Assembly (NCBI GenBank): GCA_963784355.1
Contig: CAWAQU010000005.1
Span: 1 to 52,477, forward strand
Length of the DNA stretch: 52,477 nucleotides
Direction of reading: 5' to 3'
Source: an uncultured bacterium
GTDB lineage: Bacteria > Patescibacteriota > JACMRA01
Positions 1 through 52,477 of this stretch are shown one piece after another. Numbering within the stretch: position 1 is the first letter of the stretch; every line of letters starts with the position of its first letter. Below the pieces are notes generated by a model. It was not told where the DNA came from. It ran no database searches and saw nothing but the letters and a program-made list of their open reading frames with translations. Made by a program: the position numbers and the translations under genes.

Positions 1-6
1 AGTGAG

Positions 7-900
7 CTAGGACATTTTTTTCAAAGCTTCAACGCGATCTTCTATGCTTGGGTGAGTGCTAAACAAGCCGGAAATCTGCTGACCAAAGCTTTTTTTAGGT
101 GGGGAAATATAAAAATGATTGGTAGCTGTTGAATAATGGCTGGACGGTACCGGATTTTCGTATAGTTTGGTAAGAGCGCTAATTAGTCCCTGAGGGTATC
201 TAGTGTAAACTACTGCACTTGCGTCTGCCAAAGACTCTCTGGAGCGAGATACAGCCAACTGAATTAAAGTAGCCACTATGGGAGCAAGCATGATTGTGAT
301 TATGTAGATTATAAAGATAATCGGACTTTTGTTTTCACCATCATCTCTATTTCTCATACCTCCAAAAATCATAGATCGAAAACCTAAATCAGCCAAAAAA
401 CTAACAATACTGGCCATTACCATGACAACTGTGCTGACTAAAATATCACGGTTTTTTACGTGAGCCAATTCGTGAGCTACTACCCCCTCAAGTTCAGTTT
501 TATTCAGCAAATCCATAATCCCTTGATTGAAACAAATGCTAGCATGTTCAGGATCTCTACCACAGGCAAAAGCATTGGCGGATGGGTCGGGACTGATATG
601 AACTTTGGGTTTTGGAATGCCGGCGATTTTGCTGATATTTTCTACCAAGTTGTGAAGTTCGGGTGCTTCTTCTTGACCTACTTCCTTAGCTCCAGCGAAA
701 CTCAGGGCCACTTTGTCTCCAAAGAAATAGGCTATAAAAGCTTGTCCGAGTGAAATCACAAGTCCAATAATTGCCAATCCCGGAGAATTATACATGGCCC
801 CGAAGATATAAAAAATACCGCTAACCAATCCTATAAAAATAAAGATTAAAAGCCAGGTTTTTCTTAAATTTGAATTTTGATATGAATATGCAGATGACAC
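7..900 (-). CDS. htpX: Zinc metalloprotease HtpX (M48 family)
   Basis: HELAH zinc motif, PSANAFACGRDP, SRSRESLADA, LFSTHPSIEDRV and several TM helices. Start moved to GTG at 900 (VSSAYSYQ...) because the track's TTG at 951 overlaps a TTGACA hexamer. Confidence 0.92.
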   Translation of the reverse strand: MSSAYSYQNSNLRKTWLLIFIFIGLVSGIFYIFGAMYNSPGLAIIGLVISLGQAFIAYFFGDKVALSFAGAKEVGQEEAPELHNLVENISKIAGIPKPKVHISPDPSANAFACGRDPEHASICFNQGIMDLLNKTELEGVVAHELAHVKNRDILVSTVVMVMASIVSFLADLGFRSMIFGGMRNRDDGENKSPIIFIIYIITIMLAPIVATLIQLAVSRSRESLADASAVVYTRYPQGLISALTKLYENPVPSSHYSTATNHFYISPPKKSFGQQISGLFSTHPSIEDRVEALKKMS

Positions 901-923
901 AGTGCTACTAATTAATAGGTTAA

Positions 924-951
924 ATATTAAAAAGTACTGGTTTATTGTCAA
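924..951 (-). promoter_or_regulatory. Putative sigma70 promoter for htpX
   Basis: Minus strand TTGACA-16 nt-TAATAT, ending 23 nt before the GTG start. Confidence 0.45.
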
Positions 952-2892
952 TTAAGTGTGAGTAGTAGCTCTGCTTTCTATAGTAAGTCGGACTATATTG
1001 TTTTTACCTTCGGTTTTGAATTTACTTCTGGCTCCGTCTCTTTGCATTCTGACGTAAGTGACTAAATTTTGTTTAGTTTTATTAGGATCGGTACTTGAAA
1101 TATATGTATTGTAGTAAGTAGATCCAGTTGCTTGTAAATTACGTTTCAATTGAGGTAGGTTTGTAACTCCGAATTTAGTGCTTAAAGTAGCTTCTCCTTC
1201 AGCTACAGTTGCCGGGTCAGGATTGTTTATTTTACCCAAAGCCTCAACTAAGGCTTTCATATTTCGCTTTTTCTGGTTACCATTTGATGTTGCAAATATT
1301 GTGTCATTTGCCGGCACTTCAAGAATACTGCTCAAAGTCTGCCCTCCAGCACCGGTTAAATTAGGAAGTTCGTGTGTGACAAATTCGACTGCTCCAATAG
1401 CCTGATAAAATGCAGGAGTAGGGGTGTTGGTATTTGCAACAGTCTCAGCAACATTGGCAGCGTTAGTATGAATTGCTGCTTCTTTTATGCCATTTGCTAT
1501 TGCTTTCTGGGCCTCTTGGGCATGTGTTATACTTGCATGTCTATGTACATCTCCACTTCTGATATAAGCTACTGTGTGGTAGTAGATGCTACTGACCAAT
1601 AATTGCCTTTGTAAATTTGGGGCTAGTCTGGAATATTCACCACATGCATGAATTGTTTCCTCACCTATGTTGGTAGTTGCCAGTTGGGCGTCTGACAGAC
1701 TATTTATATCTGCTAAAATTTGTTGTGTGGATTTTGTGCTGCCTGTAGCATTATATGGATTTATTCCAAATTCATTTTGAAGCGAATATATTTCTAGAGC
1801 TCTATAAGCTTCTTCCTGTTGAGTATAGCTCATGTTTTTAAAATCAATATTGCCTCCGTTTACAGGAAAACCTCTGCCCAGTAAAACTGTTTCAGGTAAA
1901 GTTCCACCCTTCAAACCTGCCATTTGGCTCACTAAATCAGACATGGCAACAATCTCGCCTCCTATGCCTCTAATTGCAGTATTCAAATTTCTGGCAACTT
2001 CTGCTGGTTGGTTTGGAAAAGCTTTTCTTAATTCACTATTTGCCGCTATTAAAGCTACAGGAGTATGTTTTTCAGGAGTTTTATAGCCTTTTATTTGAGA
2101 AAAATCACCTCCTTGTTGGGTAAATATGTCCAGCATGTCACCTTGTAAAACTACAGTATCAGGCAAAGGTCCACGCATAGATTTTGCAGCTAGTTCTTGA
2201 GCTGCTCTTTCTCTTAGTACAATGTTGGATAATGGCAAAATTTGAGGATATTTAGTAAATATTTCGTATTGATTTGCTGCTAAAATTCTCGGATTTGATT
2301 CTAAATATTGCTGACAAAGGTATATGCCTCTTGGATCCATAAAAAGTTTTGTGGCTATATTACCGTAACCGTCTTTTAAAGCCAAAGGGATAAATTTACC
2401 TAATAAATGCTGTTGACCTCTAGGCCATTCATTCAAATTTGAAGATTGGTTATTCAAAAAATAATTTATCAGTAATTCGCTTTGTCTAGGGTCCATTTCC
2501 TTTATGCCCATTGCCTGTTTTCTGGCTGCTTCAGCTCTATTGGCTATTTCTGTCTTGAAAGGATCGGGCTCGCCATTTGCTCTAGCTTGCTCTCTCATTA
2601 ATCTAGCTTCCTCAGGCCCAACACCAGGGAACATGGGATTTTCAAGCATTAATTCTACTAGTCCTGCAGGCAAAGAATTCCTTAGTAATTCTTCAAATTT
2701 TCCGGCTATTTTAGTTTTGGTTTCTGCTGTTTTTCCATCATATAGTCTAGTAAATGGTTTAATCACTGTTTTTCCGGCAAATCTCTCCACAGCATCAAAT
2801 GGCTTTTTTACTGCTTTCTCTAAGTTATCAAACTGATTTGCGATATTTTCACCTATGCTCATAAATTGAATATTGGCTGGAATATAGCTCAA
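952..2892 (-). CDS. Hypothetical soluble protein, paralog of the cytoplasmic C-terminal tail of the 1621-aa VirB6-like protein
   Basis: 646-aa ORF with no obvious TM or signal peptide. Colinear motif matches to the 3867..8732 product, e.g. LFMDPRGIYLCQ vs LYGDPRGINFAQ. Start may be the downstream ATG (MSIGEN). Confidence 0.8.
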   Translation of the reverse strand: MSYIPANIQFMSIGENIANQFDNLEKAVKKPFDAVERFAGKTVIKPFTRLYDGKTAETKTKIAGKFEELLRNSLPAGLVELMLENPMFPGVGPEEARLMREQARANGEPDPFKTEIANRAEAARKQAMGIKEMDPRQSELLINYFLNNQSSNLNEWPRGQQHLLGKFIPLALKDGYGNIATKLFMDPRGIYLCQQYLESNPRILAANQYEIFTKYPQILPLSNIVLRERAAQELAAKSMRGPLPDTVVLQGDMLDIFTQQGGDFSQIKGYKTPEKHTPVALIAANSELRKAFPNQPAEVARNLNTAIRGIGGEIVAMSDLVSQMAGLKGGTLPETVLLGRGFPVNGGNIDFKNMSYTQQEEAYRALEIYSLQNEFGINPYNATGSTKSTQQILADINSLSDAQLATTNIGEETIHACGEYSRLAPNLQRQLLVSSIYYHTVAYIRSGDVHRHASITHAQEAQKAIANGIKEAAIHTNAANVAETVANTNTPTPAFYQAIGAVEFVTHELPNLTGAGGQTLSSILEVPANDTIFATSNGNQKKRNMKALVEALGKINNPDPATVAEGEATLSTKFGVTNLPQLKRNLQATGSTYYNTYISSTDPNKTKQNLVTYVRMQRDGARSKFKTEGKNNIVRLTIESRATTHT

Positions 2893-2895
2893 AAA

Positions 2896-3855
2896 CTAAT
2901 TATCGTCAATATCATGGTGATGTAAAAGCTCATCTAAATCGTGGACGTGTTTGTTTTGATTATTACCTAGACTGTCCATTCTTTGATTTTGTAGATTATT
3001 TGACCTTGGTCCGATTGCTCGTGGTCTTTGTATATTTTGAGGTTGGAATTGTGGGGGTAGGGGGTTATTAAATTGTTGAGGATAATAGTTTTGTGCCATG
3101 GGAGGCTGATTGTGTGGAATAAATTGTTGATTGAAATTGTTTGTTGGGGCTTGTGGTGGGAAATTTTGAATTGGTTGATAATTATTTTGTTCAGGATTGT
3201 ATCTTTGGGGCTGTTGACGGGTAGGCCCATTTTGAACATTGTCGCCGATAAAGGCAGCTACATCATCTTTGGTCAAAGGTTTGTTGAAATCAAGTTTACG
3301 TAAATCCAAAGTATTTTTCTCATCAAGAGCTTTTGAAAGCCTGTATTTAGCGTATAATTCAGCTTCTTCGGGTGTAATTTCAGCTTGTTGTCTAGCAGCT
3401 AATTCTTTTTGAAGCTTTTCAGGTATTTTACCGTTATTAAGCTCTTTGATAAGCTCTATACGTAGCTCTGGAGTAAGTAATTCTAATATAGTTTGCACTT
3501 TTTGCTCAACTTCTTTGTAAACGATCATTTGTCTGGCAAAGTCTAAGTCATCTATTGTTTCATCAACCAGATCTAAAAGCTCATTTAAAAACTCTTGTTT
3601 TTTACCGTCTGGAATTTCGTAAAAATCACTAAGAATTTCAATGACTTGTACTTTATTAATAATTTTCTGTTGATAAAGTTTGCGTATAGCACTAAATAGC
3701 CCATACCATAAAGGAATAAATTCAGTTATTGTATCTTCGGGTACGTGAAGATTTAGTTCATTATCTAAATTTTCTTGAATCTTTTTTAACTCATTTACTT
3801 CTTCATTAGAAATTATAGTTTGCGTATCATTTTGTGGCATAATGTAAAAATTCAA
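2896..3855 (-). CDS. Hypothetical protein with acidic helical N-terminus and Q/P/N-rich C-terminus
   Basis: 319-aa ORF packed between neighbours with only a few bp of spacing. Probable ATG start at MPQND. Confidence 0.8.
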   Translation of the reverse strand: MNFYIMPQNDTQTIISNEEVNELKKIQENLDNELNLHVPEDTITEFIPLWYGLFSAIRKLYQQKIINKVQVIEILSDFYEIPDGKKQEFLNELLDLVDETIDDLDFARQMIVYKEVEQKVQTILELLTPELRIELIKELNNGKIPEKLQKELAARQQAEITPEEAELYAKYRLSKALDEKNTLDLRKLDFNKPLTKDDVAAFIGDNVQNGPTRQQPQRYNPEQNNYQPIQNFPPQAPTNNFNQQFIPHNQPPMAQNYYPQQFNNPLPPQFQPQNIQRPRAIGPRSNNLQNQRMDSLGNNQNKHVHDLDELLHHHDIDDN

Positions 3856-3866
3856 TAAATTTTTTG

Positions 3867-6800
3867 TTAGATTGATGGAAGTTTATGGCTTGTGTATTTA
3901 TATCCACCGACTATTTTTTTATAACCGTTTGAAAATTTATCAGCCATTGATTCGGCCATAGCCTGATCTACTTTAGAGTCACTTGCACTTTTGTATTCTT
4001 TTGCTTGGCTACGGAATCTTGATTCAACATTTTCTCTCTGTTCATTTGTAATGATTTCACCTGTTGAAGGAAACATTGATTTCATTTTACTTTCTCCGGC
4101 TTCAGTATGTTTATTTAATATAATTTGTCTATTTGTTAGTCCTGGCGCCGCAACAGGATCAGCAACCTCATCTAAATTAATTCCGTAATTTTTAAATATA
4201 GACTTAGCATCCTTTACTTCAGCAGTATTACCTGAATGTAGTTTAGCCATTGCTTCACTTAAATCACCAACAATACGCTGCCTTTTTTTTGCACTACTAT
4301 TTCTTAAAATTTCATCTCTAGTGTTATCATCAAACTTTACATTTCCAAAAAAATCACTTATATTTTTATCTCCTAAGTCAGCAGCATATTCCATTTTTTC
4401 TTGTAAAGTAGCAGCACCAATTTTTGCTCTTACAGATATATTTGAAGGATCCTTCCATTTCTTATTCACAATATTACTTGCAAGATTTACACTTGCCACT
4501 TCAAGTGCTTGTGAAGCTAGTGAGTGAATTGCAGCCCTCTTACTACCCTTTTTGAAACCTTCATAAGTTGCGGCAGAGGCTTCTTTGATTCTTTGAGATT
4601 GAACTGGTCTATTATTTATATAGGATTTGGCTTTTTGGCCGATTATTCTACGTAAAGTTAGTTCTTTTGATGCTTCGTCCATAGCGGCCCACTCCGGATC
4701 TGATATATTTTCCCTAATTTCTTGTCCAACATTAGTTTTTTCTAATTGGTCCAAGGTTAATCTATTCAATTCTGACTGGAAACCTTCAGATTTTATGGAA
4801 CCATCAGGATTCTTTTCCTCGTCATTTAATTTTGTAATTCCAAATTCTTTGGCGATAGCCTTCATTTCTAACAATTCTAACTCTCTATTTTGCTCTTCTT
4901 CATTTAAATTCTGGAAGGTACTATCCTTTCTTAAATTGTATTGCTCTCTCATAAGATCGTTTTCTCCAATAAAATTTGAACCAATTTCTCTTAATCCGGA
5001 ATTAATATTTCTTTGAACCATCTTTTTTTGATCTGGATTTTGTATGTTATTAATTGCTTCTTTGTAGTAAGCATCCATCTGCATTTTGGCCGCATCTTCA
5101 CCCGCTACACTATACGCTCGTTTTCCTATTCTGTCATGTAAAGCAACCATATCACCGCCAGCTTCTTTATAACCACGAATAACCTCTGGATCGGAAAATG
5201 TTCTGGCACTTGCATTTCTAAACTTTTCGTCATTTGTAGCCAGTTCTTCACCAGATTTTTTTCTTGAGCTACTACTAGATTGAATCTGTGGCTCTTTTTC
5301 TGCCAACTTTTCTCTTATACCAGGATCTAGTTTGTCAAATACTTTCTGGGCAAAATTGATTCCTCTAGGGTCACCATAAAGTGATCTGCCGAGAGCTGCA
5401 TTTTCTAAACTTTGACTCATTAGTTGTTCAAATAGAGTTACTTGCTCTCCAGACCATTTTTGAAAATCTGAAGGAAAACTATCAAGAATGTCTTTGGCAA
5501 TAGATTCAGCAATAGTACCTGAGAGTTTTTTACCTGATATTTTTAATGCTCTATTTTTTGCATCCCTTATTCTTTCTTTTAAATCGACCTCAATAGGATC
5601 AGTTTCGCCTCGTCTTATAGCACCTTCCTCTAGAGTTTTCATTCCTATTCTATCTAGACCTACAAATCTGCTAAAATCTTCATCTCCATTTAAATAATTA
5701 TTGAGTTTGCTGCTTACAAAAGGTAGTTTTCTAATTGATCTTTCCAAATTACCATACATTGTTTCTTTTAATTCTGCTTCTTTACCTTCTCTACTTCTTG
5801 TAATACCTTCCAGTACTTTTTTAGGAGTTTTACCAAGTAATTGAACTATATCAGGTGCAATTTGAAAAGTATCGGCAACAATATTAGGTATGAATGAAGT
5901 CTTTTTGCTCCACTCTTGTCCTTGTACTTCCGCGTCTTTAAGCTTATTAGTCAATGTTTCTTTTTGACTTTCTAGCCGACTTCTCTGGGTGTTACTTAAA
6001 TTCCCGCTTGAAAGTTGTTGATTAATCTTTTCTAGTTTACCTGGTATTAAGAAATTTTTTCTTATGGATCCAACAGCACTTCCTGCTACAAAACCTGTGC
6101 TACCCCCAACAAATCTAGTGGTAGCTCCATAGGCACCCAAGAATGGTCTAGACCACTTCCCAACTGCAGATAACCCCTTTTTAGTAAAATTCTCCAGGTC
6201 CTTATCCATGAAGTTAAGTGTCATGTACAGAGCTCCAATGCTGATAGCTCCGCCTAAAATGATTCTCAAAGAGTCTTCAAAAGTTCTATCATAATTACCG
6301 GTAATATTCGAAATAGGCGATGCGACTGTTGCAGCAGCTGCTTGAGCAAAAGTATCCACAGAGTTCAAAAATATACTGGCTAAATTTCCGATACCTCCTC
6401 CAACGTAGCTCAATGCCCCTTTATTAGTATAAGTTACTTGGGCAAATTTTTCTGTAAGTACGCCGACAAGTACTAAAGAAAATACAAAAATTGGGTAAAA
6501 ACTGGTCCATTTTATAAATTTGTCTACCCATTTTTTCCCTATTGGTTTGAGACTCTCGAAAGGTAATAAATAAGTAGCCAAGGCTATAGGTGAAGTGACC
6601 ATTAAAAGCCATAAGCCTACTATACGCATAGTTGCCATATAGGCCGCCTTCCAAAATACGTAGATAGCTACACATATCATTATCAAAAAGACTGCTTCAC
6701 TGATTAGCATGGCCGTGGCTGCACCACTATTTTGGGAGAAAAAAGCTGTTAGGGGGCTCATTATACTATCTCCAGCTTGCTCGAAAACATTTGCTCCTAT

Positions 6801-8732
6801 CTTACAATCTGCTGCACCACCGTTTTTAACAGAACTTTGCATTTGTTTACCACATCTAAGTATAGAGACTCTACCGATACCATCAATTACATTACCTATT
6901 AGGGCCCTGTTAATATTATCAGGGGTCACCGTACCTTTAGTAGCAACGTAACTGTAAATAAAGACATCACCTACACCTTGGGTAATATTGATAACTGTAG
7001 CTACTCCGAGTATTGTAAAGTTAATAGATAATGCTACTATAACAATACTAGTTAAAAATTCTTGAATACTTTTTTTTACGTTCTTAATATTTAAAATATA
7101 GCCAAATCCTACGTAAAGAAACGATCCCAGTATCATTATATTTGCTATGGTAATTAATACGCTCCAGGGGGCTATTGCGACGGTAAAAAAGTCACTTCCG
7201 GCAGGATTTATACGTAAAAATACTAAAATTACCCAGCCTAATAAAAATAATACTGCAATAGCAACCCAACCACAAAAGTAGATAAACCAAAGTAATAATA
7301 TGGCAACTATATTGAATAGACCTTCTAGCAAGCTCTTTGCAACATTTGGTGCACCCGCATTGCTAGTACCGGTATTTGTGATTTCTCCACCAGTTTCACT
7401 GAAATTTTGTTGTACTAAGTTTTTATTTATACAAGTTAACTTTATTTTATTTACATCTACCCCGGCTTTTTTTAAATCATCACGATTTACAGGTATACAT
7501 GCTAAAGTGTTGTTGTTACAAAGTATTATATCATCCGTTCCATTCCACTTTTGTTTAGTTTTCAAAGTTTCAAGTTGCTCCTTTAATTTATAGTTTACTG
7601 AGCTAGGGCCGGCTGTTTTTGCATCTGCAGCTAATTTATTTGCATCTGCTGCTGTGGTAAGCTTACATCCTTGTAATTGATTTTGTACTGAGCCCTGTAT
7701 GTCAGAGAGGTCTACAATTTGATCAGCATTGGCAACTTTTTTTTCGTCTTTAAGCTTGGCCTTAAATTCACCCAGATTTTGTACACCAGGACATCGATAA
7801 GCATCTTCCCTCATTCCTTGTATAAGTGGTCCAATTCCAAGTGTTAGGGTTGATAAAACAGTTCTTGAAAGTGTTCCACATACATCATTTGCTGCATTTG
7901 TACCAGATGGAAGACCTAAAAATTTCCAATCTTTAATATATAAGCTACCTCCATCTTTTGTCGCAAAAACTCTGCCTGAACCTGTCGGCCAATTTGCTAG
8001 TGTAACACTGTTATCTCCTGAGGGCAAAGTGTCCCCTTTAAGATCCCCAAATAAAATTATCTCCTTTGTACATCTTAAATCAAGACTTTTATCCATCTCT
8101 TTATAACCAACACACACTTGGTTCGGTTTGGTGATAGGCTTGCCATCTTTTTCACAGCTTAAGCTAATTTTACTTAATTCATAAGTACTTGCTGTATTTT
8201 GATCTGTTAGCTTACAATTGTAACCATTATCAGTTTTATTAACTATTGCGGTAGGTGGTATGCCTCCTGGGGTTGTAGGGGTGTCAGGAGTCGCCGGTAC
8301 CTCTTTTCTAGTACAAATGGCAACTTCACCTGCATATCCGTTACAGCTACTATATTTCACTCCAGCTTCACCTTCACAAGTTTGATCATCAGAACCTGCC
8401 CCTATTTTACACTGCAACCTCCAAGCATCTTTACTATCCGTTCCACTGGTACAAAATACATGATTGTAAATAAGGGTACGTTGTGTGTCTCCTTGTGGAT
8501 CATAATTTGGATTGGGGGTCTGAAAATCATAGAAATCACAATCTTTTTTATCGCCACAAATCTTGGCATCTGTATCACAATCTGCACTTGTAGCAAAAAA
8601 ATAGCCCTCAGTAGCCGCTTCCGCAAAGGTATTTAAATTACTAATCCCTGAAGCCAAGCTTGTGACTAAAAGCCCTAAAACTATTAGTAATAAACTACTT
8701 TTACCGATAAAATTCGTGATTTTTTTGAGCAT
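3867..8732 (-). CDS. Large membrane protein: signal peptide, Cys-rich extracellular domain, VirB6/TrbL-like multi-TM core, long cytoplasmic tail
   Basis: 1621 aa. Hydrophobic N-terminus ending TFAEA. Many Cys in the first ~440 aa. TM block with W..LITIANIMILGSFLYVGFGYIL and RIVGLWLLMVTSPIALATYLLP..KKW..KF, a pattern typical of VirB6/TrbL-like proteins. Family call is by eye. Confidence 0.7.
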   Translation of the reverse strand: MLKKITNFIGKSSLLLIVLGLLVTSLASGISNLNTFAEAATEGYFFATSADCDTDAKICGDKKDCDFYDFQTPNPNYDPQGDTQRTLIYNHVFCTSGTDSKDAWRLQCKIGAGSDDQTCEGEAGVKYSSCNGYAGEVAICTRKEVPATPDTPTTPGGIPPTAIVNKTDNGYNCKLTDQNTASTYELSKISLSCEKDGKPITKPNQVCVGYKEMDKSLDLRCTKEIILFGDLKGDTLPSGDNSVTLANWPTGSGRVFATKDGGSLYIKDWKFLGLPSGTNAANDVCGTLSRTVLSTLTLGIGPLIQGMREDAYRCPGVQNLGEFKAKLKDEKKVANADQIVDLSDIQGSVQNQLQGCKLTTAADANKLAADAKTAGPSSVNYKLKEQLETLKTKQKWNGTDDIILCNNNTLACIPVNRDDLKKAGVDVNKIKLTCINKNLVQQNFSETGGEITNTGTSNAGAPNVAKSLLEGLFNIVAILLLWFIYFCGWVAIAVLFLLGWVILVFLRINPAGSDFFTVAIAPWSVLITIANIMILGSFLYVGFGYILNIKNVKKSIQEFLTSIVIVALSINFTILGVATVINITQGVGDVFIYSYVATKGTVTPDNINRALIGNVIDGIGRVSILRCGKQMQSSVKNGGAADCKIGANVFEQAGDSIMSPLTAFFSQNSGAATAMLISEAVFLIMICVAIYVFWKAAYMATMRIVGLWLLMVTSPIALATYLLPFESLKPIGKKWVDKFIKWTSFYPIFVFSLVLVGVLTEKFAQVTYTNKGALSYVGGGIGNLASIFLNSVDTFAQAAAATVASPISNITGNYDRTFEDSLRIILGGAISIGALYMTLNFMDKDLENFTKKGLSAVGKWSRPFLGAYGATTRFVGGSTGFVAGSAVGSIRKNFLIPGKLEKINQQLSSGNLSNTQRSRLESQKETLTNKLKDAEVQGQEWSKKTSFIPNIVADTFQIAPDIVQLLGKTPKKVLEGITRSREGKEAELKETMYGNLERSIRKLPFVSSKLNNYLNGDEDFSRFVGLDRIGMKTLEEGAIRRGETDPIEVDLKERIRDAKNRALKISGKKLSGTIAESIAKDILDSFPSDFQKWSGEQVTLFEQLMSQSLENAALGRSLYGDPRGINFAQKVFDKLDPGIREKLAEKEPQIQSSSSSRKKSGEELATNDEKFRNASARTFSDPEVIRGYKEAGGDMVALHDRIGKRAYSVAGEDAAKMQMDAYYKEAINNIQNPDQKKMVQRNINSGLREIGSNFIGENDLMREQYNLRKDSTFQNLNEEEQNRELELLEMKAIAKEFGITKLNDEEKNPDGSIKSEGFQSELNRLTLDQLEKTNVGQEIRENISDPEWAAMDEASKELTLRRIIGQKAKSYINNRPVQSQRIKEASAATYEGFKKGSKRAAIHSLASQALEVASVNLASNIVNKKWKDPSNISVRAKIGAATLQEKMEYAADLGDKNISDFFGNVKFDDNTRDEILRNSSAKKRQRIVGDLSEAMAKLHSGNTAEVKDAKSIFKNYGINLDEVADPVAAPGLTNRQIILNKHTEAGESKMKSMFPSTGEIITNEQRENVESRFRSQAKEYKSASDSKVDQAMAESMADKFSNGYKKIVGGYKYTSHKLPSI

Positions 8733-8809
8733 TTTTTGTTTTTGTTTTAAATTTATTTTACTTTAGTTTTTGCACCTTGGCAAATTCTGTTTGATGTATA
8801 GATTATTGT

Positions 8810-9622
8810 TTATATTCCCTCACTTTCAGCTTCATTTTCTTCGGTATTCTGTAAATCTTGATCTTGAGTAGTATTACTATCTTCCTCTGCATTAGCTTCC
8901 TCGATTTCATCATCACTTACCTCTTCAGGCTTGCTGACTAAAGTAGCAGTTACAGGGTCTGCCTTAGGGTCAGCTATTACTTTTTTTAAATCTAAGGTGT
9001 ATACTGTGATATCAAGAGCCTCTTCAAAACTTTTGACAGTGTTAAGCTGAAAAATAGTACGGTCTTCCTCTTCCTGGAAAGTATTTACTATAAACAGCTT
9101 TTGTGGATTTGATAATTGTTTAACCTCAAAAAAATCAGGTTTGGAAAAATAAAGCTGAGATGTAGAATCAGTATTTTGGCTGATAAAAAACCAGTAAATC
9201 TGATTGTTTACTGTAAATTCAAAAAAATCAGAGATGGATTGACCTAAAAATCTAACCTCGTTTTTACTATCAACAATAAATAATTTCTCATCCAATTTTT
9301 TATTAGTATTTGGATCATTAAACATGGGCTTTTGAAGTGCATCTTGGAATTTTTTGTCTTTAATTTCAGTATAAGGAATCTTTAAAACTTTACTACTACC
9401 TGACAAATCAGCAATGTCATACAAGTTACTACTAGTCATGGCCTCAACTGTGTATTCATCAACAGTATTTTGATCGACTTGTGTTTCTTGTTGAGTATTT
9501 TGCTGTAGAGCGGGCGTTGTTTTATTGGAGGTATTTAACCAAATCATTAAACCGGTTATACTGATTAAAGTAACTATCAAGCCAATCACAAAAATTTTTG
9601 ATTTGAAGATGTTTTGAAGCAT
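8810..9622 (-). CDS. Membrane-anchored hypothetical protein (paralog of 9630..10949)
   Basis: 270 aa, N-terminal TM, acidic tail, motif VNNQIYWFF...FSKPDF. Confidence 0.8.
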   Translation of the reverse strand: MLQNIFKSKIFVIGLIVTLISITGLMIWLNTSNKTTPALQQNTQQETQVDQNTVDEYTVEAMTSSNLYDIADLSGSSKVLKIPYTEIKDKKFQDALQKPMFNDPNTNKKLDEKLFIVDSKNEVRFLGQSISDFFEFTVNNQIYWFFISQNTDSTSQLYFSKPDFFEVKQLSNPQKLFIVNTFQEEEDRTIFQLNTVKSFEEALDITVYTLDLKKVIADPKADPVTATLVSKPEEVSDDEIEEANAEEDSNTTQDQDLQNTEENEAESEGI

Positions 9623-9629
9623 AATATTT

Positions 9630-10949
9630 TTATTTTAGTTTTTCTATAAAAGTTGTCCAATTGTTGTCGTGCCAGTAGCGAAGTTGATTTTCATAAATTT
9701 GCAATAATAAATCAGGCTGATTATTTGTGTTTGTTAGTGTCTCATCTAAATTTTTTGGGGTAGGGGTAAAATTGTTAATTTTTTTAGTCTCTAGCTTTTG
9801 ATCAATGATATTATTTATTTGGACACTAGTGAGTTGGTTGTTTACCGGGTCATATATATAGCAAGTATTGATTTCTCGAGCGCAATTAAAGGATACACCA
9901 AGGCTTCGAATTTCCAAGTTTTGTACTTGCCTGAATTCTCCGGTGTCTTGATCATATACCCAAGCTTTATCACTATAGTAACTAGAATACACCACAATTA
10001 GGTTATTTGCAAGGACATCAATTTTAAATTCAGGTTCTGTAAGTAAGGCCGCGTCACCACCAAGATCGTTACCTTGATTTGATGTTACAATATTTGCAAA
10101 TTCTCCCAACAAATTTTTACTTGTATCTTGATTGATGATGTCCGGGTTTTCAGATGCAATTACTTGCTTAGCGGGGTAGGTAATTAGTTCATTTTGAATT
10201 GTGTAAAAATAAAAATCTACTATTTGAGTGAGATCTGCTTCTAGCAGTTTTTTTGTATCTAGTTTGGTGAAAATATATTTTCCGTAGCTTGCATTTTCAT
10301 CCTCTTCAGGATCGGTGCCGTGGGAATGTTCATCTCCTGCAAATTCAGTCTGAAGCCAAATATCTGTTGAAAATGAAACCGGTTGATAGATTTTTACAAT
10401 TTGGTTGTAATTTTCGTCTTCAGCGCTGATTTCTCTGTTGTCTTTAAAGTCTGGTTTGGAAATGTTTAGCTTAGAATTGCTCGTATATATCCAATATATT
10501 TGATCATTAATTCTTATTTCTTTTAAATTTTGAACTTGTTTTTGAGGTGAAAAAAACTTTTGGTCTCTAGAGTCGTAAAATATGGTAAAAATACTTGCTT
10601 CAGGATTTTCTAGAACTAGATATTCAAATTTCGGGTCTTTTGACTTGAAGTACTCAAATTCATTTTCATTTAAGATGCTGATTTCATATACTTTTAGACC
10701 TGTTGATAATGTATTTACCAAATACAACTCAGAATCAATATTAGTTTGGGTAGATTGGGATTGATTGTCTCTATTTATTATAGCTTGGGTAAAATTCTCT
10801 GCGCTTTTAGAAATATTATTTATCGGACTTGAGTTTATAATTTGCTGATTTTGATTGCTGTTTATGTACCTTGAAAGAACAAGAGTCACTACTATAATTA
10901 GGATCAAAACTGAACCAATGATTATGTATTTTTTTCTTTCTAAAGTCAT
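9630..10949 (-). CDS. Membrane-anchored hypothetical protein (paralog of 8810..9622)
   Basis: 439 aa, N-terminal TM, motif INDQIYWIY...ISKPDF. Confidence 0.8.
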   Translation of the reverse strand: MTLERKKYIIIGSVLILIIVVTLVLSRYINSNQNQQIINSSPINNISKSAENFTQAIINRDNQSQSTQTNIDSELYLVNTLSTGLKVYEISILNENEFEYFKSKDPKFEYLVLENPEASIFTIFYDSRDQKFFSPQKQVQNLKEIRINDQIYWIYTSNSKLNISKPDFKDNREISAEDENYNQIVKIYQPVSFSTDIWLQTEFAGDEHSHGTDPEEDENASYGKYIFTKLDTKKLLEADLTQIVDFYFYTIQNELITYPAKQVIASENPDIINQDTSKNLLGEFANIVTSNQGNDLGGDAALLTEPEFKIDVLANNLIVVYSSYYSDKAWVYDQDTGEFRQVQNLEIRSLGVSFNCAREINTCYIYDPVNNQLTSVQINNIIDQKLETKKINNFTPTPKNLDETLTNTNNQPDLLLQIYENQLRYWHDNNWTTFIEKLK

Positions 10950-10953
10950 AATA

Positions 10954-13900
10954 TTACTTTGCTTCTAAAGCTTTAAAATTACCTCTAAGTGTGGGACATT
11001 TTAATATACTACAAGGAGGGGTATTACCATGATAGCTTCCGTTTTTTGTAAGTTCGAAATGTAGATGTGGCCCGGTAGAGCGACCCGTACTACCCATTTT
11101 ACCTATAAGCTGGCCTTTTTTTACAGTACCACTTTTTACTACAAATTGGCTAAGATGTAAGTATCTTGTTTGGTAACCTTCTGCGTGTTTTAGGCGAATT
11201 TCATTGCCTGTTTCACTATCAAATTTGGCATACATGATTTCACCATCAGCAGCTGCGTAGATAGGAGTACCAATAGCATTGGCTATATCTACTCCATTAT
11301 GATTTCTACCTCTTGTAGGGTGTGGTTTGGCGTAATAGTCTGTATAAACACCACTTGTTGGAGTTACAAATTTAGCGGATGAGGGAACATTTGGATCGGG
11401 TGTGTTAGTGTTATCACTTTGATCTGCAGCTTTATCAGATATCTCTTGACATTCTACAGCTTTATCAGGTGTACTTCTGTCTCCGCCTGATTCTACCGGG
11501 AGTGTGGTATTACTTACCTCTTTCAACCCTTTATTTAGAGTAGCTTTAGATGTTTGGCCATCTGGCGTTTTATCTTTTAAGGTGGCAGGATCAGCATAAT
11601 TTTTTAGTGCGTTTTCAATATTATTTTTAGTTATAATCTTAGCTATTTCAAGATTAATATTAGCATCACTACCTTTAGACATCCATGGCCCTGAGTTCCA
11701 GGCTCCATTTTTTCTAACTAGGCTGATAAATTTAATTAAATTTGATTCAATTTTTCCATCAGGATTTATCCAATCTATATCGCTTCTATTCCACGGCTGT
11801 ACTCCCCAGTGTACGTAAAGTAAGGTAGGATCAGACGAATATTTAGCAGCAATCTTGGCTGTAGATTCTAACATGGCAGTTGTGGGTTTTTCACCTTTTG
11901 TGCTGGCATCATAGTGCATCTCAACTTGAATAGTATTACTATTTACTGTATAGGAACTGTTATTTTTATAAATACGTCCTAGAGCACCTGCACCACGGTA
12001 ATGGTCAGGAAGTGTTTGGTAAATCTCACCGTTTCTACCGGTAGTGAAATGGACATAGGCCTCTCCTTTTTGGGCTTCTGCCCTTCTGCGAAATTCTGCT
12101 GCCATATCATCAACTGTATAAGAACTGTTAGATTGTCCCATTGCAGTATAATGTAAAATTACAGCTTTTTTAGTGTTGCCGTTGGCTAAATCACCACGAT
12201 TTCGTACTAAATATTTTGTATTAGCTCCAGGAAATATACCAGATGTGGCAGCTTCTGTACTAATTGGACCTGCTAAATCAGTTAAATTTTCAAAAAAATT
12301 GTTTGTTGCAGAATTGATTGAAGAATTATCAGCAAAATTTGTATCCAATTCATTACTGCCAATCGAACTTGATTTTGTACTTGTGCCAGCAAACACTTTG
12401 GTATTAGCTGCAATATCTTTAACATAATGTCTTGTTTCACTAAATGGCGGTACACCTCCATACTTTTCTACATTACCTGGTCCTGCATTGTATGCAGCAA
12501 GAACCAAAGTAGTATTTGCTTTTGTAACTTTTAATTTGTATAAACGTTTTAAATAAACAGCTTGGGCATAAATTGCTAGCTCAGGATTTCGGGTGATGTC
12601 ATTTAAAGATAAAGGTTTGCCTGTTGTAGGATGATTCACTGTGGCAATAGTATCAGGCATAAATTGAGTCATACCGGTAGCACCTGCGGATGATCTAACT
12701 GAGCCGTTAATTAAATCAGTTCTAAATGCACTTTCTTGCAGAATCTGGGCCATCATCATATTGGGATCCAGTCCAAATTGTTTGGCGTATTTCTCAACTG
12801 TAGGCTGATACTTTTTCATGTTGGCGATTTGCTCGGATCCGACAGTTATTTTTTTATCATCTCTTGTAAATGCTTTTGTATCATAACTTCCTACTGTAGT
12901 TCCAGCTCCAGCTCCGCCACTTGATCCACCTCCGAAATTGCTGCCTCCAGTTGATACAAGCTGAGTTTGATTGTTGTCAGCACATTTACACAATGATGAA
13001 ATATTAGTTGAATTGGGCGTTTTGCTACCATTTCCTCCACCAGTGGGCGGTGTGGTTTTCCCGGCTCCATCTGCATCTTGAGCAACATAAAAATGAAAAT
13101 GGTTATTATGATTTGCAAGTGATTGAGTAGTTATGGATCCTCCTCCTGTTAAAGGTGATCTTGGAGATCCTGCCGGCCAACCTTTGCTTGTTAATTGTCT
13201 TTGAACTGACCCATACGTAATTAAACCCCTAATCAAATTGCTACTCTTTGCAAATTCTGCCATTTGCACTGCTGCTTGAGTCGATGCAGATGATCCTCCT
13301 CCAGTTGCTTCTGTTAATGTGTATGTTTTTCCGTCTTGAGTAGTAAAGCGGTCAATATCTAATCCCAAACCACTAAAATGACCACCTGCATAATCACCAT
13401 GACTAGTACCATCATTCATACCGGTAATCTGAATATTTTTGTACTTTTCCGCTATCGCTATAATTAGATCAACCGTTGCTATATTTAGTCTACCTTGTTT
13501 TGCTTCAACAGATGGAAGAGCTATATCAGCTGGCTCATGCCAATAATCAATTTTACCTGATTTTTCCAAACTCTCAAGCTTCTGTATTTTAGCTGTAGGT
13601 ATTTTGTTGTTACCGAGTGCTTTACCTACTCTAGCTTCTGTGTTGATTGATTGAAAAGGATTAGTATAACTAAGTAAGTTTAAATCTTCGTTTACTGTAG
13701 ACCGGGAATCCACTAAATATTGATTTCCAATGTCATCAGTATAAGCCTGTTTAGAGTTTGACTGTTGTGATTTATAACTTTGCAGTCGTTTGTTATAATA
13801 GTCTTTATATTCTGCCATTGTAGCGTGTCTTTGACCTAAAGGTGAATTAGGCATTGAGGCCCAGTGTTTGTTACCAACTTGAATCACTTGTTCCAGGCCG

Positions 13901-16900
13901 TTAGATTTAGTAAGTACTTTTTCAAGTCTTAAATTATCTTGACTACCACTTGCAAGACCGGCGTAAATTCCCAAAGGGTAGTAATCCTGACTAGTGGGTT
14001 TAAAGTCTTTTATCTGGAAACTATACCCCGCTTTTTTTAAGCCACTGTTTGCTGCATTTATATCATCCATGCTATATTGAGCGGTATAATACTGATACCT
14101 TCCTATATTCCATGCACCTCCTCCTCCAGGTGCTTTACCACCGGATTTAAGTTTCGGTTTGAGGTTGGTCGAAGCTTGCGCGTCAAAATCATTTGCTACG
14201 AAATTCCCGCTATTGTAAGATGCTAAAGTTAACGGATCAGACTCAGACTCCCATTTAGCAAGGGTATCTAAAAATGCTCTGACTTCTGGTGTAAATGGTC
14301 CCCCTGTTGAAACTGTACCTCCGGCTGTGTTAGTAGAGACAGTTCCTGAGTCAGTATTGCTACTACTAGATAAAAGTTGTGTACGGGTACCCAATGAGGT
14401 GCAAGCACATGAATTTAGTTTACCGACTGGCTCAATTACTTCATCTTCATTTGTATTGCTTTCAGTAGGGGTAGAGGGTGTGGTTTTCCCGGCTCCATCT
14501 GCATCTTGAGCAACATAAAAATGAAAATGGTTATTATGATTTGCAAGTGATTGAGTAGTTATGGATCCTCCTCCTGTTAAAGGTGATCTTGGAGATCCTG
14601 CCGGCCAACCTTTGCTTGTTAATTGTCTTTGAACTGACCCATACGTAATTAAACCCCTAATCAAATTGCTACTCTTTGCAAATTCTGCCATTTGCACTGC
14701 TGCTTGAGTCGATGCAGATGATCCTCCTCCAGTTGCTTCTGTTAATGTGTATGTTTTTCCGTCTTGAGTAGTAAAGCGGTCAATATCTAATCCCAAACCA
14801 CTAAAATGACCACCTGCATAATCACCATGACTAGTACCATCATTCATACCGGTAATCTGAATATTTTTGTACTTTTCCGCTATCGCTATAATTAGATCAA
14901 CCGTTGCTATATTTAGTCTACCTTGTTTTGCTTCAACAGATGGAAGAGCTATATCAGCTGGCTCATGCCAATAATCAATTTTACCTGATTTTTCCAAACT
15001 CTCAAGCTTCTGTATTTTAGCTGTAGGTATTTTGTTGTTACCGAGTGCTTTACCTACTCTAGCTTCTGCTTGAATAGGGCTAAAAATATTATTTACATCA
15101 GCAAGTAAGCTATTTTCACTTTTTTCGCTAGATTTTTCCTCACCAATGTCAGATGCAACAGCTATTTTGGCACATTCAAAAAAAGCAGAGTTTCTGACAG
15201 CAGCAGCACCGTAGTCAGTAGATTTAGTGTTTCCGTCACCTCCACCAGGTCTAACACATCCCAAGTGAGCATAAGATACTAAATAAATACTTCCTTTGCC
15301 TTGTGCATACTCACAGTTCGCTTTTAGTTTAATTTTCCACTGTTCATAAGCAAATTTCATCTGCAATGGCTTGTTTTTAATTAATTCAGATGGAGGTATA
15401 TCTCTTCCAAGAATTTTTTCTGAAATACCTTGATAAGTTTCACCACCTTGTTTACTTCGACAAAATTGAATAATACCCCAGCAGTCATACTTAGGTCCGT
15501 TCCAGATTGTCCAATCATAACCGCTTTCAGTCGGTCCAAGTGATAGTACCCAAGCAATTACATAGTCTGGTACACCTGCAGTTCTACCTGCACTTACTAT
15601 TTCATCAAACTTTTGTTTAGTTAGAGTAAATTCTTGTTTCAAACCGTTATTTGCTGTCCATAATGTCAGCCTAGTCTTGTTCTTGAAAACTTTATCAAAA
15701 CAATACGTTCCACCGGGACTACTTTCACTATCTGAACCACCAGGATCAGTCTCATCATTGTTTACAGCTTTGGCTGTAGTATTTGCACTGGTATTACAAT
15801 CTAAATTCAGCCCCTCGCATATTCCACTTTCTTCCAATAACACTCTAAGTTGAGATTTAAATCCTTTTCCTGTGGCTGCATTATATAATGCTCCCGGTAC
15901 ATTAGTACCAATCATAAAAAGTTCTACACCATCTCGTGTAGTTTCAAACTCCTTTCTACAATATATAGAAATTAATCCTCCAATAGCCAGTAGAAAAAAT
16001 AATACTATAAGTATAATAGGTACTAACCAAGTCAAAAATGGCCACACCGACTTCAGAAGTAATTTCAATGCCTGCTCTTTAACCTCACTTGGTAAAGCAT
16101 TGAGAGCAGCCTGACTAATTCTATTACTATTTTGGGACTGCCTTTCCAATCTTTGCGCTGTTTCCTCGTCTCCATTCTCTCTTGCCTTTGTAGCTTCATC
16201 CAGCTTATTTTTAGCATTATCCTGAGTGGTCTGTAAAGTTCTTTTAATGCGATCTACCCCACTTGAATTATTAAATTTTTCAAATCTTTGCCTTTTTGCG
16301 TTTGCTTTTCTACCTGCTTTATCAGCCAGTTCTTTATCCGTATCTTGCAAGTATTTGTTGTAAAAATCTAGTTTGTCGGCTTCCTCTAATCTAGTCTGAT
16401 GCTTATGATGTGTGTCCTCATGTGCTTCTTGGGCAAACCTATCAGCTGGTAACGATCTGAAGTTAAACTTATTGTCAGTGTCTTTTATTTTATTATCTAA
16501 AGGAGGTACCACAAATGGCTTGACTTCCTCTTCCTCGGGTTTATCTGGAGTATTGAAAGCTACAAAAGATTCTTCATCTCCAAAGTTTGTGTTTGTGGCA
16601 TTATTTCCTCCAAGGTAATTTTTCCATTGTTCCTCTTCTCTGATTTTTCTATCACTCTCCATCTGCTCCTTAAGCTTTTTCAATTCTTCCTCTTTTCGCA
16701 GTTTTTCTTCTTCAGCCTCTGCACTATCTGCACTATTTGTATCATTTTGCTCAGGGTCCAAACTACCTTTACCGGGAATGATTTCTATTAGTTCATCCTC
16801 AGGTTTCTTATTTACACTATCTTCCTGATTATTTTTAATACTATCACTTTCTGAATCAAAAATATTTTCATCTGTGTCATCGCTGTCTACATTGCCTACA

Positions 16901-17787
16901 TTCGAGCCGGAATCAGGTCGACTTTGAAATTTATTACCACCACTTCCAGCTCCAGTGGAATTTTTAGGACTAGAGTTTGTGTTAAAATCATCTGAAGTAG
17001 TACTGCCTGGGGTAGGTAGATTTATAGCATCAGATAGCTTATTGGTAGTTCTGTTTTTTACGTAACCTTCATATTGCTTAACTAATCTGTCCCAATATTT
17101 ATCAACAAACTTTTGCTCCAGCTCAGTTTTAACATTGCTAAAATAATCCCTACCTTGACTATTTCTTCCAAAATTCCACTTAATTTGATTATCCTCTAGC
17201 CCAATGTTTATATACTTCTTTAAAGTCTGTTGCAATTCTGCACCTTGTTGTAGCTCACCGCTAATCTGTTCCTGATATTTCTGTGAAACTAGATCATAAA
17301 CTTCCTCCAAAAATCTATTTACCACGTCGTTATTAGCTACTATTTTATTACCCGAGTAGTATTCTTGTGGAGTAAAAAGTTCTTCAATAATGTTACCACG
17401 ATAATCAGGGCTAAAAATTCTAGTGTATTGATCTAAAATCTTCTTTTGTTCCGGTTTTGTTTCGTTGTTTTGTAAAAATTTATTATATTCTTCAGTAACT
17501 TTTTGATTAACTTCATCCAGGCCCAAGTCAATTAGATTCGACGAGGATCCGAAATAGTGATAGATAAAATCACTTAGTTTATTTAAAATATTTTTGCTAC
17601 TTAGGTCGTAGCGTAGTGTTTCAACTTCACTATCAATATTTCTCTCCTTCTGCTTTTCAGTAAAACTTTTTTCTTTTTGATCTGCTTTTTGAGCTTTAGT
17701 AACACCAGATACTGGGCCAAGTACTTTTGGCTTTTTTAGGTTTGTAAGTCTATTTTGTAGACCAGGATCTAGTGATTTACCCGGCAT
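10954..17787 (-). CDS. Giant membrane-anchored multi-domain peptidoglycan hydrolase (lysozyme-like, 2x M15-like Zn peptidase, lambda-type lysozyme, SLT, amidase_2-like, M23)
   Basis: 2277 aa with one TM (~15960-16045). Motifs in order: PTESG..WGIIQF; GHFSGLGLDID..HNNHFH (twice); RAFLDTLAKWES..GRYQY..FKPTSQD..WASMP; QESAF..GATGMTQFMP..LAAYNAGPGNV..PPFSETRHYV; VILHYTA..YVHF; HNGVD..YLHL..GPHLHF. Confidence 0.88.
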   Translation of the reverse strand: MPGKSLDPGLQNRLTNLKKPKVLGPVSGVTKAQKADQKEKSFTEKQKERNIDSEVETLRYDLSSKNILNKLSDFIYHYFGSSSNLIDLGLDEVNQKVTEEYNKFLQNNETKPEQKKILDQYTRIFSPDYRGNIIEELFTPQEYYSGNKIVANNDVVNRFLEEVYDLVSQKYQEQISGELQQGAELQQTLKKYINIGLEDNQIKWNFGRNSQGRDYFSNVKTELEQKFVDKYWDRLVKQYEGYVKNRTTNKLSDAINLPTPGSTTSDDFNTNSSPKNSTGAGSGGNKFQSRPDSGSNVGNVDSDDTDENIFDSESDSIKNNQEDSVNKKPEDELIEIIPGKGSLDPEQNDTNSADSAEAEEEKLRKEEELKKLKEQMESDRKIREEEQWKNYLGGNNATNTNFGDEESFVAFNTPDKPEEEEVKPFVVPPLDNKIKDTDNKFNFRSLPADRFAQEAHEDTHHKHQTRLEEADKLDFYNKYLQDTDKELADKAGRKANAKRQRFEKFNNSSGVDRIKRTLQTTQDNAKNKLDEATKARENGDEETAQRLERQSQNSNRISQAALNALPSEVKEQALKLLLKSVWPFLTWLVPIILIVLFFLLAIGGLISIYCRKEFETTRDGVELFMIGTNVPGALYNAATGKGFKSQLRVLLEESGICEGLNLDCNTSANTTAKAVNNDETDPGGSDSESSPGGTYCFDKVFKNKTRLTLWTANNGLKQEFTLTKQKFDEIVSAGRTAGVPDYVIAWVLSLGPTESGYDWTIWNGPKYDCWGIIQFCRSKQGGETYQGISEKILGRDIPPSELIKNKPLQMKFAYEQWKIKLKANCEYAQGKGSIYLVSYAHLGCVRPGGGDGNTKSTDYGAAAVRNSAFFECAKIAVASDIGEEKSSEKSENSLLADVNNIFSPIQAEARVGKALGNNKIPTAKIQKLESLEKSGKIDYWHEPADIALPSVEAKQGRLNIATVDLIIAIAEKYKNIQITGMNDGTSHGDYAGGHFSGLGLDIDRFTTQDGKTYTLTEATGGGSSASTQAAVQMAEFAKSSNLIRGLITYGSVQRQLTSKGWPAGSPRSPLTGGGSITTQSLANHNNHFHFYVAQDADGAGKTTPSTPTESNTNEDEVIEPVGKLNSCACTSLGTRTQLLSSSSNTDSGTVSTNTAGGTVSTGGPFTPEVRAFLDTLAKWESESDPLTLASYNSGNFVANDFDAQASTNLKPKLKSGGKAPGGGGAWNIGRYQYYTAQYSMDDINAANSGLKKAGYSFQIKDFKPTSQDYYPLGIYAGLASGSQDNLRLEKVLTKSNGLEQVIQVGNKHWASMPNSPLGQRHATMAEYKDYYNKRLQSYKSQQSNSKQAYTDDIGNQYLVDSRSTVNEDLNLLSYTNPFQSINTEARVGKALGNNKIPTAKIQKLESLEKSGKIDYWHEPADIALPSVEAKQGRLNIATVDLIIAIAEKYKNIQITGMNDGTSHGDYAGGHFSGLGLDIDRFTTQDGKTYTLTEATGGGSSASTQAAVQMAEFAKSSNLIRGLITYGSVQRQLTSKGWPAGSPRSPLTGGGSITTQSLANHNNHFHFYVAQDADGAGKTTPPTGGGNGSKTPNSTNISSLCKCADNNQTQLVSTGGSNFGGGSSGGAGAGTTVGSYDTKAFTRDDKKITVGSEQIANMKKYQPTVEKYAKQFGLDPNMMMAQILQESAFRTDLINGSVRSSAGATGMTQFMPDTIATVNHPTTGKPLSLNDITRNPELAIYAQAVYLKRLYKLKVTKANTTLVLAAYNAGPGNVEKYGGVPPFSETRHYVKDIAANTKVFAGTSTKSSSIGSNELDTNFADNSSINSATNNFFENLTDLAGPISTEAATSGIFPGANTKYLVRNRGDLANGNTKKAVILHYTAMGQSNSSYTVDDMAAEFRRRAEAQKGEAYVHFTTGRNGEIYQTLPDHYRGAGALGRIYKNNSSYTVNSNTIQVEMHYDASTKGEKPTTAMLESTAKIAAKYSSDPTLLYVHWGVQPWNRSDIDWINPDGKIESNLIKFISLVRKNGAWNSGPWMSKGSDANINLEIAKIITKNNIENALKNYADPATLKDKTPDGQTSKATLNKGLKEVSNTTLPVESGGDRSTPDKAVECQEISDKAADQSDNTNTPDPNVPSSAKFVTPTSGVYTDYYAKPHPTRGRNHNGVDIANAIGTPIYAAADGEIMYAKFDSETGNEIRLKHAEGYQTRYLHLSQFVVKSGTVKKGQLIGKMGSTGRSTGPHLHFELTKNGSYHGNTPPCSILKCPTLRGNFKALEAK
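13049..13640. repeat. 592-bp direct repeat, copy A (intragenic)
   Basis: Reads identical to 14477..15068 (offset 1428 bp, in frame); the translated ~197-aa block is identical in the ORF track. Confidence 0.95.
14477..15068. repeat. 592-bp direct repeat, copy B (intragenic)
   Basis: Reads identical to 13049..13640. Confidence 0.95.
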
Positions 17788-17944
17788 TTTGTTTTTATTT
17801 TTGTTACTTTTTTGAATACCTTATGCTTTGAAGACTAGCAAGGAATTTGAATTTCCCCCACTCCGACTTGATTTTTTCTTTAGTGCAAGCTCTTTATTCC
17901 CCATGATTATACTTCACTTTTCTACATTAGTCAAAATAATAAAA

Positions 17945-17971
17945 TTAGCACTTGACAAGTTTGGTTGCTAA
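17945..17971 (+). promoter_or_regulatory. CIRCE element (HrcA operator) upstream of dnaK
   Basis: TTAGCACTT-N9-GGTTGCTAA vs consensus TTAGCACTC-N9-GAGTGCTAA (8/9 and 7/9 matches), ending 46 nt before dnaK. Confidence 0.8.
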
Positions 17972-17980
17972 TGTTAGTAT
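17952..17980 (+). promoter_or_regulatory. sigma70 promoter of dnaK
   Basis: TTGACA-17 nt-TAGTAT with TGn extended -10; the -35 lies inside the CIRCE. Confidence 0.75.
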
Positions 17981-18017
17981 AGGTTTAAATTAATGTGTAA
18001 ATATTAAAATAAATTTT

Positions 18018-19934
18018 ATGTCTATTGTACTTGGAATCGATCTTGGAACCACAAACTCGGCAATGGCCTATGTGGTAGGGGGAAAACCTACAATTATTGA
18101 AAATGCTGAAGGAGCTCGTATTACTCCATCCATCTTTTATTACAATTCTAAAGATAGCTCAGTAGTAATTGGAGAAATTGCAAAAAGAAACAGTGTATTA
18201 AATCCTGAAAATACTTTTTATGAGGTAAAGAGATTTATCGGACGTTCTTTTGATGATGCTGAAGTAAAGAGTGATACTCAAATGCTTCCTTACAAAGTTC
18301 TTGAGAGAAATAGCAAAGTCAAACTTGCTACAAAAGAAGACAAGGAATACTCACCAGAAGAAATCTCCGCTGCTGTTTTGAGAAAATTGAAGACTGATGC
18401 TGAGGCTAAATTGGGTCAGTCAATCACAGAAGCTGTTATTACAGTACCTGCTTATTTTAATGATGCTCAAAGACAAGCTACTAAAGATGCTGGAGAAATA
18501 GCCGGATTGAAAGTGCTCAGAATTATCAATGAACCTACAGCAGCCGCTCTTGCTTATGGATTTGAAAAAGGTAAGGATGAAAAGGTATTGGTATACGATC
18601 TTGGAGGAGGTACATTTGACGTAACTGTTTTAGAAATTTCCAACGAAACTATCGAAGTACTAGCTACCAACGGAGACACTCATTTAGGAGGTAAAGATTT
18701 TGATAGAGCGATCATTGAATATATTATTGCTGAATTCAAAAAAGAAACAGGAATAGATTTAATCAATGATAAAGCAGCAAAGCAACGTATCAAAGAAGCT
18801 GCTGAAAAAGCAAAACATGATCTTTCCACTCAAACTGAACATCAGATCAATCTGCCGTTTATCACTATGGGAGCTGATAATCAGCCACAACATTTATTGC
18901 TCAACATTACTAGAGCTAAACTTGAGGATTTAGTGAGAGAATTGGTCAATCGTTCAATGGAGCCGGTTAAAAAAGCCCTTGCTGATGCAAACTTAGATAA
19001 GACCCAAATCAATGAAATCATCATGGTGGGTGGAATGACCAGAATGCCGCTTGTACAAAAAAGTGTAGAAGAGTTTTTCGGTAAAAAGCCTAATTTATCA
19101 GTTAATCCTGATGAAGTCGTGGCCATGGGTGCAGCAATTCAAGGGGCTGTTTTAAAAGGTGATGTAAAAGATATATTGCTTTTAGATGTGACTCCGCTTA
19201 CTTTAGCTATTGAAACAGCTGGAGGTATTGCTACAGGAATGATCCCAAGAAATACTACTATTCCTACAAGTAAAACTCAAATTTTCTCTACTTTTGCTGA
19301 TAACCAAACAGCAGTAGATGTACATGTAGTACAAGGTGAAAGACCACTTGCCGTAGACAACAAATCTCTTGGTAAATTTACATTATCCGGAATTGCTCCT
19401 GCGCCTCGCGGTATTCCACAAATTGAAGTAACTTTTGATCTTGATGCAAACGGTATTTTGATGGTTACTGCATCAGACAAAGGAACAGGAAAGAAAGCAA
19501 ACATCACAATCACCGGTTCTTCTACATTATCCGAGGATGAAAAACAGAGAGCTATTGAAGAAGCTGAAAGACAGAGGGATGCAGATTTGGCTAAGAAGGC
19601 TAAAATTGACTCCAAAAATAATGCCGATGCAATTATATTCCAAACCGAAAAATTGGTTTCAGATATGGGAGATAAATTAGAATCAGCAGACAAAGAAGAG
19701 CTAAACAAAATAAAAGGAGAACTAGAAGTCTTGGTTAAAAAAGATGATGCAACCAAAGAAGATTTGGAAAGCAAAACTAAGGAATTGCAAGATAAGTTGA
19801 TGAAAATAGGTGAGAAAATTTACTCTGCCTCTTCAGCGTCAGCAAATCCACAACCTGAAAATACTACAGAAACTCCTACAAGTGAGACTAGCACAGGTCC
19901 AGAAGTAGACGTAGATACTACACCAAAAGCTTAG
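18018..19934 (+). CDS. dnaK: Chaperone DnaK (Hsp70)
   Basis: GIDLGTTNS, TVPAYFNDAQRQATKDAG, DLGGGTFD, GIAPAPRGIPQIEVTFD. Confidence 0.99.
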   Translation: MSIVLGIDLGTTNSAMAYVVGGKPTIIENAEGARITPSIFYYNSKDSSVVIGEIAKRNSVLNPENTFYEVKRFIGRSFDDAEVKSDTQMLPYKVLERNSKVKLATKEDKEYSPEEISAAVLRKLKTDAEAKLGQSITEAVITVPAYFNDAQRQATKDAGEIAGLKVLRIINEPTAAALAYGFEKGKDEKVLVYDLGGGTFDVTVLEISNETIEVLATNGDTHLGGKDFDRAIIEYIIAEFKKETGIDLINDKAAKQRIKEAAEKAKHDLSTQTEHQINLPFITMGADNQPQHLLLNITRAKLEDLVRELVNRSMEPVKKALADANLDKTQINEIIMVGGMTRMPLVQKSVEEFFGKKPNLSVNPDEVVAMGAAIQGAVLKGDVKDILLLDVTPLTLAIETAGGIATGMIPRNTTIPTSKTQIFSTFADNQTAVDVHVVQGERPLAVDNKSLGKFTLSGIAPAPRGIPQIEVTFDLDANGILMVTASDKGTGKKANITITGSSTLSEDEKQRAIEEAERQRDADLAKKAKIDSKNNADAIIFQTEKLVSDMGDKLESADKEELNKIKGELEVLVKKDDATKEDLESKTKELQDKLMKIGEKIYSASSASANPQPENTTETPTSETSTGPEVDVDTTPKA

Positions 19935-19964
19935 TACAATAGTTAATTTATATACAATTAATTT

Positions 19965-19989
19965 GCCCTCCATTACGGAGGGTCTTTTG
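19965..19989 (+). terminator. Intrinsic terminator after dnaK
   Basis: GCCCTCC-attac-GGAGGGT hairpin followed by CTTTT. Confidence 0.75.
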
Positions 19990-20077
19990 TTTGCAATAAT
20001 TGAATGCTAGGATTAAGTAAAATTCCCTTGATTATTTGTTGTTTCTTTGCTATATACTTCTATATAACGATATAATT

Positions 20078-20236
20078 ATGCAATTCAATTTTACATTTAC
20101 AGAAGCAGAAGCAAATTTAATTTTACAGGCATTGGGTAAATTGCCAGCTGAGATGACCATGGAATTAATTTTAAAATTACAAACAGAAGCAAAAAAGCAA
20201 ATCGAGGCTTCACAACAAAATCCTCAGCAGGAATAA
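20078..20236 (+). CDS. Small helical hypothetical protein (52 aa)
   Basis: ATG at 20078 after an AT-rich leader; amphipathic MQFNFTFTEAEANLILQALGKLP... sequence. Confidence 0.7.
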   Translation: MQFNFTFTEAEANLILQALGKLPAEMTMELILKLQTEAKKQIEASQQNPQQE

Positions 20237-20281
20237 TTCAAAGTACAAAAAATAATAAGCTAGTAGTATTATAGTATATTG

Positions 20282-21067
20282 CTAGTTCTTTTCTTGTAGT
20301 TTTCTAACAACATTCAAGCCCAGTTTTCTGGGTATAAATTTGCTTGCAAAAGCTAAAAACCTATTTCTAAAACCAGGTATAATCACTAGTTTATTTTTCA
20401 TTAAAGCATCATAACCAGCTTTAGCTACTGACTCTGCAGTAGAATTTCTCATATTAAAAAGTGGTAGATCCGAAACTCCTGCTCGTTTATCAAAATTAGT
20501 TTCAGTAGGGCCGGGACAAAGAGTGGTGACCGACACCCCTGTATTATTTAATTCACTGGCAATTGCAGTACTGAATGAAAGGACAAATGATTTTGTAGCA
20601 TAATAAGTTGCCATAAATGGTCCAGGCTGAAAAGACGCAGTTGAGGCTACGTTGAGAATCTTACCGAATTTTCTATCAACCATTTGAGGTAAAAATAGGT
20701 GGGTAAGCTCCACAAGGCTTGTGATATTAAGTTGTATCTCATTTAGTTCATCTTGAATTGGTAACTTATAAAATGCCCCGGAGGTTGCAAATCCTGCATT
20801 GTTTACTAAAATATCTACAGCCAACCCTTTATTTTTAACCTCCTCAAATATTTCACTAGATCCTTTGGGATCACTAAGATCTTTGGTAATCACAGTAGTA
20901 TTTATATGATATTTTTCACTTAAATCAGCGGCTATTTCATTCAACTTTGCTTCATTTCTGGCAATTAAAATTAAGTTGTAATTATTTTGAGCAAAAACTT
21001 TAGCTAATTCCAACCCAATCCCCCCAGAAGCTCCGGTAATTAGGACATTTTGTAATTTATTATGCAT
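20282..21067 (-). CDS. Short-chain dehydrogenase/reductase (SDR)
   Basis: TGASGGIG, LVNNAG, YxxxK (YYATK). Confidence 0.95.
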   Translation of the reverse strand: MHNKLQNVLITGASGGIGLELAKVFAQNNYNLILIARNEAKLNEIAADLSEKYHINTTVITKDLSDPKGSSEIFEEVKNKGLAVDILVNNAGFATSGAFYKLPIQDELNEIQLNITSLVELTHLFLPQMVDRKFGKILNVASTASFQPGPFMATYYATKSFVLSFSTAIASELNNTGVSVTTLCPGPTETNFDKRAGVSDLPLFNMRNSTAESVAKAGYDALMKNKLVIIPGFRNRFLAFASKFIPRKLGLNVVRKLQEKN

Positions 21068-21291
21068 ATTTTGAATTATTTTATTAAACTTAAGCTTTTA
21101 TAGCTTGTGTGTCAATCAGACTTGATTGTTTTATTTAGTAATTTAGCTATAAGTTTTCAATTTAGATTGTGATAAAAGTCTTATGAATTGGACAAGGTTT
21201 ATAAAAACAGCTATAATAACTTCAATTTACTCGTGTTAAAACAACCTCAATTGGAATTTCAATATAAAAAGAAGTGATTTTATAGACTTGT

Positions 21292-22353
21292 ATGTTTAGA
21301 ACAAATGAAGAGATTAGTAAAAAATATTTTCCTATACTGAAAAAGTTTTTCAGGTACAATAAAACTGCCAAAATTAAACCGGTTGACTTTGATAAACCCT
21401 GGTGGCAGATTATTTGGGACCAAAAATTTGCCTACTTAATGTTTTTATTTGGAGAGTTATTATCAAGCATATTTTTATCTCTAGTCCCTTTAATTATAGG
21501 TTTTATAGTAAACTCTGGGCAATATTATCAGTTTTCCTATCTGATTTTGACTTGGCTTTCAATCATGGTACTGTTGTTTGTAACTAATTATTTTTACATG
21601 GCAGCAATGGCTAGCGTCGAAACGAGCGTGCATTATTATGCAGTTAGATTTTTTCTTACTGTTGATCCGATTTTTCACTCTACGCGCAGTAGTGGACAGG
21701 TAATTTCCAAAATAAACAGGGGCAGTGAGTCATATGAGGCTGTTACTGATTTGTTGACTTCGGAAATATTCAGAATAGTGGTAAAAGTACTTACTTTAGG
21801 TATTACCATAATAACCTTCAATCAAATTTTAGGCTGGTTTAGCTTAATTAGCTCTAGCTTGATAATTATAATTTCCATTGTTTCTAAAATACTGATTACA
21901 CTTGTTACTTCCGCAAGCGGGATTATTGACGGTGATGATTTGAAAGCTACGGATTTGGAAACACTTAGAGAAATATATCTGGTCAGATCAGCGTTTGCTG
22001 GTCCCGAGCAGGACAAAAAAATTAGATTTAAAAGTCACAAATTTATGTCTACTTTGGCTACATACTGGTTTAGTAATACAGTTATAGACTTTGTTGTCAG
22101 AATTATTTATATTCTTACTGTTGCAATTTTCGGATATATTTTATTTGATCTGCTGCAGAATGGAAAAATTGATCTGGTTATTGGTTTGTCTATTATGGTT
22201 TCCTATATAGCAAACTCTAATGATATAATCAGAATAGGTCAGTATTTTGAAAGATTGACTAGCAGAATCATGCAAATCCGGGATATGTTTAAATTCATTA
22301 GGGAATTTGGCAAACAAACTTATCCTGTGTTGGGTGAGAGAGATTTAAAGTAG
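21292..22353 (+). CDS. Stand-alone ABC exporter transmembrane domain (TMD1)
   Basis: About 6 TM; FFLTVDPIFHSTRSSGQVISKINRG resembles the exporter ICL motif; ends FGKQTYPVLG; no NBD. Confidence 0.82.
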   Translation: MFRTNEEISKKYFPILKKFFRYNKTAKIKPVDFDKPWWQIIWDQKFAYLMFLFGELLSSIFLSLVPLIIGFIVNSGQYYQFSYLILTWLSIMVLLFVTNYFYMAAMASVETSVHYYAVRFFLTVDPIFHSTRSSGQVISKINRGSESYEAVTDLLTSEIFRIVVKVLTLGITIITFNQILGWFSLISSSLIIIISIVSKILITLVTSASGIIDGDDLKATDLETLREIYLVRSAFAGPEQDKKIRFKSHKFMSTLATYWFSNTVIDFVVRIIYILTVAIFGYILFDLLQNGKIDLVIGLSIMVSYIANSNDIIRIGQYFERLTSRIMQIRDMFKFIREFGKQTYPVLGERDLK

Positions 22354-22380
22354 ATTTAATACTTGTCACGCTGTCAATCC

Positions 22381-22409
22381 TTGTCAAAACCACAAATATT
22401 TGCTATTGT
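22381..22409 (+). promoter_or_regulatory. Putative sigma70 promoter
   Basis: TTGTCA-17 nt-TATTGT with TGn, 13 nt before ATG 22423. Confidence 0.5.
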
Positions 22410-22422
22410 AAAAGAATCGCAT

Positions 22423-23043
22423 ATGAACTTACCAAAATTTGGGTTAGGGAAATTTGAAACATCTGAAAACCCACGACAATCAGTTGAAAAGCAAAAAGAT
22501 AAAAAATTTACCAAAGATGAAATTAAGGCTTTACGTGCATTTAGAAATTTAGATAAAACGTTAGCTGTTGTAAAAGAAAGGCAAGAAGTCGGAAATTTAA
22601 GTGATCAAGAAACGATTAAAATGTTTGTGGAAGCAATAATTAATGGAAAGAAATTTACCATTTCATATACAGCTCTCGAGGGCTATTTAAACAAATATTT
22701 ATCTTTTGGCTCAAAAGGAGAAGCAAAGCTTTTTAGAGACCAACTTAAATCACGATATGAAGAAAGAGATGTAGAATTGGGTAATGTTGTAGATATTGGC
22801 ATACCGGAAATTCAGGCCAAACTTATAAGACGTGAGCAGGGAAGGGCATTAGAAATTACAGCAGCCCTTACTGCAATAACTATAGCTTTAAGCGTTGGAA
22901 TACAAGCTATTACACCAACAAATAAAATGCAAGCTGAGAAGAAATATAATGAAACAAAAGAGCAACAAACGCATGAAGTGGATTTAAAAACTCCCAACCC
23001 ACATTTTGAACAAAATACTGATCCTAAGCACGAAGTTGACTAG
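22423..23043 (+). CDS. Hypothetical protein with one C-terminal hydrophobic helix
   Basis: ATG at 22423 (MNLPKF); basic N-terminal part; ITAALTAITIALSVGIQAI hydrophobic stretch. Confidence 0.7.
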   Translation: MNLPKFGLGKFETSENPRQSVEKQKDKKFTKDEIKALRAFRNLDKTLAVVKERQEVGNLSDQETIKMFVEAIINGKKFTISYTALEGYLNKYLSFGSKGEAKLFRDQLKSRYEERDVELGNVVDIGIPEIQAKLIRREQGRALEITAALTAITIALSVGIQAITPTNKMQAEKKYNETKEQQTHEVDLKTPNPHFEQNTDPKHEVD

Positions 23044-23072
23044 ATATTTAAAAACATAAAAAGTACTAGTTA

Positions 23073-23834
23073 ATGTCATACTCAGGCTATTCAAACAAAT
23101 GGGCAAATAAGAAAAAAAGTAATAAACATTTTGCTCATCAGTATTTGGAAAAACCTGCTATGTATTCCAAGTTACCTGATTTGAATGGAAAAAAAGTGCT
23201 TTGTATAGGTTGTGGTAGTGGAGAAGAGTGTGGATATCTCAAAAAAGCCGGCGCAAGTTATATACTTGGAATAGACAATTCTGAAGAGTTAATATCAATT
23301 GCAAAAAATAGTTACCCTGATTTGGAATTTCAAAACTTAGATGTACAGGAAATCGACTTTGAAGAAAATTCCTATGACTTTATTTTTTCTAGCCTCACTC
23401 TGCACTATCTTGAGAATTGGCCTGAACTATTTCAGCGTTTAGCAAAAATATTGAAACCTGGCGGCAGACTTTTATTTTCTAGCCACCACCCTGTAAAATG
23501 GGGGTCCGAAACTATCAGAAGTAAAGAATTTAATGAGTTTAAACTTGGCTATAAGAAGTTAAAAGACGGAAGTGATAAGTTTGAAATTTACGGAGACTAT
23601 CTAAATTTTAGACGTATTGAAGATAAATTATTTGGAGAATTGGAGGTAAAATACTATCACCGTAGCTTTTCTCAAATGTACAAAGAAATTACAGAAAATA
23701 GCTTTAAAGTATTGGATATCATTGAGCCAAAACCCACAGAAGAAAGTAAAGGTATCAAATTAGACTTTTACCAAGTGTATTCAAAAATCCCACTTTTTAT
23801 AATCTTCGAGCTGGAGAATACAAAATTAACTTAG
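23073..23834 (+). CDS. Class I SAM-dependent methyltransferase
   Basis: VLCIGCGSG, GIDNS, YDFIFSSLTLHY, LKPGGRL. Confidence 0.93.
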   Translation: MSYSGYSNKWANKKKSNKHFAHQYLEKPAMYSKLPDLNGKKVLCIGCGSGEECGYLKKAGASYILGIDNSEELISIAKNSYPDLEFQNLDVQEIDFEENSYDFIFSSLTLHYLENWPELFQRLAKILKPGGRLLFSSHHPVKWGSETIRSKEFNEFKLGYKKLKDGSDKFEIYGDYLNFRRIEDKLFGELEVKYYHRSFSQMYKEITENSFKVLDIIEPKPTEESKGIKLDFYQVYSKIPLFIIFELENTKLT

Positions 23835-23914
23835 CTATCTGCTTTGAACTAAACAAAAATTCCATTGAGTAAAGCTAATTAATTCCTTAGCTAACTAAAC
23901 ACATCACCAAACCA

Positions 23915-23937
23915 CAAATATATCATAAATGAGATAA
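23915..23937. repeat. 23-bp motif CAAATATATCATAAATGAGATAA, copy 1
   Basis: Exact match to 25009..25031 and 29063..29085; contains imperfect palindrome TATATCAT-AA-ATGAGATA. Confidence 0.9.
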
Positions 23938-23951
23938 ATATTTACAACAAT

Positions 23952-25022
23952 ATGTTCTGGAAAGACGAAAAATTTCAACAAAATTACTACAATTTCTTTT
24001 ACAAGGTTTTAGGCTTTGAGAAAGATACTAAAATATTGCCAGTCAATTTTGAAAAACCCTGGTATCAGATTATTTTAGACCAAAAATGGGCTTTTTCACT
24101 GGAGATTGTCTCGGAAATTATACAGAGTGTATATGGAGCCTTAACGCCTTTAATCCTTAGTAAAGCAATCTTTGATCAAAATGTATGGATAATCATTTAT
24201 TTTGCTTTGGGCTATTTGGTGCTGGAAATTTTAAATAGAATCATACTTCGGGTTCACACTATATTCGTGTTACAAAGCAGATTTAGTATAGCTTTTGCGG
24301 CTTACAAGTTTTTTCTTACTGTAGATCCGATTTTCCATACCACCAAATCTAGTGGTCAAATAACCAGTAAAATTCAATCAACTATGAATGATTTGGGTGA
24401 TTTGTTAAATCAATTGGTATCTAATATATTACCTGTAATTGTAGGTTTTACCACAGTAATTATCACAATAGGTAGTTACAACCGATATTTAGCTTTAATT
24501 GGTATTGTATCTTTTATACTAATTTCTGTAGTAAATGGAGGGCTTAATTATATTAACTCACTTATATTCAGCAAAAGGGTTATAAAAATGCGCGATAAAG
24601 CACTATCTGTAACCGTAGAAAATCTTCACCAAAACCAATTGATTAGGTCTGTATTTGCCGTAAACGAACAAGTTGGTAGAACTAGAGATGTACTAAAAAA
24701 ATTTATGGTAACCAGGGGTACTTCAGTGTTGAGTCATGGAATTGCCACCTCAATTACTAGAGTATTGTATATTAGCTCTGTTTTAATTCTTTCACTAACA
24801 ATTTTCAATTTGATAAAGTCAGGTAGTATGGAACAAAATCTAGGCCTAACTCTAATAATTACTTATGTAAACGGGTCTAGCCAAATACTTAGATTAGGCC
24901 AAACTATTAAAGATTTTGTAGAAAAATACACTAGTGTAACGGATCTATTCGAGTTTATACGAAGTTTCGGTAAGCAGTCCTACCCAGTACTAGAAGGAGA
25001 CGAAATTTCAAATATATCATAA
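23952..25022 (+). CDS. Stand-alone ABC exporter transmembrane domain (TMD2)
   Basis: FEKPWYQIILDQK, FFLTVDPIFHTTKSSG, FGKQSYPVLEG; no NBD. Confidence 0.82.
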   Translation: MFWKDEKFQQNYYNFFYKVLGFEKDTKILPVNFEKPWYQIILDQKWAFSLEIVSEIIQSVYGALTPLILSKAIFDQNVWIIIYFALGYLVLEILNRIILRVHTIFVLQSRFSIAFAAYKFFLTVDPIFHTTKSSGQITSKIQSTMNDLGDLLNQLVSNILPVIVGFTTVIITIGSYNRYLALIGIVSFILISVVNGGLNYINSLIFSKRVIKMRDKALSVTVENLHQNQLIRSVFAVNEQVGRTRDVLKKFMVTRGTSVLSHGIATSITRVLYISSVLILSLTIFNLIKSGSMEQNLGLTLIITYVNGSSQILRLGQTIKDFVEKYTSVTDLFEFIRSFGKQSYPVLEGDEISNIS

Positions 25023-25031
25023 ATGAGATAA
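25009..25031. repeat. 23-bp motif, copy 2
   Basis: Overlaps the TMD2 stop codon; ends 10 nt before the TMD3 ATG. Confidence 0.9.
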
Positions 25032-25041
25032 AAAATTCAGT

Positions 25042-26094
25042 ATGTCTGCCGTAAATAAATCCAAATTTAGTGAACAGTTTTTTGCTCAGGTAGTTAAAGT
25101 ATTTAAGTACAACAAAAGAATGAAATTGGTTGAGATTGATTTCTCAAAACCTTGGTGGGATTTATTGGTCCAGCAAAAGAGGCTAGTGTTTATCAATATT
25201 TTGAATCAATTATTTGGTAATGTGATTTTAGCTTTAGCTCCGGTTGCAGTTGCTTATGCTATTGAAAGACAAGATGTAAAATTATTTTTATTGATCATTT
25301 TGGTCATAGCTTTGTCACGGCTTTTAGCTCATATAATGTATTATTTTGACCCAATTTTGAGGATTCAGAGTAGTCAAAGTATTACCTACAGTGCAAACAA
25401 ATTTTTCCTTACCACGGATCCTATAAATCACAGCAACCGTAGCAGTGGAGAGATTATTAGCAAGATAAATAGAGCATCGACTGGTATTGAAAGCCTGCTG
25501 GGATTAGTCACTCTGGAGTTTTTAAGTCTGGGTTTTACAATAATAAGTACAGTATGGATTTTTTGGAATTTTAATTATATTTATGGATTGGTAGTTTTGG
25601 GTAGCCTAAGTTTTATAATATTTTTTAATATCATTTGTTTTTACTACAGGAGTAAGATACAAAAAATTATAATTAAATATGAAGATAAAGCCCAGACTAT
25701 CAATGTAGAAACTCTCCAGCAAACTCATTATATTAGGTCAGGATTTGCCACCCCCGAGCAAGCTGGAAAAATGTTTAGTGCCAACACAAAACGAATGTAT
25801 TTAGAAGCAAGCAGTTGGAGGCTTGCCGGATATATTATCAGCACAACCCAATTTTTATTTTTCATCAGTTTGGCAATTTTAGGTTATCTGATAATCACAA
25901 ATAAGGATGTGAATGTAGTAATTGCTGCATCTTTGTTGGTCAGCTACTTCAATATTGGCAATCAAATCTATTTCATCGGATATTCTGTAAATCAATTAAT
26001 AAAACACTATATTGGGATAACAGATCTTTATAGCTTCATCAGAAATTTTGGTAAACAAACTTATCCTGTACTTGAGGGGGATAATGCTAGTTAA
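25042..26094 (+). CDS. Stand-alone ABC exporter transmembrane domain (TMD3)
   Basis: FSKPWWDLLVQQK, FFLTTDPINHSNRSSG, FGKQTYPVLEG; no NBD. Confidence 0.82.
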   Translation: MSAVNKSKFSEQFFAQVVKVFKYNKRMKLVEIDFSKPWWDLLVQQKRLVFINILNQLFGNVILALAPVAVAYAIERQDVKLFLLIILVIALSRLLAHIMYYFDPILRIQSSQSITYSANKFFLTTDPINHSNRSSGEIISKINRASTGIESLLGLVTLEFLSLGFTIISTVWIFWNFNYIYGLVVLGSLSFIIFFNIICFYYRSKIQKIIIKYEDKAQTINVETLQQTHYIRSGFATPEQAGKMFSANTKRMYLEASSWRLAGYIISTTQFLFFISLAILGYLIITNKDVNVVIAASLLVSYFNIGNQIYFIGYSVNQLIKHYIGITDLYSFIRNFGKQTYPVLEGDNAS

Positions 26095-26173
26095 ACTCAG
26101 CTTAAGCTGTTCTTGACAATAGCCAAAAAGTATGGATCCAATATAAGTGGCGTTTATATTACATGAAAAAATC

Positions 26174-26776
26174 ATGAAGCCATTGATAGCAGAGTTCATT
26201 GGCAGCTTTTTGTTGGTGTTTTGCGGCCCTGTGACAGGAATTCTGTCGGGAGAGCAATTAGCAGTTTCACTGGTATTTGGCATTGTATTAAAAATACTTG
26301 CCGAGACATTAGGATCATATTCCGGGGGTAATTTTAATCCCTGGGTTACGCTAGGAACGGTAATGAATGGTAGTTTCAACCAAGGAGAAAAACTAGTTCC
26401 GGGTTACCTGTTAGTTCAATTTTTAGGTGGAATGCTTGCAGCCTCATTCATCTGGATATTATTTCCAGGTCAATTAGAAAAAGCCGCTACCTTACCATCT
26501 GTAAGTTACGGTTTTTGGTCTGTACTTTGGGTTGAATTCCTAATCACACTAGTACTACTTTTTAGTATTCTGCAAACAACAAGCACTACTGTAATTGGAG
26601 GGGCACTTTTTCTTGGAGTCTTTATTGGGTTTAAGGTATCGGGTGGATCATTGAACCTTGTTAGAACCTTACCGTTTATGATTCTTCTTGGAAATTTTAA
26701 CGGTTTTTGGGCCTACTTTTTCGGCCAATTTCTAGCCACGCTTGTGGCAGTAGGTATCACAAAACTTCTAAAATAA
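26174..26776 (+). CDS. MIP/aquaporin family channel with non-canonical NPA motifs
   Basis: AEFIGSF start, SGGNFNPWVT, VEFLIT, SGGSLNLVR, FWAYFFGQF. ATG at 26174 preferred over GTG at 26147. Confidence 0.88.
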   Translation: MKPLIAEFIGSFLLVFCGPVTGILSGEQLAVSLVFGIVLKILAETLGSYSGGNFNPWVTLGTVMNGSFNQGEKLVPGYLLVQFLGGMLAASFIWILFPGQLEKAATLPSVSYGFWSVLWVEFLITLVLLFSILQTTSTTVIGGALFLGVFIGFKVSGGSLNLVRTLPFMILLGNFNGFWAYFFGQFLATLVAVGITKLLK

Positions 26777-26805
26777 TTCGCTATCAATGAATAGCCATTA
26801 ATTAC

Positions 26806-26846
26806 AAGCATCTTGGCCGCATATGTTGTGTCGAGATGCTTTTTTC
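26806..26846 (+). terminator. Intrinsic terminator after the MIP gene
   Basis: AAGCATCTTGGC...GTCGAGATGCTT stem followed by a T tract. Confidence 0.7.
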
Positions 26847-26899
26847 TTAATTTTTATATAATTTCAACTTAACAAAAACTTAATCAATATAGTGAATTT

Positions 26900-27667
26900 A
26901 TGTTTACAGAACAACTTAAAAATAATAATCAGTATAAGCGTCTAGTAGGAGCAGCTTTAACTTGTCTAGCAAGCTTTTCAATTGCTGGCTGCAAGGCTCC
27001 ACAAATGCCTGTACAACAACTAGATAGTCCCCAAGTCAAGCAACAACTCGTTCAAAATAAACAAGATAGAATCGAACAGGCTCAGGAGGCAGTTAAAAGG
27101 CTGCAGCAGGAAAAAGAATCTTTAAAAAGACAATCACAATTTTCAACTGGAATTAACATAATCGACAAGTTCAAAAATAAGGTTATTGATGTTCGATCAC
27201 CATTTACCCAAAAAGCTTTAGTGAAAAAACAGCAGGAAATTCCAAAATTACAGTCAGAGCTTGAACAAATTAAAGTTAATTCATCCACTAGGAATAATCC
27301 CCAACAAACTGTTCAAAAAGGAATTGAAAAGACTAAACAAGTGGTTGGTAATGTTGTTAATAAAATCCCCGTAATATCCAATAATAAAAATCCTGATATG
27401 AAAGCTCAGCTTACTAGATTAAGTCAAGCTATAGAAAAGATAGGAAAAACCCCGGTAATTCTACCAATTGTAGGGCAAAAAGAGATTAATGGTAAAATAA
27501 TTAAATTTGTTTCTTTTAATGAAAATTCTAAAGTAAGATTATTTACTCTTCAGCATGCAGTAGACAATAATTTTATTCATGGTTCTGAAGCTCAAGTTAA
27601 AGCATTATGGCAAAATGGAAATTTAAGAATAAACAGCCAAGGTAGTGTTGAATTTGTTGCAAAATAA
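26900..27667 (+). CDS. Putative lipoprotein/secreted coiled-coil protein
   Basis: Hydrophobic stretch ending IAGC (lipobox-like), then Q/K-rich coiled coil. Confidence 0.65.
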   Translation: MFTEQLKNNNQYKRLVGAALTCLASFSIAGCKAPQMPVQQLDSPQVKQQLVQNKQDRIEQAQEAVKRLQQEKESLKRQSQFSTGINIIDKFKNKVIDVRSPFTQKALVKKQQEIPKLQSELEQIKVNSSTRNNPQQTVQKGIEKTKQVVGNVVNKIPVISNNKNPDMKAQLTRLSQAIEKIGKTPVILPIVGQKEINGKIIKFVSFNENSKVRLFTLQHAVDNNFIHGSEAQVKALWQNGNLRINSQGSVEFVAK

Positions 27668-27695
27668 TTAAATCAAATCCTGTAGTATTAATTTT

Positions 27696-27718
27696 AGCCG
27701 GGTTTGTCCCGGTTTTTT
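27696..27718 (+). terminator. Intrinsic terminator
   Basis: AGCCGGG-tttgt-CCCGGTT hairpin plus TTTT. Confidence 0.75.
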
Positions 27719-27787
27719 ACATTGGAAATATGCATTTTGCTCAAAGGCTAATAAAGATGTTTTTCTTCTTATAAGGCTCACAAAGTA

Positions 27788-27816
27788 TTGACAAAAGCAG
27801 CAATTCATGCTACTAT
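27788..27816 (+). promoter_or_regulatory. Strong sigma70 promoter upstream of TMD4-NBD
   Basis: TTGACA-17 nt-TACTAT with TGn extended -10. Confidence 0.7.
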
Positions 27817-28005
27817 AGACACAATTTAATCATTCACTTACAAGACACTCCTTAAATAGATTCTCATGTCTCTTCTAATCTACACTAGATAACTCAACTT
27901 TTTTGTACCTCCATAATTTGATATCTTAATCTAGTATTTTGATACTCCACAATCCTTGAAAAGGACAATTTCCCTGCTTTTTACAACTTAATTACATAAT
28001 TATTT

Positions 28006-29076
28006 ATGACTATGAACCTCGAGAAAATACGAGATACCTATTTTAATTTTTGGGTGAAAATCTCAAACTACAAATCCAAAATGAAACTGTTAGAAGTTGA
28101 CTTCAATAAACCCTGGTGGGATATAATTTGGAGACAAAAAACTATACTTATATCTATATGGACCATTCAAATGCTAAATGATATAAGTTGGATTATACTA
28201 CCTATTGTTTTAGCTTGGGTAATTAATGATTTAAATTACTTATACCTTGCGTATTTTATTTTGTTTAAAATTGCATTGTTGTGGTTGTCACAATTACAAT
28301 GGTATATAAATGCTATATTGCAGCTTCAATCAGTGAGAAGTGTATATTTCCAAGCCCACAAATTTTTCTTAACTGTAGATCCTATTTATCACTCTACTAA
28401 AAATAGCGGTAAGATTTTAGCCAAGACTGAGAGAGGTTCTAGAGGCTATGAAGATTTATTGGATATTCTGACTTTTGAAATAATCCCAATCATTATAGGT
28501 ATTGTATCAATTTTTGTATCAATGCTTTTCTATAATACCAGGCTTGCATTTTTAACTATAGGATTAATTTTGCTAATGGTAATTTTAAATATTGCAATCA
28601 CGATTTTCCATGCAAATGCTTTTGAGCAAAAAGTTATAGATTTAGACGATTCAGCTAAAAATTCTGCAGTAGAAAATCTATCCCAGGCAAATTTAATTAG
28701 ATCTGCTTTTGCTACAACTCAGCAATTGGATATATTTCAAAAGAAAAACCTAAATTTGATTGTCAAAGAAGGGAGTGGTTGGAATGCTCAGGGTATAAGT
28801 TTCAACTTTGTGATCTCAATCTACTTTCTAAGTGTATTATTGATTGGATATTATGTCATAAACAATATACAAAATGGAACTATAAATTCAACTACAGGTT
28901 TAGCTCTTTTGAGCACTTATTTAATTGGTACAAACAGTCTTTTAAGTGTAGGTGGTAAAGTTAGGCGATTTATGAAAGTTTATACCGAAATCACGGATTT
29001 ATACAGCTTTATCAGAACTTTTGGTAAACAAACTTATCCAGTTCTCGAGGGGGATAAAATCACAAATATATCATAA
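28006..29076 (+). CDS. Stand-alone ABC exporter transmembrane domain (TMD4)
   Basis: FNKPWWDIIWRQK, FFLTVDPIYHSTKNSG, FGKQTYPVLEG; no NBD. Confidence 0.82.
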   Translation: MTMNLEKIRDTYFNFWVKISNYKSKMKLLEVDFNKPWWDIIWRQKTILISIWTIQMLNDISWIILPIVLAWVINDLNYLYLAYFILFKIALLWLSQLQWYINAILQLQSVRSVYFQAHKFFLTVDPIYHSTKNSGKILAKTERGSRGYEDLLDILTFEIIPIIIGIVSIFVSMLFYNTRLAFLTIGLILLMVILNIAITIFHANAFEQKVIDLDDSAKNSAVENLSQANLIRSAFATTQQLDIFQKKNLNLIVKEGSGWNAQGISFNFVISIYFLSVLLIGYYVINNIQNGTINSTTGLALLSTYLIGTNSLLSVGGKVRRFMKVYTEITDLYSFIRTFGKQTYPVLEGDKITNIS

Positions 29077-29085
29077 ATGAGATAA
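29063..29085. repeat. 23-bp motif, copy 3
   Basis: Overlaps the TMD4 stop codon; identity with copy 1 extends to 25 bp. Confidence 0.9.
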
Positions 29086-29186
29086 TTACTTTATGAATTA
29101 ACAACAAATTTTCAACACAATTTACATTCAAAACTACAAACAATTTACAAAATATAAAATTTAATTAATAACTAACACAACATAAT

Positions 29187-30008
29187 ATGTCCGATTTTAC
29201 TTTACGTGCTACCAATTTGCACTTTGATTACAACAACAAAACACAAATCTTTGAGGGTCACTCTTTATCTCTGGAAGCAGCAGAGTCTCAAAAAAATAAA
29301 CTCTACGGAATTATTGGTCCATCTGGTACAGGTAAAACCACACTTTTATCAATTCTTGGAGGGCAGTTAAAGCCTACTTCGGGTGATATTTTGATCAATG
29401 ATACCAATATTTACAAAGTAACTGATTTGGTTAGAAGAGAATTAATTGCCATGCAGATGCAGACAGCTACTAGTCTAAGAGGCAAATTGAAACAAAATCT
29501 AATATTCGGTTTACCGCAATCCTGGTCTTTGGATGATGAAGATAATACCTCTAAAGAAAATGAAATTTATACTGATGAGTATTTGGTTGAAATTTTGCAA
29601 AGGGTAGGGCTCTGGAATCTGTTTAAAGACAAAGATGGCCTTGATACCCTGATTGGTGAAGGTGGTTTAAACTTATCTGGAGGTCAAAGACAGAGATTGA
29701 ATTTTGCTGGGTTGTACTTAAGAGCTAAGCATTTCAAACCAAAATTGATTTTAATTGATGAGCCAACCAGTAGTCTAGATGAGTTGAGTGAGCAGGCAAT
29801 TACACAAATGATTGACGAGCTGGCAAGTAGCGCTCTGACTTTGGTTGTAGCTCACAGATTAAAAACTTTAGATACTAGCGTAGGAATTTTAGACTCTTCA
29901 TTAATCGATAATGAAAAAGAGATGAAATTTTACACTAGAGACGAGCTATTAAAAGCCTCTCAGTACTATCAGGATTTGATGGCCGGAAAAGCTCAGCTTG
30001 AGGATTAA
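29187..30008 (+). CDS. Stand-alone ABC ATPase of exporter (ABCB/C-like) type
   Basis: GPSGTGKT, GLDTLIGEGGLNLSGGQRQR (exporter X-loop plus signature), ILIDEPTSSLD, VAHRL. Confidence 0.93.
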   Translation: MSDFTLRATNLHFDYNNKTQIFEGHSLSLEAAESQKNKLYGIIGPSGTGKTTLLSILGGQLKPTSGDILINDTNIYKVTDLVRRELIAMQMQTATSLRGKLKQNLIFGLPQSWSLDDEDNTSKENEIYTDEYLVEILQRVGLWNLFKDKDGLDTLIGEGGLNLSGGQRQRLNFAGLYLRAKHFKPKLILIDEPTSSLDELSEQAITQMIDELASSALTLVVAHRLKTLDTSVGILDSSLIDNEKEMKFYTRDELLKASQYYQDLMAGKAQLED

Positions 30009-30040
30009 TAACGGTTAATACCCTATAACCAAATAAAAAC

Positions 30041-31177
30041 ATGAATTTAAGGAAAGATTTAGTAATAAAATTGCATAATTGGCGGATTTTTAAAGAGTCA
30101 AAATTTGCTTTACCTCGCGATTCTTTTGTAATTATAGACACAAATGGTAGCGGCAAAACTTCTTTAATTTCCGCTTTTTATACTCTATTTACCGGACGAA
30201 GCTGGCCTGGTACTAAATTCATGCAAAATCTTAGGGTAGGGGAAGGTTATTTAGGCCTATCGACTGAATACTCAGAATGGGCTTTGACCGGGCAAATCTC
30301 TCCAAGCGGGCGATTGAGTACAAAATATCTAAAACTACCCGAGGATTGCTATCAGGAGGCTCTTGAGTCAAATTTAGAGGCTGTCCAATGGCCAAAAGTA
30401 CTGACATATTTACCTACCGACAACTATTGGTTTAATCAATCGAGAACGGCAAAATTGGATATTTTAAATAATTTACTGAATCAGGTAATTGGCCAAAGAT
30501 ATTATGAAGCTCTTGATAACCTAAATAAATCAGTCACAGGAAAGCAAAAACTAATCAAACATGTGCTTGAGAACGAGCTTAATGCGGATAATGTCATGTT
30601 GACTACTTTAAATGCTGAGATCTTGGCTCATAGTATCAAAGTTTGGGAGCTTAGAAAAGATTTCTTTGAGTTTATTAATCAAAACTTAGCTAATTTTACT
30701 GAGTGGGTAGACAGCCCTTTAAAAAACTGGAAAATAAACTGGGAAGTTACCAACAAATTTGGAAATAAAGACAAATTGCAAGTTAACTCTTTTAATTTTA
30801 ATCATATTTCTCAGGCAGACCTAGATAATTTGTGGCAAAGAGAGCTGGCAAGTGCAAAGGTCCTATTTGGAGCTCAAAGAGACGATTTTTGGATAGACTC
30901 AGATCATTTAAAACTTGAAGAATCTTTATCGAGGGGCGAGATGCGAATTTTTATACTGTATTTTAAAAACCTGGCAAAGCAGTATTCCCGAAAATTACAC
31001 CCTGAAATACCTATATTTTGGTTGCTAGATGATGTATTTAACGAACTTGATGATTACCGTGAAGAGATACTTATAAAAGAGTTTTTAGAGTCTACTGATT
31101 ATTTTATCGCGACAACTACTAAATCTCCGATTTTTAAGATTAAAACCAGGTCATTGAAAGACTTGACAATTAGCTAA
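30041..31177 (+). CDS. recF: RecF-like DNA repair ATPase (divergent)
   Basis: LHNWRIF, NGSGKTSLI, GAQRDDF, SLSRGEMR, LLDDVFNELD. Confidence 0.85.
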   Translation: MNLRKDLVIKLHNWRIFKESKFALPRDSFVIIDTNGSGKTSLISAFYTLFTGRSWPGTKFMQNLRVGEGYLGLSTEYSEWALTGQISPSGRLSTKYLKLPEDCYQEALESNLEAVQWPKVLTYLPTDNYWFNQSRTAKLDILNNLLNQVIGQRYYEALDNLNKSVTGKQKLIKHVLENELNADNVMLTTLNAEILAHSIKVWELRKDFFEFINQNLANFTEWVDSPLKNWKINWEVTNKFGNKDKLQVNSFNFNHISQADLDNLWQRELASAKVLFGAQRDDFWIDSDHLKLEESLSRGEMRIFILYFKNLAKQYSRKLHPEIPIFWLLDDVFNELDDYREEILIKEFLESTDYFIATTTKSPIFKIKTRSLKDLTIS

Positions 31178-31280
31178 AAATGAAGGTTTAAACTTAAGTC
31201 ATCAAAACTAAAACATACAAATTAAGTTCTAAAGAAACTGTTGATTTTGGTATGTTAAGAGATAGCTCAATTATTTTGTT

Positions 31281-32324
31281 ATGCCCAGAACTCCAAAAAA
31301 TACCTCAAAACCAAAAACTCAAATAGTGACTGCTGAGGAGCCGCCAAAACTGAAAAAAAGAAGCAATACTATAAGACCTAGAAAAAGAAGTTTTAAGAAA
31401 GAAGTACCCACTGTGCCCGTGGTTCAGCCTGTGGTTAGCCAAGAAATGATTGAGCAAAATCAAGAAAATAACTCCCCAACAGTTCAGACTAACGTAGAAG
31501 TAAAAGCTAGAGTTATTGCAAGAATTAGTGAAAAAGATAAAGAGTCTAGAACAAATTTAATAAAACAAGCCAGACCTATAATTCAAGTGAGGAATTTAGT
31601 TAAAAGATATAACAATTTTGTTGCTGTAAATGACATTTCTTTTGAGGTTAAAAAAGGCGAGATATTCGGTATTTTAGGGCCAAATGGGGCAGGGAAGACT
31701 ACTACTTTAGAAATTATTGAAACTTTAATTAAAAAAACTTCCGGGCAAATTTTTGTAGACGGATTAAGCATTGATCTTTACCCTGATTTAATCAAACAAA
31801 TGATTGGGATTCAGCTGCAAGATAGTGGGTTTTACCCTAGAATTAACCTAATCGAAACTTTAGAACTGTATGCAGATATTTATAATGTAAATACAAATGC
31901 TGAAGAGCTTTTAAAAAGTGTAAATTTATTAGAAAAAGCAAAAAATACTCCTGAACAACTTAGCGGGGGACAGAGGCAGAGATTTAATATAGCCATAACT
32001 TTAGTCTCAGATCCTAGTCTAATATTTTTAGATGAGCCTACGACAGGGCTAGATCCTCAAGCCAGAAGAAATTTATGGGAAATGGTTAAAGCTTTGAAAA
32101 ATAAAGGCAAGACAATTATTTTGACTACTCATTATATGGATGAGGCTGAAATACTTTGTGATCGTATCGCAATCATGGATGGTGGAAAAATATTGGAGAT
32201 CAATACATCTGAAGGATTTATCAAAGACCTTTTATCAAGAGGATTTGTGCGTCCTGAGCCAAAACTTGGTGCCACTCTTGAGGATGTTTTCATAGATCTA
32301 ACAGGTAAAAAAATAAGAGAATAA
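31281..32324 (+). CDS. ABC-2/drug-exporter family ATP-binding protein with ~100-aa N-terminal extension
   Basis: GPNGAGKT, LSGGQRQR, FLDEPTTGLDPQARR, TTHYMDEAE, TLEDVFIDLTG. Confidence 0.93.
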   Translation: MPRTPKNTSKPKTQIVTAEEPPKLKKRSNTIRPRKRSFKKEVPTVPVVQPVVSQEMIEQNQENNSPTVQTNVEVKARVIARISEKDKESRTNLIKQARPIIQVRNLVKRYNNFVAVNDISFEVKKGEIFGILGPNGAGKTTTLEIIETLIKKTSGQIFVDGLSIDLYPDLIKQMIGIQLQDSGFYPRINLIETLELYADIYNVNTNAEELLKSVNLLEKAKNTPEQLSGGQRQRFNIAITLVSDPSLIFLDEPTTGLDPQARRNLWEMVKALKNKGKTIILTTHYMDEAEILCDRIAIMDGGKILEINTSEGFIKDLLSRGFVRPEPKLGATLEDVFIDLTGKKIRE

Positions 32325-32336
32325 ACTAATTAATTT

Positions 32337-33425
32337 ATGAGCAAAAAACTATCACATTCAGTATTTAGACAATTTTGGGGTTTCTTTGTAGCAGCCTTTA
32401 AGTCCACATTTAGAAATCCTTCTGCCGTGTTTTTTGGATTTTTCTTTCCTTTAATTTTTATTTTCTCTTTTGCCTTTTTTGATAGTGGAAGTGTAAATTT
32501 TGATTTGGGCTTTATTCCAAGTAATAGTAAAGAATATGACATATTTAAAAATGCAGTTGAGAGTAGCAAGGTTTTTAAAGTAGAGGAAGGGGGTAGAGAC
32601 AACCTAAATAGAAAATTAGAACGTGCTTCGATTGATGCTATTGTGGAAGTAAATAAAAATAGAATTATTGTAACTACAAACAACAGTAAACCACAAAATA
32701 ATCCTATAATTTTACAGTACCTTAGTACAATTGTAGATAAAGTTAGTCTAGGAGATAAAGAACCTATTTACAATATTGAGGAAAGAGGGATATCCGGAAG
32801 AACGGGGAAATATATTGATTTTGTTTTGCCTGGGGTATTGGGTTTTTCCTTGCTTACAGCTGCCATTTCAGCCACTAGTTTTAGCTTTGTTAGTTTAAAA
32901 AATACTAAAGCTTTAAAGAGATTATTCGCTACTCCTGCTAAATCAGGTCCTTTTATTTTAGGTCAAACCCTGGCTAGGCTGATTTTTAGCTTAATCCAAA
33001 ATGTTATTTTACTTGTTGTGGCGATCGGACTTTTCAATTATCAACCTAGAGGTGGGTTTCTTAGTGTGTTGCAGATGATTTTAGTGATAATTGTTGGGCT
33101 AATTGCCTTTTTGGGTATGGGATATATTGTGGCTGGTATTTCCAAAAATGAAGATCAGGTAGCCCCAATTACAAATGTACTCACATTGCCGCAGTTTCTA
33201 CTTGCAGGAACTTTTTTTCCTGTATCAAACCTGCCAGGGTGGTTACAAAGCATAGCTAAAGTATTGCCGCTTTATAATTTTAACGAAGCTATGAGATCAA
33301 TTAGTTTAGACGGTCTTTCTATAAATCATCCGGATGTGGCTATCCAATTAGCTTATTTGGGAATATGGATTGTGGTTATTTATTTTATTGCTTCAAAAGT
33401 ATTCAGTGTAAAACTAAATGATTAA
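32337..33425 (+). CDS. ABC-2 type permease
   Basis: YIDFVLPGVLG, LKRLFATP, LAGTFFPVSNLPGWLQ; adjacent to the ATPase gene. Confidence 0.92.
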   Translation: MSKKLSHSVFRQFWGFFVAAFKSTFRNPSAVFFGFFFPLIFIFSFAFFDSGSVNFDLGFIPSNSKEYDIFKNAVESSKVFKVEEGGRDNLNRKLERASIDAIVEVNKNRIIVTTNNSKPQNNPIILQYLSTIVDKVSLGDKEPIYNIEERGISGRTGKYIDFVLPGVLGFSLLTAAISATSFSFVSLKNTKALKRLFATPAKSGPFILGQTLARLIFSLIQNVILLVVAIGLFNYQPRGGFLSVLQMILVIIVGLIAFLGMGYIVAGISKNEDQVAPITNVLTLPQFLLAGTFFPVSNLPGWLQSIAKVLPLYNFNEAMRSISLDGLSINHPDVAIQLAYLGIWIVVIYFIASKVFSVKLND

Positions 33426-33757
33426 TTTTGCTGATAAAAACCTGCTTCGTTAGCCTCTTCAATAGATAAAAAGCAGCTACTTGGTTTTTCACCAGGGTTC
33501 AAATTTTGCTTTATTAGTTTGTGACCTCGATAATCAATCCAGCCCGTAATAGGTTTGACTGAAGGACATGCATTGTCTTTTTCTTCGTCTTCACTATTTG
33601 CTCCCAATACCTGCCCAGACATTTTGTAGTCCAAGTACTTATATACATAATCAGTATCATCTACAGTAGTGCGAGATATATTTGTACTTAAAAGTACACT
33701 CGACACTGAAAACATGAAAGTTAGGCCAAAAGCTAAAAGTGATTTTAAATTTTTCAT
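33422..33757 (-). CDS. Small secreted/anchored protein with C-terminal C..CF.S.EEA..AGF motif
   Basis: Signal-like N-terminus, QVLGA motif, CPSVKPITG...SCFLSIEEANEAGF resembling Ada-like/nuclease-associated C-terminal domains. Confidence 0.65.
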   Translation of the reverse strand: MKNLKSLLAFGLTFMFSVSSVLLSTNISRTTVDDTDYVYKYLDYKMSGQVLGANSEDEEKDNACPSVKPITGWIDYRGHKLIKQNLNPGEKPSSCFLSIEEANEAGFYQQN

Positions 33758-33871
33758 CTATTTATATTTTTGTTTAATACTCTAATTATAACACGAATAA
33801 ACTAGACTGGCAAGTTATTGACAAAAATGGCTACTAAAGTCTTCCTAAATTAAATTATCTATTATCATAAT

Positions 33872-35272
33872 ATGCCCACAAATAAAAATGTTTCATTAAA
33901 AACTATTGTAGATTTTACTCGCAGAAAAGGTTTTGTATACCCTTCTTCAGAAATTTATGGAGGCTTTGCAGCGACGTACGATTTTGGACCACTTGGAGTG
34001 CTTTTAAAGAAAAATTTAGAGCAGCTTTGGAGATATTGGAATGTTGTGGGCAGAACTGATGTAGTAGAAATAGAAGGGGCAATTTTTATGCATCCAAAAA
34101 CTTGGGAAGCAAGTGGACACATTGGTGGATTTTCAGATATTTTAGTAGAAGATACAATGACAAATAAAAGGTACAGAGCAGATCATTTGATAGAGGATGC
34201 CAAGATTATGGAAAATGCTGGTTCTTTAAGTTTGGAAGAAGTGGACGAGATTATTATTAAAAATAGTCTAAAATCACCTGAAGGTAACCCTCTCTCCAAA
34301 TCAAAACGATTTAACTTACTTGTAAAAACCCATTTAGGTCCGATTGAAGATGATTCTACGGTGGCTTATTTAAAAGGTGAGAGCTGCCAAAATATTTATC
34401 TTGATTGGAAATCCGTACAGGAAACTACCAGACGTAAATTACCCTTTGGAATAGCCCAAATCGGTAAAGCATTTCGAAATGAAATCACTGTAAAGCAGTT
34501 TATGTTCCGTACTCGTGAGTTTGAGCAGATGGATGTACAGTATTTTGTAAAGCCTGGAACTGAAGATAAATGGTATGAGTATTGGAAAAATAATCGTTTT
34601 GAATTTTATACGAAGTGTCTAGGAGTTAATTCTGAAAACTTACGCTACAGGCAACATGCTAAAGATGAGCTGGTTTTTTATGCTAAAGATGCTTGGGATG
34701 TAGATTATCATTTTGGTGAGCTTGGATTTAAGGAAATGGAAGGAGTGCATAACCGTACTAGCTATGATACTGATCAGCATAGTAAGTTTAGTGGTCAAGA
34801 TTTGAGCTATTTTGATCCAGAAACCAACGAAAGATATAATCCGTACATTGTGGAAATGTCTGCGGGGCTTAGTAGAATATTTTTAAGTTTGCTATTTGAA
34901 TTTTACAATGAAGAAAAAATATCTGAGGGTCAGGATGAAACCAGAGTAGTACTTAAATTTCCTTACAATTTAGCACCTTTTAAAATTGCCATTTTACCTC
35001 TAATGAAAAAGGATGGTCTGGCCGATAAAGCTCTTGAAATTCATTCTAGCCTTAGAAAATCCGGTATCAGCTCGGATTATGATGAATCAGGGTCCATTGG
35101 AAAAAGGTATAGAAGACAAGATGAAAACGGCACTCCATTTTGTGCTACAGTGGACTATGATACCTTAAGTGACGGTACCGTGACTATTAGAAATAGGGAC
35201 ACGATGGAGCAATTCAGAATGAAGATTGAGGAGCTGCACGGGTTTTTACAGAAACAAAGCGAAATAATTTAA
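33872..35272 (+). CDS. glyS: Glycine--tRNA ligase (alpha2 type)
   Basis: SSEIYGG..YDFGPLG, RYRADHL, PFGIAQIGKAFRNEI, RTREFEQM, SIGKRYRRQDE. Confidence 0.97.
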   Translation: MPTNKNVSLKTIVDFTRRKGFVYPSSEIYGGFAATYDFGPLGVLLKKNLEQLWRYWNVVGRTDVVEIEGAIFMHPKTWEASGHIGGFSDILVEDTMTNKRYRADHLIEDAKIMENAGSLSLEEVDEIIIKNSLKSPEGNPLSKSKRFNLLVKTHLGPIEDDSTVAYLKGESCQNIYLDWKSVQETTRRKLPFGIAQIGKAFRNEITVKQFMFRTREFEQMDVQYFVKPGTEDKWYEYWKNNRFEFYTKCLGVNSENLRYRQHAKDELVFYAKDAWDVDYHFGELGFKEMEGVHNRTSYDTDQHSKFSGQDLSYFDPETNERYNPYIVEMSAGLSRIFLSLLFEFYNEEKISEGQDETRVVLKFPYNLAPFKIAILPLMKKDGLADKALEIHSSLRKSGISSDYDESGSIGKRYRRQDENGTPFCATVDYDTLSDGTVTIRNRDTMEQFRMKIEELHGFLQKQSEII

Positions 35273-35888
35273 TGACAAAATACCTAATTTTTGATTTTGA
35301 TGGGGTGTTAGGTGATACACTAGCTGCAAGTAGTAAAGTTAAGGTTAAGATTGGCGATGCAGAAAATGAGCAACTGGCACTTGAACAGATTATGCAGATT
35401 TTTGAAAAACCATTATTTGTTGATAAAACTGAACTGTCACCTGAAAAAAAGCAAAACACTTGGCCTGGCACGCAAGGTGGGGTAATCATATCCTTAAAGA
35501 GGAGGCCAACATGTTTAACGAATTTATAGAGGAGTTAAAAAAACTTAAAAATACCAAGATGGCCGTGGTTTCTAGCGGTTCTAATTTGTATGTAGAAAAA
35601 ATGTCTAGAAATACAGGATTAAATTTTGATTACATTTTAGGTGCTGAGGATCATCACAGTAAGCAATATAAAGTGGAATATGTAGCAGAAAAATGGAAAA
35701 TAGATGTAAAAGATGCTTATTATTTCACTGACACAAAAACGGATGTGTTGGAGCTTGAAAACCTAATGGATAAATCAAAAATAATTGGTTGTAGCTGGGG
35801 TTGGCATGGTTTTGATAGACTGAAAGAGGTTTTGCCGGAAAATCAAATCCTGAAAAATTTTAGTGATATACACAAGATATTTAAGTAG
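35272..35888 (+). pseudogene. HAD-family hydrolase split by a -1 frameshift (pseudogene, sequence error or programmed frameshift)
   Basis: FDFDGVL (motif I) in 35272..35529; VVSS, K and FTDTKTDV..GCSWG motifs in the -1 frame (35460..35888); A7G run at 35444-35451. Confidence 0.8.
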
Positions 35889-35962
35889 TTCTAGTCGATT
35901 TTTACTTACTGTCTTTTAGACAAAACAAGTTTATTATGCTATAATAGTTAGTATTAATTATT

Positions 35963-37471
35963 ATGCTAAAAGGTTTCGAAAGAGGTGAGTCAACTGAAGA
36001 TCAAAAGTTAAAGAAACAAATAAAGCAAATTAATGAGTGTCTCGATTCTCAAAGAATACAGAAGTTATTAGCATTTTTAAAATTAGCTGCTGATCAGATT
36101 AATCAAGAATCAAATGATTATTTAAAAGAACAAGAAAAGAAACGTTTAAATATTACAGATAATTTCCTTCAATTTTTAGATTATCTAGACTTAGAAGTAC
36201 TGCTAGAGCGGAAATATCAGGAATTGAAAATAATTATTAAAAGCGCGAATTTGGATCAAGAAATTAATTATGAGATTTTGAACTCTTGGAAAAAGAAATA
36301 TCCGTTTGCAGAGTCAAAAATTCATGAGATGGATGTTTTATTTGAAAGGTATGCCAAGTTAGATACTACATTGAAAAAAACAAAATATAGTATAGATTAT
36401 TTGAGATACTATACAAGCAAGTTTGAACAGGCTGCTCGCGCAGTTGCTATAGTACCGAATATTGAAGAGTCTGTTGGAGGACATTGGAAAGTATTAGTAT
36501 GCTTATGGAATACTTTAGGATATTATATACTTAATCCTGAAAATAAAAAGTTTCCTATAGACACAGGGAGTCCAACCTGGAAAATTGGTGATATGGAGTT
36601 TTCAAAAGAATTTGTCTTGTTAAAAGTTTACTTAATAACTTCTAAATTAATAACTGGCTCTCTTGATTCAAGGCTAAGTGAAGCATCATTATTAAAAAAA
36701 GCATCACATGAATTTATTGATGACTTAAATACCGTGCTCGAATTATTATATCCTAATAGGGACATTAATACTAAAGTTGATTTAAAGATGAGTCATCGTA
36801 CTGAAATAAAGTTGCAAAAAGAATTATCCACCAAGCTAGATTTTTTGTATAAAGAAGATTGTATCAAATCACAAAACTTTACAAACGCTGATTTTTTAAA
36901 ATGTTTTACTGATTTAATAAGTGCTGATAAAGATAAAATATCTATTTCCGATATTACTATAAATTCAGAGGAAGGTTCAAAAGAGCTTGATGAAAATGAA
37001 CTAGTAGAAACATGGCCTGAAGTGAATATTATTCCAGAGAAAATTCAAAATGGTGAAGTCGAAACAGCCGAATCTTTAAGGGTTGAAATAAAAAATTTAT
37101 TTAATACTCACAGTGATCTAATTTCTATATCAGCTAATTTTGTTAAAGATTTGGAAAAACTAGAAAAGAGTTCAGAGACAAGTTCTTTAAAAATAATGCT
37201 AAAGTTTTTGGATTTGATTACCAAAGTGAACAAAGAAAATAAGGAAAAATCAAGTGTTTTAAAGCGCATCTGGATTTTAAATATAACATCTCAAGCAAAT
37301 GTATTATCTTATGGGCTTAAATACAAAAAAGGAGTTATTATTAACAATAGAGATTATCCTATCAACTGCTGGCAAATAAGGTTAAATCAAAAATATAGGC
37401 TTACTCTTCAGGAATTGGAAAATGGAAAGATTAGCCTCATTGCAGCTAACAACCCAAGAAGTCATCAGTAG
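35963..37471 (+). CDS. Hypothetical protein with possible C-terminal RelE/HigB-like domain
   Basis: 502-aa ORF ending CWQIRLNQKYRLTL...SHQ; domain call tentative. Confidence 0.6.
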   Translation: MLKGFERGESTEDQKLKKQIKQINECLDSQRIQKLLAFLKLAADQINQESNDYLKEQEKKRLNITDNFLQFLDYLDLEVLLERKYQELKIIIKSANLDQEINYEILNSWKKKYPFAESKIHEMDVLFERYAKLDTTLKKTKYSIDYLRYYTSKFEQAARAVAIVPNIEESVGGHWKVLVCLWNTLGYYILNPENKKFPIDTGSPTWKIGDMEFSKEFVLLKVYLITSKLITGSLDSRLSEASLLKKASHEFIDDLNTVLELLYPNRDINTKVDLKMSHRTEIKLQKELSTKLDFLYKEDCIKSQNFTNADFLKCFTDLISADKDKISISDITINSEEGSKELDENELVETWPEVNIIPEKIQNGEVETAESLRVEIKNLFNTHSDLISISANFVKDLEKLEKSSETSSLKIMLKFLDLITKVNKENKEKSSVLKRIWILNITSQANVLSYGLKYKKGVIINNRDYPINCWQIRLNQKYRLTLQELENGKISLIAANNPRSHQ

Positions 37472-37543
37472 GGAAACAATAGAGCCAAATTTTAAAATCT
37501 ATTTCTTGACAATTCAATAGAATAAACACTCTTTGCTAAAGAT

Positions 37544-37903
37544 ATGGCTGAAATTGATGAATTAAAACAAGAGGCAAAAACTGATGAAAAGAAAAATTTT
37601 ATCTTTGGGTTTCTACAATTTGTTAAAAAATATGGTGTAGTTGGTTTGGCTTTAGGTGTGGTTATGGGTAATGCTGTAAATACATTAGTAAAAAGCTTGG
37701 TGGAAAATATAATAAATCCGATTTTAGCTAAGATAATTGGTAAAGTAGATCTTAGTAGTATAGTTTTTCAGGGAATTAAAATAGGAAGCTTTATAAATGA
37801 TGTAATAAACTTCTTAATTTTGTTATTTGTCGTCTATACAGCAGTTAGTTTACTGATAAACAGATTTCTTACTGAGGATGAAAAGAAAAGCTTAAAAATT
37901 TAG
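37544..37903 (+). CDS. mscL: Large-conductance mechanosensitive channel
   Basis: F..FVKKYGVVGLALGVVMG.A...LVKSLVENIINP, IGSFINDVINFLI. Confidence 0.9.
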   Translation: MAEIDELKQEAKTDEKKNFIFGFLQFVKKYGVVGLALGVVMGNAVNTLVKSLVENIINPILAKIIGKVDLSSIVFQGIKIGSFINDVINFLILLFVVYTAVSLLINRFLTEDEKKSLKI

Positions 37904-39324
37904 TATTTTCCTGCAATAATTCCCTGTACATCTTTTACTGCAATAAAGGCACCTAAAATAAGTAATAATAGGAAAGTAATACTGATTGCTACAGCTTCCC
38001 ATTTTTTGTTGCGTCTACCAAGTATTTTATTGATTGTTATTATTACCCAACGTCCCCCATCTAATGCGGGTATAGGCAAGACATTAAATGCTGCGAGACC
38101 AATTGAAATTAAAGCCATCAAATAAAGTATTCCACTTATTCCATAGTCTTTGAATATTTTAGAACTAAAGCTGCTGACTGCGATAGGACCACTTACATAC
38201 TCAAGAGCTGCTCTATCTTGTGTTTGGGGTAGAAGAGCTGTAAATATTTGCCCTAAAGCTTTGAAATCTAGCACAACAAAATCCCACGTTTGATTAACCG
38301 ACAATAAGAAGCCGCTAATAAAGTTTTTGGCCTTGTATTTGGTTTCATAACCAATGCCGGCTACTCCAAGTAGTACTTCACCATTCTTTTCTTCTAAAGT
38401 AGTATTTACAGTTTTAACTTCTCCTGAATCTTTTGCTTTAAAAGTTATTGGTACTTCTTTACCCTTTAGTTCTTTTATGGTATTTCTGAAATCACCAATT
38501 GAATTAATATTTTTTGTATCTTTGTTATCTATACTAATTAAATCATCTCCAGGCTTGATACCAATCTTATCAGCAACTCCGTCTTTGGCAACTGAAGGGA
38601 CTTTAATATATTCAGATCTGGATGAAATATTTGCATATTTTGTAATCTCATTACTATCACTGGGGAAAGCGTATTGAGCCATACTTCCGGTAATACCGAA
38701 AATAATCCAGAATAAAGTTACTGCTGTGAGCAAATTAAAAGTAACGCCACCTAATAAAATAATAGTTTGCTGCAACCAGTTTTTTGAGAAGAATGTTTCT
38801 TTTGAATTAATTTTTGTATCAAATTCCCACTCTACTAAAGTTTTTAACTGGTTTGTGAGTAATTCGAATTTTCCTTGCTTGTCTTTTTCAGACTCAACCT
38901 CTTTTCCACGAATATATTTAGATTTCTCTAATTCTGCCCAGTCTTTATCGTACTCCAAGCTATTTTCTTCTAAAAAAAATCTCAACTCTTGATTGGCTAC
39001 CAATTCACTAATACGGTCTGGAATATAAGCTGTTTTGGCTTCTTTTTTATCTGTTTTTGCTAATTCATGAGCTTCGTCAATAGCATCGTGGTCTCCATAG
39101 ATTCTAGCAAAACCCCCTAGAAATATTAGGTAATTTAATGACCAGACAATTCCTTTCCAGCGAAAATAAATCCATCTAGGTGGGGCTCCAATACCGTATT
39201 CAAGTACCTTTACACCTACAAGTCTAGCCATTAATAAATGTCCAAATTCGTGTATTGCAACTAAAGGAACCAAAATAATTATAAACCAAAAAATAATGGT
39301 AAGGGTCTGCAAGATAAAATCCAT
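37900..39324 (-). CDS. rseP: RIP metalloprotease RseP (M50, PDZ) with acidic insertion
   Basis: HEFGH, LGGFARIYG, PDZ (GIKPGDDLISID), SGPIAV, FNVLPIPALDGG; ATG at 39324. Confidence 0.93.
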   Translation of the reverse strand: MDFILQTLTIIFWFIIILVPLVAIHEFGHLLMARLVGVKVLEYGIGAPPRWIYFRWKGIVWSLNYLIFLGGFARIYGDHDAIDEAHELAKTDKKEAKTAYIPDRISELVANQELRFFLEENSLEYDKDWAELEKSKYIRGKEVESEKDKQGKFELLTNQLKTLVEWEFDTKINSKETFFSKNWLQQTIILLGGVTFNLLTAVTLFWIIFGITGSMAQYAFPSDSNEITKYANISSRSEYIKVPSVAKDGVADKIGIKPGDDLISIDNKDTKNINSIGDFRNTIKELKGKEVPITFKAKDSGEVKTVNTTLEEKNGEVLLGVAGIGYETKYKAKNFISGFLLSVNQTWDFVVLDFKALGQIFTALLPQTQDRAALEYVSGPIAVSSFSSKIFKDYGISGILYLMALISIGLAAFNVLPIPALDGGRWVIITINKILGRRNKKWEAVAISITFLLLLILGAFIAVKDVQGIIAGKY

Positions 39325-39399
39325 AATGATGATAAAATTCAACTTTTCACCTGACGTCTTGTCAAGAAAAAGAATTTTCAGTACACTCTAGTATAATAC

Positions 39400-39729
39400 A
39401 TGTCTTTCAGTTGGTCAAATTTTTTTGTCGGTATTTTAGGTGTTGCAATAGGGGTATTAATTACAAAAGAAGCATTTTATCTTAATCACCATATATTATT
39501 TTTAGGTTGGGCAGAAAAGAAGTGGGGTCCGGGAATGGGTACAATAGCTTATAGATGGGCTGGCGTCTGCCTGATTCTTTTTTCTATTTTAGTAATGGTA
39601 GGTCAGATCAATTTATTTAATAATGGCGTGGGCCGTGCTAATACAAATAATAGCCCTAATACTAATCCTCAAGTGGAAACTGCACCTACACCTGTTAGAA
39701 ACACTGGTAGAAGTGGTATAGCACCTTAA
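39400..39729 (+). CDS. Small 2-TM membrane protein
   Basis: Two hydrophobic helices flanking GWAEKKWGPGMG; N/P/T-rich tail. Confidence 0.75.
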   Translation: MSFSWSNFFVGILGVAIGVLITKEAFYLNHHILFLGWAEKKWGPGMGTIAYRWAGVCLILFSILVMVGQINLFNNGVGRANTNNSPNTNPQVETAPTPVRNTGRSGIAP

Positions 39730-39778
39730 AATAAATATAATTGACGTTATAAATTTATAGCTGCCTGTAAGTGTTTAA

Positions 39779-40708
39779 TTATGTAGGGAAATTATCTATT
39801 GTTTCCAATTTTTCACAGATTAATTTAGCAACCTCCGGCCCAACGCCATCAATCCCAAGCCCAGCTAAAAATTTATAATCATCTATCTTCCTGGCCTTCT
39901 CAATTGAATTCTTTAAATTCTCAACTGATTTCTCTCCAAATCCTTCCATTACTTGAATTTGTTCATAAGGTAGATTGTATAAATCAGGTATATCTCTTAC
40001 CCCAAAATTTTCTATAAATTTTTCAAGCAATTTTTCTGAAAGTCCGGTAATGGAAGCTAAGTTTCTTTGGCAGTAATAAGCTAGTTTAGTAAGAATTTGC
40101 CTTGGACAATCCATATTTGTGCATATTAAATCTACTTCTGTAGAAGATAATATTAGCCCTGTCTGGCATGAAGGGCAATATGCTGGTGTTTTGAACCCCT
40201 CCGTTTTTGAAACATTTTCAGTTCTTAAATTGTATAATACTTGAACGACTTCGGGTATGATGTCACCAGCTTTTCTAATTATCAAAGTATCCCCAAGATG
40301 AAGATCTTTTTCTAAAAATTCTTTATAATTGTGAAGAGTGGCTCTTTTAACTGTAGTTCCGGCCAATTCTACAGGCTCAAGCTCAACAACCGGAGTAATA
40401 CGGCCGCTGCGACCTACCTGCCAGGTTACACCGGCAACTTTTGTAGTAACTTCCTCAGCTTTAAATTTTATTGCACACCAACCTCTTGGTGTTTTACCTA
40501 CTACACCTAATTCTTCAACTAAGCTATTGTCATTTAATTTTACTACCAGTCCATCAATAGGATAGTTCAAATTTGCTTTATTTTTAGCTAAATTTTGGCT
40601 TATTTCCCAAACTTCATTTATATCATCTGCTGCTTGATTGTAAGGATTTGTCGGAAAACCAAGCCTTTCTAAAAAATCTAATTCTTCCTGGTGGGTATTG
40701 AAGCTCAT
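39779..40708 (-). CDS. ligA: NAD-dependent DNA ligase fragment (end of adenylation domain, OB, Zn finger, HhH); lacks the KxDG region and BRCT
   Basis: IDGLVVK, PRGWCAIKF, WQVGRSGRITPV, RATLHN, KAGDIIPEV, CPSC..C...C, GFGEKS; only 309 aa. Confidence 0.88.
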   Translation of the reverse strand: MSFNTHQEELDFLERLGFPTNPYNQAADDINEVWEISQNLAKNKANLNYPIDGLVVKLNDNSLVEELGVVGKTPRGWCAIKFKAEEVTTKVAGVTWQVGRSGRITPVVELEPVELAGTTVKRATLHNYKEFLEKDLHLGDTLIIRKAGDIIPEVVQVLYNLRTENVSKTEGFKTPAYCPSCQTGLILSSTEVDLICTNMDCPRQILTKLAYYCQRNLASITGLSEKLLEKFIENFGVRDIPDLYNLPYEQIQVMEGFGEKSVENLKNSIEKARKIDDYKFLAGLGIDGVGPEVAKLICEKLETIDNFPT

Positions 40709-40881
40709 TTTATATTTAATTCATGTAATTTTTAGTTTATAAGCTTTACTGTGTCAAGTTTAAGCCAAATCAATTGCTATTGTAATTTGATAAATAGGAT
40801 AGCCTAATAACCTTTGCAATTTGCTAAATTGAATATTTTTAAGTAATCTTATGGCATAAGATTAAATACTTGCTAAAAAAT

Positions 40882-41394
40882 ATGGAACAATTTAATACAA
40901 AACACAAAATTCTATTGGATACTGAATTTGAAATTCGCTCAGCAATTGATACTGATATTCCGATGTTAACATATTTGTTGTCTAATTGGAGTAGTTATTA
41001 CCAGGATAAATGGAAGCAGAAACTTGAAAATAAATTAGATATATTTGTAGCTACAATAAATGATTTACCTATTGTTAATCTGTTGTTGGACTGGACTAAA
41101 TATGCAGATCAAAACACTGCTCAAATTTCCTCATTCATGGTTTTGTCACCATTTAGAAATCTAGGAATTGGTACAGTGATGATGGATTTTGCAGAAAAAG
41201 TTATAATTCAAAAAAATCTAAAAATTGCTCAGACAGGGGCTTACAAAACTAATCTGAAGGCTAAAAAGCTTTATGAAAGATTGGGTTATGAACTAACTGG
41301 AGAGCAACAAGGAACTTTGCAATATACTACTGAATCAGGAAAAATTGAAACAAAGTATGAAGACTGCTGGATTTTGCAGAAAAAGTTGGGTTAA
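40882..41394 (+). CDS. GNAT family acetyltransferase
   Basis: V..PFRNLGIGT, N.KAKKLYERLGY. Confidence 0.9.
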   Translation: MEQFNTKHKILLDTEFEIRSAIDTDIPMLTYLLSNWSSYYQDKWKQKLENKLDIFVATINDLPIVNLLLDWTKYADQNTAQISSFMVLSPFRNLGIGTVMMDFAEKVIIQKNLKIAQTGAYKTNLKAKKLYERLGYELTGEQQGTLQYTTESGKIETKYEDCWILQKKLG

Positions 41395-41428
41395 AGAAAA
41401 GTGAATCTAGCTAACTAGATATTTATTT

Positions 41429-42166
41429 TTAGTCACCAAGATGACTGTGTTTATCTAAAATTTCTATTGTTACACTACTTAATTTGTTATTAAGGTACCA
41501 GTCATTTATTTTTGTCATAGAAGCTAAGGCAGCTAACATTAGTCTATAGCTACATTTAAGATCTCCACTATTTTTAATTCCATATTGCAAATAACTGTAA
41601 TTTCCATGAATAATTTCACTGCTAAGTTCATAAAGAAACTTTAGTTCAGCCATATTAACTATATTCTTATTAGATTTTATTCTATCTTTGAATGCAGGAA
41701 AACTACGGATCATACCTTCTCTTTCAATATCAATCTTTGAATTATCACTAGCATTTAGGTGTTTGACCAGCTCTAAATTTGTTTCTTCAAAATAGGCTTG
41801 AAAAAGCTGCTTGTCAGTGGAATTATCTGTTTCATGATAATGTATTTTATAAAATTGGAGTGACTCTTTGAATAGTGTTTCTATTTGCTTACTCGTTTCC
41901 AAAGTACTTAAATATGAAAGTTTGGTAATTCTATCTACAGCCATCCTCACAATTGCTAAAGAGTGCTCAATATCATTGGAAGCAATAAGCAATTTAAATG
42001 CTTCTATATCTCTTAAAATACTCCTATTTTGCTCAAGCAAATATATTTGAACTTCGGAAAGAGGTTTGTTCTTCCAAATATCATTTTTTGCAGTTTTATA
42101 TTGACTAGTAATATGCGTATAAAAATCATTAATAGCTTCTTGAGCTGATTTTAATTGAAAAGGCAT
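41429..42166 (-). CDS. Hypothetical protein, DUF5677/HEPN-like helical family (tentative)
   Basis: AIVRMAVD and LYELSSEIIHGN pattern. Confidence 0.5.
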   Translation of the reverse strand: MPFQLKSAQEAINDFYTHITSQYKTAKNDIWKNKPLSEVQIYLLEQNRSILRDIEAFKLLIASNDIEHSLAIVRMAVDRITKLSYLSTLETSKQIETLFKESLQFYKIHYHETDNSTDKQLFQAYFEETNLELVKHLNASDNSKIDIEREGMIRSFPAFKDRIKSNKNIVNMAELKFLYELSSEIIHGNYSYLQYGIKNSGDLKCSYRLMLAALASMTKINDWYLNNKLSSVTIEILDKHSHLGD

Positions 42167-42264
42167 AGCTTATTTATTACTGCTTAGAGTTAAATTACTG
42201 AACATAATGTTTTTGAATTAGTGCAAAACAAAAATTTCCCAATAATGGGATAATTAGGTTCTTG

Positions 42265-42354
42265 TGGCGGAGGATATGAGATTCGAACTCATGAGGGATT
42301 TAACTCCCAACACGCTTTCCAAGCGTGCGCCATAGACCACTAGGCGAATCCTCC
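42265..42354 (-). tRNA. tRNA-Ser(GGA)
   Basis: Minus strand GGAGGAT...ATCCTCC-GCCA acceptor, anticodon arm CACGC-TTGGAAA-GCGTG, long variable arm, GTTCGAATC T-loop, encoded CCA. Confidence 0.98.
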
Positions 42355-42481
42355 AGGTAATGAATATATAAATTAAAGCCTAAATATTTGTAAATAGTCA
42401 AGAGTAGGGGCTAGCTATTAAAGTATTTTGGGTATTACTAAACCTCGTTGGGCCAAGATAGTGTGAGAGCTAACAATTATT

Positions 42482-42844
42482 TTAACTATACTTAGGATTA
42501 AGTTTGAGTTGTCTTGAATAAATATAGGTGCTGTATGAGATAAACGTACTAATTGCCAGGTAAATAAAACCGGCTAAGATTATATTTGTATTTGGTTCAA
42601 TTTTTAGACTGCAATTTTGATTCGCATTTGTTTTGCATACTCTACTAGCACTTGTTTTAGCAGCTTCAGAAAAATTTAAAGCGTTTGCTGAATTAGAATA
42701 TAAATTAACTTGGGGAATGATACTAATGATAGAGATACCGAGAACTAAACCACTTAAAACAACAAGTACTATTTTTCTAATGTAGCTGAAATTTATTTTA
42801 AATATCTCCTGATATCCATGTGATTGCACATAAGACTTAACCAT
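42482..42844 (-). CDS. Small 2-TM membrane protein
   Basis: 120 aa, two hydrophobic segments around a loop with two Cys. Confidence 0.6.
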   Translation of the reverse strand: MVKSYVQSHGYQEIFKINFSYIRKIVLVVLSGLVLGISIISIIPQVNLYSNSANALNFSEAAKTSASRVCKTNANQNCSLKIEPNTNIILAGFIYLAISTFISYSTYIYSRQLKLNPKYS

Positions 42845-43027
42845 AATGTAATTTTTTATTTTTATTTAACAATCTAATTGTAACCTATTTCTTTTATTTG
42901 TGCAAATCTAATTAAGCTTATATCGTTCTGTATCCAAAAGTTTAAGTTTGTGTTATATATTTTACAGTAGGGGACTGGTGGCTAAGCAATATTTAATTTG
43001 ACTCAGAATTGATTATGAACGAGCAAC

Positions 43028-43049
43028 AAAAAACCACCCTTGCGGGTGG
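43028..43049 (-). terminator. Intrinsic terminator after tuf
   Basis: Minus strand CCACCC-GCAA-GGGTGG followed by TTTTTT. Confidence 0.85.
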
Positions 43050-43084
43050 AGAAAACTCTATGCGGAATTATTTATTATATTTAA

Positions 43085-44272
43085 CTATTTTGTAATTTTA
43101 GTAACTACACCGGCACCGATTGTTCTACCTCCTTCACGGACAGCAAATTTCATACCTTCTTCCATAGCTACTGGTTTCTCAAGTTCTACAACGATACTTA
43201 CATCAATATCACCAGGTAAGATCATTTGTTTAGTTTGATCTACAAAGTTAATTGTACCTGTTACGTCAGTAGTTCTAATGTAGAATTGTGGTTTGTATCC
43301 TGATAAAATTGGAGTGTGTCTTCCACCTTCCTCTTTAGTCAAAACATACAACTGAGCTTCGAATTTAGTGTGTGGAGTGATTGACTTTGGTTTAGCAAGT
43401 ACCTGTCCTCTTTGAACTTGGTCCTTGTTGATACCTCTAAGTAATACACCAGCATTGTCTCCTGCTTCACCACGATCTAGTAGTTTTTTAAACATCTCAA
43501 TACCAGTTACAACTGTAGTTTGAGTATCACCTAAACCTACAATTTCAACTTGGTCATTAATGTTTACTACACCTCTTTCAATTCTTCCAGTTACAACTGT
43601 TCCACGACCTGTGATTGTGAATACATCTTCAATGGCCATCAAGAAAGGTTTGTCAACTTCACGAAGAGGATTTTCGATATAGCTATCTAAGGTATCCAAT
43701 AACTCTTTGATTTTTTCTTCCCAAACAGCATCACCTTCTAGAGCTTTTAATGCTGAACCTTTTACGATTGGGGTGCTAGCACCGTCAAAACCGTATTTGC
43801 TTAGCAATTCACGAATTTCTTCTTCTACAAGCATAATCATTTCTTCGTCTTGTACCATGTCGCATTTGTTTAAGAATACAACAATCTTAGGTACACCAAC
43901 TTGTCTAGCAAGCAAGATATGTTCACGAGTCTGAGGCATTGGTCCGTCAGTAGCAGCTACAACTAAGATAGAAGCATCCATCTGAGCAGCACCTGTGATC
44001 ATGTTTTTAACATAGTCAGCGTGACCAGGACAATCTACGTGAGCATAGTGTCTAACAGCTGTTTCGTATTCTACGTGAGCTGTGTTGATAGTGATACCTC
44101 GAGCTTTTTCTTCTGGAGCTGCATCAATATCAGCATAATTTCTAGCTTTTGCATTACCTGACTTTGCAGAGTAGGTGGTAATAGCAGCGGTAAGAGTAGT
44201 CTTACCGTGGTCAACGTGTCCAATGGTACCTACATTAACATGGACTTTTCCTCGATTAAATACATCAGCCAT
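43085..44272 (-). CDS. tuf: Elongation factor Tu
   Basis: [43 protein letters not shown]. Confidence 0.99.
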
Positions 44273-44407
44273 AATTGCAATAAAATAATAAGAGTTTTTA
44301 AAAACTAAGTATTATAGAGAATAATATTTTGCCCTTTGTCAAGCCAAGTGATGTCTGTTTGGTTCGTTTTGACAAAAATCTGTGTCTTGGTGAATCTATT
44401 CATAGAT

Positions 44408-45190
44408 ATGTACAGCTTCCACCTAACTCATCTTTACCCTAAGCATATGTCTATATATGGGGATATGGGAAATATTATTGCCTTAAAATACCGATTGGGA
44501 AAACTTGGCTTTGAAGTACTGTATCAAGAGGTTAATCCTGGTGAAGAATTACCGGAAAAAACAGATTTTTATTTTATTGGTGGGGGTCAAGACAAAGAAC
44601 AATTACAGATTTTTGAAGATTTATTGAGTAAAAAAGCAAAACTTTTAAATGAGATTGAGCAAAATGTACCTGTTTTAGCTATTTGTGGAGGATACCAATT
44701 ATTGGGGCAATCCTTTTTGACTGGAGATGGAAAACAAATTGCCGGGATTGGAATATTGCCAGTAGATACAAAAGCTCCTGATTTATCTGTAAAATCAAGG
44801 TGTATAGGAAACATAGCCATTAAATCCAATATTCCTGAGCTAAAAGATGTAGTTTTGGTGGGTTTTGAAAATCATAGTGGACAAACTTATTTTAAAGACG
44901 GCTTTGATACCTCGCAGGTATATCCTTTGGGGGAGGTAATTTTCGGATTTGGAAATAACTCCGTAGAAAAAATTGAAGGCTGTGTATACAAAAATGTAAT
45001 TGGCACATATATGCATGGGTCGTGTTTACCTAAAAATCCTGAACTTAGTGATTATCTAATCAAAAAATCTATTGAGAACAAAATTGGAAATAACGAGCTG
45101 CCTGTGTCTTTTTTAGAAAATAATATATTTGAAAAACTTAGTGTAGATATAGCTTTAAAGGCAAAAAATCATATATTGAATAAATATTAA
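44408..45190 (+). CDS. gatD: GatD/CobQ-like glutamine amidotransferase
   Basis: HLYP..MSIYGDMGN, GGGQD, ICGGYQ, GFENH, GTYMHG..LPKNP; ATG at 44408. Confidence 0.88.
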   Translation: MYSFHLTHLYPKHMSIYGDMGNIIALKYRLGKLGFEVLYQEVNPGEELPEKTDFYFIGGGQDKEQLQIFEDLLSKKAKLLNEIEQNVPVLAICGGYQLLGQSFLTGDGKQIAGIGILPVDTKAPDLSVKSRCIGNIAIKSNIPELKDVVLVGFENHSGQTYFKDGFDTSQVYPLGEVIFGFGNNSVEKIEGCVYKNVIGTYMHGSCLPKNPELSDYLIKKSIENKIGNNELPVSFLENNIFEKLSVDIALKAKNHILNKY

Positions 45191-45321
45191 ATCAAATCTC
45201 TACAATATTTCAGTATTTAAAGCTTATACTGTAAGTCATTTACCTAATTGGTATACTGGATTTGTCTAAAAATAAATTATGTTATATAATTACCAAAAGA
45301 ATAAAAATTAAACAAAAACAA

Positions 45322-46248
45322 ATGATCAAAATGATCTTGAAAAATTTTATCTCAAAGGCAATTAGTACAGTATTTATACTGAGTTTTCTAGTTTTTCCTG
45401 TAGTAGGATTTTCTGAGGTAAATTGTGATCCACTATCTCCGATTAATGGCGTTAGGGCAGGAATTAATTTAACTGATGCGGATTTTCGTGCAGACCAGGA
45501 TTTTATATGTGGATATAATACTCAAGTTTGTGTAAATGTTTTTACCGATGTTGATAACCTTGGAGTAAAAGACTCGGGAGAAAACCTAATAGCAGGTGTT
45601 GTGATTAATGTCTATGCTGAAAATGGTTTAAGCCTGATTTATTCTAAAAATAGTTTGGGAAATGGGTATCAATGTTTTACACCTTTTCAAACTGATGCAA
45701 CTTATAGAGTAAGGATTGTAAGTCCACCGACCCCCTATAATACTACTGGTGGAAATGAACAGAGCATAGATATTACTGATGCTACAGGTATAGAATACAT
45801 GTCATTTGGCTATACAAACGGTACTCTATCACTTTCTGCCGAGCAATCTGTAAACTTGGGTACTATTTACGGTTCTAAAAATACGCAGAATGTTTGTACT
45901 ACTGTTCATGATATACAGGTTATTGATACACGTGTAGATAAGCCTGGATGGGCTGTAACAGCTACTATGGAAGATTTTCAAGATGCGGAAAATGCTGATC
46001 TAAAACTCCCTGTAGGAGGTAAATTGCATGTTACTCCGAAAACTGCAACTATAGTATCAGGAAATGCAACAGGTATATCTAGCGGACAAAGTAAAACTAT
46101 TGCTTCCACGTCCGATCAATTTTCCGTAATGAGCGCTACAAGTAATAGTGGAGTTGGTACTTATAAGATTGATATGGACATTTGTTTGACTGTAGATCCT
46201 TTTGTAAGAGTTGGAAATTACAGCTCAATAATAAACTTTACTGTCTAA
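45322..46248 (+). CDS. Secreted protein: SdrD-B-like domain plus WxL-like C-terminal domain
   Basis: Signal peptide; VFTDVDNLGVKDSGENLIAGVVINVY; VIDTRVDKPGWAVTAT and terminal YSSIINFTV. Confidence 0.68.
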   Translation: MIKMILKNFISKAISTVFILSFLVFPVVGFSEVNCDPLSPINGVRAGINLTDADFRADQDFICGYNTQVCVNVFTDVDNLGVKDSGENLIAGVVINVYAENGLSLIYSKNSLGNGYQCFTPFQTDATYRVRIVSPPTPYNTTGGNEQSIDITDATGIEYMSFGYTNGTLSLSAEQSVNLGTIYGSKNTQNVCTTVHDIQVIDTRVDKPGWAVTATMEDFQDAENADLKLPVGGKLHVTPKTATIVSGNATGISSGQSKTIASTSDQFSVMSATSNSGVGTYKIDMDICLTVDPFVRVGNYSSIINFTV

Positions 46249-46250
46249 AT

Positions 46251-47444
46251 ATGACTAAAAAACTTCTAAACTCTTTTTTGCTATTGATATCAGGTGTATT
46301 ATTGGTGAGTTCTTTGGCTGCAAATGCAGAAGTATTTTTGTACAATGGCTCAGATAAGCAATCCCTTAAAAGTACATTTATTTATAAGGTGAAGCCGGGA
46401 GAACAGGTAAAAGATAGTTTAAAAATAGTTAATAATGATGCAAAAGATGTAAATTTATCCTTATTGGCTAGTGATTTAATTGCTAATCAGGATGGTATTA
46501 TTGCTCCAACATCAGGTGAAAATAAGTTTTTAGGAAGCTGGATCAGCACAGGCACACAAGAAGTTTCAATCTCTGCAAATTCCACAGTTAATGTCCCATT
46601 TACAATTTCAGTACCAAAAGATGCAAAAAATGGCGAATATGGAGCAAGTTTGGTAGCAAAAGATATTTTAAAAAAGCAAGCAGGGTCTGTCACTATTAAA
46701 ACCAATAAATCAATAAAATTTTACGTTTTGGTTGGAGAAGAAAATCATACGCTTAATACAGAAGTAAAAAATTTAGATATTGTAGATCCCAGAGATAATA
46801 GTTTTCAAGAGGTAAAAAGTAAAATACCTAGCTTGGGCAAGGAAAACATGGTAGTTAAGTTTGATGCTGAAAATACAGGGGATGTTTTTAGTAGATTAGA
46901 AGGGGAATACACTATAAAAGGAGAAAAATGGAAGGAGGAGAAAGGTGTTGTTTCATTTGATTTAGTTCCTGGTGTAGGTTTCAGGACACTTTATATAAGT
47001 ACAAACAAACCATATCAAACCAAAAATACAGAATTTAGTTTTAAATACAGAATTGTACCAATAAATCCAATTGATAATCTGGAAAAATTGAATATTGAAG
47101 GAGATTTAACTAGTAGTTTAACGCTCAACCAAAATGACTTAAGTAAGTATGGAAATTCACAATTTAAACCTGTTCAGACTGAAGAAGAAAGGATTGCAGA
47201 TCTAAATAAAAAACCGATAGCAAAAAACTCCGTCGGTGTAATTGAAAATATTTTTAGAGTGCTGGTAACCATTATCTTGTTGTTTCTTACAACTTTGATT
47301 CTAGTTGCTAGATATACAAAAATTAGATTTGGTAAGATAAAACCTTGGCAATTTTTCTCAAAGCCAAAATTCAAACAGAATTTAGAGCATTCACATAGGG
47401 CTAAAAAAATTAAAGTTATAGTACAAGACGCAAACAAAAAATAG
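46251..47444 (+). CDS. DUF916-like (WxL-interacting) surface protein with C-terminal TM
   Basis: Signal peptide; FIYKVKPGEQVKDSLKIVN, GSWI, VPFTISVPKDAKNGEY, ENTGDV; C-terminal TM and basic tail; starts 2 nt after the WxL-like gene. Confidence 0.72.
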   Translation: MTKKLLNSFLLLISGVLLVSSLAANAEVFLYNGSDKQSLKSTFIYKVKPGEQVKDSLKIVNNDAKDVNLSLLASDLIANQDGIIAPTSGENKFLGSWISTGTQEVSISANSTVNVPFTISVPKDAKNGEYGASLVAKDILKKQAGSVTIKTNKSIKFYVLVGEENHTLNTEVKNLDIVDPRDNSFQEVKSKIPSLGKENMVVKFDAENTGDVFSRLEGEYTIKGEKWKEEKGVVSFDLVPGVGFRTLYISTNKPYQTKNTEFSFKYRIVPINPIDNLEKLNIEGDLTSSLTLNQNDLSKYGNSQFKPVQTEEERIADLNKKPIAKNSVGVIENIFRVLVTIILLFLTTLILVARYTKIRFGKIKPWQFFSKPKFKQNLEHSHRAKKIKVIVQDANKK

Positions 47445-47482
47445 TCTTAGTTCTATGATGTTTTTAAGCTAGTTGTATTGTT

Positions 47483-49567
47483 TTATTCTTGTATTAAATC
47501 TTGAATAAAATCTTGCATTCCCTGAAAATTAGGAGTATAATCCTTTTTTAATTCAAATTCGAAATTAATTATTTTTTTATAAACTGTGGTAATAACTTTT
47601 TTGAGATTCTCTGCTTCAAAGTCATCAATACCTGTAGCTAAATTTTTAATTTCCTGATCCTTATTGCTAATTTCCAAAAATTCCAAACAGCCCTCATTTA
47701 CCCTGTATCTACCGGCAAAGTCTCTTGAATTTTCTACTAAAACTTTGTAAAATACGAGCTGCCTTTTGTATCTATCTAGTTTGATTTTTTCGTTTTCACT
47801 ATTTGTTTTCCAATTGTCATAAGCTTTTCCCGTTTTCAAATCCACGACTAAAAATTCTTTATTTTCCATAAGCCTGATTTTATCAATTTTCCCGGTAATC
47901 TTGGCCTCACCAATCAAGACATTTTGGCTGTTAAAATCAAATTCTATATAATCTTGAGGTCTAAATAACTCCTTTTTATTTTCGAAATATGCTTTTAGAT
48001 TTAGCTTACCTTTATTTAAATAATCATCAAAATCTTTTCTGTTTAAACATTCAACAGCTAGTGCATCTTCAAATGCGTCTAATAGAAAATTTAGATTTGG
48101 TAATATGTTATGAGCTCTAAATTGCCTATAAAATCTTTCTAAAGCTGAGTGCATTGCAGATCCATAACGAGCTGAGGGTGTTTTGCTTTGAGGGAAGCGA
48201 AGTAGATTTTGTTCCAAAAATTTCTGCGGTCCGCCTTGGCTGATATCCAAAAAATTGTTTAGATGAGTTACGCTCAGTTTGTAATTTTCCAGAATTGGCT
48301 TGATAAAAGATTTTTCTTCAAGAGTGAGTTTTCTTTGTATGCTGGATTTCATCCATATTTGCAACGACTCAACTTGTTCAGGAACCTCGATATCACTTTC
48401 TGCAGGTAGATCAATACCTTCTAAAAAGCTGAGTTTTTCTAATGATTTGCCTTCTTCACTAGTATTATACGAAGTTAAATAAAGATATTTTTTGCTCCTT
48501 GTGATGGCTACATAAAACAATCTTAGAGCGTCATTTGTGTTTTCATTTTTGGGTAAAAGCGATAGGTTTGAAGGTGTGCCTATTTTATTGCTTAACCCTC
48601 TACCGTTCCAATCTCTTTCCAGACAATCAATTGTAAAAACATGTTCAAATTCAAGCCCTTTGGCTTTGTGTGCGGTAAGCAAGCAGACTGTTTGTTTTTT
48701 TTGATTAAAAACACTATTGTCGATTAGAGGGAAGCCATTTTGCTCCATTAATTCTACAAATTCCAATACATCCGGAACCATTAATAACTCTTTATTTTTA
48801 TATCTTCTAATAGCAGAAAAAAATACTTTTAAGCCAGATAAAAATGTAAAATACTCAGATTTATCCGTACCGTAGTTACTGTCAAAATAATACCATTTAT
48901 AAGGTGAAATATATTTGGTAATGCACTTTTTTTTGTCTGTGTCAGAAATTTCTACTACATTTAAAATGCCTTTATCAGGGTTGTAGCTGACTCTTTTTGT
49001 TTCCTCACTAAGGTCATCTTCTTCATCTTCATTGTCAGGCAAATCTACTTCTCGAGCGATACCCATGATTTCATCTAAAATTTGTTCCGCAGTACAGTCT
49101 ACTTTTAATTTTGCTAATTCTCTCAAAAAATCAGCTATTTTATTTACCTCTTTATCGTCAAAAGCTTCCATCACTTCTAGCCAACTTTTACGTTCTTTAG
49201 AAGAAGTCTGTGAAATTTGATAGATTATTAAATTGGGTAATCTCCAGAAGGGGTAGCTTAAAATTTCTGGAAGTAGCTCTTGTTTTTCACTATCCTTAGA
49301 TTGATTTAAACTATCTATAAACTTTAAAATATTGATGATTTGCTTTATAAAAGTTTTTTCAAGAACGCTTTCCCTTCTCTCATAGTTCATTGGAATATTC
49401 ATCTGATGAAATACTTTTACAGCTTCCTGTAAATTAGCATGCTTGCGTCCTATAACAGCAATTTCTTCAGGATCTACACCATCATGTATGAGTTTTTTGA
49501 CTTTTCTGGCAACCCAAACTATCTCTTCTAGTTTACTATCAAAGTTGTTATGAAAAACCGGCATCAT
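47483..49567 (-). CDS. C-terminal half of a UvrD/AddA-like helicase fused to a PD-(D/E)XK nuclease; lacks the N-terminal ATPase domain
   Basis: IAVIGR, LTAHKAKGLEF, LRLFYVAITRSK, LSVTHLNNF, YGSAMH, GKIDKI, VVDLKTG, QLVFY; no Walker A or DExQD; in-frame TAG shortly upstream. Confidence 0.85.
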   Translation of the reverse strand: MMPVFHNNFDSKLEEIVWVARKVKKLIHDGVDPEEIAVIGRKHANLQEAVKVFHQMNIPMNYERRESVLEKTFIKQIINILKFIDSLNQSKDSEKQELLPEILSYPFWRLPNLIIYQISQTSSKERKSWLEVMEAFDDKEVNKIADFLRELAKLKVDCTAEQILDEIMGIAREVDLPDNEDEEDDLSEETKRVSYNPDKGILNVVEISDTDKKKCITKYISPYKWYYFDSNYGTDKSEYFTFLSGLKVFFSAIRRYKNKELLMVPDVLEFVELMEQNGFPLIDNSVFNQKKQTVCLLTAHKAKGLEFEHVFTIDCLERDWNGRGLSNKIGTPSNLSLLPKNENTNDALRLFYVAITRSKKYLYLTSYNTSEEGKSLEKLSFLEGIDLPAESDIEVPEQVESLQIWMKSSIQRKLTLEEKSFIKPILENYKLSVTHLNNFLDISQGGPQKFLEQNLLRFPQSKTPSARYGSAMHSALERFYRQFRAHNILPNLNFLLDAFEDALAVECLNRKDFDDYLNKGKLNLKAYFENKKELFRPQDYIEFDFNSQNVLIGEAKITGKIDKIRLMENKEFLVVDLKTGKAYDNWKTNSENEKIKLDRYKRQLVFYKVLVENSRDFAGRYRVNEGCLEFLEISNKDQEIKNLATGIDDFEAENLKKVITTVYKKIINFEFELKKDYTPNFQGMQDFIQDLIQE

Positions 49568-49769
49568 ACTAGAATTTAAGCATAAATCATCTTTTGGCAA
49601 GACAGAAAACTTAGTTTTGATCTAAAACATGCTAACATTTTTTTACCTGAAAACAAACAGGTACAGGCTTTAATAATTTTTGACGTACCTCTTTCAGTAT
49701 ACTAAAATGCTGCAAAACTTACCCAACGTTAACTTATAAATGACGACGACCTTAAATCCGCGCTATGAG

Positions 49770-49798
49770 TTTACAAAAAAATAAAAGCAGGTTATAAT
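49770..49798 (+). promoter_or_regulatory. Putative sigma70 promoter
   Basis: TTTACA-17 nt-TATAAT, about 165 nt upstream of ATG 49964. Confidence 0.6.
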
Positions 49799-49963
49799 AA
49801 TGGTATATTACCACCAGGTAAACAAACAAAAAGTATATTGCTCTAAAAAAGTTATACACAGCAAGCCCAAAACAACCTAAAACCAGCTTAGTAACAAATA
49901 CAAGCCCAGCTTAAATAAAAATAAAAATACATACAAAAACAAACACAAAAACAAATAACGCAT

Positions 49964-52477
49964 ATGAAGAAAACAAATCCTTTTTTTAAAGTTTCAAAAC
50001 TAATAGTTAAAATAAAAAGTAGACTAGAAGGTAAATTAAAATTAAAAAGTAAGTTTGAAGATAAGTTTACTGGAAAGTATAAATGGTTAGTAAAGAGACC
50101 TGCAGTTTTTACTCTAATTACTACTTTACTTTTTTCTTTAGTACTTGGAGCTGGATTGTTTGTGTTAAATGATAAGTTGCAAGTAAGAAAGGATGCAAGG
50201 GCTAGTTATAATGTGCCGGCGGTGGATAAGCCCTGTGTTTTTCGTTGGGATTCAATTTTTGTAACCACTGACCAAGGCTCTAAGACAGTTATTCAAAATT
50301 GGGGGAGAGTGTATCATACATCGCATTTAGATTATAATCCTACTGGTTATCTTCTTAATACACTTTACTTTAACAATGACCCTTTAAATGCTACAAGTTT
50401 TGATAGAACCAAACCTGATCGCTATAATATTTTTCAGTATAATAGCGTTGAAATAATTAAAGATAGTGGCTTACTTAAAATCAACGCTTCTCAAACAAGA
50501 AATGGCCCTATTGATTATATAATGTATCTTCCGGTAAGTTTAGGGAATAATAAGGACGAGGCAACGGCGTCAATTTTAACAGAAGGATACGCGTGTGCTC
50601 CTGATGCAGTTACCAATCTAAGCGTAAGTGAAAAACCTGATGGTAATATCATTGCCAATTGGAGTAATCCTGGAAACAGCGATCTTGGTGGTGAACCTAA
50701 AATGTTTCATTTAGAATGCTCTACAGATCAGCAAAGCTGGCTCGGGTGCGGTCAACAAGTACCAGGATCTTCTAATGTAGTACTCTCAGGCTTGAAGCCA
50801 GGAACTAACTATTTTAGAGTATCGAGTATCAATCAAACTAATTTATACAGCAAACCATCAAATGTTGTTTCTGCCACTTACCGTTCTAGGCCTGATAAGG
50901 TAAATAATTTAGCCGCATCATATGATGGTACTAAAATCAATCTTACTTGGAATACCCCTGCTGATAACTCTTCACCCATAACTGGATATGAAGTTAAGTA
51001 CACTCTTGATGGAACTACCTGGAATACTCATTCAACGGTTACCAATACTAGTTTAGTTATTGATGATTCTACTAGTTTTCCGGTAGGTAATTATGCGTTT
51101 AAAGTTATCGCTAAAAATATTTTAGGTGATAGTGGGGATTCTAATTTTGCAATTTTGAAAAATCCTAATAATCCAGAGAGTTTTAATCTTAATTTGAAGT
51201 ATGAAGATGGTACGGTGTTTGGTTGGGGGGCAAATTCACCAGATTTATTTGAAATGTCCCAACTATGCATGTCGGATCAGGATACTTCCAGTCCAACTGA
51301 GGTAAATAGTCTTAAAGGTAAAAAAATTAAACAAATTGCTGTAGATACGGGTACTAGCGATACCACCTTGTTTCTCTCAGAAGATGGTAAAGTATATAGT
51401 TGTGGATATAATTACTCTGGAGTACTTGGAAGAGGTGTTCTTTATAGAAATTATAGTGGTTTTACCATACCTGACCACGCCTTAACTCTTAATGAATTTA
51501 TACAAACATCAAGCGAACCTAAAGAAATCACAACCATAAATTTTAAAGACAGAGAATACGCTACAGATATTGATCTTGCAGGAGGTATGGCTATTGCTCT
51601 GACAAATATAGGAAGGGTTATGTTCTGGGGAAACGGTTATACATGTCTTATGGGAGTCGGTGATCAATGTGATTACTATGATAGTAGTGTACCTCGAGAA
51701 TTATTATACAAATCCGGCGGAGCGAAAATTGCTGGCAATATTACTCAAATTGCTGCAAATGAAAACAACGCCATACTTTTAAACGACCAGGGCGAAGTTT
51801 GGACTACTTGCTATGAGTGTACTGTAAACGGCAGCGTTAAACAAAGTAGTACAGAAGGTTCAGCTCCAGCACTTATTAAAGTTGAGGGTATTGATGATAT
51901 AGTAAAAGTCGTAGGCGCTGGATACAATGGCATATTAGGGTTAAAACTAGACGGCACTTTGTGGACTTTAGGAGGTGGTCAGCCAGTAGATAGATACAAC
52001 CCCCCTGTTTTTGGAGTTGGTCAAGAAGGTCCGGTTACCTCACCTACTCAAATTAATTTTAATGGAAGAAAAATAAAGGACTTCGAGTGTGATGTCAGTA
52101 AATGTATAGCTACAGATGAGCTTGGAAAAGTTTGGATTTGGGGAAGAGATGTAATTGTTCCGGGCTCAGATATTCCGGAATCACAATCACCACCAAGTTT
52201 TAACGCACCAGTTGAGATACCATCTTCTGTTTTTGGAGCACAAAAAATTGATAAAGTAAACGTATCTAGAGCACCACAATTTGGTGGAGCTGCTGGATAC
52301 ATTGTTGTTGATGAAAATGGAGAATCCTGGGTTTGGGGTAGTAATGCAAAGGGTCTTGGCTTTCCTGATTCTTCTACATATAATACAACCCCCTACAAAG
52401 TACCCGACGTTGGATACAGTGGCTCAAACAGCACTTCTTATTTGAAAAATCCCAGCGTTATTCACCAAGGTTTGATT
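49964..52477 (+). CDS. Large surface protein, 5' part: TM/signal, 2x fibronectin type III, RCC1/BLIP-II-like repeats (runs off the window)
   Basis: Not in the ORF track because no stop is reached. Manual translation from ATG 49964: MKKTNPF..., TM, APDAVTNL..W.NP..LKPG..YFRV, PDKVNNL..LTWNTP..PITGYEV, then DGTVFGWGAN, DGKVYSCGYN..GVLG, GRVMFWG, GEVWT, DGTLWTLG, GKVWIWG, GESWVWGSN. Confidence 0.88.
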   Translation, partial: MKKTNPFFKVSKLIVKIKSRLEGKLKLKSKFEDKFTGKYKWLVKRPAVFTLITTLLFSLVLGAGLFVLNDKLQVRKDARASYNVPAVDKPCVFRWDSIFVTTDQGSKTVIQNWGRVYHTSHLDYNPTGYLLNTLYFNNDPLNATSFDRTKPDRYNIFQYNSVEIIKDSGLLKINASQTRNGPIDYIMYLPVSLGNNKDEATASILTEGYACAPDAVTNLSVSEKPDGNIIANWSNPGNSDLGGEPKMFHLECSTDQQSWLGCGQQVPGSSNVVLSGLKPGTNYFRVSSINQTNLYSKPSNVVSATYRSRPDKVNNLAASYDGTKINLTWNTPADNSSPITGYEVKYTLDGTTWNTHSTVTNTSLVIDDSTSFPVGNYAFKVIAKNILGDSGDSNFAILKNPNNPESFNLNLKYEDGTVFGWGANSPDLFEMSQLCMSDQDTSSPTEVNSLKGKKIKQIAVDTGTSDTTLFLSEDGKVYSCGYNYSGVLGRGVLYRNYSGFTIPDHALTLNEFIQTSSEPKEITTINFKDREYATDIDLAGGMAIALTNIGRVMFWGNGYTCLMGVGDQCDYYDSSVPRELLYKSGGAKIAGNITQIAANENNAILLNDQGEVWTTCYECTVNGSVKQSSTEGSAPALIKVEGIDDIVKVVGAGYNGILGLKLDGTLWTLGGGQPVDRYNPPVFGVGQEGPVTSPTQINFNGRKIKDFECDVSKCIATDELGKVWIWGRDVIVPGSDIPESQSPPSFNAPVEIPSSVFGAQKIDKVNVSRAPQFGGAAGYIVVDENGESWVWGSNAKGLGFPDSSTYNTTPYKVPDVGYSGSNSTSYLKNPSVIHQGLI

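Follow-up and report, generated by a model that had tools for sequence, protein, structure and literature searches.

A separately encoded, diverged copy of the C-terminal tail of an extended VirB6-like protein in a genus of Patescibacteriota

The gene string and its VirB6-like protein

The window is the whole stretch of DNA that was analysed, 52,477 nucleotides of contig CAWAQU010000005.1 from an uncultured member of the Patescibacteriota (assembly GCA_963784355.1). One end of it carries the genes listed in Table 1, among them a gene for a 1621-aa VirB6-like protein (P0002) and a gene for a 646-aa protein (P0001) that resembles the tail of P0002 and is referred to below as the free copy. The position and strand of the free-copy gene are conserved, and intergenic gaps are 0-33 nt in the window.

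Table 1. Genes and protein segments at the locus (positions in the window; residue numbers refer to P0002)
Feature	Position	Strand	Remarks
M48 (HtpX-like) peptidase	7..951	-	abuts free paralog; likewise placed in the congener
Free paralog of the VirB6-like tail (P0001)	952..2892	-	646 aa; soluble, all-alpha, 2 Cys
319-aa soluble protein (P0003)	2896..3855	-	conserved downstream neighbour of the VirB6-like gene
1621-aa VirB6-like protein (P0002), whole ORF	3867..8732	-
P0002, C-terminal 43 residues	3870..3998	-	past the BLASTP alignment with the free copy
P0002, part colinear with the free paralog, residues 971-1578	3999..5822	-	BLASTP HSP; profile envelope 864-1614
P0002, linker from last membrane helix to duplicated part, residues 860-970	5823..6155	-
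P0002, VirB6/TrbL-like polytopic membrane core, residues 459-859	6156..7358	-
P0002, N-terminal signal/anchor and Cys-rich ectodomain, residues 1-458	7359..8732	-	18 Cys in 36-458
Two bitopic proteins, 270 aa and 439 aa	8810..10949	-	between the hydrolase and the VirB6-like gene
2277-aa protein	10954..17787	-	SLT, Amidase_2 and M23 peptidoglycan-hydrolase domains at the C-terminal end

Translation of P0001 may start at a TTG at 2892 (646 aa) or at an ATG at 2862 (636 aa, the version found in database record P0004), and a Shine-Dalgarno sequence was not clearly recognisable. The first-pass annotation had described the protein as free and soluble, and the data agree: it is encoded by a separate ORF, a Kyte-Doolittle scan revealed no hydrophobic segments, and no signal peptide was found. 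In the neighbouring P0003 an acidic helical N-terminal domain is followed by a P/Q-rich linker and, at the C-terminus, a conserved LDxLL-type motif. Of the 14 loci with DNA available downstream of the VirB6-like gene, 13 encode a homolog of P0003 immediately after that gene. A predicted complex of P0001 with P0003 scored 0.00 in both runs, which were made without controls, and so speaks neither for nor against binding. The 270-aa and 439-aa proteins contain one N-terminal hydrophobic segment each and have no family match; a homolog of the former is present in the congener. The 2277-aa hydrolase is a candidate VirB1-like wall-breaching enzyme of the same gene string, and giant hydrolases with other catalytic domains adjoin the VirB6-like gene in three relatives (G001, the congener; G006; G020).

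The membrane core of P0002 is polytopic, with five or more hydrophobic helices according to hydropathy scans and AlphaFold2 (AF2) helices. It is followed by a linker that is Gly-rich, then coiled-coil-like, strongly positive and missing from the free copy; the tail as a whole (ca. 760 aa) is all-helical and contains no hydrophobic segments. Pfam TrbL did not match P0002 itself, nor, in a protein scan at E<=0.05, any of 12 other family proteins; in a six-frame search it matched a 1749-aa ortholog (G009) at the cut-off (25.9 bits, E 3.2e-6). A core profile built from 13 sequences was tried on 20 Patescibacteria ORFs that are TrbL-positive and matched 16 of them at E<1e-4 (best 1.5e-23). Aligned with TrbL-positive Patescibacteria proteins by hhalign, the core gave 98.8% (E 1.2e-16, 248 columns), and a Patescibacteria TrbL profile, run against 1970 ORFs of the genome, matched P0002 only (E 1.8e-10). 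The AF2 model of the core, which is of moderate quality (pLDDT 60.9; 45-47 for the remaining four models), retrieved TrwI/VirB6 structures as all of its top five Foldseek matches, with weak E-values of 0.14-0.35. VIA-align ranked R388 TrwI/VirB6 first among 48,161 chains (Z 12.2, rmsd 4.2 A, 259/261 residues); no other chain reached a Z of 8, and DotA came second (Z 7.8), bearing in mind that a Z of about 12 is possible between unrelated helical bundles. The VirB6-like identity proposed for the 1621-aa protein is thus borne out by the profile match to TrbL-positive proteins and by the first rank of the TrwI fold. We conclude that P0002 is an extended subunit of the VirB6/TrbL type of type IV secretion systems (T4SS), and the only one detectable in the genome.

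VirB2-, VirB3/TcpE-, VirB4- and VirD4-like genes are present elsewhere in the genome, the VirB4-like genes being located on contigs C3 and C12, outside the window. No virB4 gene was found next to the VirB6-like gene, either here or in the relatives inspected, where its neighbours are housekeeping genes; because virB4 is not adjacent, the gene is assigned to a T4SS by homology. A 700-aa polytopic protein from the virB4 cluster on contig C3 was considered as the possible actual VirB6 of the genome. The core profile did not match it, nor did the TrbL profile from Patescibacteria, and its BLASTP match to P0002 (E 0.011) is confined to a single hydrophobic stretch. Across the order, the extended VirB6 gene and the gene for the acidic LDxLL-type protein of ca. 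300 aa form a conserved two-gene module apart from virB4.

Relationship of the free copy to the tail and age of the duplication

A single BLASTP HSP aligns residues 41-630 of P0001 with residues 971-1578 of P0002 (88.6 bits, E 8e-22; 142/646 identities, or 22%, with 15% gaps), giving ca. 590 colinear residues. All ten motif pairs noted by eye in the first-pass annotation lie in register within this HSP. The Smith-Waterman score of the pair is 286; 300 global shuffles gave a mean of 45.0 (SD 6.1, maximum 72; z 39), and 300 shuffles within 20-aa windows a mean of 44.4 (maximum 71; z 41), so the score stands against a maximum of 72 in 600 shuffles. The reversed sequence scored 43; when P0001 was compared with residues 1-940 of P0002, the score was 34. 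Throughout the 1.14-Mb assembly the domain was matched at the P0001 and P0002 sites only. The paralogy suspected from the letters alone is therefore real, and we conclude that P0001 is a genuine, highly diverged copy of the P0002 tail.

The domain had been proposed to be an undescribed one, and the searches support this. It had no match in Pfam, NCBIfam or PHROGs, nothing among PDB sequences below E 0.1 with either the tail profile or the whole-family profile, and no usable match in the ESM Atlas. Foldseek with the P0001 model returned no match at E<=1e-3, and the best hit of a wide VIA search (Z 8.0) covered residues 460-646 only and was to generic helical bundles. The tail profile found 17 proteins among 1.84 billion representatives; in a metagenome contig scan, 387 pattern stretches matched the alignment, of which tblastn confirmed none. 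By these comparisons the tail forms a sequence family of its own, which is undescribed and restricted to roughly one order. A database search for near-length homologs of P0001 returned only P0001 itself. Two further proteins were considered as free forms: P0011 (742 aa), which shares 63% identity with the P0012 tail across 733 residues, and P0018 (508 aa), which matches mid-tail segments only. Because their genomic context is absent, they are possibly gene fragments and were not counted. Soluble proteins of 597 aa (G022) and 604 aa (G018), encoded downstream of the module, proved to be M3 oligopeptidases.

Among the 27 genomes of the order, 15 matched the profile, and two matches per genome were obtained only in the two genomes of the window's genus (G000 and G001), in which phmmer comparison of each genome's own tail with the neighbouring ORFs gave E-values of 2.4e-19 and 5.1e-25, respectively. 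The 12 other genomes of the order that were searched, with their own tails included in the search profile, yielded no second copy, and none of 23 extended VirB6 genes from other parts of the phylum had a free tail copy beside it. The tail tree places the free copies as sister (support 85/86) to their own genus's tails, and in a rooted core tree this genus is nested inside the family. The sister position, the nesting and the lack of a second copy in the 12 genomes together indicate that the duplication is genus-specific; by the trees and profile searches it is confined to one genus and not ancient. It looks old because tail and copy evolve very fast. Between the congeners, identity is 28% for the free copy, 36% for the tail, 35% for the ectodomain and 32% for the partner protein, versus 88% for DnaK.

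Relatives keep both copies as far as the one available congener goes: the frames are intact in both species and have the same synteny (646 aa, and 613 aa in G001). The branches leading to the free copies are nonetheless longer than those of the genus's tails (1.3-1.4 versus 0.3-0.8), and their composition was flagged as deviant in the tail-tree analysis. Their K+R content is 10.5-12.9% and their Cys count 2-3, versus 14-16% and 0 in tails. The faster evolution, lower charge and gain of Cys indicate a diverged role rather than a simple spare. Of the earlier description, an old duplication that stayed intact, the duplication itself, the open frame and the colinearity hold; "old" is too strong, and the longer branches and shifted composition qualify the intactness.

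Membrane side of the tail and possible role of the free copy

For the 88-residue segment past the last helix, the net charge averages +7.65 and is positive in 100% of the 23 family members. An N-out, C-in topology agrees with the charges of the remaining loops and with a conserved Cys pair; it requires that the 40-residue first hydrophobic helix be a hairpin and segment 704-722 be re-entrant. We infer that the tail of P0002 is cytoplasmic; by the positive-inside rule, and with no export signal in the free copy, both tail and copy would act in the cytoplasm. The cytoplasmic placement made in the first-pass annotation thus agrees with the charges, but goes against the known tails of Rickettsiales VirB6 proteins and F TraG, which are described as extracytoplasmic (PMC7648143, PMC7555446).

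Of the 23 family members, 22 have a tail without Cys, and so do 22 of 23 other extended VirB6 proteins from Patescibacteria, a pattern also compatible with export or translocation of the domain. It was rejected as proof of export, since 13 of the 154 ORFs of at least 500 aa in the genome are Cys-free, including that of the cytoplasmic DnaK.

The duplication took place in the genus's ancestor and covered the P0002 gene's 3' part, from ca. 110 residues past the last membrane helix to near the end; the copy came to lie two genes downstream, behind the conserved partner gene, yielding a soluble stand-alone protein. Our best guess for this protein is a soluble accessory, or else a competitor, acting on the cytoplasmic side of the T4SS. 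It would most likely still bind some of the tail's partners, candidates being the downstream 300-aa protein, ATPases of the VirB4/VirD4 type or, if VirB6 is pentameric as in R388, the tails themselves. It would then be an additional subunit without a tether, or would tune the machine's cytoplasmic face by competition. The joint explanation, combining an extended VirB6, a genus-level duplication of its tail and a free copy serving as a putative cytoplasmic accessory or competitor, has in our view about an even chance of being correct.

The free copy may instead have left the secretion system and become a neofunctionalised helical protein or a slowly decaying operon passenger, which we regard as unlikely. 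Its limitation to one genus, its place among the least conserved genes of the cluster, the longest branches of the tail tree and the deviant composition would all suit this, as would a five-sequence alignment in which 17 invariant columns are mostly Gly, Ala and Pro and form no catalytic pattern. However, orthologs that are only ca. 28% identical retain full-length frames colinear with the tail, at a conserved position and strand and with short gaps in the window. A neutral frame would not outlast divergence to this level.

That the free copy is a putative T4SS substrate, exported to the surface or to a host bacterium with the acidic 300-aa neighbour as chaperone or adaptor, seems to us quite unlikely. 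The rapid divergence of the gene string between congeners is typical of host-interaction genes, and for Rickettsiales it has been proposed that C-termini of extended VirB6 proteins are released into the target cell (PMC7648143). The 300-aa neighbour is a small, acidic protein with a conserved C-terminal motif, and the C-terminal end of P0001 is a stretch containing K/R; the C-terminus of its ortholog in the congener, however, is not positively charged. The almost complete avoidance of Cys by tails across the phylum would suit a translocated domain, but the free copies have gained Cys, and the positive-inside pattern puts the parent domain in the cytoplasm.

We consider it improbable that the tail is an extracytoplasmic, host-contacting surface structure which the free copy joins outside by a non-classical route. 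Precedents are described: the C-termini of Anaplasma VirB6-3 and -4 lie exposed at the surface (PMC7648143), the C-terminal domain of TraG is periplasmic (PMC7555446), and most of R388 VirB6 is periplasmic, outside the membrane (PMC12857230). The tails are also hypervariable, and the Cys-free tails adjoin Cys-rich ectodomains. Against this stand the uniformly positive charge past the last helix, the alternating loop charges that fit C-in, the lack of a signal peptide or hydrophobic segment in the free copy, and the frequency of long Cys-free proteins in this genome. Very improbable, finally, is a wider reading in which copying of the translocon's tail gave the Patescibacteria T4SS a newborn secreted substrate or effector, paired with the acidic 300-aa protein as adaptor, and in which the Cys-free, hypervariable tails of extended VirB6 proteins would be threaded or presented to the host cell as well.

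Comparison with known systems and significance

The preferred reading, a cytoplasmic accessory or competitor, can be set beside TcpH, whose C-terminal domain is cytoplasmic and contacts other Tcp proteins; we know of no free paralog of the TcpH tail. TcpH (MPF_FA; 700-900 residues) is an enlarged VirB6 homolog with extra domains in a monoderm-type T4SS (PMC12857230), and it is likened to P0002 by description, not by sequence or fold.

Extended VirB6 proteins are defined by a large hydrophilic C-proximal domain besides the hydrophobic core, and a 2025 review states that the role of the extensions is not known (PMC12857230). P0002 shares with extended VirB6 proteins (TrbL/VirB6, PF04610) a polytopic core of VirB6 fold followed by a long hydrophilic C-terminal domain, and TrbL matches in Patescibacteria are often ORFs of 850-1535 aa. 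It differs from those elsewhere by its own tail family, the absence of an adjacent virB4 and the stand-alone tail gene. F-plasmid TraG likewise combines a VirB6-like N-terminal membrane part with a large C-terminal domain, and a free form of its C-terminal half, TraG*, was once proposed (PMC7555446). TraG* was once taken to be cut from the same polypeptide by signal peptidase; it is periplasmic and reportedly has to stay anchored to work (PMC7555446), whereas the free form here, which is likened to it by description, has a diverged gene of its own and lacks an export signal. The VirB6 paralogs of Rickettsiales (Anaplasma VirB6-1 to -4, Rickettsia RvhB6) also show duplication, very long C-terminal extensions and fast evolution (PMC7648143, PMC2653234). 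There, whole genes were duplicated in tandem with the core kept, and the extensions are reported to be exposed on the surface (PMC7648143); here, the tail alone was copied, and it is probably cytoplasmic.

For one cultured Patescibacterium, epibiotic growth is reported to require T4SS genes (PMC12102498). A soluble, separately encoded tail offers a handle on such a machine, being expressible alone for structure determination and partner fishing, and the contrast in charge, cysteines and evolutionary rate between free and tethered forms hints at features imposed by tethering. The two-gene module apart from virB4 and the Cys-free tails found across the phylum are probably more generally useful than the duplication in one genus.

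Paralogy of the free copy and the tail

Comparison by BLASTP of the free copy (P0001, a 646-aa protein) with P0002, the 1621-aa extended VirB6-like protein encoded nearby, gave a single colinear HSP joining residues 41-630 of the former to residues 971-1578 of the latter (88.6 bits, E 8e-22, 22% identity). The first-pass annotation had proposed this colinear likeness from ten motif pairs matched by eye, and all ten fell in register within the HSP. The local alignment score was 286, well above the values from 300 global shuffles (mean 45, maximum 72) and from 300 shuffles within 20-residue windows (maximum 71; z ~39-41 overall), and a reversed-sequence control scored 43. We conclude, on the strength of these alignments, that the free copy and the P0002 tail are paralogs. 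Just two copies of the tail domain were found in the whole assembly (1.14 Mb in 13 contigs, 81% complete).

Among 1.84 billion representative proteins, 17 were matched at E<=0.001 by a profile (alignment A1) that combines three tails with two free copies. Thirteen of them are 1324-2736 aa long, with the matching part at the C-terminus, and four are short. Two of the short ones, of 636 and 612 aa, correspond to the free copies encoded in the window and in its congener; a 742-aa protein shares 63% identity with the tail of a 1488-aa member, and the match in a 508-aa protein is confined to the mid-tail. The latter two came without genomic context and are possibly fragments. AlphaFold2 models the free copy as all-helical (pLDDT 65.5, pTM 0.41), and structure searches with this model returned no significant neighbour; the A1 profile matched no PDB sequence, and an Atlas search found nothing. 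The domain is, as had been suggested, undescribed, and it is narrow in distribution.

The large protein and the membrane side of its tail

Hydropathy divides P0002 into an N-terminal anchor, a hydrophilic region to ~460 and a hydrophobic core (463-842), beyond which there is no further hydrophobic segment. P0002 itself had zero matches in Pfam, NCBIfam and PHROGs, and a search of its genome with the Pfam TrbL model (PF04610) gave none. When 301 genomes of the phylum were searched in six frames with the same model, 38 were matched (a tally that takes in one unpublished genome, G173, which enters no other result given here), and one match, at the gathering score (25.9 bits, E 3.2e-6), lay inside the 1749-aa ortholog of P0002 from genome G009. 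An HMM of the core, built from 13 family members, matched 16 of 20 TrbL-positive Patescibacteria ORFs at E<1e-4 (best 1.5e-23), two others weakly and two not at all. Alignment of the two families with hhalign gave 98.8% probability (E 1.2e-16, 248 columns), and in the reverse direction, a profile of the TrbL-positive ORFs matched P0002 only among the 1970 ORFs of the genome (E 1.8e-10). The AlphaFold2 model of residues 441-900 had pLDDT 60.9 and pTM 0.57, the other four models reaching only 45-47. Foldseek placed five R388 TrwI/VirB6 chains on top, with weak E-values (0.14-0.35); VIA-align superposed the core on TrwI with Z 12.2 and rmsd 4.2 A over 259 of 261 TrwI residues. In a Foldseek-independent search of 48,161 chains, TrwI ranked first and was the sole chain with Z>=8, followed by Legionella DotA (Z 7.8). 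The ortholog match, the profile comparisons in both directions and the model fold thus place the core in the VirB6/TrbL family, and the earlier assignment of P0002 as VirB6-like, here of the "extended" kind, is supported.

Within the order, 18 of 19 genera and 23 of 27 genomes have the core, and every complete ORF that carries it measures ~1200-1800 aa. One defining feature of VirB6 is lacking, in that the gene lies away from virB4; its neighbours in relatives are housekeeping genes. The sole TrbL-type gene of the genome sits in the window, on a third contig apart from the two that carry other type IV secretion system (T4SS) genes (see the table). The T4SS gene set agrees with the repertoire described for Patescibacteria (PMC12102498).

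To place the tail, mean net charges were calculated per segment across 23 family members. The charge was -2.9 before the first helix, -0.4 in loop 508-515, +2.0 in loop 548-556 (positive in 91%), neutral in loop 591-668, which has a conserved Cys pair, +2.1 in loop 695-703 (positive in 100%), +1.3 in segment 723-741 (positive in 83%), -1.7 in loop 762-820, and +7.65 over the 88-residue stretch that follows the last helix (positive in 100%). If the Cys-rich N-domain is placed outside, this alternation agrees with an N-out, C-in orientation like that reported for Agrobacterium VirB6 (PMC7648143); the reading requires that the 40-residue first helix be a hairpin and that segment 704-722 be re-entrant. 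The tail is therefore probably cytoplasmic, as inferred from loop charges. The first-pass annotation had called it cytoplasmic outright, and there is evidence against this. An extracellular tail would agree with the R388 structure, in which most of VirB6 is outside the membrane (PMC12857230), and with the extracytoplasmic extensions of Anaplasma VirB6-3/-4 (PMC7648143) and F TraG (PMC7555446). It would also agree with the absence of Cys from the tails of 22 of 23 family members (domain boundaries are imprecise in five rows). Elsewhere in the phylum, Cys was likewise missing from the tails of 22 of 23 extended VirB6 proteins, while the N-terminal ectodomains of extended VirB6 proteins have 4-22 Cys; the two groups together take in P0002 residues 860-1621 and loci L006-L007, L044-L055 and L076-L094. 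However, among 154 ORFs of at least 500 aa in this genome, 13 are Cys-free as well, DnaK included, so the Cys pattern cannot settle the side of the tail.

Gene string and origin of the copy

Across the order, the gene next downstream of the VirB6-like one encodes a homolog of P0003, the 319-aa neighbour, in 13 of the 14 loci with downstream DNA (the 13 being the window, L006, L044-L049 and L051-L055); a 286-aa ORF in genome G025 was not recognised as a homolog. The homologs are soluble proteins of 236-394 aa with an acidic helical N-domain followed by a P/Q-rich linker, and 9 of 13 carry an LDxLL-type motif that lies at the C-terminus or close to it. They match no described family and appear to be adaptors or chaperones of the module formed with the VirB6-like protein. 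In the window's genus, the free copy is placed right after this gene, with a spacing of 3 to 33 nt, and an M48 peptidase gene adjoins the free copy in both species (spacing 0 and 92 nt), which is not so for the module in other genera. Peptidoglycan-hydrolase giants (1263-2277 aa) with varying catalytic domains adjoin the module in four genomes (G000, the window's own, G001, G006 and G020); the first ~1650 residues of the one in the window are without a family match.

Two other loci of the window may be recorded. The NAD-dependent DNA ligase frame begins at position 170 of the Pfam adenylation-domain model, and the N-terminal part was found in neither of the two neighbouring ORFs inspected, one a GNAT acetyltransferase encoded on the opposite strand and the other a 245-aa ORF without a family match. 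A WxL cell-wall-binding domain gene lies beside a WxL-interacting-protein peptidoglycan-binding domain gene, a pair typical of Firmicutes.

Table. Coordinates of the gene string and of related features (window unless a locus or contig is named)
Feature	Location	Strand	Remarks
M48 (HtpX-like) peptidase, 314 aa	7-951	minus	
P0001, free copy, 646 aa	952-2892	minus	
P0003, 319 aa	2896-3855	minus	
P0002, 1621 aa	3867-8732	minus	surveyed tail at 3870-6155
270-aa protein	8810-9622	minus	
439-aa protein	9630-10949	minus	
Giant hydrolase, 2277 aa	10954-17787	minus	SLT+Amidase_2+M23
DNA ligase frame, 309 aa only	39779-40708	minus	
WxL gene pair	45262-47444	plus	
M48 peptidase, congener	L006:2113-3006		
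Giant hydrolase, congener	L006:12367-18294		VanY+beta-lactamase-like
Giant hydrolases, others	L049:3438-7229; L052:11098-14961		M23 or VanY+M23
Region of the VirB6-like frame (815 aa) of G004	L054 (G004:C19), ~5291-9262		tail 207 aa
T4SS cluster	L016, contig C3, ~20.7-31.2 kb		VirB2-like, unassigned 700-aa polytopic, TcpE/VirB3-like, VirB4-like, C39-like peptidase, VirD4-like
Second, isolated VirB4-like gene, 739 aa	L015, contig C12, ~122.4-124.6 kb		

With P0001 as the query, 3 of 41 related genomes were matched, one of them the window's own. In the congener, G001, the gene order is the same and both copies are kept, as a free copy of 613 aa and a 1621-aa protein; the third genome, G002, showed the tail only, its contig stopping 142 bases past the gene. 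When each locus was searched with its own tail, a second copy was found in 2 of 15 loci (G000, E 2.4e-19; G001, E 5.1e-25) and in none of the other 13, which include G002, without downstream DNA, and G004, with a shortened VirB6-like frame. In G004, ~1.5 kb without an ORF of at least 120 aa separates that frame from the partner gene; a break or frameshift in the tail is possible. A profile of 16 tails (alignment A3) gave two matches in G000 and G001 only, a single match inside a long ORF in 13 others and no match in 12 of the 27 genomes of the order, which indicates a limited reach for tails outside A3. Elsewhere in the phylum, none of 23 extended TrbL-like ORFs (19 genomes) had an own-tail match within ~10 kb.

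In the tail tree, the two free copies paired (support 93/93) as the sister of the genus tails together with P0007 (85/86), with terminal branches of 1.3-1.4 versus 0.3-0.8 for those tails. The core tree, rooted on TrbL-positive outgroups, nested the genus clade (support 100) within the family, some deeper forks being weak. Free copies were no closer to their own genome's tail than to tails of other genomes; gene conversion is thus not indicated. Most simply, the gene was partially duplicated once, in an ancestor of the genus that had already separated from the other genera sampled but had not yet given rise to the two species. Of the "old duplication that stayed intact" envisaged earlier, the intactness holds, both species having full-length colinear frames, but the event is genus-specific.

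Divergence and possible role of the free copy

Identity between G000 and G001 was 87.9% for DnaK, 70.6% for the M48 peptidase, 59.0% for the VirB6-like core, 36.4% for the tail, 35.0% for the ectodomain, 31.9% for the 319-aa neighbour, 30.2% for the giant hydrolase, 27.9% for the free copy and 21.5% for the 270-aa protein. The gene string is hypervariable except for the core, with the free copy among its fastest-changing members. Its K+R content is 10.5-12.9% versus 14-16% in tails, and it has 2-3 cysteines, while the tails compared have none. Both species have retained the free copy, and its rate and composition have diverged. It might have a role outside the T4SS, or be decaying slowly; both orthologs are full-length and colinear with the tail, which argues for selection on the free copy as a protein. 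It might also be a secreted substrate.

Extended VirB6 proteins are already known (PMC12857230). In Rickettsiales, the VirB6 paralogs are whole genes (PMC7648143), whereas here the paralog is the tail alone, separately encoded; for F TraG, a free form, TraG*, was once proposed to arise by cleavage (PMC7555446), whereas here the free form has its own gene. A separately encoded paralog of the VirB6 tail alone was not found in a full-text literature search of limited coverage. We propose that the free copy would be a cytoplasmic, untethered version of the tail that still engages some of its partners. Confined to a single genus of an uncultured lineage, this tail-only copy may act as an extra subunit of the T4SS or as a competitor on its cytoplasmic side.

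Follow-up and report, generated by a model that had tools for sequence, protein, structure and literature searches.

A split type IV ABC transporter subfamily with several membrane-domain genes and a single ATPase gene in small-genome bacteria

Type IV ABC exporters are textbook fused half-transporters, and the covalent link between the membrane domain (TMD) and the ATPase domain (NBD) is presumed in much mechanistic work. To our knowledge, members of the exporter fold are essentially always TMD-NBD fusions. An X-loop consensus preceding the signature sequence marks exporter (ABCB-like) NBDs. Transporters of this class form a domain-swapped dimer, with the coupling helix of ICL2 touching the NBD on the other side. 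One ATPase serves several membrane modules in the group II ECF transporters and in MsiK-type sugar importers. Reports on FhuC of S. aureus and on MceG describe an ATPase that likewise serves several membrane modules. SbmA is reported to be a type IV-like membrane domain that lacks an NBD and is driven by the proton gradient (PMC13316013).

We identified four paralogous ABC exporter TMD genes (350-356 aa, without an ATPase domain) and one free exporter-type NBD gene at positions 21292-30008 of the window, the whole 52,477-nucleotide stretch of DNA that was analysed. The genome is 1.14 Mb with an estimated completeness of 81%. The coordinates and the count of four TMD genes and one NBD gene given in the initial annotation were all reproduced by ORF calling. 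The features of this region are as follows.

21292..22353, + strand: TMD1, 353 aa, stop TAG; family profile score 552 bits; aligns over its full length with TMD2-4; F-x-K-P-W at 21388-21402, ICL1 motif at 21649-21696, tail at 22282-22332; no Pfam match at E<=0.01
22363..23834, + strand: two genes between TMD1 and TMD2, for a 226-aa hypothetical protein and a 253-aa class I SAM methyltransferase (Pfam matches DUF6657, weak at 0.0056, and Methyltransf_11, 6e-22)
23952..25022, + strand: TMD2, 356 aa, stop TAA; tail at 24942-24992; Pfam ABC_membrane 23.1 bits, under the cut-off of 28
25042..26094, + strand: TMD3, 350 aa, stop TAA; tail at 26023-26073; Pfam ABC_membrane 28.9 bits, cut-off 28
26147..27667, + strand: two genes between TMD3 and TMD4, for a 209-aa MIP/aquaporin-family channel (Pfam MIP, 1.5e-23) and a 255-aa hypothetical protein
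28006..29076, + strand: TMD4, 356 aa, stop TAA; tail at 28996-29046; Pfam ABC_membrane 30.7 bits
29187..30008, + strand: free NBD (ATPase), 273 aa; Pfam ABC_tran, 3.5e-21; catalytic motifs all intact

The stops of all five transporter genes are TAA or TAG, with additional stops further downstream. TMD2 and TMD3 are separated by 19 nt, and a gap of 110 nt follows TMD4 before the NBD gene begins. The two genes between TMD1 and TMD2 were not seen beside TMD genes in other split loci and are probably unrelated to the exporter. The pair between TMD3 and TMD4 shows no conserved association with the TMD/NBD family at other loci. A second exporter family in the same genome is likewise split.

TMD2-4 align end to end with TMD1 at 31-32% identity, and 49 columns are invariant among the four. 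A profile of the four TMDs scores its own members at 536-561 bits, while the next-best ORF in the genome reaches 39.9 bits. Three motifs previously reported to be shared by these ~350-aa proteins were located in every paralog: F-x-K-P-W (residues 33-34), the ICL1 motif FFLT(V/T)DPI-x-H...SG (residues 120-136), and a tail, D(L/M)(F/Y)xFIRxFGKQ(T/S)YPVL (residues 331-347; 328-344 in TMD3). The accompanying remark that the membrane segments diverge while the motifs stay also holds. Identity among the paralogs peaks in the cytoplasmic parts (tail 0.53, ICL1 region 0.45, N-terminus 0.39) and is lowest in the membrane halves (0.19-0.30). With only 19-30% identity left in their membrane helices, the paralogs are likely to differ in substrate. 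However, any ABC exporter family typically combines conserved cytoplasmic loops with diverged membrane helices, and this pattern is no proof of a shared ATPase. Compared with any tree row from other genomes, the window TMDs are at most 37-44% identical.

An AF2 model of TMD4 (121 homologs; pLDDT 92.7, pTM 0.84) contains predicted helices at residues 45-75, 78-123, 134-176, 178-226, 237-289 and 295-338. These six long helices would reach far into the cytoplasm and follow an N-terminal elbow region, as in the type IV TMD fold. The top Foldseek matches in the PDB are Atm1, Rv1273c/72c, MsbA, ABCB6 and McjD, with probability 1.00; PCAT1 is also among the best fold matches. Atm1, ABCB7, ABCB6, NaAtm1 and MsbA share the six-helix TMD fold, with a TM-score of up to 0.76 (query-normalised, Atm1 with AMP-PNP). 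In sequence, Atm1, ABCB6 and NaAtm1 are the best PDB matches of the TMD profile (E about 1e-6 to 1e-7); the alignment covers the ICL1 ...H-x-x-R-x-x-G-x...RG region and the post-TM6 helix. These solved transporters are all fused, and the window TMDs are only 14-17% identical to them (E about 1e-6 to 1e-3). Their substrates are not transferable to this family. Membership in the Atm1/ABCB7/ABCB6/HMT1 group was considered and rejected: although no solved group is closer, the match covers part of the TMD (E about 5e-7 to 6e-5), identity in the fold alignments is 14-16%, and no NCBIfam family matches the TMDs.

The family falls in an annotation blind spot. No NCBIfam model, named exporter models included, matches any of the four TMDs, and PF00664 (ABC_membrane; cut-off 28 bits) is reached by two of them (28.9 and 30.7 bits; the others give 23.1 bits and no match). 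The evidence supports the four TMD genes as real, intact membrane domains of type IV exporters that lack an NBD.

The free NBD carries a Walker A motif (GPSGTGKTT), TLIGEGG followed by LSGGQ, a Walker B motif (LILIDE) and AHRL. Among NCBIfam models it matches best the NBD portions of CydD, CydC, LssB-type and MsbA-type exporters (E 3e-39 to 7e-34), in line with the MsbA/Sav1866-type X-loop described in the initial annotation; lacking a TMD, it stays below the cut-offs set for the full-length models. Across 113 free NBDs, Walker A, Q92, LSGGQ, D191-E192 and H223 never vary. Free NBDs of relatives are 62-73% identical. The self score of the window NBD is 587.8 bits and the second-best NBD in the genome scores 94.6 bits. 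The idea that each TMD has its own NBD elsewhere finds no support, as a search of the assembly, estimated to be 81% complete, gave one NBD of the matching subfamily and no second; given that estimate, a further NBD could sit in unassembled DNA.

We searched G000 and its 40 relatives for the NBD (E<=1e-40) and found it in 12 genomes, in one copy every time. Profile matches to the TMD in these 12 genomes (E<=1e-30, fragments included) number 4, 3, 5, 2, 1, 1, 1, 1, 5, 3, 1 and 8. Stop codons occur inside several of the relatives' matches (G010:C66, G021:C60, and some in G019 and G001), and some of these may be pseudogenes or cross gene boundaries, so that the copy numbers of the relatives are approximate. 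The ratio of TMD to NBD genes, a count the initial annotation had proposed, comes to one NBD gene to between one and about six TMD genes per genome in the 12 genomes of the window's small class. Single-TMD relatives are G007, G012, G016, G018 and G022; the genome of G018 is a single contig with one TMD and one NBD gene. At other loci, four consecutive TMD genes precede the NBD gene (L008), or the NBD is found with three (L012) or two (L018) TMDs. The gene counts suggest that one ATPase may serve several different transport pores.

The same TMD family is found with a fused NBD in other phyla. Fused homologs of ~620 aa (about 600-650 aa) occur in MAGs labelled Dependentiae, Babeliales, TM6, Vermiphilus and Chlamydiae; some other MAGs with such homologs carry the labels Pseudomonadota or Myxococcales. 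Among 34 genome-contig loci, 23 encode a single TMD-NBD ORF, 9 are split and 2 are cut by the contig end. The fused proteins contain the same F-x-K-P-W and ICL1 motifs and an FGKQT(F/Y)PVL tail, and their NBDs match that of the window with 245-340 bits. They are present in single copy in 5 of 5 fused-lineage genomes searched, in contrast to the four TMD paralogs and separate NBD gene of the window. One polypeptide for both domains is typical of the type IV class, though not defining, and here the two are encoded by separate genes.

Comparison with the fused proteins places the break inside a variable linker, downstream of the tail. In fused members, a median of 19 residues (n=46) separates the PVL of the tail from the position matching NBD residue 8. 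Split TMDs extend 7 residues past PVL (n=121), and free NBDs begin 7 residues ahead of that position (n=113). Split TMDs and free NBDs thus each retain a piece of the linker, and nothing has taken its place.

A tree of 50 NBDs, 23 of them fused, needs a single change between the fused and split states. The TMD tree has a poorly resolved backbone (18 of 42 inner branches open) and, unconstrained, needs two changes after removal of a contig-end artefact (L001). An AU test does not reject a tree that unites all 20 split TMDs in a single clade (p-AU 0.40). Paralog groups have orthologs across genomes: TMD2 falls in a clade with L011, L012, L008 and L013 rows (support 99), its ortholog group takes in the TMD rows of the one-TMD genomes G007 and G022, and TMD3 is the sister of an L017 TMD (support 98). 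We consider it likely that one fission in the linker was followed by duplication of the TMD gene alone. The ancestral gene would have been cut once, after the ...FGKQTYPVL end of the TMD but ahead of the NBD's first beta strand, and TMD duplication would have followed in a small class of small-genome bacteria. The direction of change, fission rather than fusion, is the presumed one; fused NBDs nest within split NBDs in the tree, which has a very long outgroup branch, and fusion from a split ancestor is therefore possible.

The split itself is a real, conserved variant of a known transporter class, and our literature search found no paper describing such a split type IV exporter with one NBD, in keeping with the earlier suggestion that the architecture could be undescribed. 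This is probably a naturally split type IV ABC transporter, in which TMD and NBD genes belong to one small subfamily that is a fused half-transporter in other phyla and in which linker fission and TMD duplication have led to sharing of a single NBD. A functional transporter would consist of two TMD chains and two copies of the NBD protein (1258 residues), held together non-covalently through the usual coupling helices. The coupling motifs would be those of ICL1 (...DPI-x-H...SG...K) and of ICL2 (E-x-L-x-Q...IRS-x-FA), where conservation among the paralogs is highest, and the tail may add to assembly. Both ATP sites would be consensus sites, as the two NBDs are copies of one protein whose motifs are intact. 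Homodimers must be possible, since relatives with one TMD and one NBD gene exist, and TMD heterodimers are possible as well. A natural lineage in which the link is cut would show that the coupling-helix interface suffices for assembly, and the family would allow TMDs and NBDs to be mixed in vitro with naturally separate components. A reduced genome would gain each new transport specificity at a cost of ~1 kb, compared with ~1.9 kb for a fused gene.

The likeness to the group II ECF, MsiK, FhuC and MceG systems lies in one ATPase gene that would serve several membrane partners of differing specificity, as the gene counts suggest here. However, the membrane domains of those importers have different folds (types I-III or Mce), whereas the window encodes the type IV exporter fold. 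A wider version of the split-transporter reading, which we regard as doubtful, would treat the TMDs as exchangeable modules that form homo- and heterodimers on a common NBD dimer, which would be the type IV equivalent of the modular group II ECF transporters and might import host-derived compounds. Importers with an exporter fold exist (YbtPQ, IrtAB and Rv1819c), and uptake of such compounds is conceivable because the family occurs in lineages labelled as host-dependent groups (Dependentiae/Babeliales, a Chlamydiae-labelled MAG and the Patescibacteria-like class).

It is similarly unlikely that the FGKQTYPVL tail evolved as a docking peptide in place of the linker, with one ATPase driving up to ten homo- or heterodimeric pores, as the initial annotation proposed. 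The tail is indeed the best-conserved stretch of the paralogs, which agree in 12 of its 30 columns. Constraint on the tail is slightly stronger in split proteins than in fused ones (entropy relative to the whole protein 0.46 vs 0.60), and ICL1 shifts similarly (0.47 vs 0.62). Past residue 338 it is a coil with pLDDT 50-60 in the TMD-only model, as expected for a segment that needs a partner, and a single NBD per genome alongside several TMDs would also fit. However, the tail is older than the split. Its conservation is nearly identical in 46 fused homologs (D331 0.93, F339 0.89, G340 0.93, P345 0.96, V346 0.93) and 121 split proteins (G340 0.98, P345 0.95, V346 0.93), the post-TM6 helix of ABCB6, itself a fused transporter, aligns with the first half of the tail, and the linker persists in part on either side of the break. 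The single-TMD relatives show the system working without combinatorics. The possibility that homologs with this tail are normally fused, which would also count against a docking role, holds in part: 47 of 197 collected family proteins are fused. From these alignments, the tail is an ancestral family feature, composed of the post-TM6 helix that type IV exporters share and a family-specific loop, and not a docking invention that followed the split.

There is very little probability that the TMDs are ATPase-free secondary transporters like SbmA/BacA and that the free NBD has another role. Proton-gradient-driven, TMD-only relatives of type IV exporters are described for SbmA (PMC13316013), and three TMD-bearing relatives have no NBD match (G008, G010 and G015). 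However, these three genomes are incomplete (88, 93 and 78%). SbmA/BacA (SLiPT) proteins have no cognate NBD, while the window TMDs have one that is directly homologous to the NBD fused to the same TMD family in other phyla. It adjoins a TMD gene in the window, L005, L008, L011 and L018, conservation in the TMDs is highest in the loops that face the NBD, and the genome search found no other NBD-less exporter-type TMD for it to serve. Direct assignment to SbmA/BacA was also rejected: there is no SbmA_BacA or ABC_membrane_2 Pfam match, and both the cluster and related genomes encode the cognate NBD.

Decay, in which mutation would have disrupted a fused gene and left the additional TMDs as pseudogenes, or an assembly or annotation artefact, is scarcely credible: small symbiont-like genomes are rich in broken genes, stop codons interrupt some of the relatives' TMD matches and another exporter family of this genome is split too, but the arrangement is kept in relatives, all five genes end in clean stops (the initial annotation had already remarked on the clean TMD ends), the four window TMDs are full length with every family-invariant residue retained, the free NBDs retain all catalytic residues, the paralog groups have orthologs in other genomes, and the identical break point recurs in 12 genomes of 9 genera and in at least 121 TMD-only and at least 112 free-NBD metagenome protein clusters.

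Nine genes, all on the + strand, were identified in the ORF listing between positions 21292 and 30008 of the window. Four encode paralogous proteins consisting only of an exporter membrane domain (TMD1–TMD4), and a fifth encodes a free ABC ATPase (NBD):

21292–22353, + strand: TMD1, ORF, paralog
23952–25022, + strand: TMD2, ORF, paralog
25042–26094, + strand: TMD3, ORF, paralog
28006–29076, + strand: TMD4, ORF, paralog
29187–30008, + strand: NBD, ABC ATPase of 273 aa (Pfam ABC_tran, 3.5e-21)

The genes interspersed among these encode, according to Pfam, a hypothetical protein, a SAM methyltransferase, a MIP channel and a second hypothetical protein; at other loci we found no conserved link between them and the TMD/NBD family. 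The TMDs are 350–356 aa in length and align end to end, with 31–32% identity to TMD1 and 49 invariant columns. All four contain the three motifs reported in the initial annotation, the C-terminal tail motif being at residues 331–347 (328–344 in TMD3). Identity among the paralogs is 0.53 in the tail, 0.45 in the ICL1 region, 0.39 at the N-terminus and 0.19–0.30 in the membrane halves. The NBD has Walker A, an X-loop-like TLIGEGG, LSGGQ, Walker B and the H-switch, and the catalytic ATPase motifs are invariant across 113 free NBDs. In NCBIfam it most closely matches the NBD parts of exporters with fused domains (CydD, CydC, LssB-type and MsbA-related).

The five genes stop at TAA or TAG with further stops downstream, and the split in the window is therefore independent of how TGA is read. 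In G000, the genome containing the window, only 45 of 665 long ORFs stop at TGA. In one relative (G002/L014), table 25 is needed to translate a TMD gene to full length, as the gene has an in-frame TGA; a related record bears the title candidate division SR1.

Sequence models recognize the TMDs poorly. Pfam ABC_membrane scores 30.7, 28.9 and 23.1 bits on three of them against a cut-off of 28 and does not match the fourth, and no named NCBIfam model was found for any of the four. The AF2 model of TMD4 (121 homologs in the alignment, pLDDT 92.7) has six long helices, and its best fold matches in the PDB are Atm1, MsbA, ABCB6, McjD and PCAT1 (probability 1.00, TM-score at most 0.76). By sequence, the TMD profile matches ABCB6, Atm1 and NaAtm1 at E about 1e-6 to 1e-7; its alignment with ABCB6 spans ICL1 to '...itDlysfiR', which pairs with the ABCB6 post-TM6 helix. 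The predicted fold of the window TMDs is clearly that of a type IV exporter. Given these fold and sequence matches, the motifs of the initial annotation are family-specific versions of standard fold parts: F-x-K-P-W lies in the N-terminal region ahead of TM1, FFLTVDPI-x-H...SG...K covers the TM2-ICL1-TM3 region, and the tail's first half corresponds to the helix after TM6. The nearest solved structures (Atm1, ABCB6 and MsbA) share just 14–17% identity with the window TMD in fold alignments, which is too distant to warrant any transfer of substrate.

The G000 assembly (1.14 Mb in 13 contigs) is estimated to be 81% complete. Within it the TMD profile matches the four window genes and one distant TMD at 39.9 bits, with no others. 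The window NBD scores 587.8 bits against itself and 94.6 bits against the next best protein, and the other exporter-type NBDs of G000 are either fused to their own TMDs or part of a second split pair. We extended the search to 40 relatives, the genomes compared being incomplete MAGs, with a cut-off of E<=1e-40 for the subfamily NBD. TMD matches were found in 15 genomes, with a distribution of 13/24 in the same family, 1/1 in the order's other family and 0/15 in the phylum's other families; the window's class is represented by 27 genomes in the collection, 15 of which have matches. The subfamily NBD occurs in 12 genomes, exactly one in each, at 62–73% identity. In these genomes the TMD matches at E<=1e-30, which are approximate as copy numbers because some contain stop codons, number four in G000, three in G001 and G021, five in G002 and G019, two in G004, one each in G007, G012, G016, G022 and the single-contig genome G018, and eight in G025, where four of the eight are contig-end fragments. 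Three further genomes with TMDs, G008, G010 and G015 (88, 93 and 78% complete), gave no NBD match.

The family is small: of 1.84 billion proteins searched with the four-TMD profile, 186 representatives match at E<=1e-30. A pool of 197 family proteins comprises 122 of TMD-only length, 47 fused proteins (at least 540 aa), 26 fragments and 2 others. Among 34 loci in species-representative genomes, 23 have one TMD-NBD ORF, 9 are split and 2 are cut by a contig end; this locus survey is not independent of the genome survey, because several split loci share coordinates with genome matches. The record titles of the 23 fused loci name Dependentiae, Babeliales, TM6, Vermiphilus or Chlamydiae, with some Pseudomonadota or Myxococcales. 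One fused copy was found in each of the five fused-lineage genomes searched; in one MAG, two contigs each carry a fused copy (L027 and L028). At L008, four consecutive TMD genes are followed immediately by the NBD; three TMDs accompany the NBD at L012 and two at L018. These layouts echo the arrangement in the window.

The record titles of three split loci, L005, L011 and L013, name different groups (Saccharibacteria, Bdellovibrionales and SR1). The NBD tree places their free NBDs with the remaining free ones and outside the fused clade, and their TMD and NBD coordinates are those of matches in genomes assigned to the window's own family. Some of these title labels look unreliable.

No recurrent neighbor that would indicate a substrate was found among 13 ORFs adjoining the 9 split loci when compared with Pfam. 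The sole common neighborhood feature is that the NBD is followed by a RecF-like gene and an ABC-2 pair, in L012, which is from the same genus:

window:30041–33425, downstream of the NBD: RecF-like gene (AAA_29/SMC_N), ABC-2 ATPase and ABC-2 permease
L012:17019–20323, same order, after the NBD: RecF-like ORF, ABC ATPase-like ORF and a third ORF of similar size (the Pfam scan covered the RecF-like ORF alone)

Directly upstream of the NBD in L012 is a DUF3137 protein, not a TMD.

The initial annotation had interpreted the tail as a docking peptide that replaces the covalent linker. However, the tail persists in the fused proteins, in forms such as FGKRSFPVL and FGKQTFPVL, and a linker and an NBD much like that of the window come after it. 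Conservation of individual tail columns in 46 fused proteins is on a par with that in 121 split proteins (split and fused, respectively: D331, 0.95 and 0.93; G340, 0.98 and 0.93; P345, 0.95 and 0.96; V346, 0.93 and 0.93). Entropy ratios to the whole protein are 0.46 for the tail, 0.47 for ICL1 and 0.51 for the N-terminal motif in the split set, and 0.60, 0.62 and 0.61 in the fused set; relative constraint on all three is only slightly tighter in the split proteins. In fused proteins, a median of 19 residues separates PVL from the equivalent of NBD residue 8 (IQR 16–21, n=46). Split TMDs continue for a median of 7 residues beyond PVL (n=121), and in free NBDs 7 residues precede the residue-8 position (n=113). 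These spacings place the break point downstream of the tail. Since fused proteins have the tail and the break follows it, the tail is an ancestral feature and the cut fell within the variable linker; this argues against the tail as a device that replaces the linker. A complex prediction for the NBD and a 40-residue TMD4 tail (residues 317–356), run without controls, scored 0.01 against a mark of 0.32, a result that speaks neither for nor against binding. In the predicted fold of the fused homolog P0010 (45 others aligned), the tail block is coil with a pLDDT of 76, compared with 60 in the TMD-only model, and the linker has a pLDDT of 52.

A tree of 50 NBD rows (23 fused, 26 free and one outgroup) requires one fused/split change, with the fused NBDs forming one clade (SH-aLRT 84). 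The base of the TMD tree (45 rows) is poorly resolved, and the split TMDs fall in two groups. The first contains TMD3 and TMD4 of the window with genes of L017, L018 and L014, and the second contains TMD1 and TMD2 with genes of L005, L008, L011, L012, L013 and L021, as well as one fused row, L004. Without the outgroup and L001, which is cut by a contig end, the free TMD tree requires 2 changes. Constraining all 20 split TMDs to a single clade costs 4.4 log-likelihood units and is not rejected (p-AU 0.40), and a single fused/split event is therefore compatible with the TMD tree. TMD2 forms a clade with L011 and L012 (99*), and TMD3 groups with an L017 gene (98*). As the paralog groups have orthologs in other genomes, the TMD duplications predate these genera. 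The outgroup, the second split exporter of G000, has branches of 6–10 substitutions per site, too long for rooting the trees. The event was probably a fission rather than a fusion, a direction inferred from the rest of the class being fused.

TMD2 and TMD4 have identical last codons (...AAATATATCATAA; window:25000–25031 and 29054–29085) and are identical over the 9 nt past the stop (ATGAGATAA); NIS is the C-terminus of both proteins. The two genes lie in different groups of the TMD tree despite their matching 3' ends. This identity suggests gene conversion or a shared 3' element.

The transporter would consist of two TMD chains and two copies of the single NBD, assembled via the coupling helices as in the fused relatives. 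Both ATP sites would be consensus sites, and the diverged membrane helices may confer different specificities. One TMD gene is all that some relatives have, so homodimers must be viable; heterodimers may form as well, which would give the up to ten pores proposed in the initial annotation. The split arrangement is real, conserved and moderately surprising, and we infer that one NBD is shared among the TMDs.

To our knowledge, type IV exporters are essentially always fused. Shared ATPases are known for importers, for example ECF and MsiK. In the main text of open-access articles, we found neither a type IV exporter split in this way, several TMD-only paralogs being served by one NBD, nor a shared NBD for exporters. 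In a B. subtilis survey, type IV systems are homodimers of one protein or heterodimers of two, and the table there lists no separate NBD subunit among them (PMC11466899). According to a figure legend in a review, TMD and NBD may be separate in prokaryotic exporters; the legend does not mention type IV (PMC10094684).

A second, unrelated type IV exporter of G000 is also split, at locus L035 on contig C12:

L035:2189–3911, - strand: 331-aa TMD and 241-aa NBD, the NBD starting 1 nt after the TMD in a different frame
L035:5059–6801, - strand: fused 580-aa exporter, two genes from the split pair

The TMD ends directly after the post-TM6 helix, and the NBD has the signature ISLGQ in place of LSGGQ. 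The fused exporter has D-D for D-E after Walker B and Q for the H-switch histidine. These motif changes suggest a heterodimer with one degenerate site. Across the class, the L035-type TMD is found in open frames of 319–365 aa in 11 genomes and of 528–636 aa in 6. Type IV exporter splitting is therefore both recurrent and stable in the lineage.

Elsewhere in the window, the translation of a 2277-aa ORF (10954–17787, - strand) contains two identical occurrences of a stretch of ~200 aa. The corresponding direct repeat (13049–13348 and 14477–14776) is reported over 300 nt with 100% DNA identity. It could have arisen by very recent duplication within the ORF or be an artefact of assembly.
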